Shown here: in pieces, positions 1-64,000 of the stretch
How the letters are laid out: the number at the start of each line of letters is the position of its first letter
Position numbering within the stretch: position 1 is the first letter of the stretch
Assembly (NCBI GenBank): GCA_019638015.1
Contig: JAHBUP010000001.1
Location: 1,146,424-1,210,423, forward strand
Direction of reading: 5' to 3'
Source of the DNA: Melioribacteraceae bacterium
GTDB taxonomy: Bacteria > Bacteroidota > Ignavibacteria > Ignavibacteriales > Melioribacteraceae
Length of the DNA: 64,000 nt
Program-made: the position numbers and the translations under genes
Notes under the pieces: model-generated
What the model was told of the DNA's origin: nothing
Seen by the model: only the letters and a program-made list of their open reading frames with translations
The model's database searches: none

Positions 1-2031
1 AAAAAGTTTATTCTAAGTTTAATAATTATATCATTCTCTCTGCAGATAAACGCGCAGACAAAAAGAGCGATGACGGTTGAAGATATGTGGTCGATGAAAA
101 GAATTGGGGGATATGATCTTTCTCCCGATGGGAAAAAGATTGTTTTTTCTGTTTCCACTTACGATATGAAATCTAATAAGGGTAATTCTGATATCTGGAT
201 GATTGACTCTGACGGAAAAAATCTAAAACCAATAAAAAATAGTGATGCCAATGAATCATCTCCAAAATTTTCTCCGAATGGAATGAAAATTACCTATGAA
301 ACCGGAGGTCAAATTTGGATTGCTGATCCTAATGGGAATAACGCATCAAAACTTACCGATTTATATACGGGAGCTTCGGGAATAGCATGGGCTAAAGATG
401 GAAGAGGATTATTATTTATTTCTTCTGTTTATCCCGATTGTTTAACTCAAGAATGTAATAAAAAGCGTGATGAAGAAGCCGAAGAGTCAAAAATTAAAGC
501 TAAAATTTTTACTGAATTAATGTACCGCCATTGGAATGATTGGCGCGGCGATAAAAGATCACATCTTTATTGGATGAATTATGGAACAAAAGAATATTTT
601 GATGTAACACTCACTAGTAATTTTGATGTGCCTCCGATCGCTCTCGGTAGTGCTAATGATTATTCACTTTCTCCTGATGGGGAAGAGATCGCTTTTACAA
701 TGAATACTGATAAGATGCTCGCGACCAGCACAAACAACGATATCTTCATTTTAAGAGTTTCAGACATCAACAAAAACGGTAAAACTAATTTCAAACAAAT
801 TTCTACTAGCAAGGGAAATGATAATCAACCGGTTTATTCGCCAGACGGTAAGTATATAGCTTTTTGTTCAATGGCTAGAGCAGGATTTGAGGCCGATAAA
901 CAATCGTTAATGATATATAATCGTGAAACGGGTGAACTGAAAAATGTTACCAATAAATTAGATATCTCGATAGGACAAATATTATGGTCCCCCGATGCAA
1001 AATTTATTTACTTTGATGCTGATAGAGAATCATTCCACTCAATTTATAAATTTAACCTAGCTACAGGTGAGAACACTTTACTCGTTAAAGATGGACATAA
1101 CTCAGAATTGACAATTAACGCTGATGGTACTAAAATATTCTTCAAACGTCAGCAATCCATTCTACCCACAGAAATCTTTTCAATTAAAAATGATGGTACT
1201 GGATTAACCCAAATTACAAACACAAATCCAGAGTTATTAGCACAGCTTCAGTTTGGCGAGTTCGATACTTTCTGGAGTAAAGGTGCAGGGGGAGTGAATG
1301 TTCAATCTATAATAGTTAAACCTCCATTTTTTGATGCTGCTAAGAAATACCCGATGATTTTTTTAATTCATGGCGGTCCTCAGGGTAACTGGTCAGATCA
1401 ATTCCATTACCGCTGGAATATGCAATTATTCGCATCAAAAGGATATGTGGTTGTTGCTCCAAATCCACGAGGCAGCACCGGTTTCGGACAAAAATTCACA
1501 GATGAAATTTCGGGTGATTGGGGTGGAAAAGTTTATGTTGATTTAATGAGCACTTACGATAATGCAATTAAATCCTACAAGTTTATTGATGCTAAAAATA
1601 CATTTGCCGCCGGTGGGTCATATGGTGGTTATATGGTAAATTGGATTCTTGCCAACAATACCAAATTTAATGCTTTAGTTGCACATGCATCAGTTTTTAA
1701 TTTGGAAAGCATGTATGGAGCTACTGAAGAATTATGGTTCCCTGAATGGGAGAATAAAGGTACTCCTTGGCAAAATAGAAAATTGTATGAAAAATTTTCT
1801 CCCCATAGATATGCCAAGAATTTTAAAACCCCAACTTTGGTTATTCATGGCGCATATGATTTTAGAGTACCAGAAGGGCAGGCATTTGAATTATTTACCA
1901 CTTTACAACGAATGAATGTACCTAGTAAATTTTTATACTATCCAGATGAAACTCATTTTGTCACAAAACCTCAAAACGCAAAATTATGGTGGAACACCAT
2001 TTTTGATTGGTTTGATCAATTTAAAAAATAG
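1..2031 (+). CDS. S9 family serine peptidase (prolyl oligopeptidase / acylaminoacyl-peptidase type), 5' end cut by window edge
   Basis: ORF track gives 70..2031. The same frame stays open back to nt 1 and reads KKFILSLIIISFSLQINAQ, which looks like a signal peptide, so the true start is upstream of the window. Repeated SPDG(K/E) propeller blades, nucleophile elbow GGSYGG, and C-terminal HGAYDFRV / DETHF catalytic context. Confidence 0.9.
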   Translation, partial: KKFILSLIIISFSLQINAQTKRAMTVEDMWSMKRIGGYDLSPDGKKIVFSVSTYDMKSNKGNSDIWMIDSDGKNLKPIKNSDANESSPKFSPNGMKITYETGGQIWIADPNGNNASKLTDLYTGASGIAWAKDGRGLLFISSVYPDCLTQECNKKRDEEAEESKIKAKIFTELMYRHWNDWRGDKRSHLYWMNYGTKEYFDVTLTSNFDVPPIALGSANDYSLSPDGEEIAFTMNTDKMLATSTNNDIFILRVSDINKNGKTNFKQISTSKGNDNQPVYSPDGKYIAFCSMARAGFEADKQSLMIYNRETGELKNVTNKLDISIGQILWSPDAKFIYFDADRESFHSIYKFNLATGENTLLVKDGHNSELTINADGTKIFFKRQQSILPTEIFSIKNDGTGLTQITNTNPELLAQLQFGEFDTFWSKGAGGVNVQSIIVKPPFFDAAKKYPMIFLIHGGPQGNWSDQFHYRWNMQLFASKGYVVVAPNPRGSTGFGQKFTDEISGDWGGKVYVDLMSTYDNAIKSYKFIDAKNTFAAGGSYGGYMVNWILANNTKFNALVAHASVFNLESMYGATEELWFPEWENKGTPWQNRKLYEKFSPHRYAKNFKTPTLVIHGAYDFRVPEGQAFELFTTLQRMNVPSKFLYYPDETHFVTKPQNAKLWWNTIFDWFDQFKK

Positions 2032-2036
2032 ATGGG

Positions 2037-2384
2037 GTGATTATGAATTACGAATTTGAAAATTTAGAAGATCAATTTGGAACCGAACAAAAAGTTGAGG
2101 AAGGTTCAAAATTTGTTGAAGATAAATTATGGCCAAAACTGGAAAAAGTTGGAAGTAAAATCCGGTTTGCAAAAGATGCGAAGGCTTTATTTAGATTCAT
2201 GAAAGATAGATATGTACCTTGGTACCGTAAATCTATTGTTATAGCGGCATTGGTATATTTTATAAGTCCAATTGACGCTGTACCCGATCTTGCACCATTG
2301 ATTGGTTATTTGGATGATCTCGGTGTTATTACGGCCGTAATTAAGTTTATGGGAAATCAACTTACACCTTATTATGATAATTAA
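2037..2384 (+). CDS. DUF1232 (YkvA-like) membrane-associated protein
   Basis: Motif YFISPIDAVPDLAPLIGYLDDLGV is typical of DUF1232. Lies 6 nt after the preceding gene. Confidence 0.7.
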   Translation: MIMNYEFENLEDQFGTEQKVEEGSKFVEDKLWPKLEKVGSKIRFAKDAKALFRFMKDRYVPWYRKSIVIAALVYFISPIDAVPDLAPLIGYLDDLGVITAVIKFMGNQLTPYYDN

Positions 2385-2426
2385 GTGAGTGTTTGTGATT
2401 TACGTTAGAGATGTAGAGCCAATTGA

Positions 2427-2966
2427 GTGAGGAAAAATATGAGTCGGCTTAATTATTTATTATTGATGGTAATTTTAATAACTGTTGGATGTTCTTCAAC
2501 AAATTATCCACCATTGGATGTTGTGGATAAAGTTGATGTTAACAGATATCTCGGTAAATGGTATGAAATAGCACGCCTTCCATTCAAACAGCAAACCGGT
2601 TGTGAATGCACATCAGCTGAATATCAGTTAATAGATTCAACCACATTAAAAGTTATTAACAAGTGTTTGAAAGAGGGAGAAATTGATGACGCTGAAGGAA
2701 AAGCATTTGTAGTGGAAGGAAGCAACAATGCAAAATTGCGCGTTCAATTTTTTTGGCCATTTAGAGGAGATTATTGGGTTATTGATCTTGATGAAGAAAA
2801 TTACCAATACGCTGTGGTGGGAACACCAAGTAGAAAATATTTGTGGATTCTTTCTCGAATCCCGAAGATGGATGATAAATTATTTCAAAAGCTGATTGAT
2901 AATGCCAGTTCCAAGGGCTTCGATATGACCAAACTGGAAGTTACCAAACAAGGTTGTAACGATTAA
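2427..2966 (+). CDS. blc: Bacterial lipocalin (Blc-like outer membrane lipoprotein)
   Basis: Lipoprotein signal LITVGCSS, lipocalin motif RYLGKWYEIARLP, and later YLWILSR. The start is probably the ATG at 2439, which follows GAGGAAAAAT. Confidence 0.85.
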   Translation: MRKNMSRLNYLLLMVILITVGCSSTNYPPLDVVDKVDVNRYLGKWYEIARLPFKQQTGCECTSAEYQLIDSTTLKVINKCLKEGEIDDAEGKAFVVEGSNNAKLRVQFFWPFRGDYWVIDLDEENYQYAVVGTPSRKYLWILSRIPKMDDKLFQKLIDNASSKGFDMTKLEVTKQGCND

Positions 2967-3034
2967 TTATTTTTCTTTCTCTGTTACTCAAAAGCAGTTT
3001 ATGTTGCTGCTTCAGCATACCCCAAAAGGAAATT

Positions 3035-4159
3035 ATGAATATTATTATAAAAGAAGTTGTAACCAGGACCGAATTATTGAGCTTTATAAAATTTCCTTTT
3101 TTGCTGTATAGTAAAAATGAAAACTGGGTACCACCGCTTATATTAGATGAGCTGCATACTCTTTTGCGAAAAAAAAATCCCGCCTTTGAGTTCTGCGATG
3201 CAAAATACTGGCTTGCATATAGGGAGAATAAAATTGTAGGTAGAATCGCCGGCATAATAAATTATAAATACAATGAGAAGTGGGGAAAAAAACTAGTCCG
3301 TTTTGGCTGGTTCGATTTTATTGATGATAATGAAGTCTCAGCATTATTATTAACTAAAGTTCAAGAATGGGGGATAGCAAGCGGCATGAATGAGATTCAT
3401 GGTCCACTTGGTTTTACAGATTTTGACGGTGAAGGAATGCTCATCGAAGGCTTTGATGAATTAGCTACATTTGGCTCTATTTATAATTATCCCTACTATA
3501 AGTATCATATTGAAAAGAATAATTTTATTAAAGATACCGATTGGGTAGAGTATGTTGTTACTCTAAATGATACTGTACCCGAGAAAATTGCGAGATTAGC
3601 CAAGACAGTAGCCGAGAGATACAATCTCCACTATTTACGTGTAAATAAAACTAAAGAGATGCTTCCTTATGCCAGAGATATTTTTTATTTGATAAATGAG
3701 GCATATAAAGATTTGTTTGGATTTGTTGAACTCACGGACAAGCAAATTGATGTATATGTAAAACAATACTTCGATTTTATAAAACCGGGATTCGTTCCAA
3801 TCATCTTAGATAAAAACAAGAAATTAGTTGGTTTTGGAATAACGATGCCCTCTATATCGCGGGCAATACAGAAAGCGAAAGGACGATTATTCCCGCTAGG
3901 GTTCCTACATATTTTACGTGCTATGAAAAATAATCCGGCGGCTGATCTATATTTGACTGCTGTTCGTCCGGAATACCAGAATAAAGGTGTAAACGCTATG
4001 ATTATTTGCGAAATAAATCATGTGTTTATAAAAAATAAAATTACCCGCGTTGAAACAAACCGTGAACTTGAGGAGAATTCGAAAATTCAAGCTCAATGGC
4101 GTTTCTTCGAATCACGGCTCCATAAAAGAAGACGTTGCTATAAAAAATCACTTATCTAA
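3035..4159 (+). CDS. GNAT-like N-acyltransferase-fold protein of uncharacterised subfamily
   Basis: 374-aa ORF. The C-terminal part (LYLTAVRPEYQNKGVNAMI) resembles the GNAT acetyl-CoA binding segment. No precise family recognised. Confidence 0.45.
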   Translation: MNIIIKEVVTRTELLSFIKFPFLLYSKNENWVPPLILDELHTLLRKKNPAFEFCDAKYWLAYRENKIVGRIAGIINYKYNEKWGKKLVRFGWFDFIDDNEVSALLLTKVQEWGIASGMNEIHGPLGFTDFDGEGMLIEGFDELATFGSIYNYPYYKYHIEKNNFIKDTDWVEYVVTLNDTVPEKIARLAKTVAERYNLHYLRVNKTKEMLPYARDIFYLINEAYKDLFGFVELTDKQIDVYVKQYFDFIKPGFVPIILDKNKKLVGFGITMPSISRAIQKAKGRLFPLGFLHILRAMKNNPAADLYLTAVRPEYQNKGVNAMIICEINHVFIKNKITRVETNRELEENSKIQAQWRFFESRLHKRRRCYKKSLI

Positions 4160-4201
4160 CTGGATTTAAATAATCCATTCAAACAAATAATTGAGGCAGT
4201 A

Positions 4202-4744
4202 ATGAATTTTAAAGTCAAAACAAGAAATAAAATTTTCGACGGTAAAGTTTTTGATGTTATTGTTGATGAAATTGAATATAACGGTACCGGTAACAAAGCT
4301 ATAAGGCAAGTTGCTCTTCACCCGGGTGGAGCTGTTGTTGTTCCGGTAACAAAAGAGGGAAAGATTATACTTGTATCTCAGTACCGATATCCACACAATC
4401 AAATTTTAATAGAACTTCCGGCGGGTAAATTGGAAAAAGGGGAAGACCCGCTTTTATGCGCCTCTCGAGAGTTGACAGAGGAAACCGGATATACATCCAA
4501 TAATGTTATTAAGCTCGGGAAAATATTTACCACACCTGGTTTTTGCGATGAAGTGCTTCATATTTATCTCGCGAAAGATTTAATTGCGGGTAATCACGCA
4601 AGAGAGGAGGGAGAAGAAGAAATGGAAATATTTGAAATGACTCTCGAAGAAGTTGATGCAAAAATCCTTTCCGGAGAAATTGTTGATGCAAAAACAATCT
4701 GCGGTATTCATTATTACAGATTGAATAAAGAGCTAAACATATAG
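4202..4744 (+). CDS. NUDIX hydrolase (ADP-ribose pyrophosphatase-like)
   Basis: Nudix box GKLEKGEDPLLCASRELTEETGY (GX5EX7REUXEEXGU pattern). Confidence 0.85.
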   Translation: MNFKVKTRNKIFDGKVFDVIVDEIEYNGTGNKAIRQVALHPGGAVVVPVTKEGKIILVSQYRYPHNQILIELPAGKLEKGEDPLLCASRELTEETGYTSNNVIKLGKIFTTPGFCDEVLHIYLAKDLIAGNHAREEGEEEMEIFEMTLEEVDAKILSGEIVDAKTICGIHYYRLNKELNI

Positions 4745-4797
4745 TGACGATGAGTAAAAGCTTGATTTCTATTTTTGGATAGAAACTGATTTTACTT

Positions 4798-5625
4798 TTA
4801 CTCGTTAGTTAATTCTTCTAATTCCACTTTATGAAGCTGGGAAATCTTTTTTCCTAAAAACTTTTCCGCTATATCTCGGAATTTTGTGGGCATATCACTT
4901 ACATAAAACTCACTTTGACCATGGTGCACTGATTGATTTCTTATTCCTCTCCCGTTCAGATAATCTTCTACTAACCGGGCTGATGGAGTTCCGCTATCAA
5001 CTAAATTTACTTTTTTACCAACAACCTTTTGAATTATATCCGATAGTATTGGATAATGGGTACACCCTAAGATCAGTGTGTCGATATCTTTCTCTTTGAA
5101 TTCAGACAAATATTCCTTTGCAATAAGTTCTGTAGCTTTATGATCTGTCCATCCTTCTTCAGCAAGCGGTACAAATAACGGACATGCTTTTTCAAACACT
5201 TTTAATTTTGGATTTAGTTTTTTTAATTCATGCGAATATGCTTTGTTGTTGATTGTTGCGTTCGTACCAATAACACCAATCTTTTTATTCCTCGTTTCCA
5301 TAAGAGCTAATTTGGCCCCCGGTTCAATCATGCCAATAACTGGAATTGTTAAAAATTTTCTCAATTCTGTTAGAGCAACAGAGGAAGCTGTATTACACGC
5401 CACAACAAGCAGTTTAATATTTTTTCTTAATAAAAAATTAGCAGCTTGAAGTGAGTATTCAATTACAGTATCATTGGATTTACTACCGTAAGGAACGCGG
5501 GCTGTATCTCCAAAATAAACCAAATTTTCATTCGGCATGGTTCTTAAAAAAGATTTTACAACAGTCAATCCGCCAATTCCGGAATCAAAAAACCCTATTG
5601 GATTTGTTTTGTTCATAAAATTCAA
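4798..5625 (-). CDS. murI: Glutamate racemase
   Basis: N-terminal IGFFDSGIGGLTV, the two catalytic Cys contexts VVACNTAS and LGCTHYP, and length 275 aa. Confidence 0.92.
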   Translation of the reverse strand: MNFMNKTNPIGFFDSGIGGLTVVKSFLRTMPNENLVYFGDTARVPYGSKSNDTVIEYSLQAANFLLRKNIKLLVVACNTASSVALTELRKFLTIPVIGMIEPGAKLALMETRNKKIGVIGTNATINNKAYSHELKKLNPKLKVFEKACPLFVPLAEEGWTDHKATELIAKEYLSEFKEKDIDTLILGCTHYPILSDIIQKVVGKKVNLVDSGTPSARLVEDYLNGRGIRNQSVHHGQSEFYVSDMPTKFRDIAEKFLGKKISQLHKVELEELTNE

Positions 5626-5633
5626 TTTGTCAC

Positions 5634-8276
5634 CTATAACATTTCTTCAATTGTTTGAGTTAATTCGTGAGTGATCAGCTGAAAATCATTTCGGGATATT
5701 TTTTTCCCGTTTCTATCTAGTGTGTAGAAAGAATCTACTACATCATCAGCTTTAGTATTAATTTTCGCGAAATAGATTGTTAAACCTACATCGTGCATTT
5801 TTTTTGTGACTTGATAGAGAAGCCCGAGTCTATCTGGTGAGTACACATCAATAATTGTATATTTTTCATGTTTCTCAAATACAATTTTTATTTTACCTTT
5901 ACGTTTGAACAGCTTGTTTTCAAGCCGCCACCATTTAGATTTTATTTTATTAAACTCATTAATCATCTGCAGTTCATTAGCTACCGCCAATGCTAAATCC
6001 CTTTCTATTTTACCAAATCTTTCTTTGCTAACATTACCACCGCTTCTAAAATCGGTTACATTAAAACTATCTATTACTATTCCATCTTTGCGTGTAAAAA
6101 TTTTAGCGTCATGAATATTCAAATCATTAATTGCTAGAGCGCCGCACAATTTTGAAAGCAATGCATCAGAATCCCGCGTTATAACTGTTACAGAGGTAAA
6201 ATCGCCATCTTCTTTAAATAATACTGAGATTGGCGTTCCTTTTTCGATCTCATCGATGTGCTGGTTAATCTCTTCCGGTGTAAAATGATGAAGATAACCT
6301 AGATCATTAATTGACTCGATATGCTCGCGAAAAACATTCTCGGAATAAATTTCTGAACCGCTGATTATTTCTTGAATATTGGATGATAATAATTCTTGCC
6401 CGGTTATTCTGTCTTCAAGCATCGATTTAGTTTTGCGGTAGAGTTCATTTAATAACTCGCTCTTCCATTGAGTCCATACTACTTGTGAAACAGCCGACAA
6501 ATCGGAGTAGGTCAACAGATACAAAAGATCTAAGTGATTAGAATCGGGAAATATTGACGCAAAATTATTAAGTGTAGAAGGATCATTGAGATTTCTGCGA
6601 AATGCGACCTGTTCCATTGTTAAATGGTGGTGAACTAAAAACTGAACTTTTTCAATTTCTTCGAAACCGTAGCCAAGCCGTTCCATTATGGTATTCGCAA
6701 TTTCACCGCCAATAATTTCGTGACCTGAAATACTAATTGGTTTTGCAATATCATGAAACAAAACCGAGAGAAAAAGTACATCTTTCTCCTTGATCTGATC
6801 GAACAATTTACCGAGAACATTATTTTGCCCCGACAATTTTTCAAGGTTATTTAGAGCAATTAAAGTATGCTCATCTGCCGTATAACAATGATAAACACCA
6901 GGCTGAAAAAATCCTATTAAATCTTTCCACTCCTTCATAAACGCGCTAAGCACATTTAATTCATTCATAACCATTAATGTTTTACCAACATTTCTTGGTA
7001 AACGTAAAATCTCACGAAAGAATACCGAAGAAGTATGTTCAACTGTATGTTCTTCCTCAATGTCGATTACTTTCTCAATTATCGCAGAACGTAGAGTCTC
7101 GTCTAAACGTGCATCGTGCAATCCTCGATAATAAAAAGCTCTTAGAATTGTGGATAAATTAAGGTCATCTTTACCTTTGTAACTTATAATTGAATTTTTC
7201 ATCGAGAAATCGTCATCAAGATCAATTGTGAGGATATCAGAAATTTTTGAATCAACTTCTTCCTCAAATCTCTTGAGCATGGTACCGGAAAAACGCTTAA
7301 TTATATTCGCCGCTTCAAAATACTTCTTCATGAAATTCTGCCAGTTGTTTCCAGCATATCCACAAAAGTGCCCAATCTTTTCCTGAAATGAATATTCTAA
7401 CCTATCGTTTTTATGTTTTGATAGTAGATGCACATGATTTCTTGCGAATAATAATGTCTCATAACTATCAAGCAACCGCGCTGCCGCTCTAGGAATTACA
7501 ATTCCATCCTGTTTTATTTGATTAAGGAAAAATTGCGTTTGAGAAATTTCCTCTTGATTATTTAATATCATCCCATTTTTAATAGCGTAAATCCATTCAA
7601 TAATTTGAAGATCACGCAATCCGCCAGCGGTAAATTTTATATTTGGCTCTAATACTTTTGCTGAATCGCCATACTTTTGATGGCGTGCTTTTGTATCTGA
7701 AAAATATTCCTGTAATAATCGGTTTTTGTGTTTATCATTTAAAGAATCAAAAACTTTTTTATTCCACTGCCAGTAAATTTTTTCGTTGCCTTGTATAAAT
7801 CGGGTTTCAAAAAATTGTGTGAAGGCTTGTAAATCTTCTTCAAGAAATCTTTTTATATCAGAATACTCTCTCACGGTGTGAGAAGCTTCAATACCTGCAT
7901 CCCATAACATTGTAACACATTCTTTAATCAGCTTTTCATCATTTTTAACTTTTTCAGAAATGAACATCATATCTATATCTGAATACGGGGATAGTTCTCT
8001 TCTACTAAAGCTGCCAACAGAGGCAATCGCAAAATCTAATTTTTTACCTTTTAGGACGGTCTGAACATATTCTTCAACAAGCAGACTATACTTAATACTA
8101 AATTGAAGAGAATTTTTTAAAAGTTCTTCATCGCCAAAAATTTGATTTTTGGCTTGAATAAATTCTTCTTTTATTTTCAGAGGTTCCACATCCATTGATT
8201 GAATGCCTTCAAAATAATTAGGTAATAAATACTTTTTGCAATTCCCGATAAGCAGATGCCGGAGCAAGTCCGGCAT
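5634..8276 (-). CDS. glnD: [Protein-PII] uridylyltransferase / uridylyl-removing enzyme
   Basis: Nucleotidyltransferase motif GSFSRRELSPYSDIDMMF, HD domain (LFHDIAKP), and two C-terminal ACT-like repeats. Size is about 850-880 aa. The start may be an internal Met (MDVEPLK, about 8195). Confidence 0.8.
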   Translation of the reverse strand: MPDLLRHLLIGNCKKYLLPNYFEGIQSMDVEPLKIKEEFIQAKNQIFGDEELLKNSLQFSIKYSLLVEEYVQTVLKGKKLDFAIASVGSFSRRELSPYSDIDMMFISEKVKNDEKLIKECVTMLWDAGIEASHTVREYSDIKRFLEEDLQAFTQFFETRFIQGNEKIYWQWNKKVFDSLNDKHKNRLLQEYFSDTKARHQKYGDSAKVLEPNIKFTAGGLRDLQIIEWIYAIKNGMILNNQEEISQTQFFLNQIKQDGIVIPRAAARLLDSYETLLFARNHVHLLSKHKNDRLEYSFQEKIGHFCGYAGNNWQNFMKKYFEAANIIKRFSGTMLKRFEEEVDSKISDILTIDLDDDFSMKNSIISYKGKDDLNLSTILRAFYYRGLHDARLDETLRSAIIEKVIDIEEEHTVEHTSSVFFREILRLPRNVGKTLMVMNELNVLSAFMKEWKDLIGFFQPGVYHCYTADEHTLIALNNLEKLSGQNNVLGKLFDQIKEKDVLFLSVLFHDIAKPISISGHEIIGGEIANTIMERLGYGFEEIEKVQFLVHHHLTMEQVAFRRNLNDPSTLNNFASIFPDSNHLDLLYLLTYSDLSAVSQVVWTQWKSELLNELYRKTKSMLEDRITGQELLSSNIQEIISGSEIYSENVFREHIESINDLGYLHHFTPEEINQHIDEIEKGTPISVLFKEDGDFTSVTVITRDSDALLSKLCGALAINDLNIHDAKIFTRKDGIVIDSFNVTDFRSGGNVSKERFGKIERDLALAVANELQMINEFNKIKSKWWRLENKLFKRKGKIKIVFEKHEKYTIIDVYSPDRLGLLYQVTKKMHDVGLTIYFAKINTKADDVVDSFYTLDRNGKKISRNDFQLITHELTQTIEEML

Positions 8277-8324
8277 TCTGACAATTAACTTATAATCGAT
8301 AAATCAAGTAGTCAAAAATTGCGA

Positions 8325-9713
8325 CTACAATTTAGCAAATCTTGCCTGGAAAAATCTCAAGTATTTTGGCTCATAAACCATTTTAAGTCCTTTAATTGAT
8401 TTACGATTTGCGAACACTTCGGCAATAGATTCAACCGTTACGTCGATATGAGCTTGAGTGTAAACTCTTCTTGGGAAAGTTAAACGTACAAGTTCAAGTT
8501 TAGGATAACGATTTTTACCGGTTTTGGGATCGCGTCCTGAAGATACAATTCCTCTCTCCATACCACGAACTCCGCTGTCGATATAAATTTCGGAAGCGAG
8601 TGTTTGAGCCGGGAATAAATCTTGTTTTAGATGAGGTAAAAATCTTTTTGCGTCGAGAAATATTGCGTGTCCTCCGTAAGGCTGAACTATTGGAATATTA
8701 TATTTCTCCAGCTGTTTACCGCAATACTCAACTTGACCGATACGAGCTTTAACATTATCGAACTGAACCATTTCCTCAATACCGCGAGCCATAGCTTCCA
8801 TATCTCGCCCGGCTAATCCGCCATAAGTATGAAGACCCTCATAAACCACAACCATATTGCGGGCTTCTTCATAAACTTTTTTATTTCTTGTAGCTAAAAA
8901 TCCGCCAATGTTAACCATTAAATCTTTTTTTGCGGAAACCCAAAGTCCATCAAAATAGGAGCACATTTCTTTAAGAATGCTTGCAATACTTTTTGTGGAA
9001 TATCCTTTTTCCTTCATTTTAATGAAGTAGGCATTTTCGGTCGCGCGTGTCGCGTCGAACCATAGTTTAACGCCATATTTTTGGGTTAGCTTGTAAACAT
9101 CCTTTAAGTTTTCCATTGAGAAAGGTTGACCACCGGCCATATTCACCGGGCCTGCCATACTTACATAAGGAATTTTTTTTGCGCCAACCTGTTTAATTAA
9201 CGCTTCAAGTTTGTTCAGATCAATGTTTCCTTTAAATGGATAGTGATTTTGAGGATCATGAGCTTCATCAACAATTACATCCACAAAGGTTGCGCCCGCA
9301 AGTTCTTGATGGAGTCTGGTAGTAGTGAAGTACATATTACCGGGAATAAAATCGCCAGGCTTAATCATGATTTTAGAAATCATATGTTCAGCGGCGCGCC
9401 CTTGATGTGTAGGTACGAAGTAGGGCATACCATAATATTTTTTAACATTATCCCAGAGTGTGTAAAAGTTTTTGCTTCCTGCATAAGCTTCATCGCCAAG
9501 CATCATTCCTGCCCATTGATAATCACTCATAGCATTTGTACCGCTGTCGGTTAATAAATCAATATAAACATCTTCCGATTTTAATAAGAATGTATTGTAA
9601 CCTGCTTCTTTCGCGGCTTTCTGTCTTTGTTCGAGAGTAGTCATTTTTATTGGCTCAACCATTTTAATTTTGAATGGCTCGGCCCAGCTTCTTTTTATTA
9701 ATTTTTTTGCCAT
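8325..9713 (-). CDS. PLP-dependent beta-eliminating lyase (tryptophanase / tyrosine phenol-lyase family)
   Basis: Near full-length resemblance to the TnaA/TPL family: AEPFKIKMVEP, YIDLLTDSGTNAMSD, PTHQGR, NMYFTTTR, SAKKD (PLP Lys context). C-terminal YEPKYLRFFQARF. Confidence 0.9.
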   Translation of the reverse strand: MAKKLIKRSWAEPFKIKMVEPIKMTTLEQRQKAAKEAGYNTFLLKSEDVYIDLLTDSGTNAMSDYQWAGMMLGDEAYAGSKNFYTLWDNVKKYYGMPYFVPTHQGRAAEHMISKIMIKPGDFIPGNMYFTTTRLHQELAGATFVDVIVDEAHDPQNHYPFKGNIDLNKLEALIKQVGAKKIPYVSMAGPVNMAGGQPFSMENLKDVYKLTQKYGVKLWFDATRATENAYFIKMKEKGYSTKSIASILKEMCSYFDGLWVSAKKDLMVNIGGFLATRNKKVYEEARNMVVVYEGLHTYGGLAGRDMEAMARGIEEMVQFDNVKARIGQVEYCGKQLEKYNIPIVQPYGGHAIFLDAKRFLPHLKQDLFPAQTLASEIYIDSGVRGMERGIVSSGRDPKTGKNRYPKLELVRLTFPRRVYTQAHIDVTVESIAEVFANRKSIKGLKMVYEPKYLRFFQARFAKL

Positions 9714-9728
9714 AACATCTCCTGTTTA

Positions 9729-10100
9729 TTAGCGTTTAGCTTTTAAAGATTTCTTTTTATGTTCAACTATAATATCGGACGCAATTCCTCCGCGGGTGTT
9801 GAACTTTGCAATTATTTTGAGATAACGGGGCTTCATTACTTTAATGAGATCATTAGCTATTCTATTTGTTACGGCTTCAAAGTAAATCCCATCATTACGG
9901 TATGATTGGAGATAAAACTTATAGGATTTTAATTCCACACAAATTTTATCGGCAACATATTCCAGAATAATTTCGGCATAATCGGGCTGACCGGTAACGG
10001 GACAGACAGAAGTAAACTCCGGAGCGTAGTGAATTATTGAGTAATCTCTTTCCGGGTTGGGGTTTGGAAAAGTTACCAGTATTTTAGTTTTATCGCTCAT
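9729..10100 (-). CDS. queF: NADPH-dependent 7-cyano-7-deazaguanine (preQ0) reductase, unimodular type
   Basis: QueF motif EFTSVCPVTGQPDYA with the catalytic Cys. Downstream of queC on the same strand. Confidence 0.9.
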   Translation of the reverse strand: MSDKTKILVTFPNPNPERDYSIIHYAPEFTSVCPVTGQPDYAEIILEYVADKICVELKSYKFYLQSYRNDGIYFEAVTNRIANDLIKVMKPRYLKIIAKFNTRGGIASDIIVEHKKKSLKAKR

Positions 10101-10280
10101 ATTTAAACCTTTATTATTGATGGAAATTTTGGATTAATGCAATCCTTATTACTTTAAAGATGAGGAGACGGTCAATTAACCATGGTCGATTATAAATTCG
10201 CGGTATAGTTTTTCTTTCAGATTCATTGAATAAAAAAAATTAATAATTAAAAAAACTAGTAATTATTATTGCACCCATTA

Positions 10281-10967
10281 TTAATACTTCGGTCTAACTT
10301 TATACATAATTGGATCATCAACTCCGGCTTGGGCAAATCCACGCAGCCGGAAAGCGCAGCTGTCGCACACACCGCATGCTTCATCTTCGTTTTGATAGCA
10401 GGACCAAGTTAAGTCAAGCGGAGCGCCAATCTCAAGTCCTTTTTTTACAATCTCACTTTTCGAAAAATGAATTATTGGTGTTTCAATTTTTATTTTAGTT
10501 TCCGGCTTTGTTCCTAAATCTATCATTTTTTCATAAGCTTCAAAAAACTGTGGACGGCAATCCGGATATCCGCTTGCGTCTTCATAAACAGCTCCAATAA
10601 ATATTGCAGATGCATTTAAAATTTCTGCCCAGCTTGTACACGCGCTTAAAATATTCGCGTTTCTAAATGGAACGTAGGAAGAAGGAATTTCTTTATTTGT
10701 AAGATCTGCCTTTGTAACTTCAAGTCTTGAATCTGTTAGAGAGGAACCGCCGATTTTCGCGAAGTGAGAAAAATCAATTACCAATCTTTTCTCAACTTTA
10801 TAATAATCAGCAATATCGGTAAAAGCCTTCAACTCACGTTTTTCGGTGCGTTGCCCATAATTAATATGCGCAAACGCCAAATTGTAATTTTGATTTGCAA
10901 TAGCGGCAGTTACACAACTATCCATACCACCACTTACCGCAACTACCGCTGTTTTATTTCTTGTCAT
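10281..10967 (-). CDS. queC: 7-cyano-7-deazaguanine synthase
   Basis: PP-loop AVVAVSGGMDSCV and C-terminal zinc Cys cluster CGVCDSCAFR. Confidence 0.92.
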   Translation of the reverse strand: MTRNKTAVVAVSGGMDSCVTAAIANQNYNLAFAHINYGQRTEKRELKAFTDIADYYKVEKRLVIDFSHFAKIGGSSLTDSRLEVTKADLTNKEIPSSYVPFRNANILSACTSWAEILNASAIFIGAVYEDASGYPDCRPQFFEAYEKMIDLGTKPETKIKIETPIIHFSKSEIVKKGLEIGAPLDLTWSCYQNEDEACGVCDSCAFRLRGFAQAGVDDPIMYKVRPKY

Positions 10968-11047
10968 TTTTTCTTTAATTAATCTAATTCAAAAATAGGA
11001 AAAAGAGGGGTGAGAATAAAAAAGATTAGGGGGAATAAACATTAATC

Positions 11048-11920
11048 CTATTTATGCTTAGGATAACCTTTTTCAATAGGGAGTGATTCATCTCTCGACC
11101 ATTCATTCCATGATCCGAGATAATTTTTAACGTTTTCAAATCCAGCCATTTTTAATGCCATATATGTATTGGATGTCCGCGCACCCTTGAAACAATAAAC
11201 GTAAATATTACTTTTCTCATTTAATCCGTAAGATTTGAACAACTCACGCAATTCTTGAGGGGATTTGAACCAGGGGATTTGATTTTCATATTTCATCGTA
11301 TTGTACCATTCCATCCATGTTGCCCTGGGAATTCTTCCTTTTCGTGGTGTAAAATCGGGACCATAGGGAGATGAGCTAATTGCCACCCATTCGGCTCTAT
11401 CACGGCAATCCAATATTGTAATTATTGAATCTTCAATTTCACGTAGCATCTCTTCTTTTGTAATTATAATTGATCTATCTATACTTGGAATAAATTCAGT
11501 GGGAGTCGTTTGGGGAATAATTTTAGTTACTGGTAAATTGCAATTTATCCAAGCTTGAAATCCGCCATGCAAAACCTGTACATTTTTATGTCCCAAGAAA
11601 TAAAGGATGAATAACCCGCGGCACGATCTTCCATATCCATTATCCATCGCGTCTTCATATATAACAACTCTCTTATTTTGGGTAATTCCGGCTTCAGAAA
11701 ATTTTTTGGTAAAATGTTGAGCTAGAGCTTCGTAACCATTAGTTTCATTAACTGCCAGATAAGTAAATATGTCGTAAATATTTATTGCCCCCGGGATGTG
11801 CTCAATTTCATAATCTTCAGGTTCGCGAGTATCAATTAGGATAATATCCTCATTATTGAGCAATTCCTTTAATTCATTGGTTTCGATTAAATATTTATTA
11901 TGAGATGACTTAATTTCCAT
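11048..11920 (-). CDS. Two-domain rhodanese-type sulfurtransferase (thiosulfate/3-mercaptopyruvate type)
   Basis: Tandem rhodanese domains. Active-site loop YCFKGARTS in the C-terminal domain, followed by GSWNEW. Confidence 0.85.
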   Translation of the reverse strand: MEIKSSHNKYLIETNELKELLNNEDIILIDTREPEDYEIEHIPGAINIYDIFTYLAVNETNGYEALAQHFTKKFSEAGITQNKRVVIYEDAMDNGYGRSCRGLFILYFLGHKNVQVLHGGFQAWINCNLPVTKIIPQTTPTEFIPSIDRSIIITKEEMLREIEDSIITILDCRDRAEWVAISSSPYGPDFTPRKGRIPRATWMEWYNTMKYENQIPWFKSPQELRELFKSYGLNEKSNIYVYCFKGARTSNTYMALKMAGFENVKNYLGSWNEWSRDESLPIEKGYPKHK

Positions 11921-12059
11921 GCACTTGATTCAGATATTTTGTTAGGATAGTATCGTTAATTAAATAAAATTGTTTAGTGAGCGGATTGATTTTTTAACGC
12001 AAAGGGCGCAAAGGATTCGCGGAGAGTGGTAAAAAAAAGTGCGTGATTACTAACGCTAT

Positions 12060-12584
12060 TTAATCTACAATATCAGCCAATACTTTTATTTGTTGTTCAG
12101 TCATACGGAATATTGTCCATTCATCCATTGGTTTCGCGCCAAGATTTTTATAAAACTGGATTGATGGCTCATTCCAATCGAGTACAGCCCATTCGAATCT
12201 GCCGCAATCTCTTTCAACCGCAATTTTTGCAATCTGAATCAACAACTTTTTACCGATACCTTTTCCACGTAGATGAGGTTTTACGAATAAATCTTCGAGA
12301 TAAATTCCCGGTTTTCCAACCCAAGTTGAAAAATTGTGAAAAAAAAGTGCGAATCCGGCAGGTTCACCATCATAATCAGCAATTAAGGTTTCGGCATATG
12401 GTTTGTCACCAAACAAGTTTTGTGTTAATAATTTTTCATCGGCAATAACCTCATGAGGAGCTTTTTCATAATCGGCAAGAGCTTTAATTAATTCTAATAT
12501 AATTGAAACATCTTTGGCGGTACCTTTTCTTATCACTATTATATTTTCTTTGTCACTCATATTTTTCAATATCCTTTTGGTCAA
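12060..12584 (-). CDS. GNAT family N-acetyltransferase (diamine/spermidine acetyltransferase-like)
   Basis: GNAT motif A: LFVKPHLRGKGIGKKLL. Length 174 aa. Confidence 0.85.
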   Translation of the reverse strand: MTKRILKNMSDKENIIVIRKGTAKDVSIILELIKALADYEKAPHEVIADEKLLTQNLFGDKPYAETLIADYDGEPAGFALFFHNFSTWVGKPGIYLEDLFVKPHLRGKGIGKKLLIQIAKIAVERDCGRFEWAVLDWNEPSIQFYKNLGAKPMDEWTIFRMTEQQIKVLADIVD

Positions 12585-12797
12585 TTAATAATCCAGCGGA
12601 ACAAATTTCCTTTTGCAATTATATAAAAAAAACTTTGACATTAAAGCATAACTAAATGAAAATAATTTTGATTTCTATTGACAATTTGAAATTAAAAAGT
12701 TTGTTTAAAGGTGAATTTATTACCGACTGGCTAATGACAAGCTTCAAAAACAACATTTCATAATTCTCAATAATAAACAACAAGAAAGGGAGTTGAT

Positions 12798-13415
12798 ATG
12801 GAATATTATGAACTTCATCCCATTAATCCACAAATACGTTTTATCAACAAAGCGGTAGAAGTTTTAAGAGAGGGGGGAGTTATTATCTATCCAACCGACA
12901 CGGTATATGGAATCGGTTGCGACATTTTTAACCGTGATGCACTTGATAGAGTATATCAGATTAAGCAGGATGCCGGAACTAAGTTATTTAGCTTCATCTG
13001 TCCGGACTTAAAAGACATAGCTAAATATGCTAAGGTTTCAGATTACGCATATAAAATGATGAAAAAACTTTTACCTGGTCCCTATACTTTTGTTCTTCAA
13101 GCATCAAAGGAGGTTCCCAAAAAATTGTGGACCAAACGCGAAACTGTTGGAATTAGAATCCCCGATCATAATGTTGCATTAATGCTAGCCAAAGAACTAG
13201 GCAATCCAATTATTAGCACCAGCGTTACAAACCGGAAAGGGGATGTGCTGGTTAACCCTCTGGAGATCCAATCAATTTTTAATAATCAGGTTGATTTAAT
13301 GCTTGCTTCAGGTGCACTTGATGGCAATCCAAGCAGTATTATAGATTTAAGCGGAGAAGATCCCGAAATTATTCGTGAGGGAGCTGGGGACGTGAGCATG
13401 TTTTACCAGATTTAA
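12798..13415 (+). CDS. tsaC: L-threonylcarbamoyladenylate synthase (YrdC/TsaC family)
   Basis: YPTDTVYGIGCD motif and a single YrdC domain of 205 aa. Confidence 0.85.
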   Translation: MEYYELHPINPQIRFINKAVEVLREGGVIIYPTDTVYGIGCDIFNRDALDRVYQIKQDAGTKLFSFICPDLKDIAKYAKVSDYAYKMMKKLLPGPYTFVLQASKEVPKKLWTKRETVGIRIPDHNVALMLAKELGNPIISTSVTNRKGDVLVNPLEIQSIFNNQVDLMLASGALDGNPSSIIDLSGEDPEIIREGAGDVSMFYQI

Positions 13416-13441
13416 CTTTTTATTGTACCAGAATTTATTGT

Positions 13442-13464
13442 AGCCCCGAAACAATTTCGGGGCT
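13442..13464 (+). terminator. Hairpin terminator after tsaC
   Basis: AGCCCCGAAA-caa-TTTCGGGGCT is a perfect 10-bp stem 27 nt after the stop. The T-tract is weak (GCTTCATTT). Confidence 0.5.
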
Positions 13465-13558
13465 GCTTCATTTAAATCACTATTTTTAACTTTCCTTGAT
13501 AACCCATCCCATTTTTTCGTAATTTTAGCATCAATTTTTAACTATCCAATAATAATTT

Positions 13559-16024
13559 ATGAAATATCCATTTAAAGAAACCGAAAAGAAGTGGCAAACC
13601 ATCTGGGAAGAAAAAGGGGTTTATAAAACCGATTTATCTGAAACTGAAAAAAAACACTATTGCCTGGTAATGTTTATATATCCATCTGCCGCTAAAATGC
13701 ATATTGGTCATTGGTATAATTATGGTCCAACCGATTCCTACGCGCGATTTAAAAAATTGAGAGGTTTTAATGTTTTTGAACCAATGGGATACGATGCATT
13801 CGGACTTCCGGCAGAGAATTATGCTATTAAAACGGGAGTGCATCCCAAAGATAGCACACTCAAAAATATAAATGATATCCGAGAGATGGTTAAACATATG
13901 GGTGGAATGTATGATTGGTCTGCCGAATTAATGACTTGCGTTCCCGAATATTATAAATGGAATCAGTATTTATTTTTAAAATTGTACGAGAGAGGATTAG
14001 CATACCGAAAAAACGCGCCAGTAAATTGGTGTCCTTCGTGTCATACAGTTTTAGCCCGCGAGCAGGTTTTAAGTGATGGAAGCTGTGAAAGATGCGGGAC
14101 AACTGTTGTACAAAAGGCATTGACGCAATGGTTTTTTAAGATTACCGATTATGCCGATGAATTACTAGATGGATTAAACAAAATTGATTGGCCTGAAAAA
14201 ACTAAATTGATGCAACAGAATTGGATTGGGAGAAGTCATGGTACCGAAGTTGATTTTACAATTGAAGGTTTAGATGAAAAGATTACAGTTTTTACTACTC
14301 GGCCCGATACTTTATTTGGTGTAACTTATGTTGTACTTGCGCCGGAAAAAGAATTGGTACAAAAAATTACAAAACCGGAATACAAAGAAGCGGTCAACAA
14401 ATATATCGACTCAATAAAATCATTGAGCGAAGTTGACAGAACATCAACAGTAAAAGAAAAAACGGGTGTACCGACGGGAGCTTTTGCAATAAATCCGGTT
14501 AATGGTGAGAAGGTTCCAATTTGGATTGCTGATTACGTGCTCGCTACTTATGGTACCGGATATGTGATGGCGGTTCCAGGACATGATGAACGTGATTTTG
14601 AATTTGCTACAAAGTTTAATTTGCCAATTCGCAAGGTCATTTTACAAGATGGAACAAATGAGACCGATGAATTGACTGAAGCATTTACAGAAACCGGTAC
14701 AATGATCAATTCCGGAAAATATAATGGATTAAACTCCGATATTGGAATTGAAGAAATCTCGAAAGATTTAGAAACGCAGGGCCTCGGCAAGCGCACAACT
14801 AATTATCGTTTGCGCGACTGGCTTATTTCCCGTCAGCGGTACTGGGGAACACCGATTCCAATTATTCATTGTGAAAAATGCGGTGAAGTTCCTGTTCCCG
14901 AAGATCAGCTACCTGTTGTTCTTCCTTACGATGTAAATTTTAAACCGGATGGCGGTTCTCCACTTGCCGCTAAATCAGATTTTATAAATGTAAAATGCCC
15001 CAAATGTGGAAATAACGCAAAACGTGATCCCGATACTATGGATACATTCGTTGATTCATCATGGTATTACTTGCGTTATCTAAATCCAAATTATACTGAT
15101 GGAATGTTTGATACAGCCCTCGCAAATAAATGGGCTCCGGTTGATACATATGTTGGCGGCGCTGAACATGCAGTGATGCATTTATTATACGCCAGATTCG
15201 TTCATAAATTTTTGCGCGATATTGGTTTGGTAAACAGCGATGAACCTTTTCAAAAATTAATTCATCAAGGTACGATTACCAGTCAAGGCGCAAAGATGTC
15301 TAAATCAAAAGGCAATGTTGTCGATCCTAATTCATTTATTAATGAGTATGGTGCCGATGTATTTAGAATGTACATGATGTTCATGGGTCCTTATGAACTT
15401 GGTGGTGACTGGAGCGATAAAGGTATTGTTGGAGTTGACCGGTTTGTGCAGAGATCCTATGCAATTTTTGAAACGCACAAGGATATTGCTAGGCTAAATC
15501 CTTCTAATGACAAATATATTATCTCTGAATTGAATGAAACGGAAAAGAATATTTATAGAAAAGTAAACTCAACCTTAGAAAAAGTTCAGACTGAGATTGA
15601 TAACTTTCATTTTAATACTGCAGTTGCCGCATTAATGGAATTATTGAATGAATTAAAAAATTTAGCAGAGTGCAAAGCTGATGTTAAAACATATATATTA
15701 GAAAGATTTGCCGTAATGATTGCGCCGCTTGCTCCGCATCTTGGAGAAGAGTGCTGGAACTTACTTGGAAAAGAAACTTCATTATTTGAAAAACCTATAT
15801 GGTTCAATGTAGATCCTGACGCGTTAACAAAAGATAATACTACGATAGTTGTTCAAATAAATGGTAAAGTTCGTTCGAAAATTGATATGGCAGTAGATCT
15901 TCCTCAAGATGAAGTTAGAGCTAAAGTATTTACCGATGAAAAGGTGAAATCATATACTGACGGTAAAACTATAGTTAAAGAAATATATGTGCAAAATAAA
16001 ATTTATACCATAGTTATTAAATAA
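13559..16024 (+). CDS. leuS: Leucine--tRNA ligase
   Basis: Class I HIGH-type (AKMHIGH) and KMSKS motifs, editing domain, 821 aa. Confidence 0.97.
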   Translation: MKYPFKETEKKWQTIWEEKGVYKTDLSETEKKHYCLVMFIYPSAAKMHIGHWYNYGPTDSYARFKKLRGFNVFEPMGYDAFGLPAENYAIKTGVHPKDSTLKNINDIREMVKHMGGMYDWSAELMTCVPEYYKWNQYLFLKLYERGLAYRKNAPVNWCPSCHTVLAREQVLSDGSCERCGTTVVQKALTQWFFKITDYADELLDGLNKIDWPEKTKLMQQNWIGRSHGTEVDFTIEGLDEKITVFTTRPDTLFGVTYVVLAPEKELVQKITKPEYKEAVNKYIDSIKSLSEVDRTSTVKEKTGVPTGAFAINPVNGEKVPIWIADYVLATYGTGYVMAVPGHDERDFEFATKFNLPIRKVILQDGTNETDELTEAFTETGTMINSGKYNGLNSDIGIEEISKDLETQGLGKRTTNYRLRDWLISRQRYWGTPIPIIHCEKCGEVPVPEDQLPVVLPYDVNFKPDGGSPLAAKSDFINVKCPKCGNNAKRDPDTMDTFVDSSWYYLRYLNPNYTDGMFDTALANKWAPVDTYVGGAEHAVMHLLYARFVHKFLRDIGLVNSDEPFQKLIHQGTITSQGAKMSKSKGNVVDPNSFINEYGADVFRMYMMFMGPYELGGDWSDKGIVGVDRFVQRSYAIFETHKDIARLNPSNDKYIISELNETEKNIYRKVNSTLEKVQTEIDNFHFNTAVAALMELLNELKNLAECKADVKTYILERFAVMIAPLAPHLGEECWNLLGKETSLFEKPIWFNVDPDALTKDNTTIVVQINGKVRSKIDMAVDLPQDEVRAKVFTDEKVKSYTDGKTIVKEIYVQNKIYTIVIK

Positions 16025-16057
16025 AAAATCTGAAGTTCAAAATGTTTTGGAGAAATA

Positions 16058-17335
16058 ATGTTAGACGTAAAATTTATTCGTGAAAATCGCGAAATCGTTA
16101 AACAAGGATTATTAAATAAAAACGCAAAAGATATTGTTGATGAAATAATTCAACTTGATGAGGAGAGAAGAACATTTATTTCACAAACAGAAGAACTTAA
16201 GGCAAAAAAAAATCAAGTATCTGCACAGATTCCGAAAATGAAAAAAGCGGGTGAGGACACTACAGCAGTATTCACGGAAATGAAACAGGTTGGCGATGAA
16301 ATTACAATTCTCGATGGGAAATTAAAAGAGATTGAAGAAAGGATTGATTCAATATTACGCTTAACACCAAACATTGCCCACTCTTCAGTACCGGTTGGAA
16401 AAAGCGCTGAGGAAAATGTTGAAGTGAGAAGATGGCTTCCTGAAGGATTCAAATTTGAAAATGATTTTAAAGTTCTTGATCATGTTGAGCTCGGAAAAAA
16501 ATTGAACTTACTAGATTTTGAGAGAGGAACTAAAATTTCGGGTTCTGGTTTTCCATTGTATACCGCTAAAGGGGCAACACTAGAGCGTGCATTAATTAAT
16601 TTTATGCTCGATACTCATATTAATAATCATGGCTACGCAGAGGTGCTTCCTCCGGTTTTAGTTAATCGTGATTCAATGAGAGGTACAGGGCAAATTCCAA
16701 AAATGGAAGAGGATATGTATTTTATCGAAAAAGATGGATTGTATCCCATTCCAACCGCAGAAGTACCAATCACAAATATTCATCGTGATGAAATCTTAGC
16801 CGAAAAAGATTTAACAATAAAATATGTTGGATATTCTCCCTGTTTTAGAAGAGAAGCCGGTTCATACGGAAAAGATTCAAAAGGATTTTTACGTGTTCAT
16901 CAGTTTAATAAAGTTGAAATGGTAAAATTTTCTAAACCGGATAATTCCTATAAAGAACTGGAAGATATGACCAATGATGCCGAAAATATTCTAAAAGCTT
17001 TAAATGTACCTTATAGAATATTGATGTTATGTAGCGGTGATTTAAGTTTTTCGGCCGCTAAGTGTTATGATATCGAAACCTGGTCACCGGCAGAAAATAA
17101 ATGGCTTGAAGCTTCATCATGCAGTAACTTTGAAACATTTCAGGCAAGACGCGCGAATATCCGATTCCGGAATGAAGAAACCAAAAAACCGGAATTTGTT
17201 CATACATTAAATGGCAGCGGCTTAGCAACAAGTCGTTTGATGGTTTCTATCTTAGAAAATAATCAAACTCCTGAAGGTAAAATTATTATTCCAAAGGTTC
17301 TTCAAAAATATACCGGCTTTGAACTGATTGGGTGA
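16058..17335 (+). CDS. serS: Serine--tRNA ligase
   Basis: N-terminal coiled-coil arm, class II core (FRREAGS, GSGLATSR), 425 aa. Confidence 0.97.
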   Translation: MLDVKFIRENREIVKQGLLNKNAKDIVDEIIQLDEERRTFISQTEELKAKKNQVSAQIPKMKKAGEDTTAVFTEMKQVGDEITILDGKLKEIEERIDSILRLTPNIAHSSVPVGKSAEENVEVRRWLPEGFKFENDFKVLDHVELGKKLNLLDFERGTKISGSGFPLYTAKGATLERALINFMLDTHINNHGYAEVLPPVLVNRDSMRGTGQIPKMEEDMYFIEKDGLYPIPTAEVPITNIHRDEILAEKDLTIKYVGYSPCFRREAGSYGKDSKGFLRVHQFNKVEMVKFSKPDNSYKELEDMTNDAENILKALNVPYRILMLCSGDLSFSAAKCYDIETWSPAENKWLEASSCSNFETFQARRANIRFRNEETKKPEFVHTLNGSGLATSRLMVSILENNQTPEGKIIIPKVLQKYTGFELIG

Positions 17336-19155
17336 TTTTTAATGTTGAGTATCTAAAAGATATTCTCACTACTCAACGCTCTATATTATATGAAGGGATT
17401 GTTTTGTTCGGAAGTTTAGTTCACCTCAAAAAATATTTTTTAAAGTACAAGCAGAAATTATTAATTGGACTTGTTTGCATTTTATTATCTAATCTTGGGT
17501 TAGTTTACATCCCGTTAATTTTAAAAGATGCAATTGAAGCTCTTGAAAAGAATTTGTCGCAAGAAACAATTATTCGTTATGCGCTAATTATAGTTGGAAC
17601 AGTAATTGTTTCGGGGTTCTTTCGCTTTCTAATTAGACAGACAATAATTGTAATGTCTCGTGATATTGAGTATGATTTGCGGCAGGATTTTTGGGCACAC
17701 ATTCAAAAACTACCACTTCGATTTTTCCAAAATAATTCCACCGGTAGTATAATGTCTCATGCAACAAATGATATAAGCGCGGTAAGAATGTTTGTTGGTC
17801 CTTCGGTAATGTACTCAATTGATAATGGCATTCGTTTTATAATTGTTATTACAATAATGCTTTCATTGAATACTTCACTCACATTATATGCACTAATTCC
17901 TCTACCAATACTTTCTTCTATTGTTTATCTGGTTATGAAAAAAGTACATTCACGATACACCCGCATACAAGAAAAATTTGCAGAACTTACTAGCAAAGCT
18001 CAGGAAAATTTTGCAGGTATTCGAGTTATTAAATCTTACGTGAGAGAAGAATTTGAGATAAACGAGTTTAGGAAACACAGTCAGGAATACCTTGATAGGA
18101 AAATGGATCTGGTAAGGTTGTATGCCCTTTTTATGCCAGTATTTTCATTGATAGCAGGGCTCTCCTCAATTATTGTTTTGTGGCTCGGTGGTAAGATGGT
18201 TATAAATAATGAAATGACTTTGGGTACTATCTCGGCATTTTTCGCTTATCTGGTGATGTTAATTTGGCCTATGATTTCATTTGGCTGGGTTGCTAATATG
18301 ATTCAGCAAGCAGAAGCTAGTATGAAGAGGATAATGAAAATTTTTAATGAACCAGTGGATATTGCAAATACCGAGGCAACAGATTTCATTATTAGTAAAA
18401 TAAATGGATCAATTCAATTTGAAAATGTGTCTTTCCGCTATTCGGAAAATCTTCCTTATGTTTTTGAAAATTTGAGTTTTAAAATAAATCATGGTGAAAC
18501 AGTTGCATTTATAGGAAGCACAGGTGTTGGCAAAACTACACTTATAAATCTGATCCCGCGTATGTATGATATAACCGGAGGGAGAATTTTAATTGATGGA
18601 AATGATATTAAAAAAATTCCCTTAGAAATCTTGCGACGACATATTGGAATGGTTCCTCAGGAAAACTTTCTCTTCTCTGATACTCTGGCAAATAATATTA
18701 TTTACGGTGTTGAATCGAATGACGAAGAATTAGTTGAATCGGTTTCGGACATAGCTCAACTTAAAAAGGATGTAGATTCATTCCCTAAAGGATATGAAAC
18801 TATTTTAGGTGAAAGAGGGATCACATTAAGCGGCGGACAAAAACAGCGCTCGTCTCTTGCTCGTGCATTGGCAATAAACCCGAGTATATTAATTCTTGAT
18901 GATTCCTTTTCGGCGGTTGATACACATACCGAAGAGGAAATATTAAAGAGATTAAAAGAATTCATGAAGCAGAGAACAAGTATAATTATAAGTCACAGAA
19001 TCTCAACAGTTAAAGATTCAGATAAAATATTTGTTCTCGATAAAGGCCGGATTGCCGAAGAGGGTAATCATGAGCAACTTATAAAACTAAATGGAATATA
19101 TACTGAACTTTATACAAAACAATTATTGGAAGAAGAACTTTCGGAAATGGCTTAG
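17332..19155 (+). CDS. ABC exporter, fused permease/ATPase (MdlA/MsbA-like half transporter)
   Basis: Six-TM domain followed by Walker A GSTGVGKTT, signature LSGGQKQR and Walker B ILILDD. The exact start is uncertain (4-nt overlap with serS, or an internal TTG). Confidence 0.9.
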   Translation: MIFNVEYLKDILTTQRSILYEGIVLFGSLVHLKKYFLKYKQKLLIGLVCILLSNLGLVYIPLILKDAIEALEKNLSQETIIRYALIIVGTVIVSGFFRFLIRQTIIVMSRDIEYDLRQDFWAHIQKLPLRFFQNNSTGSIMSHATNDISAVRMFVGPSVMYSIDNGIRFIIVITIMLSLNTSLTLYALIPLPILSSIVYLVMKKVHSRYTRIQEKFAELTSKAQENFAGIRVIKSYVREEFEINEFRKHSQEYLDRKMDLVRLYALFMPVFSLIAGLSSIIVLWLGGKMVINNEMTLGTISAFFAYLVMLIWPMISFGWVANMIQQAEASMKRIMKIFNEPVDIANTEATDFIISKINGSIQFENVSFRYSENLPYVFENLSFKINHGETVAFIGSTGVGKTTLINLIPRMYDITGGRILIDGNDIKKIPLEILRRHIGMVPQENFLFSDTLANNIIYGVESNDEELVESVSDIAQLKKDVDSFPKGYETILGERGITLSGGQKQRSSLARALAINPSILILDDSFSAVDTHTEEEILKRLKEFMKQRTSIIISHRISTVKDSDKIFVLDKGRIAEEGNHEQLIKLNGIYTELYTKQLLEEELSEMA

Positions 19156-19157
19156 CA

Positions 19158-20945
19158 ATGGCTGATGAACAAAAAGATGATGAAATATTAGGTAAAGCTT
19201 ACGATTCAAGATTAATGAAGCGACTGCTTCAATATATAAAACCATATAAAAAATATGTATTTCTAGCTATCTCTTTAAATATTTTTGTTGCCGCTCTCGG
19301 TCCACTCCGCCCATATTTGAGTAAAATTGCCGTTGATGATTATATAGTCCCTAAAAATTTTGATGGACTCCTTTTAATATGCGCAGCTTTATTAGGCCTT
19401 CTGATGATTCAAGGGGTTGTACAATATTTTCTTACCTATTACATGGAATATATGGGACAGAAAATTATTTATGATCTTCGAATACAACTGTTTTCTCATG
19501 TTCAAAAATTGGCATTAAAATATTTTGATAAAACTCCTATTGGCAGAACTGTAACCCGTGTTACGAATGATGTTGAAGCGCTGAATGAGATGTTTTCTTC
19601 GGGCATTGTGGAAGTGTTTAGTGATATCTTTGTAATAATTTGGATTTTTATTTTCATGTTTCTTATGTCGTGGGATCTATCGCTTGTTGTATTGCTCGTA
19701 ATGCCAATATTGTTTTATGCCACATTTCTATTCAGAAAAAAAGTTAGAGAAACATACCGGGATGTAAGAAAGTATCTTGCAAATTTAAATTCATATATGC
19801 AGGAACATGTTACCGGAATGAGCGTAGTTCAATTCTTCGCTAAAGAGAAGAAAGAATTAAATAAGTTTTCAACGATCAATAATGATCATAAAGAGGCAAA
19901 TATAAAATCAATTTTTTATTATGCTGTATTTTTCCCTTTCGTAGAATTATTAAGCGCTGTTACTGTTGCATTAATTATTTGGTATGGCGGGGGACAGGTA
20001 GTTCAACAGCATTTAACATTGGGTGTATTAATAGCTTTCTTGCAATATACAGATATGTTCTGGCGGCCGGTGCGTGATCTATCAGAAAAATATAATATTC
20101 TTCAAGGGGCGATGGCTTCCTCTGAAAGAATATTTAAACTGCTTGACACAGAAACATTCATCAAAAATCCCGATGTTCCCAAAAATGTTGATAAAGTAAA
20201 AGGCGCTATAGAGTTCGAAAATGTTTGGTTTGCTTATAATGAAGGAGAATATGTTTTACGCGATATTTCTTTGAAAATTAATCCGGGTGAAACCGTTGCA
20301 ATTGTTGGTGCTACCGGCGCTGGTAAAACAAGTATGATAAATATTCTTACACGATTTTATGATATTGAAAAGGGAAGCATAAAACTCGATGGAATAGATA
20401 TTCGCGAACTTGATAAAAGAGATTTAAGAAAGTTTATTTCAATTGTTCTTCAGGATGTCTTTTTATTCTCCGGAACAATCAAATCTAATATCTCTCTTGG
20501 TTCTGAAAAAATTACCGAGGATATTATTGTGGAGGCTTCAAAAACTGTTGGTGCGCATAAATTTATATCACAGCTGCCTAATGGTTATGACGAAGAGGTG
20601 AAGGAAAAAGGGGCGACTTTAAGCGTTGGACAAAAGCAGTTGGTTTCTTTTGCCAGAGCATTAGCTTATAACCCACAAATTTTAATTTTGGATGAAGCCA
20701 CTTCGAGTGTTGATACTGAAACTGAAGAACTTATTCAGCATGCAATTGAGAAATTGTTGGTTGGCCGGACTTCTATCGTAATAGCTCACCGTCTCTCAAC
20801 AATTCAAAATGCAGATAAAATTGTTGTGATGCATAAAGGAGAAATTAAAGAAACAGGCAAGCATCAAGAATTGCTGGCAAAAAAAGGAATTTACTATAAA
20901 CTGTATCAGCTTCAGTATAAAGATCAGGAAAATGCCAGAGGATAG
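19158..20945 (+). CDS. ABC exporter, fused permease/ATPase (MdlB-like partner)
   Basis: TM domain followed by GATGAGKTS, LSVGQKQL and ILILDEATS. Lies 2 nt after the previous ABC gene, so a heterodimer pair is likely. Confidence 0.9.
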   Translation: MADEQKDDEILGKAYDSRLMKRLLQYIKPYKKYVFLAISLNIFVAALGPLRPYLSKIAVDDYIVPKNFDGLLLICAALLGLLMIQGVVQYFLTYYMEYMGQKIIYDLRIQLFSHVQKLALKYFDKTPIGRTVTRVTNDVEALNEMFSSGIVEVFSDIFVIIWIFIFMFLMSWDLSLVVLLVMPILFYATFLFRKKVRETYRDVRKYLANLNSYMQEHVTGMSVVQFFAKEKKELNKFSTINNDHKEANIKSIFYYAVFFPFVELLSAVTVALIIWYGGGQVVQQHLTLGVLIAFLQYTDMFWRPVRDLSEKYNILQGAMASSERIFKLLDTETFIKNPDVPKNVDKVKGAIEFENVWFAYNEGEYVLRDISLKINPGETVAIVGATGAGKTSMINILTRFYDIEKGSIKLDGIDIRELDKRDLRKFISIVLQDVFLFSGTIKSNISLGSEKITEDIIVEASKTVGAHKFISQLPNGYDEEVKEKGATLSVGQKQLVSFARALAYNPQILILDEATSSVDTETEELIQHAIEKLLVGRTSIVIAHRLSTIQNADKIVVMHKGEIKETGKHQELLAKKGIYYKLYQLQYKDQENARG

Positions 20946-21007
20946 TATAAATAAGGTTTTATATAACATATATTGTTGGTAATTAATTAAATAATCTGGA
21001 ATTTGTT

Positions 21008-21850
21008 ATGCATCCTAAAGTAATTCTAATTACTGGATGTTCTTCTGGAATTGGCAAGTCACTCTCTCTCTCACTTAATAATATCGGTCATAAAGTTTAC
21101 GCAACTGCTCGCAATGTTAAGACTCTAGCTGACCTAGCTGAAAAATCGATTTATACCTTTCAACTTGACGTTTCCATTGATGACGATATTGATCGAGTTG
21201 TTCAACTCATCATAAAAACAGAGGGACGGATTGATATTTTAATTAACAATGCCGGATACGGATTAATTGGACCGATAGTTGAAATCCCGGATGAAGAAAT
21301 TAAACATCAATTTAATACTAATTTGTTCGGGCCTTTAAAACTCATTAATAAAATTGTACCGGTGATGAAATCAAATGGGAATGGTGTAATTGTAAATATT
21401 GGCAGTATTTCGGGTTTGGCAACCACACCATTCTCCGGTGCTTATTGCGCAACTAAAGCCGCACTTCATTCAATATCGGATGCTTTAAGAATGGAATTAT
21501 TTCCTTTCGGAATAAAAGTAGTTACTGTTCAGCCGGGTGGAATAAAAACAAATTTTGGTTCGGCGGCATCAAAAACTGTTGAACGAATATTTAAATCAGA
21601 TTCTATCTATTCTAAACTCGAAAAGGAGATTAAAGCGCGTGCTGAAATATCACAATTAAACGCAACCTCACTTGAAAGCTTTACTATTAAATTAGTTGAC
21701 AAGATTCTACAAAAAAATCCTCCGTCAATAATCAGGATGGGCAACAGAAGCATTTCTCTCCCTTTTCTTAGATTTTTTCTACCGACTAAACTTTATGATA
21801 AAATTATGATGAATAAATTCGGTCTATCAAAACTAAAATTAGAAAATTAG
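21008..21850 (+). CDS. Short-chain dehydrogenase/reductase (classical SDR)
   Basis: TGCSSGIG cofactor motif, NNAG, and catalytic YCATKAA (YxxxK). Confidence 0.9.
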   Translation: MHPKVILITGCSSGIGKSLSLSLNNIGHKVYATARNVKTLADLAEKSIYTFQLDVSIDDDIDRVVQLIIKTEGRIDILINNAGYGLIGPIVEIPDEEIKHQFNTNLFGPLKLINKIVPVMKSNGNGVIVNIGSISGLATTPFSGAYCATKAALHSISDALRMELFPFGIKVVTVQPGGIKTNFGSAASKTVERIFKSDSIYSKLEKEIKARAEISQLNATSLESFTIKLVDKILQKNPPSIIRMGNRSISLPFLRFFLPTKLYDKIMMNKFGLSKLKLEN

Positions 21851-21862
21851 ATTGGTGAAAAA

Positions 21863-22204
21863 ATGTACGAGCACAAAAGAGAACAACTAATACCAATTAC
21901 AAATTATTATTTCAGGTTATTGAAACATTTTATTTTTGGTTTTGGCATTATTCTCTTCTCATTGTTGATAGGCGTTTTTGGCTATCACTTTATTGAAGGT
22001 TTAAATTGGATTGATTCATTATTGAATTCGTCTATGATTTTGGGCGGGATGGGGCCTGTAGACATATTAAAAAGTGACGGTGGGAAACTTTTCGCTTCAT
22101 TCTATGCGCTGTATAGCGGTATAATATTTTTGGTAATAGCAGGAGTGTTTTTTGCGCCCATACTTCACAGGCTATTGCACAAGTTTCATGTCGATGAAAA
22201 ATAA
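21863..22204 (+). CDS. 113-aa two-TM pore-loop (K+-channel-like) membrane protein with non-canonical filter
   Basis: TM1 (FIFGFGIILFSLLIGVFGY), then WIDSLLNSSMILGGMGPVD...GGKLF, then TM2. The skeleton matches W-D-(A/S)-x-Y/L-x-S-...-TVGYGD-...-GK-F of Ion_trans_2 channels, but TVGYGD is replaced. Confidence 0.4.
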   Translation: MYEHKREQLIPITNYYFRLLKHFIFGFGIILFSLLIGVFGYHFIEGLNWIDSLLNSSMILGGMGPVDILKSDGGKLFASFYALYSGIIFLVIAGVFFAPILHRLLHKFHVDEK

Positions 22205-22240
22205 TTTTACTTTAGATATTAATTTTGATTAGGAGTTCAA

Positions 22241-23260
22241 ATGGCAATAAGAGGATTTATGACATTACCCCGTCACATTGTAGAAGGGGAAAAGCTACAT
22301 CCAGGCGCAACTGGAGAATTATCAAATATATTATTGCAATTGGGTTTAGCGGCTAAACTAATTTCGCTCGAGGTTAACAAGGCAGGATTGGCCGATATAC
22401 TTGGGTTTACCGGTTCTGAAAATGTACATGGAGAACAGGTAAAAAAACTTGATATGTTTGCTCATGATACTCTAATTAAAGCAATGGATCATGGAGGACA
22501 TTTTTGTGTTATGGCATCCGAGGAGGAGGAAGATATTATTCATTTGCCTGCACACCATCAAACCGGGAAATATGTATTGTTGTTCGATCCGCTTGATGGT
22601 TCATCAAATATTGATGCGAATATTAGCATTGGCACAATCTTCTCTATTTATAAAAGAATTACACCGGGGACTGGTCCTGGTTCTCTTGAAGATTGCCTTC
22701 AACCCGGTTATAAACAGGAAGTAGCCGGTTATATAGTATATGGCTCAAGTACAATATTTGTTTATACTGCCGGTCATGGAGTGCATGGGTTTACTCTTGA
22801 TCCGGCATTCGGGGAATTTATCCTATCTCACGAAAATATTAGGATTCCGAAAAGTGGAAGAATTTACAGCATCAACGAAGGAAATTATTTTAGCTGGCCT
22901 AACGGATTAAAGCATTACATAAAGTATATTCAATCAAATTATTTTGAGGGTAAACCATACCAAGCTCGTTATGTTGGTTCAATGGTAGCAGATCTTCATC
23001 GTACTCTACTCTATGGTGGAATTTATATGTATCCGGGAGATAGAAGAAATTCCAAAGGAAAAATTAGATTAGTTTATGAATGCAATCCGATGGCATTTAT
23101 CATTGAAAATGCAGGTGGTAGGGCTACGGATGGAAATGAAAGAATTCTTGATAAGAAACCAGAATCGCTCCATGAGAGATGCCCAATATTTATTGGAAGC
23201 GAGGGGGATGTATTATTAGTTGAGAAATTTATGCGGGGCGAAAAAATTGATAAAAACTAA
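22241..23260 (+). CDS. fbp: Fructose-1,6-bisphosphatase class 1
   Basis: FDPLDGSSNID metal-binding motif, GKIRLVYECNPMAF, 339 aa. Confidence 0.93.
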   Translation: MAIRGFMTLPRHIVEGEKLHPGATGELSNILLQLGLAAKLISLEVNKAGLADILGFTGSENVHGEQVKKLDMFAHDTLIKAMDHGGHFCVMASEEEEDIIHLPAHHQTGKYVLLFDPLDGSSNIDANISIGTIFSIYKRITPGTGPGSLEDCLQPGYKQEVAGYIVYGSSTIFVYTAGHGVHGFTLDPAFGEFILSHENIRIPKSGRIYSINEGNYFSWPNGLKHYIKYIQSNYFEGKPYQARYVGSMVADLHRTLLYGGIYMYPGDRRNSKGKIRLVYECNPMAFIIENAGGRATDGNERILDKKPESLHERCPIFIGSEGDVLLVEKFMRGEKIDKN

Positions 23261-23339
23261 ATTTTACTGCAATCCATTATTTTAATAGAAATATCAGTAA
23301 AGGAAATTCGCAACCAGTTGATGTAAAAATATTAAGAAT

Positions 23340-23600
23340 TTAGTTCTTTGCTAATTCTTCCGAAATTCTTTTTGCAAGTTCATCCGAGGTAATACCTTCA
23401 ATTTTTAGTTTTGCATTTTTAACTATAATTTCAGGTTTATCCCCCTCACCCTTCATAAACTTAAAAAGATTATATCCGAGCCTATTTCTATCGTTCATGA
23501 TGGGAATAAATTCCTTAAACATTTCGGCAATATTATAGCATTTTTTTTCTAATGAATTTTCCGGGAAAAAATTTGTATTTGGAGGGGGTAAAGTTGTCAT
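23340..23600 (-). CDS. Hypothetical 86-aa protein
   Basis: Isolated ORF with no overlapping better ORF. No motif recognised. Confidence 0.35.
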   Translation of the reverse strand: MTTLPPPNTNFFPENSLEKKCYNIAEMFKEFIPIMNDRNRLGYNLFKFMKGEGDKPEIIVKNAKLKIEGITSDELAKRISEELAKN

Positions 23601-23709
23601 CTCGCTTTTCCTATTTCTTCAAAATTATTTAGCCAAATATAGTAACTACTTACCATTGGAACCAACTGACTAATTATCTAAATTTGCACACAAAATTACT
23701 GTGTTATAA

Positions 23710-24690
23710 TTGAATCAAAATAAAGTTAAAATTCTAATAATCCGTTTAAGTTCTCTGGGAGATATTTTATTAACCACGCCGGTTATCCGATCATTAAAAA
23801 AAAGTAAATTCAATTCACAATTAGATGTTTTAGTTAAAAAACAATATTCTGATGCAGTTAAAAATAATCCTCATATAAATCAAATTCTTACTTATTCGAA
23901 TGATAATTTCACCGAATTAAAGAAAACAGTTAGTAATTCTAAATATGATTTAATTATTGATTTGCAAGGAAATTTGAGAAGCAGACTGCTTTGTTTTGGC
24001 GCAAGTTCGTCAGTTTTGAGAATAAATAAACCATCCATTAAAAAGTGGCTTTTAGTAAATACAAAAATTGATTTGTTAGGAGATTTTTCAATTCCTAAAT
24101 TATATGCCGAAACAGCAGAAATAAAACTTGATAATGATGGACTTGAAATTTTTATAAGCGATCAGGTTAAACCGCGAATAATTGAAAGTAGAAAATATAT
24201 TGGAATTTGTCCCGGGTCACGTCATAAAACCAAAATGTGGCCCGCTGAGTATTACACTGAACTTGGAATAAAATTATCTCTCGATGGTTTTCAAATATTG
24301 GTTTTTGGCGGTAAAGATGACAAAGCTATTTGCGAGAAAATTTCGAATGAAATTCCAGAAGCAGTAAACTTACAGACTGAGAATGATCTGCTTCAGATGG
24401 CAAGCGAATTAAAATTGTGCAAATTGGTAATTTCGAATGATTCCGGATTAATGCATACCGCTGCCGCGGTGAAAACACCGGTTTTATCATTATTCGGTTC
24501 AACTGTAAGGAGTTTTGGATTCTCCCCATATGGTGTGCAAAATTTAATAATTGAAAATATTGGACTTAATTGCAGACCGTGCAGCCATGTCGGGTTAGAC
24601 AAATGTCCAAAAAGACATTTTAGCTGTATGAATGATTTAATGCCGGGTTTAGTATATAATCAAATAACCAATTTTATAAGTACTTTATGA
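23710..24690 (+). CDS. Glycosyltransferase family 9 (LPS heptosyltransferase-like)
   Basis: KILIIRLSSLGDILLTTP N-terminus and SNDSGLMH motif typical of GT9. 4-nt overlap with waaA. Confidence 0.85.
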   Translation: MNQNKVKILIIRLSSLGDILLTTPVIRSLKKSKFNSQLDVLVKKQYSDAVKNNPHINQILTYSNDNFTELKKTVSNSKYDLIIDLQGNLRSRLLCFGASSSVLRINKPSIKKWLLVNTKIDLLGDFSIPKLYAETAEIKLDNDGLEIFISDQVKPRIIESRKYIGICPGSRHKTKMWPAEYYTELGIKLSLDGFQILVFGGKDDKAICEKISNEIPEAVNLQTENDLLQMASELKLCKLVISNDSGLMHTAAAVKTPVLSLFGSTVRSFGFSPYGVQNLIIENIGLNCRPCSHVGLDKCPKRHFSCMNDLMPGLVYNQITNFISTL

Positions 24691-25970
24691 AAAACATTTG
24701 GTATTTCACTTACAATCTAGTAATCCTTCCTTTTATAAAACTCTTCCTTTTATTTGCAAGGTTGTTTAATAAAAAGATAAAGATTGGCTTGGAAGGAAGA
24801 AAAAAATTATTCTCAAACTTGATTATCGATTTAACAGGAATAGACAGAAAAAAACAGATGGTATGGTTTCACTCTGCTTCAATGGGAGAGTTTGAGCAGG
24901 CTAAACCCATAATTGAAAAAATTAGAAATCATAAAAACATAAATATTATTGTAACATTCTTTTCTCCATCGGGATATCTTAATTCTTTAAAGTACCCGCA
25001 TGCAGATATTATTTCTTATTTTCCATTTGACACACCATTTCTTACGAGCCGATTTTTAAATTTAGTTCGTCCGAGCATTTCAATCTTTATGCGGTATGAT
25101 ATATGGCCAAATATGATTTGGCAGTTGAACAAAAGGAAAATACCAACGCTGATTGTTGATGCTACAATGAGAAAAAATACATCTCGCAAACTTCCGATAG
25201 TTAAAAGTTTTCACAATTCTCTATATTCATCTATAACTAAAATACTTGCGGTATCGGAAGAGGATGTGCAAAATTTTATTGAATTTAATGTTGAAAAAAG
25301 CAGGATAAAGGCAATTGGTGATACCCGATTTGATAGGGTTTATCAAAAAAGCATAGCGGCTAAAGAAAAAAAATTGTTCAAAGATGATTTTTTTACTGAA
25401 AAAAAAGTGCTGGTAATCGGTAGTTCATGGGAAAATGATGAAGAAGTACTGCTCCCAGCACTAGTAAAACTGATGCAGATTGAATCATCTTTAATCACAA
25501 TTATTGTACCGCATGAACCAACTATTTTCCATATCGAGAGATTAGAGAATACATTCGCTAAAAATTTCCAAACAATAAGATTTTCATACCTTAATAATTA
25601 TAAGGATGAACGAGTAATCCTAATTGATTCAATTGGAATTTTACTAACTCTCTATTCATATGCTGATGCGGCATATGTTGGCGGTAGTTTTAAGCAGGGA
25701 ATCCACAATGTACTAGAACCAGCAGTTTATGGCATACCTGTATTTTTTGGTCCCAAGTACCATAATAGTCAGGAGGCACTCAAATTAATTTCTATTAAAG
25801 GTGCATTTACTATTTCCGATAAAAAAAATGCATACCGGTTATTAAGAAAAATATTTTCTGACGACGAGTTTAGAAAGAATTCTGGAAAAATTTGTGCTGA
25901 ATTCGTTAAGGAAAATCTTGGCGCAACTCAAAAAATAGTGGATCAGATTAATAAGTTCATTAAACATTAG
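24687..25970 (+). CDS. waaA: 3-deoxy-D-manno-octulosonic acid (Kdo) transferase
   Basis: WFHSASMGEFEQAKP motif, N-terminal membrane anchor, C-terminal GGSF...HN.LEPA. Confidence 0.9.
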   Translation: MKNIWYFTYNLVILPFIKLFLLFARLFNKKIKIGLEGRKKLFSNLIIDLTGIDRKKQMVWFHSASMGEFEQAKPIIEKIRNHKNINIIVTFFSPSGYLNSLKYPHADIISYFPFDTPFLTSRFLNLVRPSISIFMRYDIWPNMIWQLNKRKIPTLIVDATMRKNTSRKLPIVKSFHNSLYSSITKILAVSEEDVQNFIEFNVEKSRIKAIGDTRFDRVYQKSIAAKEKKLFKDDFFTEKKVLVIGSSWENDEEVLLPALVKLMQIESSLITIIVPHEPTIFHIERLENTFAKNFQTIRFSYLNNYKDERVILIDSIGILLTLYSYADAAYVGGSFKQGIHNVLEPAVYGIPVFFGPKYHNSQEALKLISIKGAFTISDKKNAYRLLRKIFSDDEFRKNSGKICAEFVKENLGATQKIVDQINKFIKH

Positions 25971-26102
25971 CTAAATTAAATGCACTTACTATTCATTCTA
26001 AAGTACAATAAAATCTATGACCATAATCGCTAATAAATAAGATTTTGATATCATAAACCATTTAATTTATTTTTACAATAACATTAATTATCAAGGAAAG
26101 TT

Positions 26103-27887
26103 ATGACTAAAAATCAAAAACTTTTAGACTGGGTGAAGGAAATGGCAGAAATGTGTATGCCAGATCAAATCTACTGGTGTAATGGTTCCGAAGAAGAATA
26201 TAACTTGTTGGCAAATAAACTTGTTGAAAGCGGTACCTTCATTAAACTGAATGAGAAATATAAACCTAATAGTTATTACGCAAAGTCTGATCCTAAAGAT
26301 GTAGCCCGAGTTGAAGAGAGAACGTTCATCTGTTCCAAAAATCAAATAGATGCTGGACCAACAAATAATTGGATGAATCCTAATGAAATGAGGAATACTC
26401 TCTCCAATTTGTATAAGGGTTCTATGAAAGGAAGAACAATGTACGTCATTCCTTTCAGTATGGGTCCTCTGGGCTCAAATATTTCACATATCGGAGTTGA
26501 ATTGACAGATTCCGCTTATGTAGTATGTAATATGAGGATTATGACTAGAATGGGTAAAGCCGTATTAGATACACTTGGCAATGGCGATTTTGTTAAATGT
26601 CTTCACTCAGTAGGTTATCCGTTAACTGAAGGAAAAAAGGATGTAGAATGGCCCTCCAGCGAAACAAAATATATTGTACACTTTCCTGAGGATAAAGAGA
26701 TTTGGTCGTACGGAAGTGGATATGGTGGTAACGCATTGCTGGGGAAAAAATGTTTTGCTTTAAGGATTGCCTCTACTATGGCAAAACGTGAGGGCTGGCT
26801 AGCCGAACATATGCTTATTGTGGGAATTACTAATCCACACGGAGAAAAAAAATATATAGCCGCCGCATTCCCAAGTGCTTGTGGGAAAACTAATTTGGCG
26901 ATGTTAACGCCATCCTTACCAGGGTGGAAAGTAGAATGTGTTGGTGATGACATTGCCTGGATGAAATTTGGTGATGATGGAAGGTTATACGCTATTAATC
27001 CAGAATATGGATTTTTTGGGGTTGCCCCCGGTACAGCAAGTAAAACTAATGCAAACGCAATTGCCTCACTTCAAAAAAATTCAATATTTACCAATGTTGC
27101 CTTAACTGATGATGGAGATGTATGGTGGGAAGGATTGACATCTGAAAAACCCCAACATCTCACCAGTTGGCTTGGAAATGATTGGACCCCCGATAGCAAA
27201 GAAAATGCCGCGCATCCCAACTCAAGATTTACAGCCCCGGCTAGTCAGTGCCCTGTAATTGATCCGGAGTGGGAAAATCCAGCTGGTGTACCAATCTCTG
27301 CAATTTTATTCGGCGGGAGAAGAGCTCAGGTTGTTCCTCTAGTATTTGAATCCTTCGATTGGCAGCAAGGCGTATTTCTTGGTTCAATTGTATCATCAGA
27401 AACAACCGCAGCCGCGGCTGGAGCGGTTGGTAATGTTCGAAGAGATCCCTTTGCTATGCTTCCATTCTGCGGCTATAATATGGGGGATTATTTCAGTCAC
27501 TGGCTTGAATTTGCAAATAATGATAATAAGGGAAAACTACCTAAAATATTTTACGTTAATTGGTTTAGAAAAGATGAAAAGGGGAAATTTATCTGGCCAG
27601 GATTTGGTGAGAATATTCGTGTCTTGGAATGGATATTAGATAGAATTGATGGTAAAGAGAACTATGTTGAAACTGCTGTAGGTAGAGAACCAAAATTCAA
27701 TAAGTTGAATGTAGAAGGTTTGGGTTTATCTGAAGAAACAATGGCAAAGCTATTCCATATAGATAAAGCTGAAGGATTAAATGAAGTGGCTGAAATTAGG
27801 AAATTTTACCAAAGTTTGGGTGAAAGAGTGCCGGCAAAACTTCATGAAGAAGTTAATAAATTGGAATACCGGTTGAACCAACTCTAG
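26103..27887 (+). CDS. pckG: Phosphoenolpyruvate carboxykinase (GTP)
   Basis: Kinase-1a motif FPSACGKTN, also GDDIAWM and FGGRR. Length 594 aa. Confidence 0.95.
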
Positions 27888-27947
27888 CGGATAAGTATTA
27901 TCATTTTTGAATGAAGTGTTAGAAATATTTTTACTTTAATATTGCTA

Positions 27948-27980
27948 CGGGTAGAGAAATCTAGCTCCTTTCTTTACCCG
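27948..27980 (+). terminator. Hairpin downstream of pckG
   Basis: CGGGTAGAGAAA ... TTTCTTTACCCG is a 12-bp stem with one G-U pair, 60 nt after the stop. The U-tract is poor (GTTTAT). Confidence 0.4.
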
Positions 27981-28065
27981 GTTTATAAATAATTTGTATT
28001 AATCAGTACAGCGCACACCTTTAGTTTATCACCTATATTTTATAAATTGCTTTAAGAATACACAT

Positions 28066-31000
28066 TTGAGTTCAATATTGATGGATCGCTCGTTCGAAAA
28101 AAGCCGCACCGAAATATCTTTTAGAGATATGATGGAATTTGCCCCAGTTGGGATTCTTATATTTCAAAAAGATTTGAGGATTAAATACGTTAATAAAAAT
28201 TTCTTCTTTTTTAATGGTGTTAAAAAAATTGATGCCGAATTGGCAATCGGTGAAAATTTAGAAGAGCTTGAAATTTTTGAGGGGATTGATCTCAAAGAGG
28301 AATTAGTTAAGCTGAATGAAGGAGAATCAATCGAAAGAGTTTTATCTACCTCAAAAACTACTAGAGGTGGATCCTTCTCTTTAATTCTAAAAGGAACCCC
28401 AATCATTATTGATGATGAACCAAGTGGCGGATTGCTAATATTAGAAGATCTAAAATCAGATCAGGTTCGTTCTTCGTTTTCGCTTTTACAATCAAATGAT
28501 TTTCAAAAATTTTTACTCCAGTTATGCGATTATTTTATTATTTGCGACTCAAGAGGTAATGTAAAATTTGCACCTTTTTTTTCGGAGACATACTCATTTC
28601 TGTTCGAAGCGAGTACATTAATGGATTCTGCCAGTAAAAGAGTGTCTTTGCTCTTATTTAAAAATCATCTTGATAGCGTGGTTCAATCAAACAAACTAAT
28701 TTATACTCAAATACCATATCTAAAAAATGATGAGGAGATCAATTCCACGCTAACGCTTATTCCTTTTAGTGAATCTGGTTTGGATGTTGATTGGGTTATT
28801 ATCCTTGTTAAGGATTCTGATCTTAGTCGTGCAGATTTGGAGTTAAATACTGAAAAGTTAAATGAACTCTCTAAATATGAGAAAATTGCTTCCGATATAG
28901 TTGATGGTTTAATTGGTGTAAACCAAAAAGGTAAAATTATTTTTTGGAATCCTAAAGCTGAAAATCTTTTCGGGTTAACTAAAAGTGAAGTTTATGGAAA
29001 AGCATTAGTTAAAATGTTTCCTCAAATAAATGAGGATAGATTTGATAAAATTAAAAGAAATCTTGAAACTACAAATGTTGTTGAAGAAAAAATTAGAATT
29101 GGTGTTGATGAAGAGATAGCTGAATATTATCTTCTCAAGTTTACTCTATTTTCTGATAAGGATGAAAAGGAATACATAATTGCTTGTACCGACATTACGC
29201 AATCGGAAAAAACGCAGCTGCAGTTAATTAAATCGGAAGAAAAATTTAGAAATATTGTTACAAATTCACATGACTATATTTGCACATTAAACTCGCGCGG
29301 TAAAATTACATACGCAAATCCACATTTCTTGAAAGTGTTTGAATATTCTGCAGATGAGGTTACTAAACTTAATTTTACAAATCTTATCGATCCATATTAT
29401 TCGAGTAACAATGAATTTTCCATTCCCACAATATTAGAGAATGAACAGAAGACAATTGAATTACCGCTGAAGGGTAAGAATGGACAGCCGGTGTATGTGC
29501 TGGCAAGTTTTTCGGAAATTGAAGATCCTTCAGATGTTTCCGGGTTTTATAATGTTATTTTAACCGACATAACAATTAAGAAAGAATCAGAAAAAGATCT
29601 GCTCTTAATCCGTTCTGTTTTTGAGGCATCACTTGATGGAATTGCTCTTCTGAGTAAAAGAAAAATTGTACTTATCAACGATTCGTTTGTTAATATGTTT
29701 GGATTTACAAGTGTGAGTGATGTAATAGGAATGAATATCCTAAGTTTTGTTGCGAAGAAGGATATTGAAAAGCTCACCAATATTTTAGAAAAATCGGAAA
29801 CCGGTGAACAGATACCAACCCGATTTGATTTTTCTGCCCAGGGTAAAAATAATACTCAAATTGAAATTGAAGCCTCCGTTACATCGTATCAAATTGAAAA
29901 TGAAAATTTTACTGTATGGATTTTACGGGATATTTCGGAGGAGAAAAAGGCTGAGGAAATTCTGAAGCTTTCCGAAGAACGATACCGAAGTATTTCTGAA
30001 AATATTAACGAGTTTATTTGGACTGCGGTAAATAGAGATGGGAAATTAGTGGTTGATTTTTATACTCACGCCGTAAAAAAAATTACCAGTTATACAGCTG
30101 AACAATTTATTGAAGATCCACACTTGTGGAAAAAAATATTGCACCCGGATGATTCTTCAAATTTTATTGATAGACTCAAATCTTTTTATAGCGATAAAGC
30201 CAGAACATTCGAGAAATTTGAGTATAGGATTTTGGATGCGCTTGGAAACGTATTATGGATTGAGAACAGAATAACATTAATCAGAAATCTTCATGGAGAA
30301 ATACAGAGGATTTTTGGCGTTGTTAGTGATAATACACTTTCAAACCGAGCTGAAGAAGAATTAAAAAATACAGCCGCTAAACTTAAAGAACTTAATGACA
30401 CAAAGGATAGATTCATTTCAATTATCTCTCACGATTTGCGGACTCCATTTAGCTCGATACTTGGTTTCGCAGATATTTTGATTAATAATAAAGAGATGGA
30501 GTTAGAGAAAAGGCAGGAGTATATTCAATTCATTAAAGAATCTTCCAAAAGTATGCTCAGTTTGGTAAACTCATTATTGGATTGGACCCGACTCCAAACT
30601 GGAAGAATTAGATTTGAACCAGAAAGAATGGATATCAGAAATGTAATTTCAAAATCAATCCAAATTACTTCCGGAGCCGCAATTCCAAAGTCGATAAAGT
30701 TAAATTCACAATTGAACAAAGAAATTTTTGTTCATGCAGATGAAAGCTTGATGCTGCAAGTCTTCAATAATCTATTATCTAACGCAATTAAGTTTACTCA
30801 AAACGGAGGCGAAGTTAATATTACTGCCCATCCTAATATTGAAAAACGGCAAATTGAATTTTCGGTTAAGGATAATGGAATTGGAATTAAAAAGGAAAAC
30901 GTTGATAAACTATTTAAAGTCGACACAAAATTTACAACAGCCGGTACAGCTGGTGAAAAAGGAAGCGGGCTGGGACTTTCATTAGTAGCAGAGATTATTC

Positions 31001-31461
31001 ACAAGCATGGTGGCGAAATATGGGTAAATAGTGAATATGGAAAAGGAACTGAGTTTATTTTTTCAATTCCTGTTGCTTCTTCTAATATTTTGTTAGTGGA
31101 TGATGGTAAAACAGATAGGATTTTATATTCAAAATTAATAAAGACTCTAGTTGCAAATTATAATATTTTGGAAGCTGAAAATGGGCAAGCGGCTCTTCAG
31201 ATTATAAAACAAAATTCTCCAGCTTTAGTCATTACCGATCATAAAATGCCGGTTATGAACGGATATGATCTTGTTAAGCAGATAAATATTGCAGATCTAA
31301 AATTTAAACCGCCGGTAATTGTGCTGAGTAGTGACATAAACTTATCAATAGAAGCAGAATATAAAAACATCGGCGTTGAGTTTATTTTTCAAAAACCTGT
31401 GAGTCTTGCAACATTTAAAAAGGCAATTGAAAGTTCACTTCGTAAAGCTCTTTATAATTGA
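28066..31461 (+). CDS. Multi-PAS hybrid sensor histidine kinase / response regulator
   Basis: Several PAS/PAC repeats, H-box SHDLRTP, N/G boxes (NLLSNAIKFT, DNGIGI, GSGLGLS), and a C-terminal receiver (ILLVDD ... DHKMP). Probable ATG start at 28081. Confidence 0.9.
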   Translation: MSSILMDRSFEKSRTEISFRDMMEFAPVGILIFQKDLRIKYVNKNFFFFNGVKKIDAELAIGENLEELEIFEGIDLKEELVKLNEGESIERVLSTSKTTRGGSFSLILKGTPIIIDDEPSGGLLILEDLKSDQVRSSFSLLQSNDFQKFLLQLCDYFIICDSRGNVKFAPFFSETYSFLFEASTLMDSASKRVSLLLFKNHLDSVVQSNKLIYTQIPYLKNDEEINSTLTLIPFSESGLDVDWVIILVKDSDLSRADLELNTEKLNELSKYEKIASDIVDGLIGVNQKGKIIFWNPKAENLFGLTKSEVYGKALVKMFPQINEDRFDKIKRNLETTNVVEEKIRIGVDEEIAEYYLLKFTLFSDKDEKEYIIACTDITQSEKTQLQLIKSEEKFRNIVTNSHDYICTLNSRGKITYANPHFLKVFEYSADEVTKLNFTNLIDPYYSSNNEFSIPTILENEQKTIELPLKGKNGQPVYVLASFSEIEDPSDVSGFYNVILTDITIKKESEKDLLLIRSVFEASLDGIALLSKRKIVLINDSFVNMFGFTSVSDVIGMNILSFVAKKDIEKLTNILEKSETGEQIPTRFDFSAQGKNNTQIEIEASVTSYQIENENFTVWILRDISEEKKAEEILKLSEERYRSISENINEFIWTAVNRDGKLVVDFYTHAVKKITSYTAEQFIEDPHLWKKILHPDDSSNFIDRLKSFYSDKARTFEKFEYRILDALGNVLWIENRITLIRNLHGEIQRIFGVVSDNTLSNRAEEELKNTAAKLKELNDTKDRFISIISHDLRTPFSSILGFADILINNKEMELEKRQEYIQFIKESSKSMLSLVNSLLDWTRLQTGRIRFEPERMDIRNVISKSIQITSGAAIPKSIKLNSQLNKEIFVHADESLMLQVFNNLLSNAIKFTQNGGEVNITAHPNIEKRQIEFSVKDNGIGIKKENVDKLFKVDTKFTTAGTAGEKGSGLGLSLVAEIIHKHGGEIWVNSEYGKGTEFIFSIPVASSNILLVDDGKTDRILYSKLIKTLVANYNILEAENGQAALQIIKQNSPALVITDHKMPVMNGYDLVKQINIADLKFKPPVIVLSSDINLSIEAEYKNIGVEFIFQKPVSLATFKKAIESSLRKALYN

Positions 31462-31482
31462 ATAAAATTAAAATATTGATCG

Positions 31483-33597
31483 CTATTGTTTAACCAGAAC
31501 CATTCCAGTAGATGGACTTAGTTTTACTCCTCGCTCAATAATTGCATTCGGAATAGATGAAGCTTTATATTCATCAACTAAAACATTCCAGCTGCCTTGT
31601 GCCAAATTAAATTCTAATTCATGTTTCGGATCTGCATTCAGAATAACTGCGTAATGTTTGCCTTCATGATAAATAGTATAAAATAATCCGAACTTGCTGT
31701 TGGGATGCTCGTAAAGTTTAATACTGTCATATTCCGCTCTTCTAAAAGCACTATGCTTCTTTCGCAAATCAATTAATCCTTTATAATATTCTAAAAGCTC
31801 ATTATTAGTTTCCGCATGATCATAGTTTATATAGTTTGTTTCATTATCCTTATCGTAAGTATTATGATCAATCATTCCCTTATGAGGATCGTTAACTTTA
31901 ATGTTATAAGGAATCACTTTAGATCTCGCAAATTCTTGCCCGCTATGGATCATAGTCATTCCCTGTGAGGTAAATAAAAACAATGCGGCAAGTTTGTTAA
32001 GCTTTAATTGTTTTTGCGAAAGTTTAACATGTGAATCAACATTTTTAATTATCGATTTTGGATCAACTTCTCTTGTACCTATCCTGATAAAATCTCCCAG
32101 AGTATATCCGTCATGTGATTCTAGGTAATTTACAGAATGTTCTTTTTTTACAAATAAACCTAATGAGTCAATTGTAAGTGTTCCATTAACATAACTTTTA
32201 ATTCTTTTTGGGGAATTATTTCCATACCACTGACCAAAAATCCAACCCAATCCATTAAATGGATTTTCTCCCTTTATCCCATTTCTAATTTGATCATTCC
32301 ACGCGCCCCATCCTCTTTGAGAAAATCCGTGAGGATCGTAACCTCCGCCCCAGGGCTCGCATACAATTACAACATTTGGATTTATCTTTTTTGCTTCGGC
32401 AATAATTAATTCTATCGTCTGCCAATCAATTAATTTACCCAGATCAAAACGAAAGCCATCTATTTTATATTCTTTCATCCAGTACAAAATACTTTCAACA
32501 ATTAACCGGCGAACCATTGGTCTTTCTGTTTTTAAATCATTGCCGCAAAAACTCTCTGCAATAAAATTACCACTTGCATCAAGTCTGAAATAATAATTCT
32601 TATCTATCTGTTTTAAGTTTCCAATTTCATATTCGGAGAGGTGATTATAAACAACATCCATAATTACCGCAATTCCTTCTTTGTGGAAAGCTTTTACCAT
32701 ATCCTTAAAGTCATCTATCTGTGAAGCGTCTGTCCCTATCCATTTATTCCATTTCAATTCTTTCCAATCCTTTGTGTAATAAGCCGCCGGTGCGAAAAAA
32801 TTGGAAGTCATATATCCCCAATGATTTCTTTCGTAGGGATTCCAAGTATTAAACTTATCCTCAAGTGAATCTTTGTAAGGGATTTCGCAAATTCCAAATT
32901 CTTGAGCCGGAAGAAGTTCAACCGTATTAACGCCGAGAGATTTAATATAATCTAAACCACCGTTTCTTCCTTTTTCTGTTAATCCTTTGTAAGTACCTTT
33001 TAATTTTGCACCGGATGATTTATGGGCAGTCATATCACGCACATGCATCTCATAGATTATAAGGTCGCGCCAATCATTTTTAATCCAATCTGTCCCTTCC
33101 CAGTCATACGCTTTTTCCTTAACGACAATCGACCGGCGAGGATTCATATAAGTAGTAAATGTGGCTACAGCTTTTGCATATGGATCCACGCATATTGGTT
33201 TGTTGGGATTACTTACATCTTCACCTTTGTGATATACTTTATAGCCATAATACACTCCATACATTTCACCTTCAAGTGCAACTTCCCAAACTCCCGTTTT
33301 GTCCATATTCATAAAGTACTCTTTATGATTTTTATCCTCGGGATTAGCTTGTGTAATTAATCTTACGTTTATTGCGGTTGGAGCAAATAATCGGAAATAT
33401 GTTTTTCCGCTATCTACAAATGATCCGAGTTTGGCATTTGAGTAATATTTATCTAGCTCTCTATATTTTTTTTGGAATTCAGTTGAATCCGTTAGATTAT
33501 CATAAAACTTAGTTTCGCGTATAAACAAATCAACACCTTCCGTTCTGATTGATGAAAAAATTATTAAACCTAATAGTATTATCGTAAAATTTTTCAT
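31483..33597 (-). CDS. GH13 type I pullulanase-like debranching enzyme, secreted
   Basis: Signal peptide, GH13 regions (DVVYNH, GFRFDLG, EPWG, YLESHD), 704 aa. Confidence 0.85.
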   Translation of the reverse strand: MKNFTIILLGLIIFSSIRTEGVDLFIRETKFYDNLTDSTEFQKKYRELDKYYSNAKLGSFVDSGKTYFRLFAPTAINVRLITQANPEDKNHKEYFMNMDKTGVWEVALEGEMYGVYYGYKVYHKGEDVSNPNKPICVDPYAKAVATFTTYMNPRRSIVVKEKAYDWEGTDWIKNDWRDLIIYEMHVRDMTAHKSSGAKLKGTYKGLTEKGRNGGLDYIKSLGVNTVELLPAQEFGICEIPYKDSLEDKFNTWNPYERNHWGYMTSNFFAPAAYYTKDWKELKWNKWIGTDASQIDDFKDMVKAFHKEGIAVIMDVVYNHLSEYEIGNLKQIDKNYYFRLDASGNFIAESFCGNDLKTERPMVRRLIVESILYWMKEYKIDGFRFDLGKLIDWQTIELIIAEAKKINPNVVIVCEPWGGGYDPHGFSQRGWGAWNDQIRNGIKGENPFNGLGWIFGQWYGNNSPKRIKSYVNGTLTIDSLGLFVKKEHSVNYLESHDGYTLGDFIRIGTREVDPKSIIKNVDSHVKLSQKQLKLNKLAALFLFTSQGMTMIHSGQEFARSKVIPYNIKVNDPHKGMIDHNTYDKDNETNYINYDHAETNNELLEYYKGLIDLRKKHSAFRRAEYDSIKLYEHPNSKFGLFYTIYHEGKHYAVILNADPKHELEFNLAQGSWNVLVDEYKASSIPNAIIERGVKLSPSTGMVLVKQ

Positions 33598-33703
33598 AAT
33601 TGTTCATTCTTGTTTTGAATTTATTTACATAATAAGAAATAATTTACACTTAAAATAAGAATCATATCCTAATTAAAAAATCTGAAAAACCTAATAATTA
33701 TAA

Positions 33704-35773
33704 TTATCGTAAAAGAACCATTTTTCTGGTCTGAATAAATGACTCTCCAGAATTAGATTCTAGATTATTAGCCTTCAGTTGGTAATAATAAATCCCGCTG
33801 GTAATTTGCGAACCATTCTTACCCTCAAGATTGAGAGTTGAAAATTTGACATTATAATAACCGGGCTGCTGAGTTTCGTTGACTAAAGTAGTGATTTCAC
33901 GGCCCAGCAAATCATACACTTTCAAATTCACATCGCTGATAAATGAGAGTAGGTAATTAATTGTTGTTCCCGGATTAAATGGGTTAGGATAATTTTGATA
34001 TAATAAAAATGAATTTGGAATATCATCTTCTTTAATTCCAGTGTAAGCAACTATCTCCTTTAATATATAATTATTAGGATCAAACTCTAGGCTTAGTGGT
34101 TGTCCTTTTACCGTAATTTCCCAAGACTGTTCTTTTAAATTATTAAAAAGGTTATGTTCGAGCACTCCCGAAGTAGTTGTAATTTTAATATTTACCGGCA
34201 TAATAAAAAAGAGAGGATTGGTGTTGGTTTGCTGTTTAAGTGAAAATGTTACCGAATAATTATCTGCATCCAAATTTTTATAACTCCAACCTACAGAATA
34301 CTTAGGGTAGTTTTCCCCATATATCCATTCTTGAAAAAAATAAGCCAAATCTTTTCCCGAAACACGTTCAGCAATTCTTTGAAAATCATCTGTAACTGCT
34401 ACATTATAAGCAAGCTGAGGTTCTATAAGATATTCCTGAAGTATCTTAAAAAAATATTCATCTCCCACAATACCACGCAGCATATGAAGAACAGCGGCTC
34501 CTTTGTTATATGAGCGGGCCGAGCTAAAAATTTCACCAATACTATTTATATTTTGAACATAAATGGAACCCTTTGCATCACGCGCACGAGCAAATACATT
34601 ATTCATTTGCGAATTAAAAACAGTTTTGCCGTATGCGGCTTCATGATATAGTTTATCGCCATAAGTTGCAAAACCTTCATTTAACCAGATGTTTTGCCAA
34701 TCTTTACAAGTTATTTTATCGCCGAACCATTGATGCGCTAACTCGTGTGCAATAATGGATTCACTCATTGCGTTACCCCCAATTGAAGTTGCGGTTTGAT
34801 GCTCCATTCCGCCGCTAAATCCACAATTTGCGTGTGCGTATTTTTCTTTTGGGTAGGGATATTCACCAAAAAGATTGCTGAAGATGGTCATCATATTATT
34901 TGTTTTATCTAAGTTGGGTTTCGCGCCATTTAATAATTCGGGATAAATATAATGTGTGATTGGAAAAAATTTCCCCGGTTCATATTCAAAAGTGCTTTCA
35001 TAGATGCTGTAATTACTCATCGCGATTGAGATTAAATAATTCGAGATGGGATAGTGATTTTTCCATTTGTAAGTTTTTGTACCACCGGCATTTGTAAAAA
35101 CATCAATTAATTTACCATTGGAAACAGAGACAAATGATTGATCTGAGGTTATCCATACATCCGATGAATCTGCTTTATCACCCGGTGTATCTTTAGATGG
35201 CCACCAATCCTTTGCGCCGTAAGGTTGACTCAAAGTCCAAATTACAGGTTGTCCTGAGTGAGTACTAAAAACAAAACTACCTCCAATTCCTCCCGAAGCG
35301 TTAGGTGTACCTTCGTAATTAATTTCAACGCTAAATTCCTCGCCAGGTATATAAACCCGGTCTAAAAAAATTTCTAATTTATCAGTCAGTGAATGATTAT
35401 AAATTAAATTATTACCCTTTAGTTTAACCGAATTCACTTTAAGTCCATACCACAAATCAAGATAAAAACTTGATGAAGCATCTCTCACCGGTTTTGCGTT
35501 TACAGTTACTATTCCTCGCAAATATTTTGATGCGTTAGAAATATTAAGATCAAGTTTATAATAAGTTACATCAATTTTGCTATCACCGGGATACAATGAT
35601 TTATTTAGTGCAGATGAATTTCTTTGAAATGAATTTATTTTTCCGAAGGAACAGAAATCTTCACCAAATTGAGCAGTTATCAAAATGTTACTAAAAAGAA
35701 CCAATATCGCTGTAAAAATATTTTTCATAATTCTTCTATTAATGTTGGAATAAAAATATTGCTGATAATTCAT
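33704..35773 (-). CDS. M1 family zinc aminopeptidase with T9SS C-terminal sorting domain
   Basis: GGMEH exopeptidase motif and HELAHQWFGD...NEGFA zincin signature. The C-terminus NYPNPFNPGTTINY...VYDLLGRE...GIYYYQL is a T9SS type A CTD. Probable start at MKNIF (about 35728). Confidence 0.9.
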   Translation of the reverse strand: MNYQQYFYSNINRRIMKNIFTAILVLFSNILITAQFGEDFCSFGKINSFQRNSSALNKSLYPGDSKIDVTYYKLDLNISNASKYLRGIVTVNAKPVRDASSSFYLDLWYGLKVNSVKLKGNNLIYNHSLTDKLEIFLDRVYIPGEEFSVEINYEGTPNASGGIGGSFVFSTHSGQPVIWTLSQPYGAKDWWPSKDTPGDKADSSDVWITSDQSFVSVSNGKLIDVFTNAGGTKTYKWKNHYPISNYLISIAMSNYSIYESTFEYEPGKFFPITHYIYPELLNGAKPNLDKTNNMMTIFSNLFGEYPYPKEKYAHANCGFSGGMEHQTATSIGGNAMSESIIAHELAHQWFGDKITCKDWQNIWLNEGFATYGDKLYHEAAYGKTVFNSQMNNVFARARDAKGSIYVQNINSIGEIFSSARSYNKGAAVLHMLRGIVGDEYFFKILQEYLIEPQLAYNVAVTDDFQRIAERVSGKDLAYFFQEWIYGENYPKYSVGWSYKNLDADNYSVTFSLKQQTNTNPLFFIMPVNIKITTTSGVLEHNLFNNLKEQSWEITVKGQPLSLEFDPNNYILKEIVAYTGIKEDDIPNSFLLYQNYPNPFNPGTTINYLLSFISDVNLKVYDLLGREITTLVNETQQPGYYNVKFSTLNLEGKNGSQITSGIYYYQLKANNLESNSGESFIQTRKMVLLR

Positions 35774-35847
35774 AATTAAAAGCGAATAATTTTTCTTTAT
35801 TAATTTAGATTCAAGCGGGTTGGTAGTAAGAAATTAGGGTTTTATAA

Positions 35848-35874
35848 AATGGTCGGAATAGAATTCCGACCATT
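35848..35874 (-). terminator. Hairpin after the decarboxylase operon
   Basis: AATGGTCGGAAT-aga-ATTCCGACCATT is a perfect 12-bp stem 7 nt after the beta-subunit stop. On the minus strand it is followed by TTATAAAA. Confidence 0.5.
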
Positions 35875-35880
35875 AAAAAT

Positions 35881-37044
35881 TTATCCAAGGAAAAATGATA
35901 ACAAAATACCGGCGGCAACAGCAGAACCAATAACACCGGCAACATTTGGCGCCATTGCATGCATTAGCAAATGGTTTTTAGGATCATACTGCAATCCTAT
36001 AACTTGGGATACCCGAGCGCTATCCGGAACCGCTGATACACCGGCGTTTCCAATTAAAGGATTTATTTTATTTTCATCTTTCAAAAATAAATTCATCAAC
36101 TTCACAAATAATACGCCCATGGTGGTTGCCACCATAAAAGATACCGCGCCCAATCCAAATATTCCAATAGATTTTGCCGTTAAAAATGTTGTGGCCTGGG
36201 TGGAAGCTCCAACTGTTAATCCTATTAATATTGTAACTATATCAATTAAAGAACCTTTTGCTGTATCGGCTAAACGCTTTGTTACGCCACTCTCTTTCAA
36301 AATATTTCCAAAAAACAACATTCCCAATAATGGAAGAGCTGAAGGTGTTATAAAAGTTGTTAATAACAAACCAACAATAGGGAATAGTATCTTTTCTAAT
36401 TTTGAAACTTGGCGAGGCGGTTTCATCTTTATAACACGCTCTTTATGAGTGGTTAGCAATTTCATAATTGGTGGTTGAATTACAGGTACTAATGCCATAT
36501 ATGAATATGCTGAAACCGCAATTGCGCCTACTAATTCGGGAGCTAGTTTGGATGATAAAAATATTGCAGTTGGACCATCGGCACCACCAATAATTCCAAT
36601 TGCTGCTGCTTGTTGAGGATCGTATCCTAAAGCAGTGGCTATTATGTAAGCTCCAAAGATACCAAACTGAGCCGCTGCTCCAATTAACATTAATTTTGGA
36701 TTGGAGAGCAGGGTAGAAAAATCTGTCATTGCCCCAATTCCTAAAAAGATTAATGGGGGATAGACACCTTGAGAAACTCCAAAATATAAATAGTTTAAAA
36801 CGCTTCCTTTCTCATAAATGCCAATTTGAAGCCCCGCATTCTCCAAAAAAGGTATGTTGCCAATTAGAATTCCAAATCCTATCGGTACTAAAAGTAATGG
36901 CTCATAATCTTTTGCAATTGCCAGATAAAGGAATATCAGCGCAACAATTATCATTATTAAGTGGCCAAGCGTAAAATTCGCGAATGCTGTGTAACGCATA
37001 AATTGGTCAAATCCATGAACAGTAAAATCAAGAAATTGCTGCAT
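35881..37044 (-). CDS. mmdB: Na+-translocating decarboxylase beta subunit (methylmalonyl-CoA/oxaloacetate decarboxylase)
   Basis: Polytopic 387-aa protein with OadB/MmdB-type segments ([25 protein letters not shown]). Last gene of the mmd operon. Confidence 0.9.
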
Positions 37045-37046
37045 AA

Positions 37047-37490
37047 TTAACCTCCTATCTGAATCAGAAGGTCGCCTTCCATAACAGAATCACCCTGTTT
37101 GACTTTAATTGAAGTGATTTTTCCTTCTTTATCTGCATTAACACTGTTTTCCATTTTCATTGCTTCAAGTGTTAATAATTTATCACCAATTTTTACAATA
37201 TCTCCCTCTTTAACATGAATATCAAGGATAACCCCAGGCAAAGGAGATTTCACATATCCAACCCCTTTTGCTTCGGTGGGCTTTGAAGTTTTTTGTTCCG
37301 ATTTTGCCATATCTGTTGACGGAGATACAACAGAACGAACCAATTTTGGCGTTTTTGTTTTTTGAATTTGTTTATCAACTTCAACTTGATATACGGTTCC
37401 GTTGACTTCAACTTCTACCATATTATCTTCTGTGTTCAATATCTCAACTGCGTATTGAGAGCCATTGATCGTAAACTTAAACTTTTTCAT
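37047..37490 (-). CDS. mmdC: Biotin carboxyl carrier subunit of the decarboxylase
   Basis: Biotinyl-lysine motif EAMKMEN in the C-terminal lipoyl-like domain. Confidence 0.88.
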
Positions 37491-37500
37491 TATTTCATCC

Positions 37501-37920
37501 TCATCTTGGAAATTGTCTTATACCGTAGATTTTTGAACTCCACGGTGAGTAAGTTCTTGCTACTCTATTAATTGTAAGCACCATATTTTCTTGGTCATGA
37601 ATCTCACTCATATACAAGTGAATTGCCATAGCAATTGCCGCGTTCACTTCGCCGGAAAGTTCTTCTTCATTTACCTTTATTTCTACCGTTTGACCTTCTC
37701 TCTTAATCGATCTCTTTAATTTTTGATTTAATAATTTAGTTATGTTAATGAATACTAAATAAAGTAACAGCAGAGAAAAAAATACAACTGCCATTCCAAC
37801 AAAAGTAATCCCTATTCCTATTGGATCAACTTGTGTAAATTTCTCGGCGTTTTGATGCATCTTAGAACTGGTTACGGAATCAACTTGAGCAGTAACTTGA
37901 GCTATTATTGCTAAATTCAT
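37501..37920 (-). CDS. Small membrane-anchor subunit (OadG/MmdD-like)
   Basis: Single TM FVGMAVVFFSLLLLYLVFINI as in the OadG family. Sits between the alpha and biotin-carrier genes. Confidence 0.55.
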   Translation of the reverse strand: MNLAIIAQVTAQVDSVTSSKMHQNAEKFTQVDPIGIGITFVGMAVVFFSLLLLYLVFINITKLLNQKLKRSIKREGQTVEIKVNEEELSGEVNAAIAMAIHLYMSEIHDQENMVLTINRVARTYSPWSSKIYGIRQFPR

Positions 37921-37927
37921 TTTTACC

Positions 37928-39487
37928 TCACAAAGGGATGTTTGAATGTTTCTTTGGAGGATTCACATCTTTCTTTGTTGCCAAAGATTGAAGTGCGCGA
38001 ATTACTCTGAACCTTGTATTCCTTGGTTCAATAACATCATCAATATAACCATATTTTGCGGCTGTATATGGAGTAGCAAATTTGCGCTTGTATTCTTCTT
38101 CTTTTTCACTAATGAATTTTATTCTTTCCTGCTCATCTTTAATTTCACTAATCTCTTTATTGTGAAGAACCTCTATAGCTCCGCGAGGACCCATAACCGC
38201 AATTTCAGCCATCGGCCAGGCATAATTAATATCTCCGCGCAAATGTTTCGATCCCATTACATCGTAAGCCCCGCCATATGCTTTTCTTAATATAACCGTA
38301 ATTTTTGGAACGGTTGCTTCCCCATAAGCAAATAATAGTTTAGCTCCATGCAGAATAATTCCACCATATTCTTGAGTAGTTCCGGGTAAAAATCCGGGAA
38401 CATCGACTAGTGTTAATATCGGAATATTGAATGCATCACAGAATCTAACAAATCTTCCGGCTTTTCTAGATGCGTTAATATCCAGCACACCGGCCAAGTA
38501 ATTTGGTTGATTGGCAACTATTCCAACTGAAACACCATTAAAACGTGCAAAACCAGTAATTATGTTTGGCGCGTAATGTCTCTGTATTTCTAAGAATTCA
38601 TGATAATCTGTAATTGCGTGAATAACATCTTTAACATCATAAGGTTTATTTGGACTTTCAGGAATAATTTCGTTCAATGAATCTTCAAGTCTATCGATAG
38701 GATCATCACACATTGCAAGTGGCGGATCTTCTAAATTATTTTGTGGAAGATAGCTAAGTATTTTTCTTATAAGTAGAATACCTTCCTGTTCATCGTCAGC
38801 CACGAAATGAGTTACACCCGATTTTGATCCATGAACCATTGCACCGCCAAGCTCTTCTTCAGTTACAGTCTCACCGGTAACAGTTTTAACTACTTTTGGA
38901 CCGGTAACAAACATATAGCTGGTGCCCTTAGTCATAATTGTAAAATCGGTTAGTGCAGGGGAGTAAACTGCACCGCCGGCGCAGGGTCCAAATATTGCCG
39001 AAATTTGTGGAATCACTCCGCTTGCCATAATATTTCTTTGAAATATTTCCGCATAACCGCCCAAACTTTTGACCCCTTCTTGTATTCTCGCACCGCCGCT
39101 ATCATTTATACCTATAACTGGAGCACCGACTTTCATTGCCTTATCCATTACTTTGCAAATCTTTTGGGCATACATTTCTGATAAGGAACCACCGAAGACT
39201 GTAAAGTCCTGCGAAAAAACATAAACTAGCCGTCCATCAATTGTACCGTAACCTGTAACAACACCATCTGACAAATATGTTTGCTTATCTAATCCAAAAT
39301 CTACAGTTCTATGCGATACGAACATATCGAATTCTTCAAAGCTGCCTTCATCGAGCAGCATATCTATACGTTCTCTTGCGGTATATTTTCCTTTTTGATG
39401 TTGCGACTCAATTCGTTTTTCACCGCCGCCTAGTCGCGCTTTTGCGCGCATATCCATTAACTCTTTGATCTTTCCACTGTGTGGCAT
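37928..39487 (-). CDS. mmdA: Methylmalonyl-CoA decarboxylase alpha subunit (carboxyltransferase, PccB/12S family)
   Basis: 519-aa acyl-CoA carboxyltransferase with the two crotonase-like halves and typical segments ([33 protein letters not shown]). Confidence 0.92.
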
Positions 39488-39496
39488 TTAACCTCC

Positions 39497-39520
39497 GTAA
39501 AATAGTGTAGAGTGATGAGC
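39497..39520 (+). repeat. Inverted copy (C) of the operon-internal repeat
   Basis: GTAAAATAGTGTAGAGTGATGAGC. Its reverse complement, CTCATCACTCTACACTATTTT, matches copies A and B apart from a 7-nt deletion and 1 mismatch. Confidence 0.8.
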
Positions 39521-39523
39521 TTG

Positions 39524-39537
39524 CCCGCCGCGGCGGG
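39524..39537. repeat. GC-only palindrome CCCGCCGCGGCGGG
   Basis: Perfect 14-nt palindrome in otherwise AT-rich DNA, 14 nt downstream of the four-helix-bundle gene stop. No U-tract follows it on the coding (minus) strand. Confidence 0.7.
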
Positions 39538-39550
39538 TAAAAGTATTGAG

Positions 39551-39949
39551 TTATAAACCTTTAGCAGTTTTGATGCTGCTGGTTAATATTCTTTCTAATT
39601 CATCACAGTCTTTAATTAAACTTTCGAATTCATTTTGATTTATTAATTCGGTCTCGAATAAAAGTTTTAACCAATATTCGGTTTCTCTGCATTCTTTTAA
39701 AGCAATTGTTAATTTATTGGCGAAATCATTTTTTGATGAAGCGCTTTGAGCTTCAGAAATATTAGCTCCGATTGATGTTCCGGATCTTAAAAGCTGTTTG
39801 TGAATTGGAATAAAAGTTAGATCATTTTTAAGAATGTACTTATAGAATTTTGTAATTCTAACAGAAAACTTAAATGCTTTCTGATATAAAATACTAGAAT
39901 AATATTCCTGCTTCTCATTAATCAAACTAAAATACTCTTCACTCATCAC
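39551..39949 (-). CDS. Four-helix-bundle protein (23S rRNA intervening-sequence protein / Avd-like family)
   Basis: Family hallmark SGTSIGANISEAQSASSKNDFANKLTIALKECRETEYWLKLL. About 130 aa. The start is GTG at 39949 or ATG at 39946. Confidence 0.85.
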   Translation of the reverse strand: MMSEEYFSLINEKQEYYSSILYQKAFKFSVRITKFYKYILKNDLTFIPIHKQLLRSGTSIGANISEAQSASSKNDFANKLTIALKECRETEYWLKLLFETELINQNEFESLIKDCDELERILTSSIKTAKGL

Positions 39950-39969
39950 TCTAAACTCTAAACTATTTT
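39937..39969 (-). repeat. Repeat copy B (epimerase / four-helix-bundle junction)
   Basis: Plus strand CTTCACTCATCACTCTAAACTCTAAACTATTTT. Matches copy A at 30 of 34 aligned positions. Contains the four-helix-bundle gene start and the epimerase stop. Confidence 0.8.
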
Positions 39970-40364
39970 CCGCACAATTCCGTTAAAACGCCGCCTGTAA
40001 ATTTTGGGTGAAGGAAACCGATATTTAATCCTTCGGCGCCTTTGCGGGGTTGTTTATCAATTAGTTGTATTCCTTTTGCTTCAACCTCTTTTAATGATTC
40101 GGCAAGATTATCAGTAGCAAATGCCAAATGATGAATTCCTTCCCCCTTCTTTTCAATAAACTTACCAATTGGTCCTTCGGGATCGGTAGATTCCAGCAAT
40201 TCAATTTTAGTTTGTCCAACCATAAAAAAAGCGGTTTTAACTTTTTGATCTGCAACTTCCTCAACTGCGTAACATTTAAATCCAAGCACATTTTCATAAT
40301 ATTTAATTGATTCTTCCAAATTTTTTACCGCAATTCCGATATGTTCTATATGTGTAATATTCAT
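39963..40364 (-). CDS. mce: Methylmalonyl-CoA epimerase (VOC/glyoxalase fold)
   Basis: IEHIGIAVKNLEESIKYY N-terminus, GEGIHHLAF, 133 aa, and operon context with the mutase and decarboxylase. Confidence 0.9.
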   Translation of the reverse strand: MNITHIEHIGIAVKNLEESIKYYENVLGFKCYAVEEVADQKVKTAFFMVGQTKIELLESTDPEGPIGKFIEKKGEGIHHLAFATDNLAESLKEVEAKGIQLIDKQPRKGAEGLNIGFLHPKFTGGVLTELCGK

Positions 40365-40385
40365 TTTAAGCTCCTTAATTAATTT

Positions 40386-40419
40386 CTACACTCATCACTC
40401 AACACTCTAAACTATTTTT
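40386..40419 (-). repeat. Repeat copy A (mutase / epimerase junction)
   Basis: Plus strand CTACACTCATCACTCAACACTCTAAACTATTTTT, immediately after the mutase stop. Confidence 0.8.
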
Positions 40420-42098
40420 CAGATTACCACATTTTCCTTGTACTCACCAAAGACATCTCTCATAACATTACAGATTTCGCCAATGCCTGCATAAGCTTTA
40501 ACGGCATCAAGAATAAAGGGCATCAAGTTAGCGTCCCCTTCTGCGGCAGTTTTAAGCGCGGCAAGTTTTTCTTTTACTACTTCATTATTTCTTTCAGAGC
40601 GAATTTTGTTAAGAAAAGCAATTTGTTCTTTTTGAACTTTTTCATCTATTCGTAAGAGTTCTCCTTTTGTTTCCTCTTTCTGAACAAACTTATTAACACC
40701 AACAACTACACTTTCTCCGCTTTCAAGTTGTTTATTGAATTGATATGCCGCTTTTTGAATTTCGAGTTGGACATAGCCGGCTTCAATCGCATTTGTAACG
40801 CCTCCCATAGCGTCAATTTTACTAATGTACTCTTCGGCTTCTTTTTCTATCTGATCAGTCAGAGCTTCAACGTAATAGGAGCCGGCGAGAGGATCTATAG
40901 TGTTTGCAACCCCGCTTTCATGAGCAACAATTTGTTGAGTGCGTAATGCAATTTTTACAGATTGTTCTGTAGGAAGAGCCAGCGCTTCATCACGTGAATT
41001 TGTGTGTAAGCTTTGAGTTCCACCAAGAACAGCGGCTAAAGTTTGAATGGTTACGCGTACTATATTATTATCAACTTGCTGAGCGGTTAATGTTGATCCG
41101 GCGGTTTGTGTATGAAAACGAAGCATCATCGATTTCTCTTTTTTAGCTCCGAATCTCTCTTTCATAATTTTAGCCCATAATCTTCTAGCGGCTCTATATT
41201 TAGCTACTTCTTCAAGAAGATCATTATGAGCATTAAAAAAGAATGATAATTGTCCCGCAAACTCATCGACATTTAATCCTGCGTCAATAGCGGCTTTTAC
41301 ATAGGCAATACCATCTGCAAGGGTAAATCCAACTTCCTGCGCCGCAGTTGAACCAGCTTCACGAATATGATAACCGGAAATTGAAATTGTATTCCACTTT
41401 GGTACTTCTTTTGCGCAGTATTCAAAAATATTTGTAATTAAACGCATCGAGGGTTTTGTGGGATAAATATATGTCCCGCGTGCTATATATTCCTTTAAGA
41501 TATCGTTTTGAATTGTGCCGGTAATTTTATCCGGGGTGACACCTTGCTTTTCAGCTACGGCAATGTACATTGCGAGGAGAACAGAAGCCGGAGCGTTAAT
41601 TGTCATTGAGGTAGAAACTTTATCTAATGGAATTTGATCGAATAATATTTCCATATCAGCAAGAGTATCAATAGCAACCCCAACTTTTCCAACTTCGCCA
41701 AGAGCCATAGGGTCATCGCTATCATATCCAATTTGGGTTGGGAGATCAAATGCTACCGATAATCCGCTTTGCCCTTGCGAAAGTAAATATCTGTATCGTT
41801 CATTAGATTCTTTAGCGGTTCCGAATCCGGCATATTGTCTCATTGTCCAGAATCTGCCCCGGTACATAGTTGGCTGAACTCCACGGGTAAATGGATATTG
41901 ACCAGGAAATCCTAGATTTTTATTGTAATCAGAGTCAGTATCGTTTGGGATGTAAATCGGTTTTACGTTTGTGAATGATTGTGTCTTAAATTCTTTTAAT
42001 CGTTCTGGAAATTTGGAAATGGATTTTTGGTAGATCGAACTATCCCAATTACTATAAGCCTCTTGAACTTTTGATTTAAGTGAATCTAAATCTTGCAT
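40419..42098 (-). CDS. Methylmalonyl-CoA mutase, catalytic (N-terminal, substrate-binding) subunit only
   Basis: MCM TIM-barrel segments ([50 protein letters not shown]). It ends at GEYKENVVI with no DxHxxG B12-binding domain. The ORF track extends to 42170, but the ATG at 42098 (MQDLDSLK) has an AAAGGA RBS. Confidence 0.9.
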
Positions 42099-50757: not shown

Positions 50758-51078
50758 TTATTTAGATAAAAAAGTATTTATTGCATCCTTCAATATTATT
50801 GTTGACTTAAAGCCATCAACTATTTTTATTCCACCTCTCTTAAGGGATTCCTCAGCTTTATCTCCAACATGACCGGTGAGTAAAACTTCAGCACCTTTAC
50901 TGATGATTAACTCGGCTGCTTTAGGCCCGGCACCGCTTTGCATTTGTTCGCCTAGATTTGATACAGCTTCAAACTTCATAGTATCAGAATCTACAATTAT
51001 AAAGTATTGGCAGCGCCCAAATTGTTCACTTACCAGCGCATTCATTGATCCGCCTGTTGATGTTATTGCAATTTTCAT
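50758..51078 (-). CDS. NifX/NafY/NifB-C-terminal-type (MTH1175-like) cofactor-binding domain protein, paralog 3
   Basis: MKIAITS...[13 protein letters not shown]...[11 protein letters not shown] pattern. Length 106 aa. Confidence 0.8.
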
Positions 51079-51968
51079 TTAGTAATTCCTTTTAAATTAT
51101 TTATTTGATTTGTAATATTTATCCAAATGTTCTCGACTTGCTTTCCAATCTCATGGTTGAATTCAATAATAGTTTTACCAAGCTGCAGTGAACTAACAAA
51201 ATCATGATGAAAGGGAAGGTAGCCCAAAATATTAATTTTATTCTCATCAGCTATATTTTTGATAATTCCGGTTACTTCTAAATTCAAATCAAACTTATTT
51301 ATGATAATACCATGCGCATATTTCATTGTCTTCAGCAGTTCGATTAGTCTTTTCAAATCATGTAATCCAGAAAGAGTTGGTTCAGTTACAATAACAACAA
51401 AGTCGGTACCGGAAAGACTGGCATTTACAGGACAACCGATTCCGGGCGGTCCATCAATAATTATCCACTCATTTGTTTCCGAAACATTATTGGATGCTGC
51501 CTTTTTTATTTCACTAACCAGTTTCCCAGAGTTACCTTCTCCCGGTAAAAGTTTTGCGTAAAAAAACTTGGATTTATCTACCAGTAAACCGGAATAAAAA
51601 TCTCCCGACTTATGGTAATCGAATGAAATTGCTTGTTCGGGACAAACCCTCACACAGAATCCACAGCCTTCACAGCTGATCGTAACGACTTTATAATTTT
51701 TTATAGCCTCAAATCTGCAGACCTCCTCACATAATCCACACTCGCGGCAATTATCAGAATTTATAACAGCTTTTTTCCCGCCATAGAATTCATACCCCCC
51801 TTCTATTTGTGGTTTTAATAACAGAAATAAATTTGCGGCATCAACGTCGCAATCAACAACAATTTTGTTTTTTATCAATTTAGAAATAGAAGCGGTAAAA
51901 GTAGTTTTACCAGTTCCACCTTTACCGCTTAAAACAAGTACTTGAGAATAATTTTGAATTTTATTCAC
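51075..51968 (-). CDS. MinD/ParA/CooC-like P-loop ATPase with inserted 2x[4Fe-4S] ferredoxin domain, paralog 2
   Basis: Deviant Walker A SGKGGTGKTT, CRECGLCEEVCRFEA and CEGCGFCVRVCPEQA, Walker B IIDGPPG. Confidence 0.85.
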   Translation of the reverse strand: MNKIQNYSQVLVLSGKGGTGKTTFTASISKLIKNKIVVDCDVDAANLFLLLKPQIEGGYEFYGGKKAVINSDNCRECGLCEEVCRFEAIKNYKVVTISCEGCGFCVRVCPEQAISFDYHKSGDFYSGLLVDKSKFFYAKLLPGEGNSGKLVSEIKKAASNNVSETNEWIIIDGPPGIGCPVNASLSGTDFVVIVTEPTLSGLHDLKRLIELLKTMKYAHGIIINKFDLNLEVTGIIKNIADENKINILGYLPFHHDFVSSLQLGKTIIEFNHEIGKQVENIWINITNQINNLKGITK

Positions 51969-51980
51969 AGTTTAATTACT

Positions 51981-52697
51981 CTATTCTTTTATAATTGATT
52001 TAAGAACTTTTTCTTTATCTAATTTTTTAGAACAGAAGAACCAATCCTGGCAAACCAAATCATCTTTACCTTCCATTCTTTCTTTTGCGGCGCCGCAAGA
52101 ACCGGCAGGAGAAATAATCACATCGTCACCAGGTTGCCAGTCAGCAGGAGTAGCAACTGAAAAGTTATCAGCGGTTTGAAGTGCAATAACTACTCGATAC
52201 AGTTCATCAAAATTTCTGCCGAGGCTTAGTGGATAATAAATTATCGTTCTGATAATACCTTTAGGATCAATTACAAAAACCGCTCTTACTGCTTTTGTAG
52301 AACTTTCACCAGGCTGAATCATTCCATATTTTGTAGCAATTTCCATTGTGATGTCTTCAATTAAAGGGAAGTTAACTTCAACATTTTTCATCCCCTTATA
52401 TTCAATTTTTTCTTTGATTGTTCTTAACCATGCGATGTGACTATATATTCCGTCTATTGATAAACCAACCAGCTTGCAATTGGCTTTTAAAAATTTATCC
52501 TCTAGATATGCGAATGTTATGAATTCGGAAGTACAAACCGGAGTAAAATCTGCGGGGTGGCTAAAAAGTATTACCCAACTACCGGCGTACTGTTCAGGAA
52601 AGTTGATATCACCTTGTGTTGTTACAGCTTTGAAGTCTGGCGCCTTTTCACCGATGCGAGGCATAGATTGAACTTGAGATCCCATATTGTTTTCCAT
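51981..52697 (-). CDS. Peroxiredoxin, Prx6/archaeal-type with C-terminal extension
   Basis: Peroxidatic Cys context FSHPADFTPVCTSEF. C-terminal Cys residues SCGAAKER...CQDWFFC. Confidence 0.92.
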   Translation of the reverse strand: MENNMGSQVQSMPRIGEKAPDFKAVTTQGDINFPEQYAGSWVILFSHPADFTPVCTSEFITFAYLEDKFLKANCKLVGLSIDGIYSHIAWLRTIKEKIEYKGMKNVEVNFPLIEDITMEIATKYGMIQPGESSTKAVRAVFVIDPKGIIRTIIYYPLSLGRNFDELYRVVIALQTADNFSVATPADWQPGDDVIISPAGSCGAAKERMEGKDDLVCQDWFFCSKKLDKEKVLKSIIKE

Positions 52698-52757
52698 TTC
52701 CTACTCCTTTTTAATTTAATTAGATATTGTTTTTTGTACTGCAACTATTGTGTGAAT

Positions 52758-53576
52758 CTACTTCACAATGTTTTTGAATTCTTCATTCATTTTTGTTAAG
52801 AATATTGATGGCATTTCTCCATTTGAATAATCTACCGCGATCCCTTTATCGAACGGAATTTTCATCAAAATATTTATTCTCTGTTCATTTAAATAATTTT
52901 CAAGATCCGTGTAAGATTTTTCATATTTATTTATTACAACGCCATATGGAATTTTTAGAACTTGCAAAACTTCAATTGCGAGATTCAAATCATGCAATCC
53001 AAATGGACTGGATTCAGTGACGAGTATGCAAAAATCAGAATCTTTTACCGCCTCAACCATCGAACAAGAAGTTCCTGGAGGAGAATCAATAATATTCAAT
53101 TTATCTGGTTGAATATTTTTTTTAACATCCTTAATCACCGGCGAAGCCGAAGCTTCACCCACATTTAATACCCCATCATAAAACTTTATATTGTTCCATG
53201 CAGAGAATCCTTCTCTAACTACTCCAATCTTTTTCTTTACTTCACTGATTGCTTTTTCGGGGCATAAATATTCACACGTACCACATGCATGACAGAGTTC
53301 ATCGATAAGCAATATTTCCGAACCCAAATTAATTAATGCATGAAACTCACAAACTTGCGCACATTTACCGCAAGTATTGCATTTGGAATAATCAATCCTT
53401 GGAAGACTCTTTGTCGATGGAGCTTCCTTATGAAATTGAGGATGGAGTAGAATATGTCCGTTTGGTTCTTCTACATCACAATCGATGTAAACACTTCCGT
53501 GATTAACAAATGCTAGACTTGTCGCAATCGTAGTTTTACCTGTTCCTCCTTTGCCCGATGCGATAGATATTATCAA
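52758..53576 (-). CDS. MinD/ParA/CooC-like P-loop ATPase with inserted 2x[4Fe-4S] ferredoxin domain, paralog 1
   Basis: SGKGGTGKTT, CNTCGKCAQVCEFHA and CHACGTCEYLCPEKA, IIDSPPG. Confidence 0.85.
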   Translation of the reverse strand: MIISIASGKGGTGKTTIATSLAFVNHGSVYIDCDVEEPNGHILLHPQFHKEAPSTKSLPRIDYSKCNTCGKCAQVCEFHALINLGSEILLIDELCHACGTCEYLCPEKAISEVKKKIGVVREGFSAWNNIKFYDGVLNVGEASASPVIKDVKKNIQPDKLNIIDSPPGTSCSMVEAVKDSDFCILVTESSPFGLHDLNLAIEVLQVLKIPYGVVINKYEKSYTDLENYLNEQRINILMKIPFDKGIAVDYSNGEMPSIFLTKMNEEFKNIVK

Positions 53577-53585
53577 TTCAATTCC

Positions 53586-53972
53586 TTAATGACAATTGTG
53601 ACTATGATTATGATCATGTTTACATGCCTCGTAACCATTAAGTTTACCTTGTAAAAAACTAGTTATCGCTTCTTCAAAAAGAAGTCCCGGTGCTGTTATT
53701 ATGTCAATTCCGAATGACAAAAAATTTGAAACTGCTTTTTGTCCCATTCCGCCTGCAATAATTGTATTTACATTGAATTGTTTTACATATCCAGGCAGCT
53801 GGCAAGCTCCGCTGTGTTCACCAACTAAGGGATTAAAAAATGTTTCGGTCTTGTGAATTTGATTTTGTTCATCTAGTTCGCAAACATAAAATTTTGAACA
53901 TCTTCCAAAATGTTCCGCTACTCTTTCTTCAGCACCGCTTTCTTCAATTGCAACAGCTATTCTTTGATTCAT
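53586..53972 (-). CDS. NifX-like (MTH1175-like) domain protein, paralog 2, with His/Cys-rich tail
   Basis: RIAVAIEE...EHFGRCSKFYVCE...TIIAGGMG, then the C-terminal tail ACKHDHNHSHNCH. Confidence 0.8.
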   Translation of the reverse strand: MNQRIAVAIEESGAEERVAEHFGRCSKFYVCELDEQNQIHKTETFFNPLVGEHSGACQLPGYVKQFNVNTIIAGGMGQKAVSNFLSFGIDIITAPGLLFEEAITSFLQGKLNGYEACKHDHNHSHNCH

Positions 53973-53994
53973 ATTTCTTCCTATATATTTTTAA

Positions 53995-54414
53995 TTAATG
54001 TCGTTTACCGTGTCTCTCTCTATTCCTACCTGAGAAATGCTTCTTATTTATAAAATCTATTTGCTCTATTTTTTCTTCCTTAACTAAGTGGATAGCTTTG
54101 TGGGCATTTCCGTCTTTGTAATGATAAACTTTTATGTTAGCCGATGTAAAAAACCTATAAGGATTTATACCAATCTTTTTAACTATTACAGCATCAACGT
54201 TTTTTTCAATAAGAAATCTTACTGATTGTATCCCTACTCCACCCAATTCGTTTGCGAACGGGTTAGAAATAATTTCTTCCGAATCATCTTCTGTATTGTG
54301 AATCAAGAAGAATTTACTTCTTCCAAAAATTTCAGAAATAGGAGATGATTTTTCTGGTTTCTCTATCGCAACGGCTATTTTTCCTGCTATGCGTGATTTC
54401 GACTCATTCAACAT
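53995..54414 (-). CDS. NifX-like (MTH1175-like) domain protein, paralog 1, with basic tail
   Basis: KIAVAIEK...EIFGRSKFFLIHN...VDAVIVKKIG, then the tail GRNRERHGKRH. Confidence 0.65.
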   Translation of the reverse strand: MLNESKSRIAGKIAVAIEKPEKSSPISEIFGRSKFFLIHNTEDDSEEIISNPFANELGGVGIQSVRFLIEKNVDAVIVKKIGINPYRFFTSANIKVYHYKDGNAHKAIHLVKEEKIEQIDFINKKHFSGRNRERHGKRH

Positions 54415-54417
54415 TTA

Positions 54418-54645
54418 TTATTTCTTTCCAAATCCTCTTCCGCGACCTCTTCCTTGGCCTTTTCCTGCTCCTCCGCCGCCGCGAGGTTTTCCACCGTGCC
54501 CAAGTCCCGATACTACATTTGCGCTATCAGTTGCTTTTTCTGTTGTTTTATCAGGTTGATTTTTTTGAGTACTCGAACAGCGCCCTTTCCCTCTTCCGGT
54601 CATTGCGCCTTGTCCTTGTGGACCAGTTCCATTTAAGTTTGGCAT
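54418..54645 (-). CDS. DUF5320-like small Gly/Arg-rich protein
   Basis: N-terminus MPNLNGTGPQGQGAMTGRGKGRC matches my memory of the DUF5320 signature (MPxxDGTGPxGxGPxTGRGxGxC). The C-terminus is an RGG-type low-complexity run. Confidence 0.7.
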   Translation of the reverse strand: MPNLNGTGPQGQGAMTGRGKGRCSSTQKNQPDKTTEKATDSANVVSGLGHGGKPRGGGGAGKGQGRGRGRGFGKK

Positions 54646-54675
54646 AGTGTCTCCTCTTTTATGAATTTTAATTGT

Positions 54676-55122
54676 TCAATCATATGAAAGTCTTATATCT
54701 TTGTTTGTTAGTATTGGTTCAATAATTTCTTTCAATTTTTTAGATCCCCATGTTTTTAATTCGGAATGTGTAAGAAAATATTTTTCCGGAATCGGGTGAG
54801 TACCAACTACCACGTTCATCCCATATTTTGATTCTATAAACTTTTTAAAGTGATCGATGTATGGGCAAGGAGGGTAACCCACAACCATTCCGGTTGCAAA
54901 GTGAATAACTTCAGCGCCATTCTTCTTTAATTCCTCAGGTGCGTATTCAATATTGCCGCCGGGGCAGCCACCGCAAGTGGTGTAACCGATAAGTTCAACA
55001 TCATTTTCTTTATAAATATCAAACGCACCAACTCTTTCTTTTATAGATCTAAAACACTTACCCCCCGCACAGCTTTTGTATCTGTCGCAAATTATAATTC
55101 CAATTTTAATTTTATCTTTCAT
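54676..55122 (-). CDS. CGGC-domain protein
   Basis: Eponymous TTCGGCPGG motif plus additional conserved Cys residues (CDRYKSCAGGKC, PPCPY). Length 148 aa. Confidence 0.8.
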   Translation of the reverse strand: MKDKIKIGIIICDRYKSCAGGKCFRSIKERVGAFDIYKENDVELIGYTTCGGCPGGNIEYAPEELKKNGAEVIHFATGMVVGYPPCPYIDHFKKFIESKYGMNVVVGTHPIPEKYFLTHSELKTWGSKKLKEIIEPILTNKDIRLSYD

Positions 55123-55137
55123 GAAAATTATCCCATC

Positions 55138-55968
55138 TTATTTAGCTATTAATTCAACTTGATAATGCTGTTCAATTGAATTTGCTATTGATTTAAACAC
55201 ATTTGTCACTTCACAATTAGGTTTTTCAAGAACGATTGGTTTACCGTTATCGCCCAGAATGCGCGCATCAATATCAATTGGGATAGAGCCGAGAAAAGGT
55301 AAATTATATTTTTTGGCCAGTTTTTCACCACCGCCAACCCCAAATATTTCAACCACCGCATTACAACGAGGGCATATAAATCCCGCCATATTCTCTATTA
55401 TACCTATAAATGGAATTTCTAATTTTTTCGCCATATCTATCGCACGTTCGGCGTCGATAACCGAGACTTCCTGCGGAGTAGTTACAATAACTGCGTAATC
55501 GGGTTTCATCTGCTGCGCTATTGTTAAAATTTCATCACCGGTTCCGGGAGGTAAATCAGCAATCAGATAATCAAGCTCGCCCCATTCAACATCGGCAAGA
55601 AACTGGTTAATTACTTTTGAGCGCATGGGCCCACGCCAAATCAATGCTTGTCCGTCTTTTAATAAACTTGCCATCGAAATCATTTTAGCTCCATATTTTT
55701 CAAACGGAATCATTTTAGAATCTAGTATAATTAACTCATTATCGATCCCTAGCATTTTAGGAACATTTGGACCGGTAATATCCGCATCAAGAATACCGGT
55801 TGAATAGCCCTCTGTTTGTAAAGCATAAGCAAGGTTCACACTAACAGTAGTTTTACCAACACCCCCTTTGCCACTAAAGACTGCGATACGGTGTTTTATC
55901 TTTGCTACATTTTCTACTATTCTTTTTTCTTCTTCTTCAAGTGCTTTTTGTTTTTCTTGATTGTCCAT
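55138..55968 (-). CDS. mrp: Mrp/NBP35/ApbC family Fe-S cluster carrier ATPase
   Basis: Deviant Walker A SGKGGVGKTT, DLPPGTGD, and the cluster-bridging CPRC motif (GFICPRCN). Confidence 0.92.
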   Translation of the reverse strand: MDNQEKQKALEEEEKRIVENVAKIKHRIAVFSGKGGVGKTTVSVNLAYALQTEGYSTGILDADITGPNVPKMLGIDNELIILDSKMIPFEKYGAKMISMASLLKDGQALIWRGPMRSKVINQFLADVEWGELDYLIADLPPGTGDEILTIAQQMKPDYAVIVTTPQEVSVIDAERAIDMAKKLEIPFIGIIENMAGFICPRCNAVVEIFGVGGGEKLAKKYNLPFLGSIPIDIDARILGDNGKPIVLEKPNCEVTNVFKSIANSIEQHYQVELIAK

Positions 55969-56080
55969 TAGTTACCCTTATGTATTATGTTAATTTATAT
56001 ACTATGCTACCCACTGATCTGTTCATGCAAATTCTTATTTCAATTTTTAACACATTTACCCTACTAAGTCTTTCTTAAAA

Positions 56081-57139
56081 CTAAATTGTTAAACCGCTAC
56101 CAGCCGTCTGATAAGTATTGTCAATTGCATAAAATATTTCTCTGTTGTGAATGACTTTTTTAACAGTTCGGCTTAGAAGCAAATTTTGCAGAACTTGTTG
56201 ATCTTTTTCGTTTTTTAAGAACTGATTAACCGCGTCAACTCTGACCGGATGGAGAGCTAGCAAACCTAACAACTCATTTTCAAAATCATCAGTCGCGAAA
56301 AATTCTTCAGTCTCGGGACAACATAACATTGTTGATTTTTTAATTTTACTTTTAATCAATTTCGATAATTGTTGTAGAGTTTCGGCCTCAGGACATTCTG
56401 CATAGCTTTCTGCCGGAGGATATCGTGGCGTCATAAAATATGATTGATCGTATTTTAGTGTGCTGAAGAATTGATATAGCTGTTCAATTTCTTCAGCGTT
56501 ATCATTAATGTTTTTAATCAGCATTGTCTCGGTGGTAAGTATTCCCTGATAATAATTTGAGAACCGTTTAATTCCTTCAAGTATCTTGTTGTAATCTAAT
56601 CTGCGGTGTGGTCTATTTAACCTTAACCAGGTTCCCTCGTTCACTGTATCTATTTTGAGGGAGACATAATCGGCATACATTAGATTTTCCTGGATGTTAT
56701 CTTTCCACAACAGGGAAGAATTTGTGAAAACAGCAATCTTGTAGCCGAATTCACGAAGAAGTAAAATTTCTGACGGAAGATTTGCATCAAGAGTCGGAGC
56801 CCCGCTTCCTGCAAAAACTATGTAGTCAATTTTTTCCCCATGTTCTTCCAATTCCGACAATTTTTTTCTAACTGACAAATGAAGTTCGTAAGGGGATAAG
56901 CAATTTGTTGAACAAATGGAGCAACATGATGTATCTCCTGATGGACAATAGATGCAGTTGTATGAGCAGGTTTTTGATTTTAAATTGTTTATTCCAAGGA
57001 CGGAGCCTAATCTTCTTGATCTGACAGGTCCAAATACCACATGACATTTCAATGATTTGTTAGAGAGTATGCCACTTTCCAATTTTACGCAAATTGACTC
57101 AACTCGCTCTTTAAACCAAGATTTCACTCCATCCTTCAT
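56081..57139 (-). CDS. Radical SAM protein (family with N-terminal GPVxSRRLG motif), function unknown
   Basis: FGPVRSRRLGSVLGINN, then the CX3CX2C motif CSYNCIYC, followed closely by a second Cys run CCSICSTNC. AAGGAG RBS 10 nt upstream of the ATG. Confidence 0.85.
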   Translation of the reverse strand: MKDGVKSWFKERVESICVKLESGILSNKSLKCHVVFGPVRSRRLGSVLGINNLKSKTCSYNCIYCPSGDTSCCSICSTNCLSPYELHLSVRKKLSELEEHGEKIDYIVFAGSGAPTLDANLPSEILLLREFGYKIAVFTNSSLLWKDNIQENLMYADYVSLKIDTVNEGTWLRLNRPHRRLDYNKILEGIKRFSNYYQGILTTETMLIKNINDNAEEIEQLYQFFSTLKYDQSYFMTPRYPPAESYAECPEAETLQQLSKLIKSKIKKSTMLCCPETEEFFATDDFENELLGLLALHPVRVDAVNQFLKNEKDQQVLQNLLLSRTVKKVIHNREIFYAIDNTYQTAGSGLTI

Positions 57140-57170
57140 GATCAGAAAACTCCTTGCAAAATTTAGCTAT

Positions 57171-57186
57171 GCTGTAATATTACCAT
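57171..57186 (-). promoter_or_regulatory. Candidate sigma-54 (-24/-12) promoter of the radical SAM operon
   Basis: Minus strand ATGGTAATATTACAGC (TGGTAATATTACAGCA if the flanking base 57170 is included). GG and GC are separated by exactly 10 nt, about 32 nt upstream of the ATG. Only about 7 of 11 core consensus positions match TGGCAC-N5-TTGCA. Confidence 0.3.
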
Positions 57187-57247
57187 AATCGTTCCAATCA
57201 AATAGTTCGATTATTGCGCTAATTGTTATTTTCTGATGCGCAATGCT

Positions 57248-57310
57248 TTGCATATTTGCTATGATGATTGCAAGGATATTGCATGAATGCAACTATCTGT
57301 CTATTTTGCA
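57248..57310. promoter_or_regulatory. Cluster of TTGCA/TGCAA half-sites (candidate activator UAS)
   Basis: TTGCA at 57248, 57268, 57279 and 57306. TGCAA at 57269 and 57288. Includes TGCAAGGATATTGCA (57269-57283) and the palindrome TTGCATGAATGCAA (57279-57292). Confidence 0.35.
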
Positions 57311-57330
57311 TACAAGTTTTGAGGTAAGCA

Positions 57331-59064
57331 ATGAGCGAAGTACAAAAGATTATAGATAAAAATAAAGAAGCGGTTATCATTCCGGATGGAATTGCGGTAA
57401 TCGGCAAAGATTTAAAATTAATTGTTTTTAATGAAGCCGCTTCTCGAATCACATTTTATGAAGAAGATGAAATTATTGGTCTTGATTGCACTATTCTTTT
57501 CTCTGAATGTTTGCATGAGCTAAAATTTGTTTCAGAATCATTAATGAATAATCGCACGTTTACAAATCTGGCAATTAACATTACCGACAAAAGAGGAAAT
57601 GTTAAAAATGTACTCGCATCAATTACTCCTATAACAAAAGATGACTCCGTCTTGAGTGTGGTTTTTGTCTTTCGTGATACTAAAGAGATGCTTTCCTTAT
57701 CCGATGAACTAGAGGAGAGAACATCGGAACTTATTGATCAAAAGAACAAATTGGATGCAATCTTTAACAGCAATATTGAGGGAACGTTTACAATCGATAA
57801 TGATTGGAATGTTACTTCATTTAATAATTCGGCGGAAAAGATTACTGGATATAAAAAATCCGAAGCTGTAGGTAAAAAATGCTGGGATATATTTAATTCC
57901 TCTTTATGCCGGAATGGTTGTCATATGGAACAGACCATTCGAAAAGGAAAACCAATGATTGGAAACGAACTCGAAATTCTGCATAAAGGAGGTAAGAAAA
58001 TTCCAATCCGCCTGAATTCCGGAATTCTGATTAATAATAGAAAAGAAAATATTGGAGCGGTTGAAACATTTATTGATATATCGGAAATCAGAAATTTATC
58101 TGAGCATCTAAATGAATTTTTTAAGTATGAAAATATAGTTGGTAGAAATAAAGAGATCACCCAAATATTCTCGGTGCTTGAAAGCGTGGCACAAACCGAT
58201 TCATCGGTTTTAATTACCGGAGAGAGTGGAACCGGTAAAGAGTTGGCCGCAAGGGCAATTCATTTAAATAGTTCAAGGAGAACAGGCCCCTTTATTGCCG
58301 TTAATTGCAGCGCGTTCGTTGAATCACTAATTGAAAGTGAATTATTTGGACATGAAAAGGGAGCTTTTACCGGAGCAATTAAAACAAAGATTGGACGGTT
58401 CGAATTGGCACAAGGGGGAACTTTATTTTTGGATGAGATTGGTGATCTATCTATTGCCGTTCAAACAAAATTATTAAGGGTTCTAGAGACTCGTGAGTTT
58501 GAACGAGTGGGTGGAAATAAATCTATTAAAATGGAAACAAGAATAATAGCCGCGACCAACAAGAATTTTAATGAAGAAATTTCAGCGGGTAGATTTCGAG
58601 AAGATCTCTTTTATAGAATAAATGTGATTAATATTCATTTGCCACCTCTTAGAGAAAGAATGGATGATCTTCCACTACTCGTAAATCATTTTATTCAAAG
58701 TTTTAACAAAAAATTCAATAAGAATATTAAACAGTTTTCATCCAATGCTTATGATATTTTAATGGAATACGATTGGGCGGGAAATATTCGGGAATTGGAA
58801 AATGTTATTGAGCATTGTTTTGTATTATGCAATAGTGACATAATTCAAGTTGAGTGTCTTCCAAAAAGATTAAGAGAAGCTGAAAGAAATAAGATTTCTA
58901 GGAAAAATGCCGATCCTCCAACAGGATTTTCCGAAGTCGAAAAAGGATTTATAATTTCAGTATTAGAAAAAAATAATTGGAATAGAACAAACGCGGCTAA
59001 GGAATTAAAGATCGACACATCAACGTTGTGGCGAAAAATGAAAAAATTCAAAATTCTACGATAA
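57331..59064 (+). CDS. Sigma-54-dependent transcriptional activator (PAS-PAS-AAA+-HTH)
   Basis: Two N-terminal PAS-like modules, Walker A GESGTGKE, sigma-54 contact loop GAFTGA ([15 protein letters not shown]), and a C-terminal Fis-type HTH. Confidence 0.93.
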
Positions 59065-59219
59065 ACTAAAAAGAAAGATTTGTTGAATTTTCTTTCATTA
59101 ATCTCTTATTAAAATTAAAAAGGATGAGCTGAGCCGGAAATGAAAATTCTAAAATGAATTTTTATTTATTCAGAGATGTTATTAATTGCAAAAAATAGAT
59201 AAGATAAAAGGTAAGTAGT

Positions 59220-60092
59220 ATGAACAGAAGAGACTTCATTAAAATTAGTTCGCTGGCGGGAAGCGCCCTCGCAATTTCACCCATGCCGCTATTTATGGCT
59301 GATAATGTAAATAAAAAGTATGCTAACGATATTGTAACTCTTGGGAAAACGGGTATCAAAGTTTCACGATTAGCAATGGGAACCGGTACCCACGGAATTA
59401 ACAGAACTTCAAATCAATCGAGAAAGCTTGGAGTTAAAGGACTGGCAGATTTGCTGAATATTGCATTTGATAAAGGAATAAATTTCTGGGATTCCGCTGA
59501 TCAGTATGGAACTCATCCACACTTAAAAGAAGCGTTAAAAAATATTCAACGAGATAAAGTAGTAATATTATCAAAAACCCATGCAACAACCGAAAAGGAA
59601 ATGAGAGATGATCTTGACCGTTTTCGTAAAGAAATTGGAACAGACTACATTGATATAATTCTTCTACATTTTATGACCGATCCTAAATGGCCGGAAAAGA
59701 AAAAGGGTGCTATGGAAATTTTGGCTAAAGCTCGTGAGGAAGGTATAATTCGAGCTCATGGAGTTTCCTGCCACTCACTTGGAGCATTGGAAGCCGCAGC
59801 AAATTCGGATTGGGTACAGATTGATCTTGCCCGTATAAATCCATTTGGTGCTTCAATGGATGCCGATGTACCGACGGTGGAAAAAATTCTTAAAAGAATG
59901 CATGCTGATGGAAAAGGTATTGTTGGTATGAAAATTTTTGGCGGAGGACAATTAGTTAATAAAGTTGATGAGTGTTTGAAATATGTACTAAAACAAGATT
60001 TTGTTGATGCTTTTACAATCGGGCAGGAGAATCAAGCTCAACTTGAAGATTTATTGGTAAGAATTCCGGCGGTAAGCATATCTAAAAATTAA
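59220..60092 (+). CDS. Aldo/keto reductase with twin-arginine (Tat) signal peptide
   Basis: N-terminus MNRRDFIKISSLAGSALAISP is a Tat consensus (S/T-RRxFLK-like). AKR core segments (FWDSADQYG, ILLHF). Confidence 0.85.
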   Translation: MNRRDFIKISSLAGSALAISPMPLFMADNVNKKYANDIVTLGKTGIKVSRLAMGTGTHGINRTSNQSRKLGVKGLADLLNIAFDKGINFWDSADQYGTHPHLKEALKNIQRDKVVILSKTHATTEKEMRDDLDRFRKEIGTDYIDIILLHFMTDPKWPEKKKGAMEILAKAREEGIIRAHGVSCHSLGALEAAANSDWVQIDLARINPFGASMDADVPTVEKILKRMHADGKGIVGMKIFGGGQLVNKVDECLKYVLKQDFVDAFTIGQENQAQLEDLLVRIPAVSISKN

Positions 60093-60117
60093 TAATGAAT
60101 ATTTACAAGAACTATTT

Positions 60118-61566
60118 TTATTGATGATTATAGTTTAGAATACTTTCTGCCATACCCTCAAAAACAAAATGATGAAAGGGAAGAACTGAATACCAATACA
60201 ATCTTCCTAATAAACCCCGTGGACGAAAAGTAGCCGTCTGTTTGAGATATTTATTTTCATCTTCTTTATCTATTTTGAATTCGAGCCAGGCTTCACCCGG
60301 CAGTTTCATTTCAGCATAAAGCAGAAGCCGTTTATTATTTTTATCGGCTACAAGTACACGCCAAAAATCGAGTGTATCGCCAGCATAAATTTCCGATTTA
60401 TTTGTTCTTCCTCTTCGTAATCCCACCCCGCCAAATATTTTGTCAATAAAACCTCTTAAAACCCAGAGCCAATTTGAATAGTACCAACCCCGCTCACCAC
60501 CAATTGCCCAAATATTCTCTAAAACTTTTTCATCATCATTTTTAATCTTTTTTTTCCTCTTGTCAATAAAACAACCATTCGTAGGTATGTTAATATTTTC
60601 GAGAAGTGAATTGCCGGAGTAACTTGAGATCAATGAATCTTTCCAGCTGGAAATAACATTATTCTGTTCTATTTTTTGAAATGCCAATTGAACAGCATCT
60701 TTATAAGTTAGTGGATTAATGTTCAGGATTTTTTCGAGATCATTATTTTTTGCGATCACTTCAATTTTCATACTATTAACTAGATTAACAGCCAATTTAT
60801 ATGAAGTTGATGTAACAAAATAGAGCCAGTAAGATGATAGGCGCGGCGTCATTACCGGTACTGTTGTAATAAATCTTTTTAATCCTCTCACTTCTGCAAA
60901 TTGTAACAGCATTTCTTTATATGAAAGAATATCAGATCCGCCTATATCATAAGATTTATTATACAACTCGGGTTTTAATAAAACTCCGGTTAAGTACTCG
61001 AGCACATTTCTAATTGCAATTGGTTGATGTTTTGTGTTCAACCATTTCGGGGTTATCATAATTGGCAATTTTTCTACGAGATCTCTAATAATCTCAAATG
61101 AAGCACTTCCCGAACCAACAATTATTCCGGCTTTCAATGTAGTCAGTGGTATTTTACTTTTACCTAAAATTTCTTCAACTCTTTTTCTTGATGCCAAATG
61201 TTTAGAAAGTTTTTGTTCGTTCGACATCCCCCCAAGGTATATAATTTGTTTTATTGAGCTACCTTCCACAAGTTTTAGAAAATTATTAGCGGAGAGTTCT
61301 TCCAATTTCTCAAAATCAGTGAGGTTAGAACTCATTGAGTGAATAAGATAATATGCGGCATCAATATCATGTAAAATTTCAGGAGAAGAATTTTCTTTCA
61401 GAAAATCTATTTCATATAAAATTATTCTCGAGTTTTTATAAACTCCTTCAGGTGGGAAACGTTTTTTATCCCTAACACAGCAAACAACTTCATGCCCTTG
61501 TTCCAAAAGCAGAGGAAGTAATCTTTTCCCAATATAGCCGTTAGCACCGGTCAACAAAATTTTCAT
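60118..61566 (-). CDS. NAD(P)-binding (NmrA/atypical SDR) domain fused to DUF2867-like C-terminal domain
   Basis: MKILLTGANGYIGKRL Rossmann motif. The long C-terminal region resembles DUF2867 fusions. Length 482 aa. Confidence 0.75.
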   Translation of the reverse strand: MKILLTGANGYIGKRLLPLLLEQGHEVVCCVRDKKRFPPEGVYKNSRIILYEIDFLKENSSPEILHDIDAAYYLIHSMSSNLTDFEKLEELSANNFLKLVEGSSIKQIIYLGGMSNEQKLSKHLASRKRVEEILGKSKIPLTTLKAGIIVGSGSASFEIIRDLVEKLPIMITPKWLNTKHQPIAIRNVLEYLTGVLLKPELYNKSYDIGGSDILSYKEMLLQFAEVRGLKRFITTVPVMTPRLSSYWLYFVTSTSYKLAVNLVNSMKIEVIAKNNDLEKILNINPLTYKDAVQLAFQKIEQNNVISSWKDSLISSYSGNSLLENINIPTNGCFIDKRKKKIKNDDEKVLENIWAIGGERGWYYSNWLWVLRGFIDKIFGGVGLRRGRTNKSEIYAGDTLDFWRVLVADKNNKRLLLYAEMKLPGEAWLEFKIDKEDENKYLKQTATFRPRGLLGRLYWYSVLPFHHFVFEGMAESILNYNHQ

Positions 61567-61596
61567 AACTATTATCTCAAAGTCTCACAAATAATT

Positions 61597-63117
61597 TTAT
61601 AAAGAATAATATAATGAAGCACCGGGCCCAACTGGCAATCCAAACGCAAACCATACAATAAAAAGTAAAGTCCATATTATAAAGAAAACAATAGTGTAAG
61701 GCAGCATAACTGAAATAAGTGTTCCTATACCTGCATTTTTATCATACTTATTTATAAAAGTAATAATAAGCGCGAAGTAAGACATCATTGGAGAAATTAT
61801 ATTTGTAACACTATCGCCAACTCTGTATGCGGCTTGCACCAGCTCAGGTGAATAACCCAATAACATAAACATTGGAATAAAGATTGGGGCCATAATTGCC
61901 CATTTAGCTGATGCGCTTCCAATAAAAAGATTAATAATGGCAGTCATTATTATAAACATTATCATCAATGGAATTGGACCTAGTCCCGAGTATTTTAATA
62001 ATTGAGCTCCCTCAACTGCTAAAATCTGACCGAGATTAGTCCAGTTAAAAAACGCAACAAATTGTGCGGCAAAAAATACAAGAACAATATAGGAACCCAG
62101 AGTTTCCATTGATTTATTCATTCCTTTAATCACATCATTATCGGACTTAATTGTTTTTGCGCCAATTCCATAGGCCAATCCTGCCACTAATCCACCAAGG
62201 AAAATAAACGCAACTATCCCGCTTAAGAATGGGGATTTAAGAATACTTCCGGTTTTGGGATCTCTCAAGAAACCATTTTCTGGAATGATTCCAATTAAAA
62301 TAATACCAAGGAATATTGTAACGGCGATTCCGGCATACACTAATCCGGTTTTTTCATTCATTGATAATTCTTTTATCTCTTCAACTTCAGTCGTTCCCTG
62401 GTAGCTGCCTAATCTTGGAATTACAATTTTCTCGGTTATCCATGTTCCTGCCGCCGCAATAAAAAAAGTTGAAACAAAAAGAAAGTAATAATTTGCTGCT
62501 GCGTTAACTTCATAAGCTGGATTTATTATGTGTGCTGCTTCCTGAGTTAAACCTGCAAGGAGGGGATCAATTGTTCCAAGAAGAAGATTAGCACTGTACC
62601 CGCCGGAGACTCCAGCAAATGCCGCGGCTAATCCGGCAATTGGATTTCGCCCGACTGCTAAAAATATCATCGCTGAAAGGGGAACTAGCAATACATATCC
62701 AATTTCACTTGCTGTGTTGGACATGATGCCGGAAAATACAATTACAAACGTTAGTAATTTTTTAGGGGCTTTAATAACCAGCAAACGCAATGATGTTCCT
62801 ATCAATCCGCTGTGTTCTGCAACAGCAATTCCTAATAGTGAAACAAGCACAGTCCCTAGTGGTGCAAACGCGGTAAAATTGGTGATTAAATTTGCAATTA
62901 TTTTGTGAAGTCCTTCAATCGAGAGAAGACTTATAGGTCTTATCACTTTATCAGAGCCGGGGAGTGTTACCGAAATATTAAACTGGGAAACAAACCAGGA
63001 AAGTATGATTACGCCAAAAGCGAAAAGTGCAAATAATGTTGTGGGATTTGGTAATTTATTTCCAACTTTCTCAATCGCTGCTAATGATTTTTCTATCAAA
63101 CTCTTTGAGTTTGCCAT
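61597..63117 (-). CDS. AbgT family transporter (p-aminobenzoyl-glutamate / antimetabolite efflux family)
   Basis: N-terminal [15 protein letters not shown] signature and about 12 TM helices. Length 506 aa. Confidence 0.88.
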
Positions 63118-63297
63118 TCTTCCTCTCTATTTGTGAATTATCTTAATAACATATTTTTTCCCTAAACTATTCCCAATTAAATACCTTTTTTCACTTTTAT
63201 TTAGCAAAATCTACTCAATTCACTGATGAATTAAATGAAGTAAACTATTTCGACGAAATAATAGTTAGCTAATCTATCTTTTCAAAAGGAGTCAAAT

Positions 63298-63558
63298 ATG
63301 AATAAGACTCAGAGGTACATTGTAAGTGGCTTTATTGTAACCGTAATAGTTTTATTAATAATTTGGATTTCTGCTGGTTCTGAAATCTTTACTAAAACTC
63401 AAGTTTTAGTTGAAAGGAAGGATGAACTTTTTGGCTGGACCGAAAAAGTATGGGAGGATAAATTTATTTGGGGACTTGATCTAACCTTAATTTTGGCTTT
63501 TTGTAGTGCTATCATCACCGGATCATTATTTTTTCTTTTTAGAACCAAAAAACGATGA
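63298..63558 (+). CDS. Hypothetical two-TM small membrane protein
   Basis: 86-aa ORF with N- and C-terminal hydrophobic helices. No family recognised. Confidence 0.35.
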   Translation: MNKTQRYIVSGFIVTVIVLLIIWISAGSEIFTKTQVLVERKDELFGWTEKVWEDKFIWGLDLTLILAFCSAIITGSLFFLFRTKKR

Positions 63559-63606
63559 ACTATCTTATTATCAAGAATGTTTCTATCTTATATAAATGGA
63601 GCTGTG

Positions 63607-64000
63607 ATGAAGAAGTTAGTTAGAATTTCTTTTTTAGCACTAATAATCATCAACACAATACAAGCGCAATCATTTAAAACCGATATAAAAAATCCTTCAA
63701 AATTTATATTTAGTGATAAGATAGAAGGCAATCAAATAACATTTTCTAGTTCAACCCCATTAGAAGATTTCACCGGCTCAGCAAGTTCTATTTCGGGAGA
63801 GGTTTTTTTTAACCAAGCTGATTTTTCAAAATCGCTCAAAGGTACTTTTACAGTAAAAGTGAAATCGATCAACACAGGAATAGGATTACGAAACAAGCAT
63901 CTTCAAAGTAAGGATTGGCTCAACGAACCAAAATTTCCCGATATCACTTTTGAGTTAAAATCAATAACAGATTTAAAACAAATTTCTGATAATAAACTAT
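63607..64000 (+). CDS. YceI-like periplasmic protein, 3' end cut by window edge
   Basis: ATG at 63607, open to the window end and absent from the ORF track because no stop is reached. Signal peptide MKKLVRISFLALIIINTIQA. YceI-type segments FTVKVKSINTGIGLRNKHLQSKDWL..KFPDITF. Confidence 0.75.
   Translation, partial: MKKLVRISFLALIIINTIQAQSFKTDIKNPSKFIFSDKIEGNQITFSSSTPLEDFTGSASSISGEVFFNQADFSKSLKGTFTVKVKSINTGIGLRNKHLQSKDWLNEPKFPDITFELKSITDLKQISDNKL

Follow-up and report, generated by a model that had tools for sequence, protein, structure and literature searches.

A four-helix-bundle gene framed by inverted heptad arrays in a methylmalonyl-CoA operon: a possible mRNA counterpart of 23S rRNA intervening sequences

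The window, that is, the whole 64,000-nucleotide stretch of contig JAHBUP010000001.1 of a Melioribacteraceae bacterium analysed here, carries on its minus strand a propionate-pathway operon with the gene order mutase, epimerase, a 131-aa ORF and mmdA, followed by the genes for three further decarboxylase subunits (gamma, biotin carrier and beta). The string examined is headed by the catalytic chain of methylmalonyl-CoA mutase (40419-42170; Pfam MM_CoA_mutase, E 2e-236). The 131-aa ORF (39551-39946, counted from its ATG) encodes a four-helix-bundle (4HB) protein and stands between the methylmalonyl-CoA epimerase, a glyoxalase-fold enzyme, as 5' neighbor (39963-40364; Pfam Glyoxalase_4, E 2.4e-24) and mmdA, the carboxyltransferase, as 3' neighbor (37928-39487; Pfam Carboxyl_trans, E 1.3e-200). 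Three repeat copies accompany these genes on the same strand and, on re-reading, lie where the sequence-only reading had placed them, A and B as direct repeats (31 of 34 nt identical, 91%) and C inverted. Copy A (about 40385-40419) is a solo array of GAGT heptads adjoining the mutase stop; it is an alternative pairing partner for C. Copy B belongs to the 5' arm of the 4HB gene (arm B, 39929-39972), which sequence, fold and repeat search define as a run of degenerate heptads, TTTAGAG/TTTAGAG/TGATGAG/TGAAGAG; this arm takes in the end of the epimerase gene with its final codons and stop (AAAATAG, 39963-39969) as well as the beginning of the 4HB gene (ATG at 39944-39946, with a GTG at 39947-39949). 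The 4HB gene is devoid of a Shine-Dalgarno sequence of its own, and its first four codons (MSEE) are supplied by the heptad array. On the other side, the 3' arm contains an inner segment, AAUACUUUU (39539-39547), which pairs with 39931-39939 in the minimum free energy (MFE) structure, the GC palindrome CCCGCCGCGGCGGG (39524-39537) nested within the arm, and copy C itself (GCUCAUCACUCUA + CACUAUUUU, 39497-39520), which has the ACTC orientation in the transcript and ends one base short of the mmdA Shine-Dalgarno (GGAGG, 39492-39496). The overlap of B with the 4HB start codon and the position of C beside the mmdA ribosome-binding site, both reported before, were thus seen again. The cassette fills the junction between epimerase and mmdA with neither promoter nor terminator of its own: promoter-like or terminator-like sites are absent from its edges, and a terminator function was rejected because neither the arms nor the GC palindrome have the build of an intrinsic terminator, in which a U tract follows a GC-rich stem.

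The assignment of the ORF to the TIGR02436/PF05635 family holds, both profiles being matched above their curated cut-offs (PF05635: E 7e-28, 97.4 bits against 33.8, residues 20-123; TIGR02436: E 2.1e-31, 108.4 bits against 24), and the protein also matches the uncharacterised protein of PDB 2rld (phmmer E 5.3e-31, residues 15-129), a relative whose structure has been solved as a four-helix bundle. The genome holds six PF05635 genes, all six co-directional with both neighbors and separated from them by short gaps. Three of the others score against the mmd protein, at only 25-31% identity, and four 4HB flanks read by eye, the mmd copy not being among them, revealed inverted arms AAGAGGC, TTAGCWA and GTCATTT. 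A transposon or MITE was rejected: no near-identical cassette copies were found within the genome, no transposase or recombinase lies in or beside the cassette, and no target-site duplication is visible at its borders. Two kinships that the sequence-only reading had raised, with rRNA-borne copies and with diversity-generating retroelements (DGRs), are likewise excluded for the source genome. Its single 23S gene (2998 nt, against a 2925-position model) contains neither a 4HB gene nor an intervening sequence (IVS). The notion that the 4HB gene is a remnant or accessory gene of a DGR draws on the fact that the DGR protein Avd belongs to PF05635 as well (PMC10053308); unlike an Avd locus, however, the 4HB gene is heptad-flanked among metabolic neighbors, with no reverse transcriptase and no template/variable repeat (TR/VR) pair, and since PF00078 (RVT_1) has no match anywhere in the 4.1-Mb, 100% complete genome, we rule out a DGR remnant for the source genome and regard a DGR origin as extremely improbable. 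An RNase III gene is present (C1:2087419-2087796).

The repeat, which had been taken for a single motif, is instead an array of degenerate 7-nt units of the form NNNGAGT (GTAGAGT, GATGAGT, ATTGAGT and others), as established by reading every genomic occurrence of its core; arm B consists of four or five such units running into the start codon. Nor is it an intergenic motif of this operon alone, as had been supposed: (GAGT N3)x2 GAGT occurs in phase at about 25 sites of the 4.1-Mb genome versus 0-2 for ten control 4-mers on one strand, figures that hold for the strict in-phase count (a relaxed chain search gave 4-20 for control 4-mers), and AAAATAGTTTAGAG is found twice against 0.03 expected. 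This amounts to tens of sites rather than the hundreds that had been associated with a generic intergenic motif. The GAGT arrays lie mainly outside long ORFs, some of them at gene-free operon junctions, and the genome contains inverted GAGT hairpins and solo arrays without any gene (C1:1643490-1643556, C1:3325514-3325602 and copy A). In a tandem repeat search, period 7 was over-represented: it accounted for 28 arrays of at least 4.5 copies, of several flavors, as compared with 15 arrays of period 6 and 2 of period 8. The GC palindrome proved to be the core of a mini-element of about 30 nt, ACTTTYA-CCCGCC-N2-3-GGCGGG-CAAGCTC, nested in the 3' arm, with six genomic copies, every one of which resides within GAGT/ACTC arrays; the orthologous arm of Stygiobacter-type loci lacks it (an alignment gap). 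Copy A is unchanged in the 98% relative (L025) and shrunk to AAAAGCAGTGAAGAGTAAAA in the 90% relative (L026), so that it represents the lineage-specific expansion of a solo array and not the duplicated target motif that had been proposed.

Such arrays are reminiscent of the STRR of cyanobacteria, which are short tandem heptanucleotide repeats. STRR and other bacterial heptad repeats, as here, form dispersed intergenic 7-nt arrays of several flavors, some with nested hairpins; they include the heptameric repeats of Xanthomonas and Nostoc (PMC4692102). The literature searched describes no gene associated with them, whereas here inverted pairs bracket one gene family. The heptad hairpins could accordingly be REP/STRR-like intercistronic elements of the host that govern how stable the mRNA is or in what ratio its cistrons are expressed, with the 4HB gene as a domesticated passenger or regulator devoid of selfish behavior. 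The excess of period-7 over period-8 arrays and the location of the GAGT arrays, mostly outside long ORFs and partly at gene-free junctions, are in line with this possibility, and so are the purifying selection on the 4HB gene and its long retention, described below; the comparison of relatives provides points against it.

This comparison supports the earlier proposal of an inserted cassette, because the 4HB gene is absent from the junction in most relatives: none of 30 relatives from other genera has a PF05635 gene near the epimerase, and in 16 of the 19 loci read the epimerase leads directly to mmdA through a spacer of 20-150 nt without GAGT heptads. The closest 4HB homologues (98, 90, 74 and 73% identity), in contrast, are all at the epimerase-mmdA junction. 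A survey of 151 Melioribacteraceae-like genomes, covering 52 genera, located a 4HB gene of this clade right after the epimerase in five further genera (g34, g5, g8, g19 and g44). The junction is filled in G034, G098, G157, G115 and G073 (g34), G124 (g5), G066 (g8) and G072 (g19), and in G044 (g44) it holds a pseudogene with one stop codon. Inverted arms of 23-84 nt were detected in each of the six genomes scanned (G157, G115, G124, G066, G072 and G044; G098 was not scanned), and those of G034 and G073 were read as L036 and L037. Other junctions document decay: a frameshifted 4HB copy (G137), truncated copies that keep their arms (residues 74-131 in G114 and 98-131 in G136), a remnant of residues 39-83 followed by foreign sequence, again with arms kept (G149), an arm-only trace (G161) and clean spacers of about 40 nt (G152, G147 and G140). 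Frameshifted, truncated, arm-only and empty states are found in the same genera as filled ones, and the losses are ragged deletions with no precise excision. The arms persist around dead genes (G114 and G136) and are therefore independent of the protein. Rather than all carrying the gene without repeats, which had been considered as a sign of an ancient fixed arrangement, the relatives are mixed and the filled ones whose arms were examined are armed; the cassette was inserted long ago, not in a recent event, and several genera have inherited it vertically. This series recalls homing-endonuclease genes and inteins, whose life cycle runs through invasion, fixation, decay and loss: here too, intact, frameshifted, truncated and empty states coexist within single genera and purifying selection acts on the intact copies. 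Unlike these elements, the 4HB gene has no nuclease domain and shows no evidence of homing, and its pattern is for the most part in line with vertical descent and loss. For a host intercistronic element, however, the series is difficult to accommodate, given that the junction works array-free in most genera, down to the clean spacers just mentioned, that the cassette decays repeatedly and that the same package appears with other flavors in unrelated phyla; we consider that explanation quite unlikely.

Substitution rates reveal purifying selection on the 4HB protein: dN/dS is 0.081 between the source genome and L026, 0.103 between the source genome and L031 and 0.070 between L031 and L037. Since dN/dS is low and the dS of the 4HB gene (0.76 between the source genome and L026) is near that of the adjoining epimerase (0.66), the protein is functional and, in the near lineage, has diverged in step with the flanking genes. 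The arms have been maintained as well. In the comparison with L026, only 2 of 59 positions of the 3' arm region differ, one of them in the loop of the GC hairpin, while pS of the neighboring genes is about 0.45; by this measure the 3' arm has changed far less than neutral evolution would predict. The 5' arm differs from that of L026 at variable NNN positions of the heptads only. Stygiobacter-type arms have a different sequence (GUGUAGAACGUAGAGU / ACUCUUCGUUCUACAC) yet still pair, and they lack the GC hairpin.

What might the arms do? The repeat search pairs B with C over 16 nt at 94% (39504-39519 with 39942-39957) and again over 18 nt at 89% (39496-39513 with 39955-39972). In the MFE structure of 39485-39980, minus strand, the 4HB ORF is closed by helices of 7 (outer), 13 and 9 bp (inner), which on the side of arm B occupy 39962-39969, 39941-39953 and 39931-39939, respectively; the 13-bp helix includes the 4HB AUG, the inner one is AAGAGUAUU/AAUACUUUU, and the hairpin of the GC palindrome is a side branch. 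With an energy of -110.1 kcal/mol (z = -4.72, none of 100 shuffles being as good), this fold bears out the predicted stem around the 4HB ORF and the GC palindrome. Closure by B and C thus stands, but A matches C better than B does (26 nt at 85%), which had been overlooked. Indeed, when 983 nt were folded, beginning at the mutase end and reaching mmdA, the partner of C was A (24 expected bp) and not B. According to these models, A and B compete for C in the source strain, and because C prefers A in the longer transcript the B:C stem may not dominate there; given that copy A is lineage-specific, we treat this competition as a local peculiarity. The whole-cassette fold energy is the same for both strands (-110.1 vs -110.2). 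Long-window duplex predictions nevertheless give the sense-strand arms a stability advantage over the antisense ones in 11 of 13 independent cassettes which, together with the co-orientation of all copies examined, weakly favors a role at the RNA level. Classical covariation support is lacking because GAGT-flavor arms all cross-pair, cognate and non-cognate pairings being indistinguishable, and sequestration of the start codon is not universal, since fold comparison places the AUG of the Stygiobacter-type cassette just outside the helix. We count the equal energies of the two strands, the A:C preference, the Stygiobacter AUG and the arms around dead genes as points against an RNA stem. A known RNA family was rejected: no covariance model of Rfam 15 matched, the two sub-threshold hits scoring 20 and 18.8 bits.

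The closest precedent comes from ribosomal RNA. In Coxiella burnetii, the 23S IVS is closed by a terminal stem of 28 bp, is excised by RNase III in vitro and carries tandem GACAGAT heptamers before the S23p start, their copy number varying between strains (PMC4990558); ORF-bearing 23S IVSs also occur in Leptospira, Brucella and Xanthomonas (cited in PMC4990558). The cassette described here shares with them a PF05635 protein, an ORF enclosed by a long stem of terminal inverted repeats, tandem heptamers of variable copy number right before the start, a weak or absent Shine-Dalgarno sequence and, in some lineages, decay of the ORF. In contrast, the host molecule is the transcript of a protein-coding operon and not helix 25 or 45 of 23S rRNA, and purifying selection acts on the 4HB ORF (dN/dS about 0.1), unlike the Coxiella ORF, for which decay is reported; cleavage by RNase III has been demonstrated for the Coxiella IVS and is assigned to the present cassette by analogy. 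As the anatomy is the same save for the host molecule, the arms would form an RNA stem, probably cut by RNase III. We therefore propose, as an explanation to which we give slightly better than even chances, that the 4HB gene and its arms are an IVS-like cassette residing in mRNA instead of rRNA, the arms acting as a stem in the operon transcript. The interrupted stem, about 29 bp in the polycistronic RNA, would be a substrate of the host RNase III as in Coxiella. Cleavage would separate the mutase/epimerase part of the message from the decarboxylase part, and it would either free the 4HB message or silence it, the AUG of this message being predicted to lie within the 13-bp helix. Translation of the 4HB protein would require an open stem, as might arise once ribosomes have terminated at the epimerase stop inside arm B.

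As for the protein, Avd binds nucleic acid, and by analogy the most likely function of the 4HB protein would be nucleic-acid binding, the most plausible target of an Avd-like oligomer being its own heptad arms. For the oligomeric state we rely on PDB 2rld (five chains) and PMC4990558.

The arms could, however, serve at the level of DNA, which is the main rival to an RNA stem. Under this hypothesis, they are terminal inverted repeats or portable homology and the RNA stem is a by-product: arrays of the same flavor would allow a cassette to be captured or lost at array-bearing junctions by recombination or by replication slippage at hairpins. One point in favor of this hypothesis is that the 4HB gene has changed sites. 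In a tree of 31 proteins of the mmd 4HB clade, the ten mmd-site copies require four state changes and are united as a single clade by none of 200 bootstrap trees, and their monophyly is rejected by the AU test (delta lnL 36, p = 0.0012); in particular, the mmd-site copy of G066 groups with two Melioribacter copies from other sites, which have GAGT arms (support 100/98). The mmd-site copies not being one clade, the gene has moved between junctions at least once, which shows movement without telling arrival and departure apart. A second junction, between protoporphyrinogen-oxidase-like (hemY-like) and hemB-like genes, both read by eye, holds in three genera a related 4HB cassette with GAATG/GAGTG arms; there, the flanks are as conserved as the cassette, implying that residence is long and movement rare. 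The gene-free GAGT hairpins and solo arrays at other junctions, the equal fold energies of the two strands, the range of arm length among orthologues (23-84 nt), as slippage-prone arrays would show, and the common flavor of close paralogues at different sites (L038 and L039) would all fit a DNA-level role. It is opposed by the missing transposase, recombinase and target-site duplication, by the genomic copies, which are far from identical and, where their flanks were read, carry different arms, by the raggedness of the losses, by the 3' arm being more conserved than synonymous sites across a long vertical history and by the co-orientation of every examined copy with its host operon. On balance we hold a DNA-level role to be unlikely, albeit less so than a host intercistronic element. 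What is shown is that the cassette has been inherited vertically for long, has decayed by ordinary deletion and has changed junction at least once.

The IVS-like reading can be extended beyond this operon. The layout of a gene between inverted heptads recurs at the mmd junction of the six scanned genomes and of the Stygiobacter-type loci read, as well as around other 4HB genes, and cassettes whose proteins are about 50% identical, with the same layout and other flavors, are found in a Ruminococcus MAG, a Sodaliphilus (Bacteroidota) MAG, Candidatus Muiribacterium and a rumen MAG; L040, L042, L043 and L045 are other-flavor packages in unrelated phyla. More tentatively, and with less than even confidence, we suggest that armed 4HB genes constitute one widespread class of IVS-type elements that settle at transcribed junctions, be they operon spacers or rRNA helices, persist because RNase III processing of the stem does no harm, and recognize their own arms. 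If so, the life cycle of the element would consist of rare arrival, long maintenance under purifying selection and decay, recognition of the arms by the 4HB oligomer, as RNA or as hairpin DNA, could explain both maintenance and occasional movement, and the mmd junction, where intact, decaying and empty stages are all represented, would be a model locus.

The literature searched contains no description of PF05635 genes with inverted heptad arms within operons. To what is known, the locus adds a series of filled, decaying and empty states across many genera at one junction, figures for dN/dS and arm conservation, a formal test of movement, the competition of A and B for C and the nested GC-hairpin mini-element. 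Ever since the early 1990s the origin and purpose of ORF-bearing rRNA IVSs have called for an explanation, as has the function of the very large TIGR02436 family outside DGRs. An element hosted by rRNA is difficult to investigate, as cells cannot do without the host molecule and many of the ORFs are dead. In the present case, an element of the same construction occupies a site in a metabolic operon that can be dispensed with, its protein is clearly under selection and its arms can be mutated, while relatives provide natural controls in the form of intact, frameshifted, arm-only and empty junctions. Cleavage of the stem by RNase III, the ratio of upstream to downstream enzymes and binding of the protein to its own arms thereby become testable, and dispersed heptanucleotide repeats, for decades without an assigned function, are now tied to a specific gene family.

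Two smaller observations complete the picture. The extra ORF of the Stygiobacter-type operon, which follows an array at the position of copy A and encodes 215 aa, has no Pfam, NCBIfam or PADLOC match, and no defence-system match was found. A ranking of 618 small ORFs by their flank duplexes gave weak support: the mmd 4HB gene came 9th, another 4HB gene 3rd and a third one 190th, the other top-ranking entries being spurious antisense ORFs.

A mini-element of about 30 nt with a GC-rich hairpin, ACTTTYA-CCCGCC-N2-3-GGCGGG-CAAGCTC, occurs at six loci in the source genome (contig JAHBUP010000001.1, hereafter C1, at 459312, 459344, 644099, 687353, 1048180 and 1185947, the last at 39524-39537 of the window), and all six copies are surrounded by arrays of GAGT/ACTC heptads. 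Arm C, the 3' heptad arm of the four-helix-bundle (4HB) cassette next to the mmdA Shine-Dalgarno, carries a copy while the orthologous arm of Stygiobacter-type operons lacks it; the mini-element therefore appears to be a small element with heptad arrays as its insertion sites. Inverted GAGT/ACTC hairpins also occur in the source genome without a gene between them (C1:1643490-1643556 and 3325514-3325602), and these may represent arms that are empty, or landing pads. A T run follows the first, which sits in the 107-nt gap between two co-directional genes.

Elsewhere on C1, a 7 kb stretch (2355793-2362953) contains eight or more period-7 arrays that differ in flavour (TTCTAAC, CAGCGTT, AAATGAT, TAATTCA, TGAGTAT, TTCTTAC), together with a PF05635 (4HB) gene that contains a single TAA stop (2358130-2358444). 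Clusters of PF05635 genes at 1-3 kb spacing occur in several relatives (G018:C2:819166-827892; G025:C57:171-6800; G009:C11:125715-127956; G008:C1:3507450-3513771), some adjacent genes being near-identical and sharing one in-frame stop.

Stygiobacter-type operons encode a 215-aa ORF between mutase and epimerase (L031:1891-2538; also L028 and L032-L034), with no match in Pfam, NCBIfam or PADLOC; a heptad array lies 5' of it, corresponding in position to copy A, the solo GAGT array after the mutase stop, and no inverted arm follows 3'. Another junction, in three genera (L053, L058, L059, positions 1050-2320), is occupied by a related 4HB cassette whose arms are of the GAATG/GAGTG type, and there cassette and flanks are equally conserved; its neighbours are a protoporphyrinogen-oxidase-like gene (C-terminus, read by eye) and a putative hemB-like gene.

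Some copies are damaged. The GAGT-armed 4HB pseudogene of an uncultured Melioribacter MAG (L044, positions 1290-2050) has an in-frame stop and a 4-nt deletion, and L039 has an intact copy at this site; the pseudogene lies 3' of a putative short-chain-dehydrogenase-like gene (C-terminus, read by eye). At the mmd junction of another relative (L091, G149:C14:53960-54500), only residues 39-83 of the 4HB protein remain, broken by GC-rich foreign sequence (AACCTCCTCGCCGCAATCCGCCCGAAGGCGGAGCGAGG...) that may be another mobile element.

Follow-up and report, generated by a model that had tools for sequence, protein, structure and literature searches.

The genes DVU2103-2109 of Desulfovibrio vulgaris constitute the orp (ORange Protein complex) cluster, whose regulator is OrpR, encoded by DVU2106 (PMC8359166, PMC6345978, PMC4641369). 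The system belongs to sulfate reducers and has been partly studied, in Desulfovibrio since 2011: the ORP complex consists of five proteins, the carrier MrpORP transfers Fe-S clusters to Orp3-Orp4-Orp8 in vitro, the OrpR regulon comprises the orp operons only, the PAS domain of OrpR holds a redox-sensitive [4Fe-4S] cluster, and the loss of OrpR results in a cell-morphology defect (PMC8359166, PMC6345978, PMC3897727, PMC4641369). OrpR works at low potential, oxidation abolishes its activity, and the orp genes have their own regulation, with no relation to nif (PMC8359166). Published work has placed OrpR only in the Deltaproteobacteria.

In the present study we analyzed a 64-kb stretch of DNA (referred to as the window) from a Melioribacteraceae-like bacterium of the class Ignavibacteria. 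The original prediction had described a sigma-54-linked Fe-S module in this window, had pointed to a likeness to DVU2103-DVU2109, and had regarded the module as uncharacterised and its role as not defined. This likeness is correct, and the sigma-54-linked Fe-S module conserved with the DVU locus stands as an interpretation, whereas the uncharacterised status was overstated: because the module is a homologue of the D. vulgaris orp cluster and OrpR, it is not undefined. That it assembles, carries or repairs a complex metallocluster, as had also been proposed, can only be inferred. We consider the locus to be an orp-type operon under the control of an OrpR-type activator, with a probability of about 0.7.

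The ORF check reproduced exactly the ten co-directional minus-strand genes that had been proposed, running from 57139 down to 50758 divergently from the activator gene (Table 1), and their spacers, which measure, from the 57139 end, 112, 15, 30, 3, 22, 9, 60 and 12 nt and are followed by a 4-nt overlap. Every domain call scored above its Pfam gathering threshold (Radical_SAM, Mrp, CGGC, DUF5320, three Nitro_FeMo-Co, two CbiA plus Fer4, and AhpC-TSA). Three conserved genes downstream on the same strand, encoding PvlArgDC, an MBL-fold protein and an ArsP_2 permease, had been missed. Terminator-like sites were absent from the minus-strand spacers between 57139 and 48514, the sole one being located inside the ArsP_2 gene. 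Given the short gaps and the lack of a spacer terminator, the transcription unit may therefore exceed ten genes, and the downstream trio is possibly co-transcribed with the cluster.

Table 1. Features of the orp-type locus and its surroundings (positions in the window).
Feature	Positions	Strand	Evidence
Activator, OrpR-type sigma-54 enhancer-binding protein, 577 aa	57331-59064	+	Pfam, alignment
Candidate upstream activating sequence, TGCA-core half-site array	57237-57310	none	Density and conserved position; binding inferred
Sigma-54-type -24/-12 box TGGAACGATTATGGTA	57181-57196	-	Conserved column in orthologous spacers
Alternative GG-N10-GC box TGGTAATATTACAGCA, window-specific	57170-57185	-	11 nt downstream of conserved TGGAACGATTATGGTA box
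Radical SAM protein, unnamed family, 352 aa	56081-57139	-	Pfam Radical_SAM, 58.8 bits
Mrp/NBP35 Fe-S carrier ATPase (GKGGVGKTT, CPRC), 276 aa	55138-55968	-	Pfam ParA/NUBPL, 325.8 bits; NCBIfam
CGGC-domain protein, 148 aa	54676-55122	-	Pfam CGGC, 107.1 bits
DUF5320 Gly/Arg-rich protein, one Cys, 75 aa	54418-54645	-	Pfam, 35 bits
NifX-like XA, TM1290/MTH1175 type, short basic tail, 139 aa	53995-54414	-	Pfam Nitro_FeMo-Co, 68.6 bits
NifX-like XB, TM1816 type, Cys/His-rich C-terminus, 128 aa	53586-53972	-	Pfam Nitro_FeMo-Co, 57.7 bits
First MinD/ParA-like ATPase, two 4Fe-4S ferredoxin motifs, 272 aa	52758-53576	-	Pfam CbiA and two Fer4
1-Cys (Prx6-type) peroxiredoxin, 238 aa	51981-52697	-	Pfam AhpC-TSA and 1-cysPrx_C
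Second MinD/ParA-like ATPase, two ferredoxin motifs, 297 aa	51075-51968	-	Pfam CbiA and two Fer4
Orange protein (ORP/Orp8) homologue, 106 aa	50758-51078	-	Pfam Nitro_FeMo-Co, 66.7 bits; PDB match
Pyruvoyl arginine decarboxylase PvlArgDC	50199-50744	-	Pfam; 13 nt after ten-gene run
MBL-fold protein	49421-50143	-	Pfam; 55-nt gap from PvlArgDC
ArsP_2 permease	48514-49353	-	Pfam; 67-nt gap from MBL-fold gene

The PAS-PAS-AAA+-HTH architecture proposed for the divergent sigma-54 activator was confirmed by Pfam, which identified two PAS domains, Sigma54_activat (239 bits), an AAA lid and HTH_8; the sequences GESGTGKE and GAFTGA are present. The second PAS domain (PAS2) contains the motif C184-x8-C193-x3-C197, with D186, and thus shares the C-x8-C-x3-C iron-sulfur motif of the OrpR PAS domain. 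In an alignment with OrpR-like proteins from Desulfovibrio sp. X2 and from a Syntrophobacteraceae MAG these three cysteines are invariant, and they were seen in the 117 Ignavibacteria homologues displayed, out of 120 listed. Only 9 of 91 enhancer-binding proteins (EBPs) from the control loci carry the motif, all nine being Ignavibacteria orthologues or EBPs of deltaproteobacterial loci. PAS2 alone scored 77-112 bits against most of the EBPs with the Cys motif, whereas other PAS-EBPs gave no more than 34 bits; the weakest motif-bearing EBP in this comparison, L030, scored 22.8 bits. The activator is 40-45% identical over 430-440 residues to the EBPs of Desulfovibrio sp. X2 and the Syntrophobacteraceae MAG, both of which adjoin an ORP gene and two MinD-ferredoxin genes. 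Unlike OrpR, the Ignavibacteria activator has an additional PAS domain (PAS1), which might alter the signal that it senses.

The divergent spacer contains a sigma-54-type box, TGGAACGATTATGGTA, with GG at 57195-57194 and G at 57183, about 42 nt upstream of the radical SAM ATG; it deviates at -12, where GT replaces GC. Of 28 non-redundant orthologous spacers, 18 have a box in this column, whereas the shuffles (n=2000) gave 0.07 on average and never more than 2, and the search of the window for -24/-12 boxes returned only two matches, TGGAACGATTATGGTA being one of them. The alternative box TGGTAATATTACAGCA was ranked second for want of conservation in the closest relative, L006. Both deltaproteobacterial loci have similar -24/-12 boxes, TGGAACGAGTATTGCT being located upstream of the NifU_N gene in the Syntrophobacteraceae orp locus, and the Desulfovibrio sp. 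X2 locus also has short palindromes. The proposed link to the sigma-54 activator is thus backed by a conserved box together with invariant divergent synteny; rpoN was not found in the 64-kb window. Additionally, an array of TGCA-core half-sites (TGCAAA, TTGCAT-N-ATGCAAT, TTGCAAT, TGCAAA and ATTGCG/TGCGCA) lies 21-94 nt upstream of the activator start codon. The density of TGCA at the array is nine times the window mean, the richest 100-nt windows of the whole 64 kb are located here, the array has no second copy in the window, and its position is conserved in orthologous spacers. These half-sites, which the activator would presumably bind, differ from the published OrpR palindrome GGGCGYRTTTTGCGCCC.

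Judged from sequence comparisons, the operon encodes homologues of the ORP components, namely a split MrpORP, two MinD-ferredoxin ATPases of the Orp3/Orp4 class and the orange protein Orp8. The best NCBIfam model for the Mrp protein is NF041136 MrpORP, matched over positions 2-251 (310.8 bits, versus 269.9 bits for ApbC); this falls short of the model's cutoff of 450 because in the window the Di-Nase domain has its own gene. The Mrp protein, which shares 41% identity with the Mrp encoded in the Syntrophobacteraceae orp locus, corresponds to the P-loop half of MrpORP (Orp9). The Di-Nase half is represented by XB, which matches positions 266-365 of NF041136 (62.8 bits) and PDB entry 1T3V (3.8e-14), and whose top blastp match is the NifX gene located after the MinD pair in the deltaproteobacterial loci. 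The first MinD-ferredoxin protein shows 42% and 36% identity to the first orp-locus paralogue and 27-29% to the second, the second shows 38% identity to the second paralogue and 27-30% to the first, and they are the counterparts of the first and second orp-locus MinD-ferredoxins, respectively. The ORP homologue has its best PDB match in 2WFB, the ORP of D. gigas (2.6e-17 over 103 residues), and shares 40-42% identity with the ORPs encoded in the deltaproteobacterial loci. A counterpart of Orp5 was not identified. The Ignavibacteria version differs from that of Desulfovibrio in that the P-loop and Di-Nase parts, fused in MrpORP, are two genes, in that it forms a single long operon, and in the addition of radical SAM, CGGC, DUF5320 and peroxiredoxin genes.

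Three independent public assemblies have the same ten-gene order and identical proteins, and the order recurs in a Melioribacteraceae MAG, where the activator shows 86% identity. The comparison was extended to 22 Ignavibacteria loci, each with 7.5 kb or more of sequence on the side divergent from the orthologous activator. The cluster stays with the activator across the class, as had been put forward for checking: NifX-like genes were found on the divergent side in 19 of the 22 loci, and in the remaining three the cluster runs beyond the fetched flank. In several Ignavibacteria, including I. album (L001), L107, L099, L102, L111 and L119, the activator-linked cluster lacks the MinD-ferredoxin pair and ORP, and such loci keep the radical SAM, CGGC, DUF5320 and NifX-like genes. 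In the Ignavibacteria as a class, the MinD/ORP core is optional, and the regulon is therefore not simply the ORP complex. DUF5320 accompanies the NifX-like genes in 14 loci, and PvlArgDC forms the end of the cluster in eight, irrespective of the preceding gene. The peroxiredoxin (330 bits against NF009668, cutoff 211) occurs in five loci, at the same position in four and elsewhere in the cluster in the fifth. Other Ignavibacteria versions carry a pyridine-nucleotide disulfide oxidoreductase, a PNPOx-like flavoprotein and a DUF89 damage-control phosphatase, and in I. album cytochrome bd oxidase genes are located about 8 kb from the cluster. As to the CGGC protein, Cys 12, 18, 23, 50, 53 and 86 and His 74, 109 and 119 are invariant in the alignment, and its AF2 model (pLDDT 85.9) has an alpha/beta fold with no significant match in the PDB. 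The orp operon of Desulfovibrio sp. X2 contains a Gly/Arg-rich ORF of 112 aa with a composition similar to that of the DUF5320 protein.

The retention of XA, XB, DUF5320, CGGC and one or two radical SAM genes with the activator, when the MinD-ferredoxin pair and ORP are often missing, is consistent with an Fe-S island centred on the NifX-like proteins, in which radical-SAM-dependent synthesis or IssA-like (thioferrate-type) storage would take place on NifX-like carriers, DUF5320 would be a detached cationic Gly/Arg tail, and MinD-ferredoxin, ORP and Mrp would be an optional add-on. We regard this explanation as rather unlikely, and the fact that the window has the full set of Mrp, MinD-ferredoxin pair and ORP speaks against it. 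IssA, an IPR003731 domain with a cationic Gly-rich tail, stores thioferrate, and XA (PDB matches 1RDU at 2.7e-14 and 1EO1 at 8.5e-12) matches MTH1175, a member of the IssA clade (PMC5524996); the DUF5320 gene ends 3 nt before XA, but the tail of XA itself has only about 20 residues. Among the neighbours of distant relatives of the radical SAM protein are Nitro_FeMo-Co, CbiA/ParA and 1-Cys Prx genes; for relatives with 34-38% identity, three of four unrelated contigs have a Nitro_FeMo-Co or ParA-like gene next to the radical SAM gene, and NifB structures are among the top Foldseek matches of its AF2 model (pLDDT 92.6). However, Foldseek returned generic radical SAM folds without separating NifB from PFL-AE, TYW1, RlmN and viperin (TM about 0.5, identity 14-17%), and the NCBIfam search gave weak generic matches only, reaching no NifB, HydE/G or other maturase model. 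Besides C58-x3-C62-x2-C65, the protein has a semi-conserved CxxCxxxC at 73-80 and a CC at 289-290, and the conservation of these extra cysteines is confined to its class and is not strict.

NifX-type domains and CooC/NifH-like P-loop ATPases are well known from maturation systems, and their presence could indicate that the cluster is a routine accessory to the maturation of a nitrogenase, hydrogenase or CODH whose structural genes lie outside the window. This is very improbable: the original prediction had noted no nif, hydrogenase or CODH gene in the window, and we found none among about 38 scanned ORFs, none in 50 kb upstream and 5 kb downstream, and none in the 10-kb flanks of I. album or other loci annotated by Pfam/phmmer. 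The lack of a maturase match for the radical SAM protein and the separate, nif-unrelated regulation of the Desulfovibrio counterpart (PMC8359166) point in the same direction. It also seems improbable that the locus is a redox-defence island, which the activator would turn on in the oxidised cell and whose products, among them the peroxiredoxin, Fe-S carriers and ferredoxin-ATPases, would allow a facultative anaerobe to repair its damaged Fe-S enzymes or to replace them. The 1-Cys peroxiredoxin within the operon would fit such a role, as would the 1-Cys Prx gene near a distant relative of the radical SAM protein, the additional enzymes of other Ignavibacteria versions and the cytochrome bd oxidase genes of I. 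album mentioned above; moreover, PAS1 could invert or widen the signal. Against this, the only experimental precedent, OrpR, has the same Cys motif and works at low potential, oxidation rendering it inactive (PMC8359166); just 5 of 22 loci have the peroxiredoxin, and most of the products are themselves oxygen-labile Fe-S proteins.

Returning to the orp-type operon under an OrpR-type activator, oxidation of the PAS cluster would switch the activator off, the direction of this control being borrowed from D. vulgaris OrpR. By the same analogy, the Mrp protein would load the MinD-ferredoxin pair with Fe-S clusters, and the pair would form a complex with NifX-like proteins. The presence of radical SAM, CGGC and DUF5320 proteins beside an MTH1175-type NifX-like protein suggests that an Fe-S-based species is made, held or stored on NifX-like carriers, and the 1-Cys peroxiredoxin may protect oxygen-labile cluster proteins. 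An orp-type system with an OrpR-type activator would now be placed in a new phylum, in a variant with extra genes.

The cluster is a variant of the orp system already described in Desulfovibrio, and the original prediction had read it well at the domain level. [quoted passage not shown] The accompanying claim that the role of the module was undefined was overstated, the system to which it belongs having already been described.

The ten minus-strand genes proposed from the sequence were reproduced by the ORF table, spacers included; in order, the junctions measure 112, 15, 30, 3, 22, 9, 60 and 12 nt, followed by a 4-nt overlap. Each domain call was confirmed by Pfam above the gathering score: Radical_SAM, ParA/NUBPL (Mrp), CGGC, DUF5320, Nitro_FeMo-Co in three proteins, CbiA with two Fer4 motifs in each of the two MinD-ferredoxins, and AhpC-TSA with 1-cysPrx_C in the peroxiredoxin. 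The divergent activator likewise has the expected architecture, with two PAS domains, Sigma54_activat (239 bits), AAA_lid_14 (98 bits) and HTH_8 (47 bits). Three further co-directional genes, encoding a pyruvoyl arginine decarboxylase, an MBL-fold protein and an ArsP_2 permease, follow downstream with gaps of 13, 55 and 67 nt, and no terminator-like site was detected in the spacers of that strand from the ten genes through ArsP_2. The arrangement is not an assembly artefact, because three independent assemblies show the same ten-gene order with identical proteins. The coordinates of the features are collected in the table below.

Coordinates of the cluster, its predicted regulatory sites and other features of the window and of related loci (L-numbers designate loci of other genomes; L001 is Ignavibacterium album)
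Feature	Location	Coordinates	Strand	Remarks
Ten-gene cluster	Window	57139-50758	-	
Sigma-54 activator	Window	57331-59064	+	577 aa
Mrp	Window	55138-55968	-	
XA, NifX-like protein	Window	53995-54414	-	139 aa
XB, NifX-like protein	Window	53586-53972	-	128 aa
MinD-ferredoxin	Window	52758-53576	-	
MinD-ferredoxin	Window	51075-51968	-	
ORP	Window	50758-51078	-	106 aa
Predicted -24/-12 box	Window	57196-57181	-	TGGAACGATTATGGTA; about 42 nt upstream of first gene
Second GG-N10-GC box	Window	57170-57185	-	11 nt downstream of conserved box
Candidate upstream activating sequence	Window	57310-57237		TGCA-core half-site array
Aldo/keto reductase	Window	59220-60092	+	Aldo_ket_red, 84 bits
Crp/Fnr-type regulator	Window	47083-47745	+	cNMP_binding, HTH_Crp_2
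DUF6029 and Omp28-like proteins	Window	44338-46991	+	
OAD_beta, carboxyltransferase, methylmalonyl-CoA mutase	Window	35881-42170	-	
Hybrid sensor kinase	Window	28066-31461	+	1131 aa
ABC exporter pair	Window	17332-20945		
MFS transporter, Nitro_FeMo-Co protein, two ABC exporter genes	L001	11744-16946	-	Other flank of activator
Enhancer-binding protein with OrpR Cys motif	L012	2266-3657	-	
Enhancer-binding protein with OrpR Cys motif	L012	5626-7035	+	
Multihaem cytochrome c	L097	6491-7846	-	
Multihaem cytochrome c	L090	5329-6696	-	
Multihaem cytochrome c	L118	6331-7701	-	
PALP enzyme or PLP lyase	L090; L118	2995-3972; 8626-9807	-	

Two reference orp loci, one of Desulfovibrio sp. X2 and one of a Syntrophobacteraceae MAG, were retrieved for comparison by means of the D. 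gigas ORP sequence. Each has a PAS-sigma-54 activator next to genes for ORP, two MinD-ferredoxins and another NifX-like protein. The ORP of the window has the D. gigas orange protein (2WFB) as its top PDB match (2.6e-17, residues 2-104) and shares 40-42% identity with the ORPs encoded in the two reference loci. Each MinD-ferredoxin pairs with a different deltaproteobacterial paralogue (36-42% versus 27-30% identity), the NifX-like protein XB pairs with the NifX gene downstream of the MinD pair, and Mrp is 41% identical to that of the Syntrophobacteraceae locus. The top PDB matches of XA and XB were TM1290/MTH1175 and TM1816, respectively, MTH1175 matching XA at 8.5e-12. The window Mrp matched the MrpORP model NF041136 better than ApbC, with 310.8 bits (cutoff 450) and over positions 2-251 only, and the Di-Nase part of the same model (positions 266-365) was matched by the separate gene XB (62.8 bits). 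Since the P-loop and Di-Nase halves thus lie on two genes, MrpORP is split in the window, both halves being present and unfused. No window protein matched any of the small ORFs left unassigned in the two reference loci, which were considered as candidates for the small [2Fe-2S] protein Orp5.

The resemblance to the D. vulgaris Hildenborough orp genes (DVU2103-2105 and DVU2107-2109) therefore comprises two paralogous MinD-like ATPases with two 4Fe-4S ferredoxin motifs, a single-domain NifX-like orange-protein homologue, an MrpORP-type Mrp/NBP35 carrier with further Di-Nase domains, an adjacent cognate PAS-sigma-54 activator, a -24/-12 promoter and a host group with an anaerobic lifestyle. Whereas the D. 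vulgaris genes form two divergent three-gene operons flanking the regulator, those of the window form one long operon divergent from it, with MrpORP in two genes, no counterpart found for Orp5, and added radical SAM, CGGC, DUF5320 and 1-Cys peroxiredoxin genes. Moreover, the host is a member of the Ignavibacteria (Bacteroidota/Chlorobi group) rather than a deltaproteobacterium, and the MinD/ORP part is optional in its sister lineages. In the D. vulgaris-type system the gene products assemble into a complex and a Mo-Cu-S cluster is bound by ORP; the window proteins may do the same.

The activator shares with OrpR the PAS-AAA+-HTH_8 architecture and the C-x-[DE]-x6-C-x3-C pattern of the sensory PAS domain, and it is 40-45% identical over 430-440 residues to the enhancer-binding proteins (EBPs) flanking orp in Desulfovibrio sp. 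X2 and the Syntrophobacteraceae MAG. In D. vulgaris Hildenborough, this pattern (C52/C61/C65, with D/E54) has been tied to a redox-sensitive [4Fe-4S] cluster (PMC8359166). The corresponding C184, C193 and C197 of the second PAS domain (PAS2), with D/E at +2, are invariant in the five aligned OrpR-like proteins, deltaproteobacterial activators included. The best 120 homologues listed belong to Melioribacteraceae, Ignavibacteriaceae and Ignavibacteriales (77-86% identity; 79% for Ignavibacterium album JCM 16511), and the three cysteines are visible in the 117 of them that were displayed, some having N or S at +2. As negatives, we reused the EBPs of 79 loci from a genome-collection scan with the whole activator, whose listed matches stemmed mainly from the generic AAA+ peptide FGHEKGAF and included one true orthologue besides. 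The three-Cys motif occurs in 9 of the 91 EBPs of these control loci, all nine being Ignavibacteria orthologues or EBPs of deltaproteobacterial loci. PAS2 alone scored 77-112 bits against most motif-bearing EBPs, whereas no other PAS-EBP exceeded 34 bits; a motif-bearing Syntrophaceae EBP gave 22.8 bits only.

The window activator differs from OrpR in its extra N-terminal PAS domain (residues 1-134), which has no conserved Cys, in a GAFTGA or GSFTGA sequence in place of GAFTDA, and in a conserved His directly after the third Cys. OrpR holds a redox-sensitive [4Fe-4S] cluster in its PAS domain, and the protein works at low potential; by analogy, the same may apply to the window activator. OrpR seemed restricted to Deltaproteobacteria in the 2021 paper (PMC8359166); judged from its predicted protein, the window activator extends the family to Ignavibacteria. 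In addition, a deltaproteobacterial MAG (L012) has two EBPs with the OrpR Cys motif and no orp-type gene within the 17 kb fetched, so that further targets may also come under Fe-S PAS activators of this family.

The spacer between the activator and the cluster is 191 nt long. A conserved -24/-12 box, TGGAAC-N5-TAGCA, was observed in most of 20 aligned orthologous spacers, and the pattern lies at the same position in 18 of 28 non-redundant ones (shuffles: mean 0.07, maximum 2), so that the sigma-54 promoter of an orp cluster is predicted in silico here as well. The -12 element has GT for GC (C to T) both here and in the closest relative, and the second GG-N10-GC box occurs in this window only. 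The boxes of the two deltaproteobacterial loci are TGGCATGCTCCCTGCT and TGGAACGAGTATTGCT, the latter upstream of a NifU_N gene. The half-site array in the candidate upstream activating sequence (UAS) has 9 times the mean density of the window and is the richest stretch of the 64 kb. Its position is conserved across orthologous loci and overlaps the promoter region of the activator itself, as reported for the sites of OrpR, which likewise adjoins its presumed targets. The imperfect OrpR palindrome GGGCGYRTTTTGCGCCC was absent on inspection of 57140-57330, where TGCAAT-type repeats stand in its place; the Desulfovibrio sp. X2 locus has a GACGCA-N3-TGCGTC palindrome. We infer that the boxes, the array and the palindrome would act as regulatory sites. 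By inspection, the 112-nt and 60-nt gaps contain neither a -24/-12 box nor a TGCAAT array that might indicate internal promoters, by eye there was no good WATCARNNNNTTR match for an IHF site between UAS and promoter, and a sigma-70 scan stayed at the shuffle level (47 found versus 46.7 expected).

The conservation of the gene set was analyzed in 42 orthologous loci, obtained by a metagenome scan with the N-terminal 260 residues of the activator and annotated by phmmer with the window proteins. The set travels with its sigma-54 EBP: wherever the flank of an Ignavibacteria locus is readable, cluster and activator are divergent, and the gene content of the cluster is modular. Counts refer to the 22 loci whose flank spans 7.5 kb or more and are lower bounds, because distal genes often run off the flank. 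XA and XB were each found in at least 16 of the 22, a second radical SAM gene with no equivalent in the window in at least 15, DUF5320 and CGGC in at least 14 each, Mrp in at least 13 and the first radical SAM in at least 11. For MinD-ferredoxin the figure is at least 8-9, for PvlArgDC at least 8, for ORP at least 7 and for peroxiredoxin at least 5. Several loci, that of I. album among them, lack the MinD-ferredoxin pair, ORP and Mrp and keep the radical SAM, CGGC, DUF5320 and NifX-like genes. Among the additions in other versions are an octahaem cytochrome c, a DUF89 phosphatase, a disulfide oxidoreductase, a PNPOx-like protein, TrmO, and cysteine- or methionine-metabolising PLP enzymes.

Several individual loci have further features. 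A multihaem cytochrome c (Cytochrome_cB, about 450 aa, about eight CxxCH, signal peptide) is encoded between the CGGC and Mrp genes in several Ignavibacteria. Some loci encode a PALP enzyme of the cysteine-synthase type or a PLP lyase of Cys/Met metabolism, which might supply sulfide for cluster synthesis. On the other side of the activator in I. album, the genes encode an MFS transporter, one more Nitro_FeMo-Co protein and two ABC exporters; the window has a similar exporter pair, far from the cluster.

The radical SAM protein is one of an unnamed family, for which 295 representatives were found at E <= 1e-30. Among its relatives (34-38% identity), the gene stands beside Nitro_FeMo-Co, ParA-like, 1-Cys peroxiredoxin and DUF134 genes in three of four contigs, and the link between radical SAM and NifX-like proteins is therefore not confined to Ignavibacteria. 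The protein and 42 diverse relatives gave only weak generic NCBIfam matches (viperin, W-maturase, MoaA, TYW1) and none to a NifB model, and a PDB search by sequence returned one marginal match. Its AF2 model (pLDDT 92.6) resembled generic radical SAM structures, NifB included, at a TM score of about 0.5 that does not discriminate among them. The CGGC protein has six invariant Cys and three invariant His; its AF2 model, good and of an alpha/beta fold, had no significant PDB match, none being better than E 2.6e-3.

Two further known systems were compared with the cluster. NifB/NifX/NafY assembly of the FeMo-cofactor likewise combines a radical SAM protein, NifX-type carriers and NifH-like (SIMIBI) P-loop ATPases; the window, however, is without nifHDK, nifEN and nifB, its radical SAM protein is of another family, and its NifX-like proteins are of the TM1290, TM1816, MTH1175 and ORP types. 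With no nif family among the scanned window ORFs and no NifB match, the reading as a nitrogenase accessory was rejected. The Pyrococcus furiosus protein IssA combines an IPR003731 domain with a cationic Gly-rich tail and stores thioferrate, and MTH1175 falls in the IssA clade (PMC5524996). XA has such an MTH1175-type domain with only a short basic tail, and 3 nt upstream of it is encoded the cationic, Gly/Arg-rich DUF5320 protein with its single Cys. Domain and "tail" are thus separate proteins in the window, the likeness is drawn from the description of IssA, and thioferrate formation would be hypothetical. In the Desulfovibrio sp. X2 orp operon, one ORF (112 aa) is likewise Gly/Arg-rich, and another (168 aa) combines a Gly/Arg tail with a Nitro_FeMo-Co match below the threshold. 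The literature on DUF5320, the CGGC domain, and Ignavibacterium with orange protein yielded nothing specific except the IssA paper, reached via MTH1175. We regard the parallel with IssA as a lead and not as a finding.

Twenty more large ORFs of the window were scanned and encode LeuRS, SerRS, PEPCK, a methylmalonyl-CoA mutase/decarboxylase block, peptidases, ABC exporters, a hybrid kinase and a Crp-type regulator, all housekeeping or unrelated; in agreement with the original prediction, no nitrogenase, hydrogenase or CODH gene was found among the scanned ORFs. Rfam detected one tRNA only, and the G+C content is about 35%. The aldo/keto reductase has an N-terminal twin-arginine-like signal, MNRRDFIKISSLAGSALA, which suggests export, unusual for the family. 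The block with OAD_beta, a Na+-translocating decarboxylase beta subunit, looks like a propionate-type fermentation and sodium-pumping module. The Crp/Fnr-type regulator, just past the distal end of the cluster, keeps the same neighbour position in an independent assembly, and the hybrid sensor kinase has several PAS domains, HisKA, HATPase_c and a receiver domain. The DUF6029 protein and the following Omp28-like protein with its type IX secretion sorting tail fit a Bacteroidota-group host.

With the cluster read as an orp variant, what is new is a further phylum for OrpR and ORP, the extra PAS domain, the single operon, the split MrpORP, the added radical SAM, CGGC, DUF5320 and peroxiredoxin genes, and the optional character of the MinD/ORP module. 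A broader proposal, to which we assign a chance of only about one in eight, is that OrpR-type Fe-S PAS activators, far beyond Deltaproteobacteria, control a modular low-potential island. Its constant core of radical SAM, free-standing NifX-like carriers, CGGC and cationic DUF5320 proteins would build or store complex Fe-S species (NifB-co- or thioferrate-like) independently of nitrogenase, the ORP complex being one optional output module.

Anaerobes conserve the ORP system, which is linked to their way of life, and its role has been sought in Desulfovibrio for fifteen years. Neither the system nor its Fe-S redox-sensing activator is confined to Deltaproteobacteria, and the identity of the activator among the best 120 homologues listed, always adjoining the cluster where the flank is readable, indicates strong constraint. 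What the cluster chiefly offers is a set of comparative clues and another host group amenable to experiment, an incremental advance in a niche area and not a new kind of system. Sister lineages with and without the MinD/ORP part provide a natural dissection, the radical SAM family, CGGC, DUF5320 and peroxiredoxin are new partners open to concrete experiments, and the cultivable Ignavibacterium album and Melioribacter roseus offer a second, facultatively anaerobic host group in which ORP can be tested.
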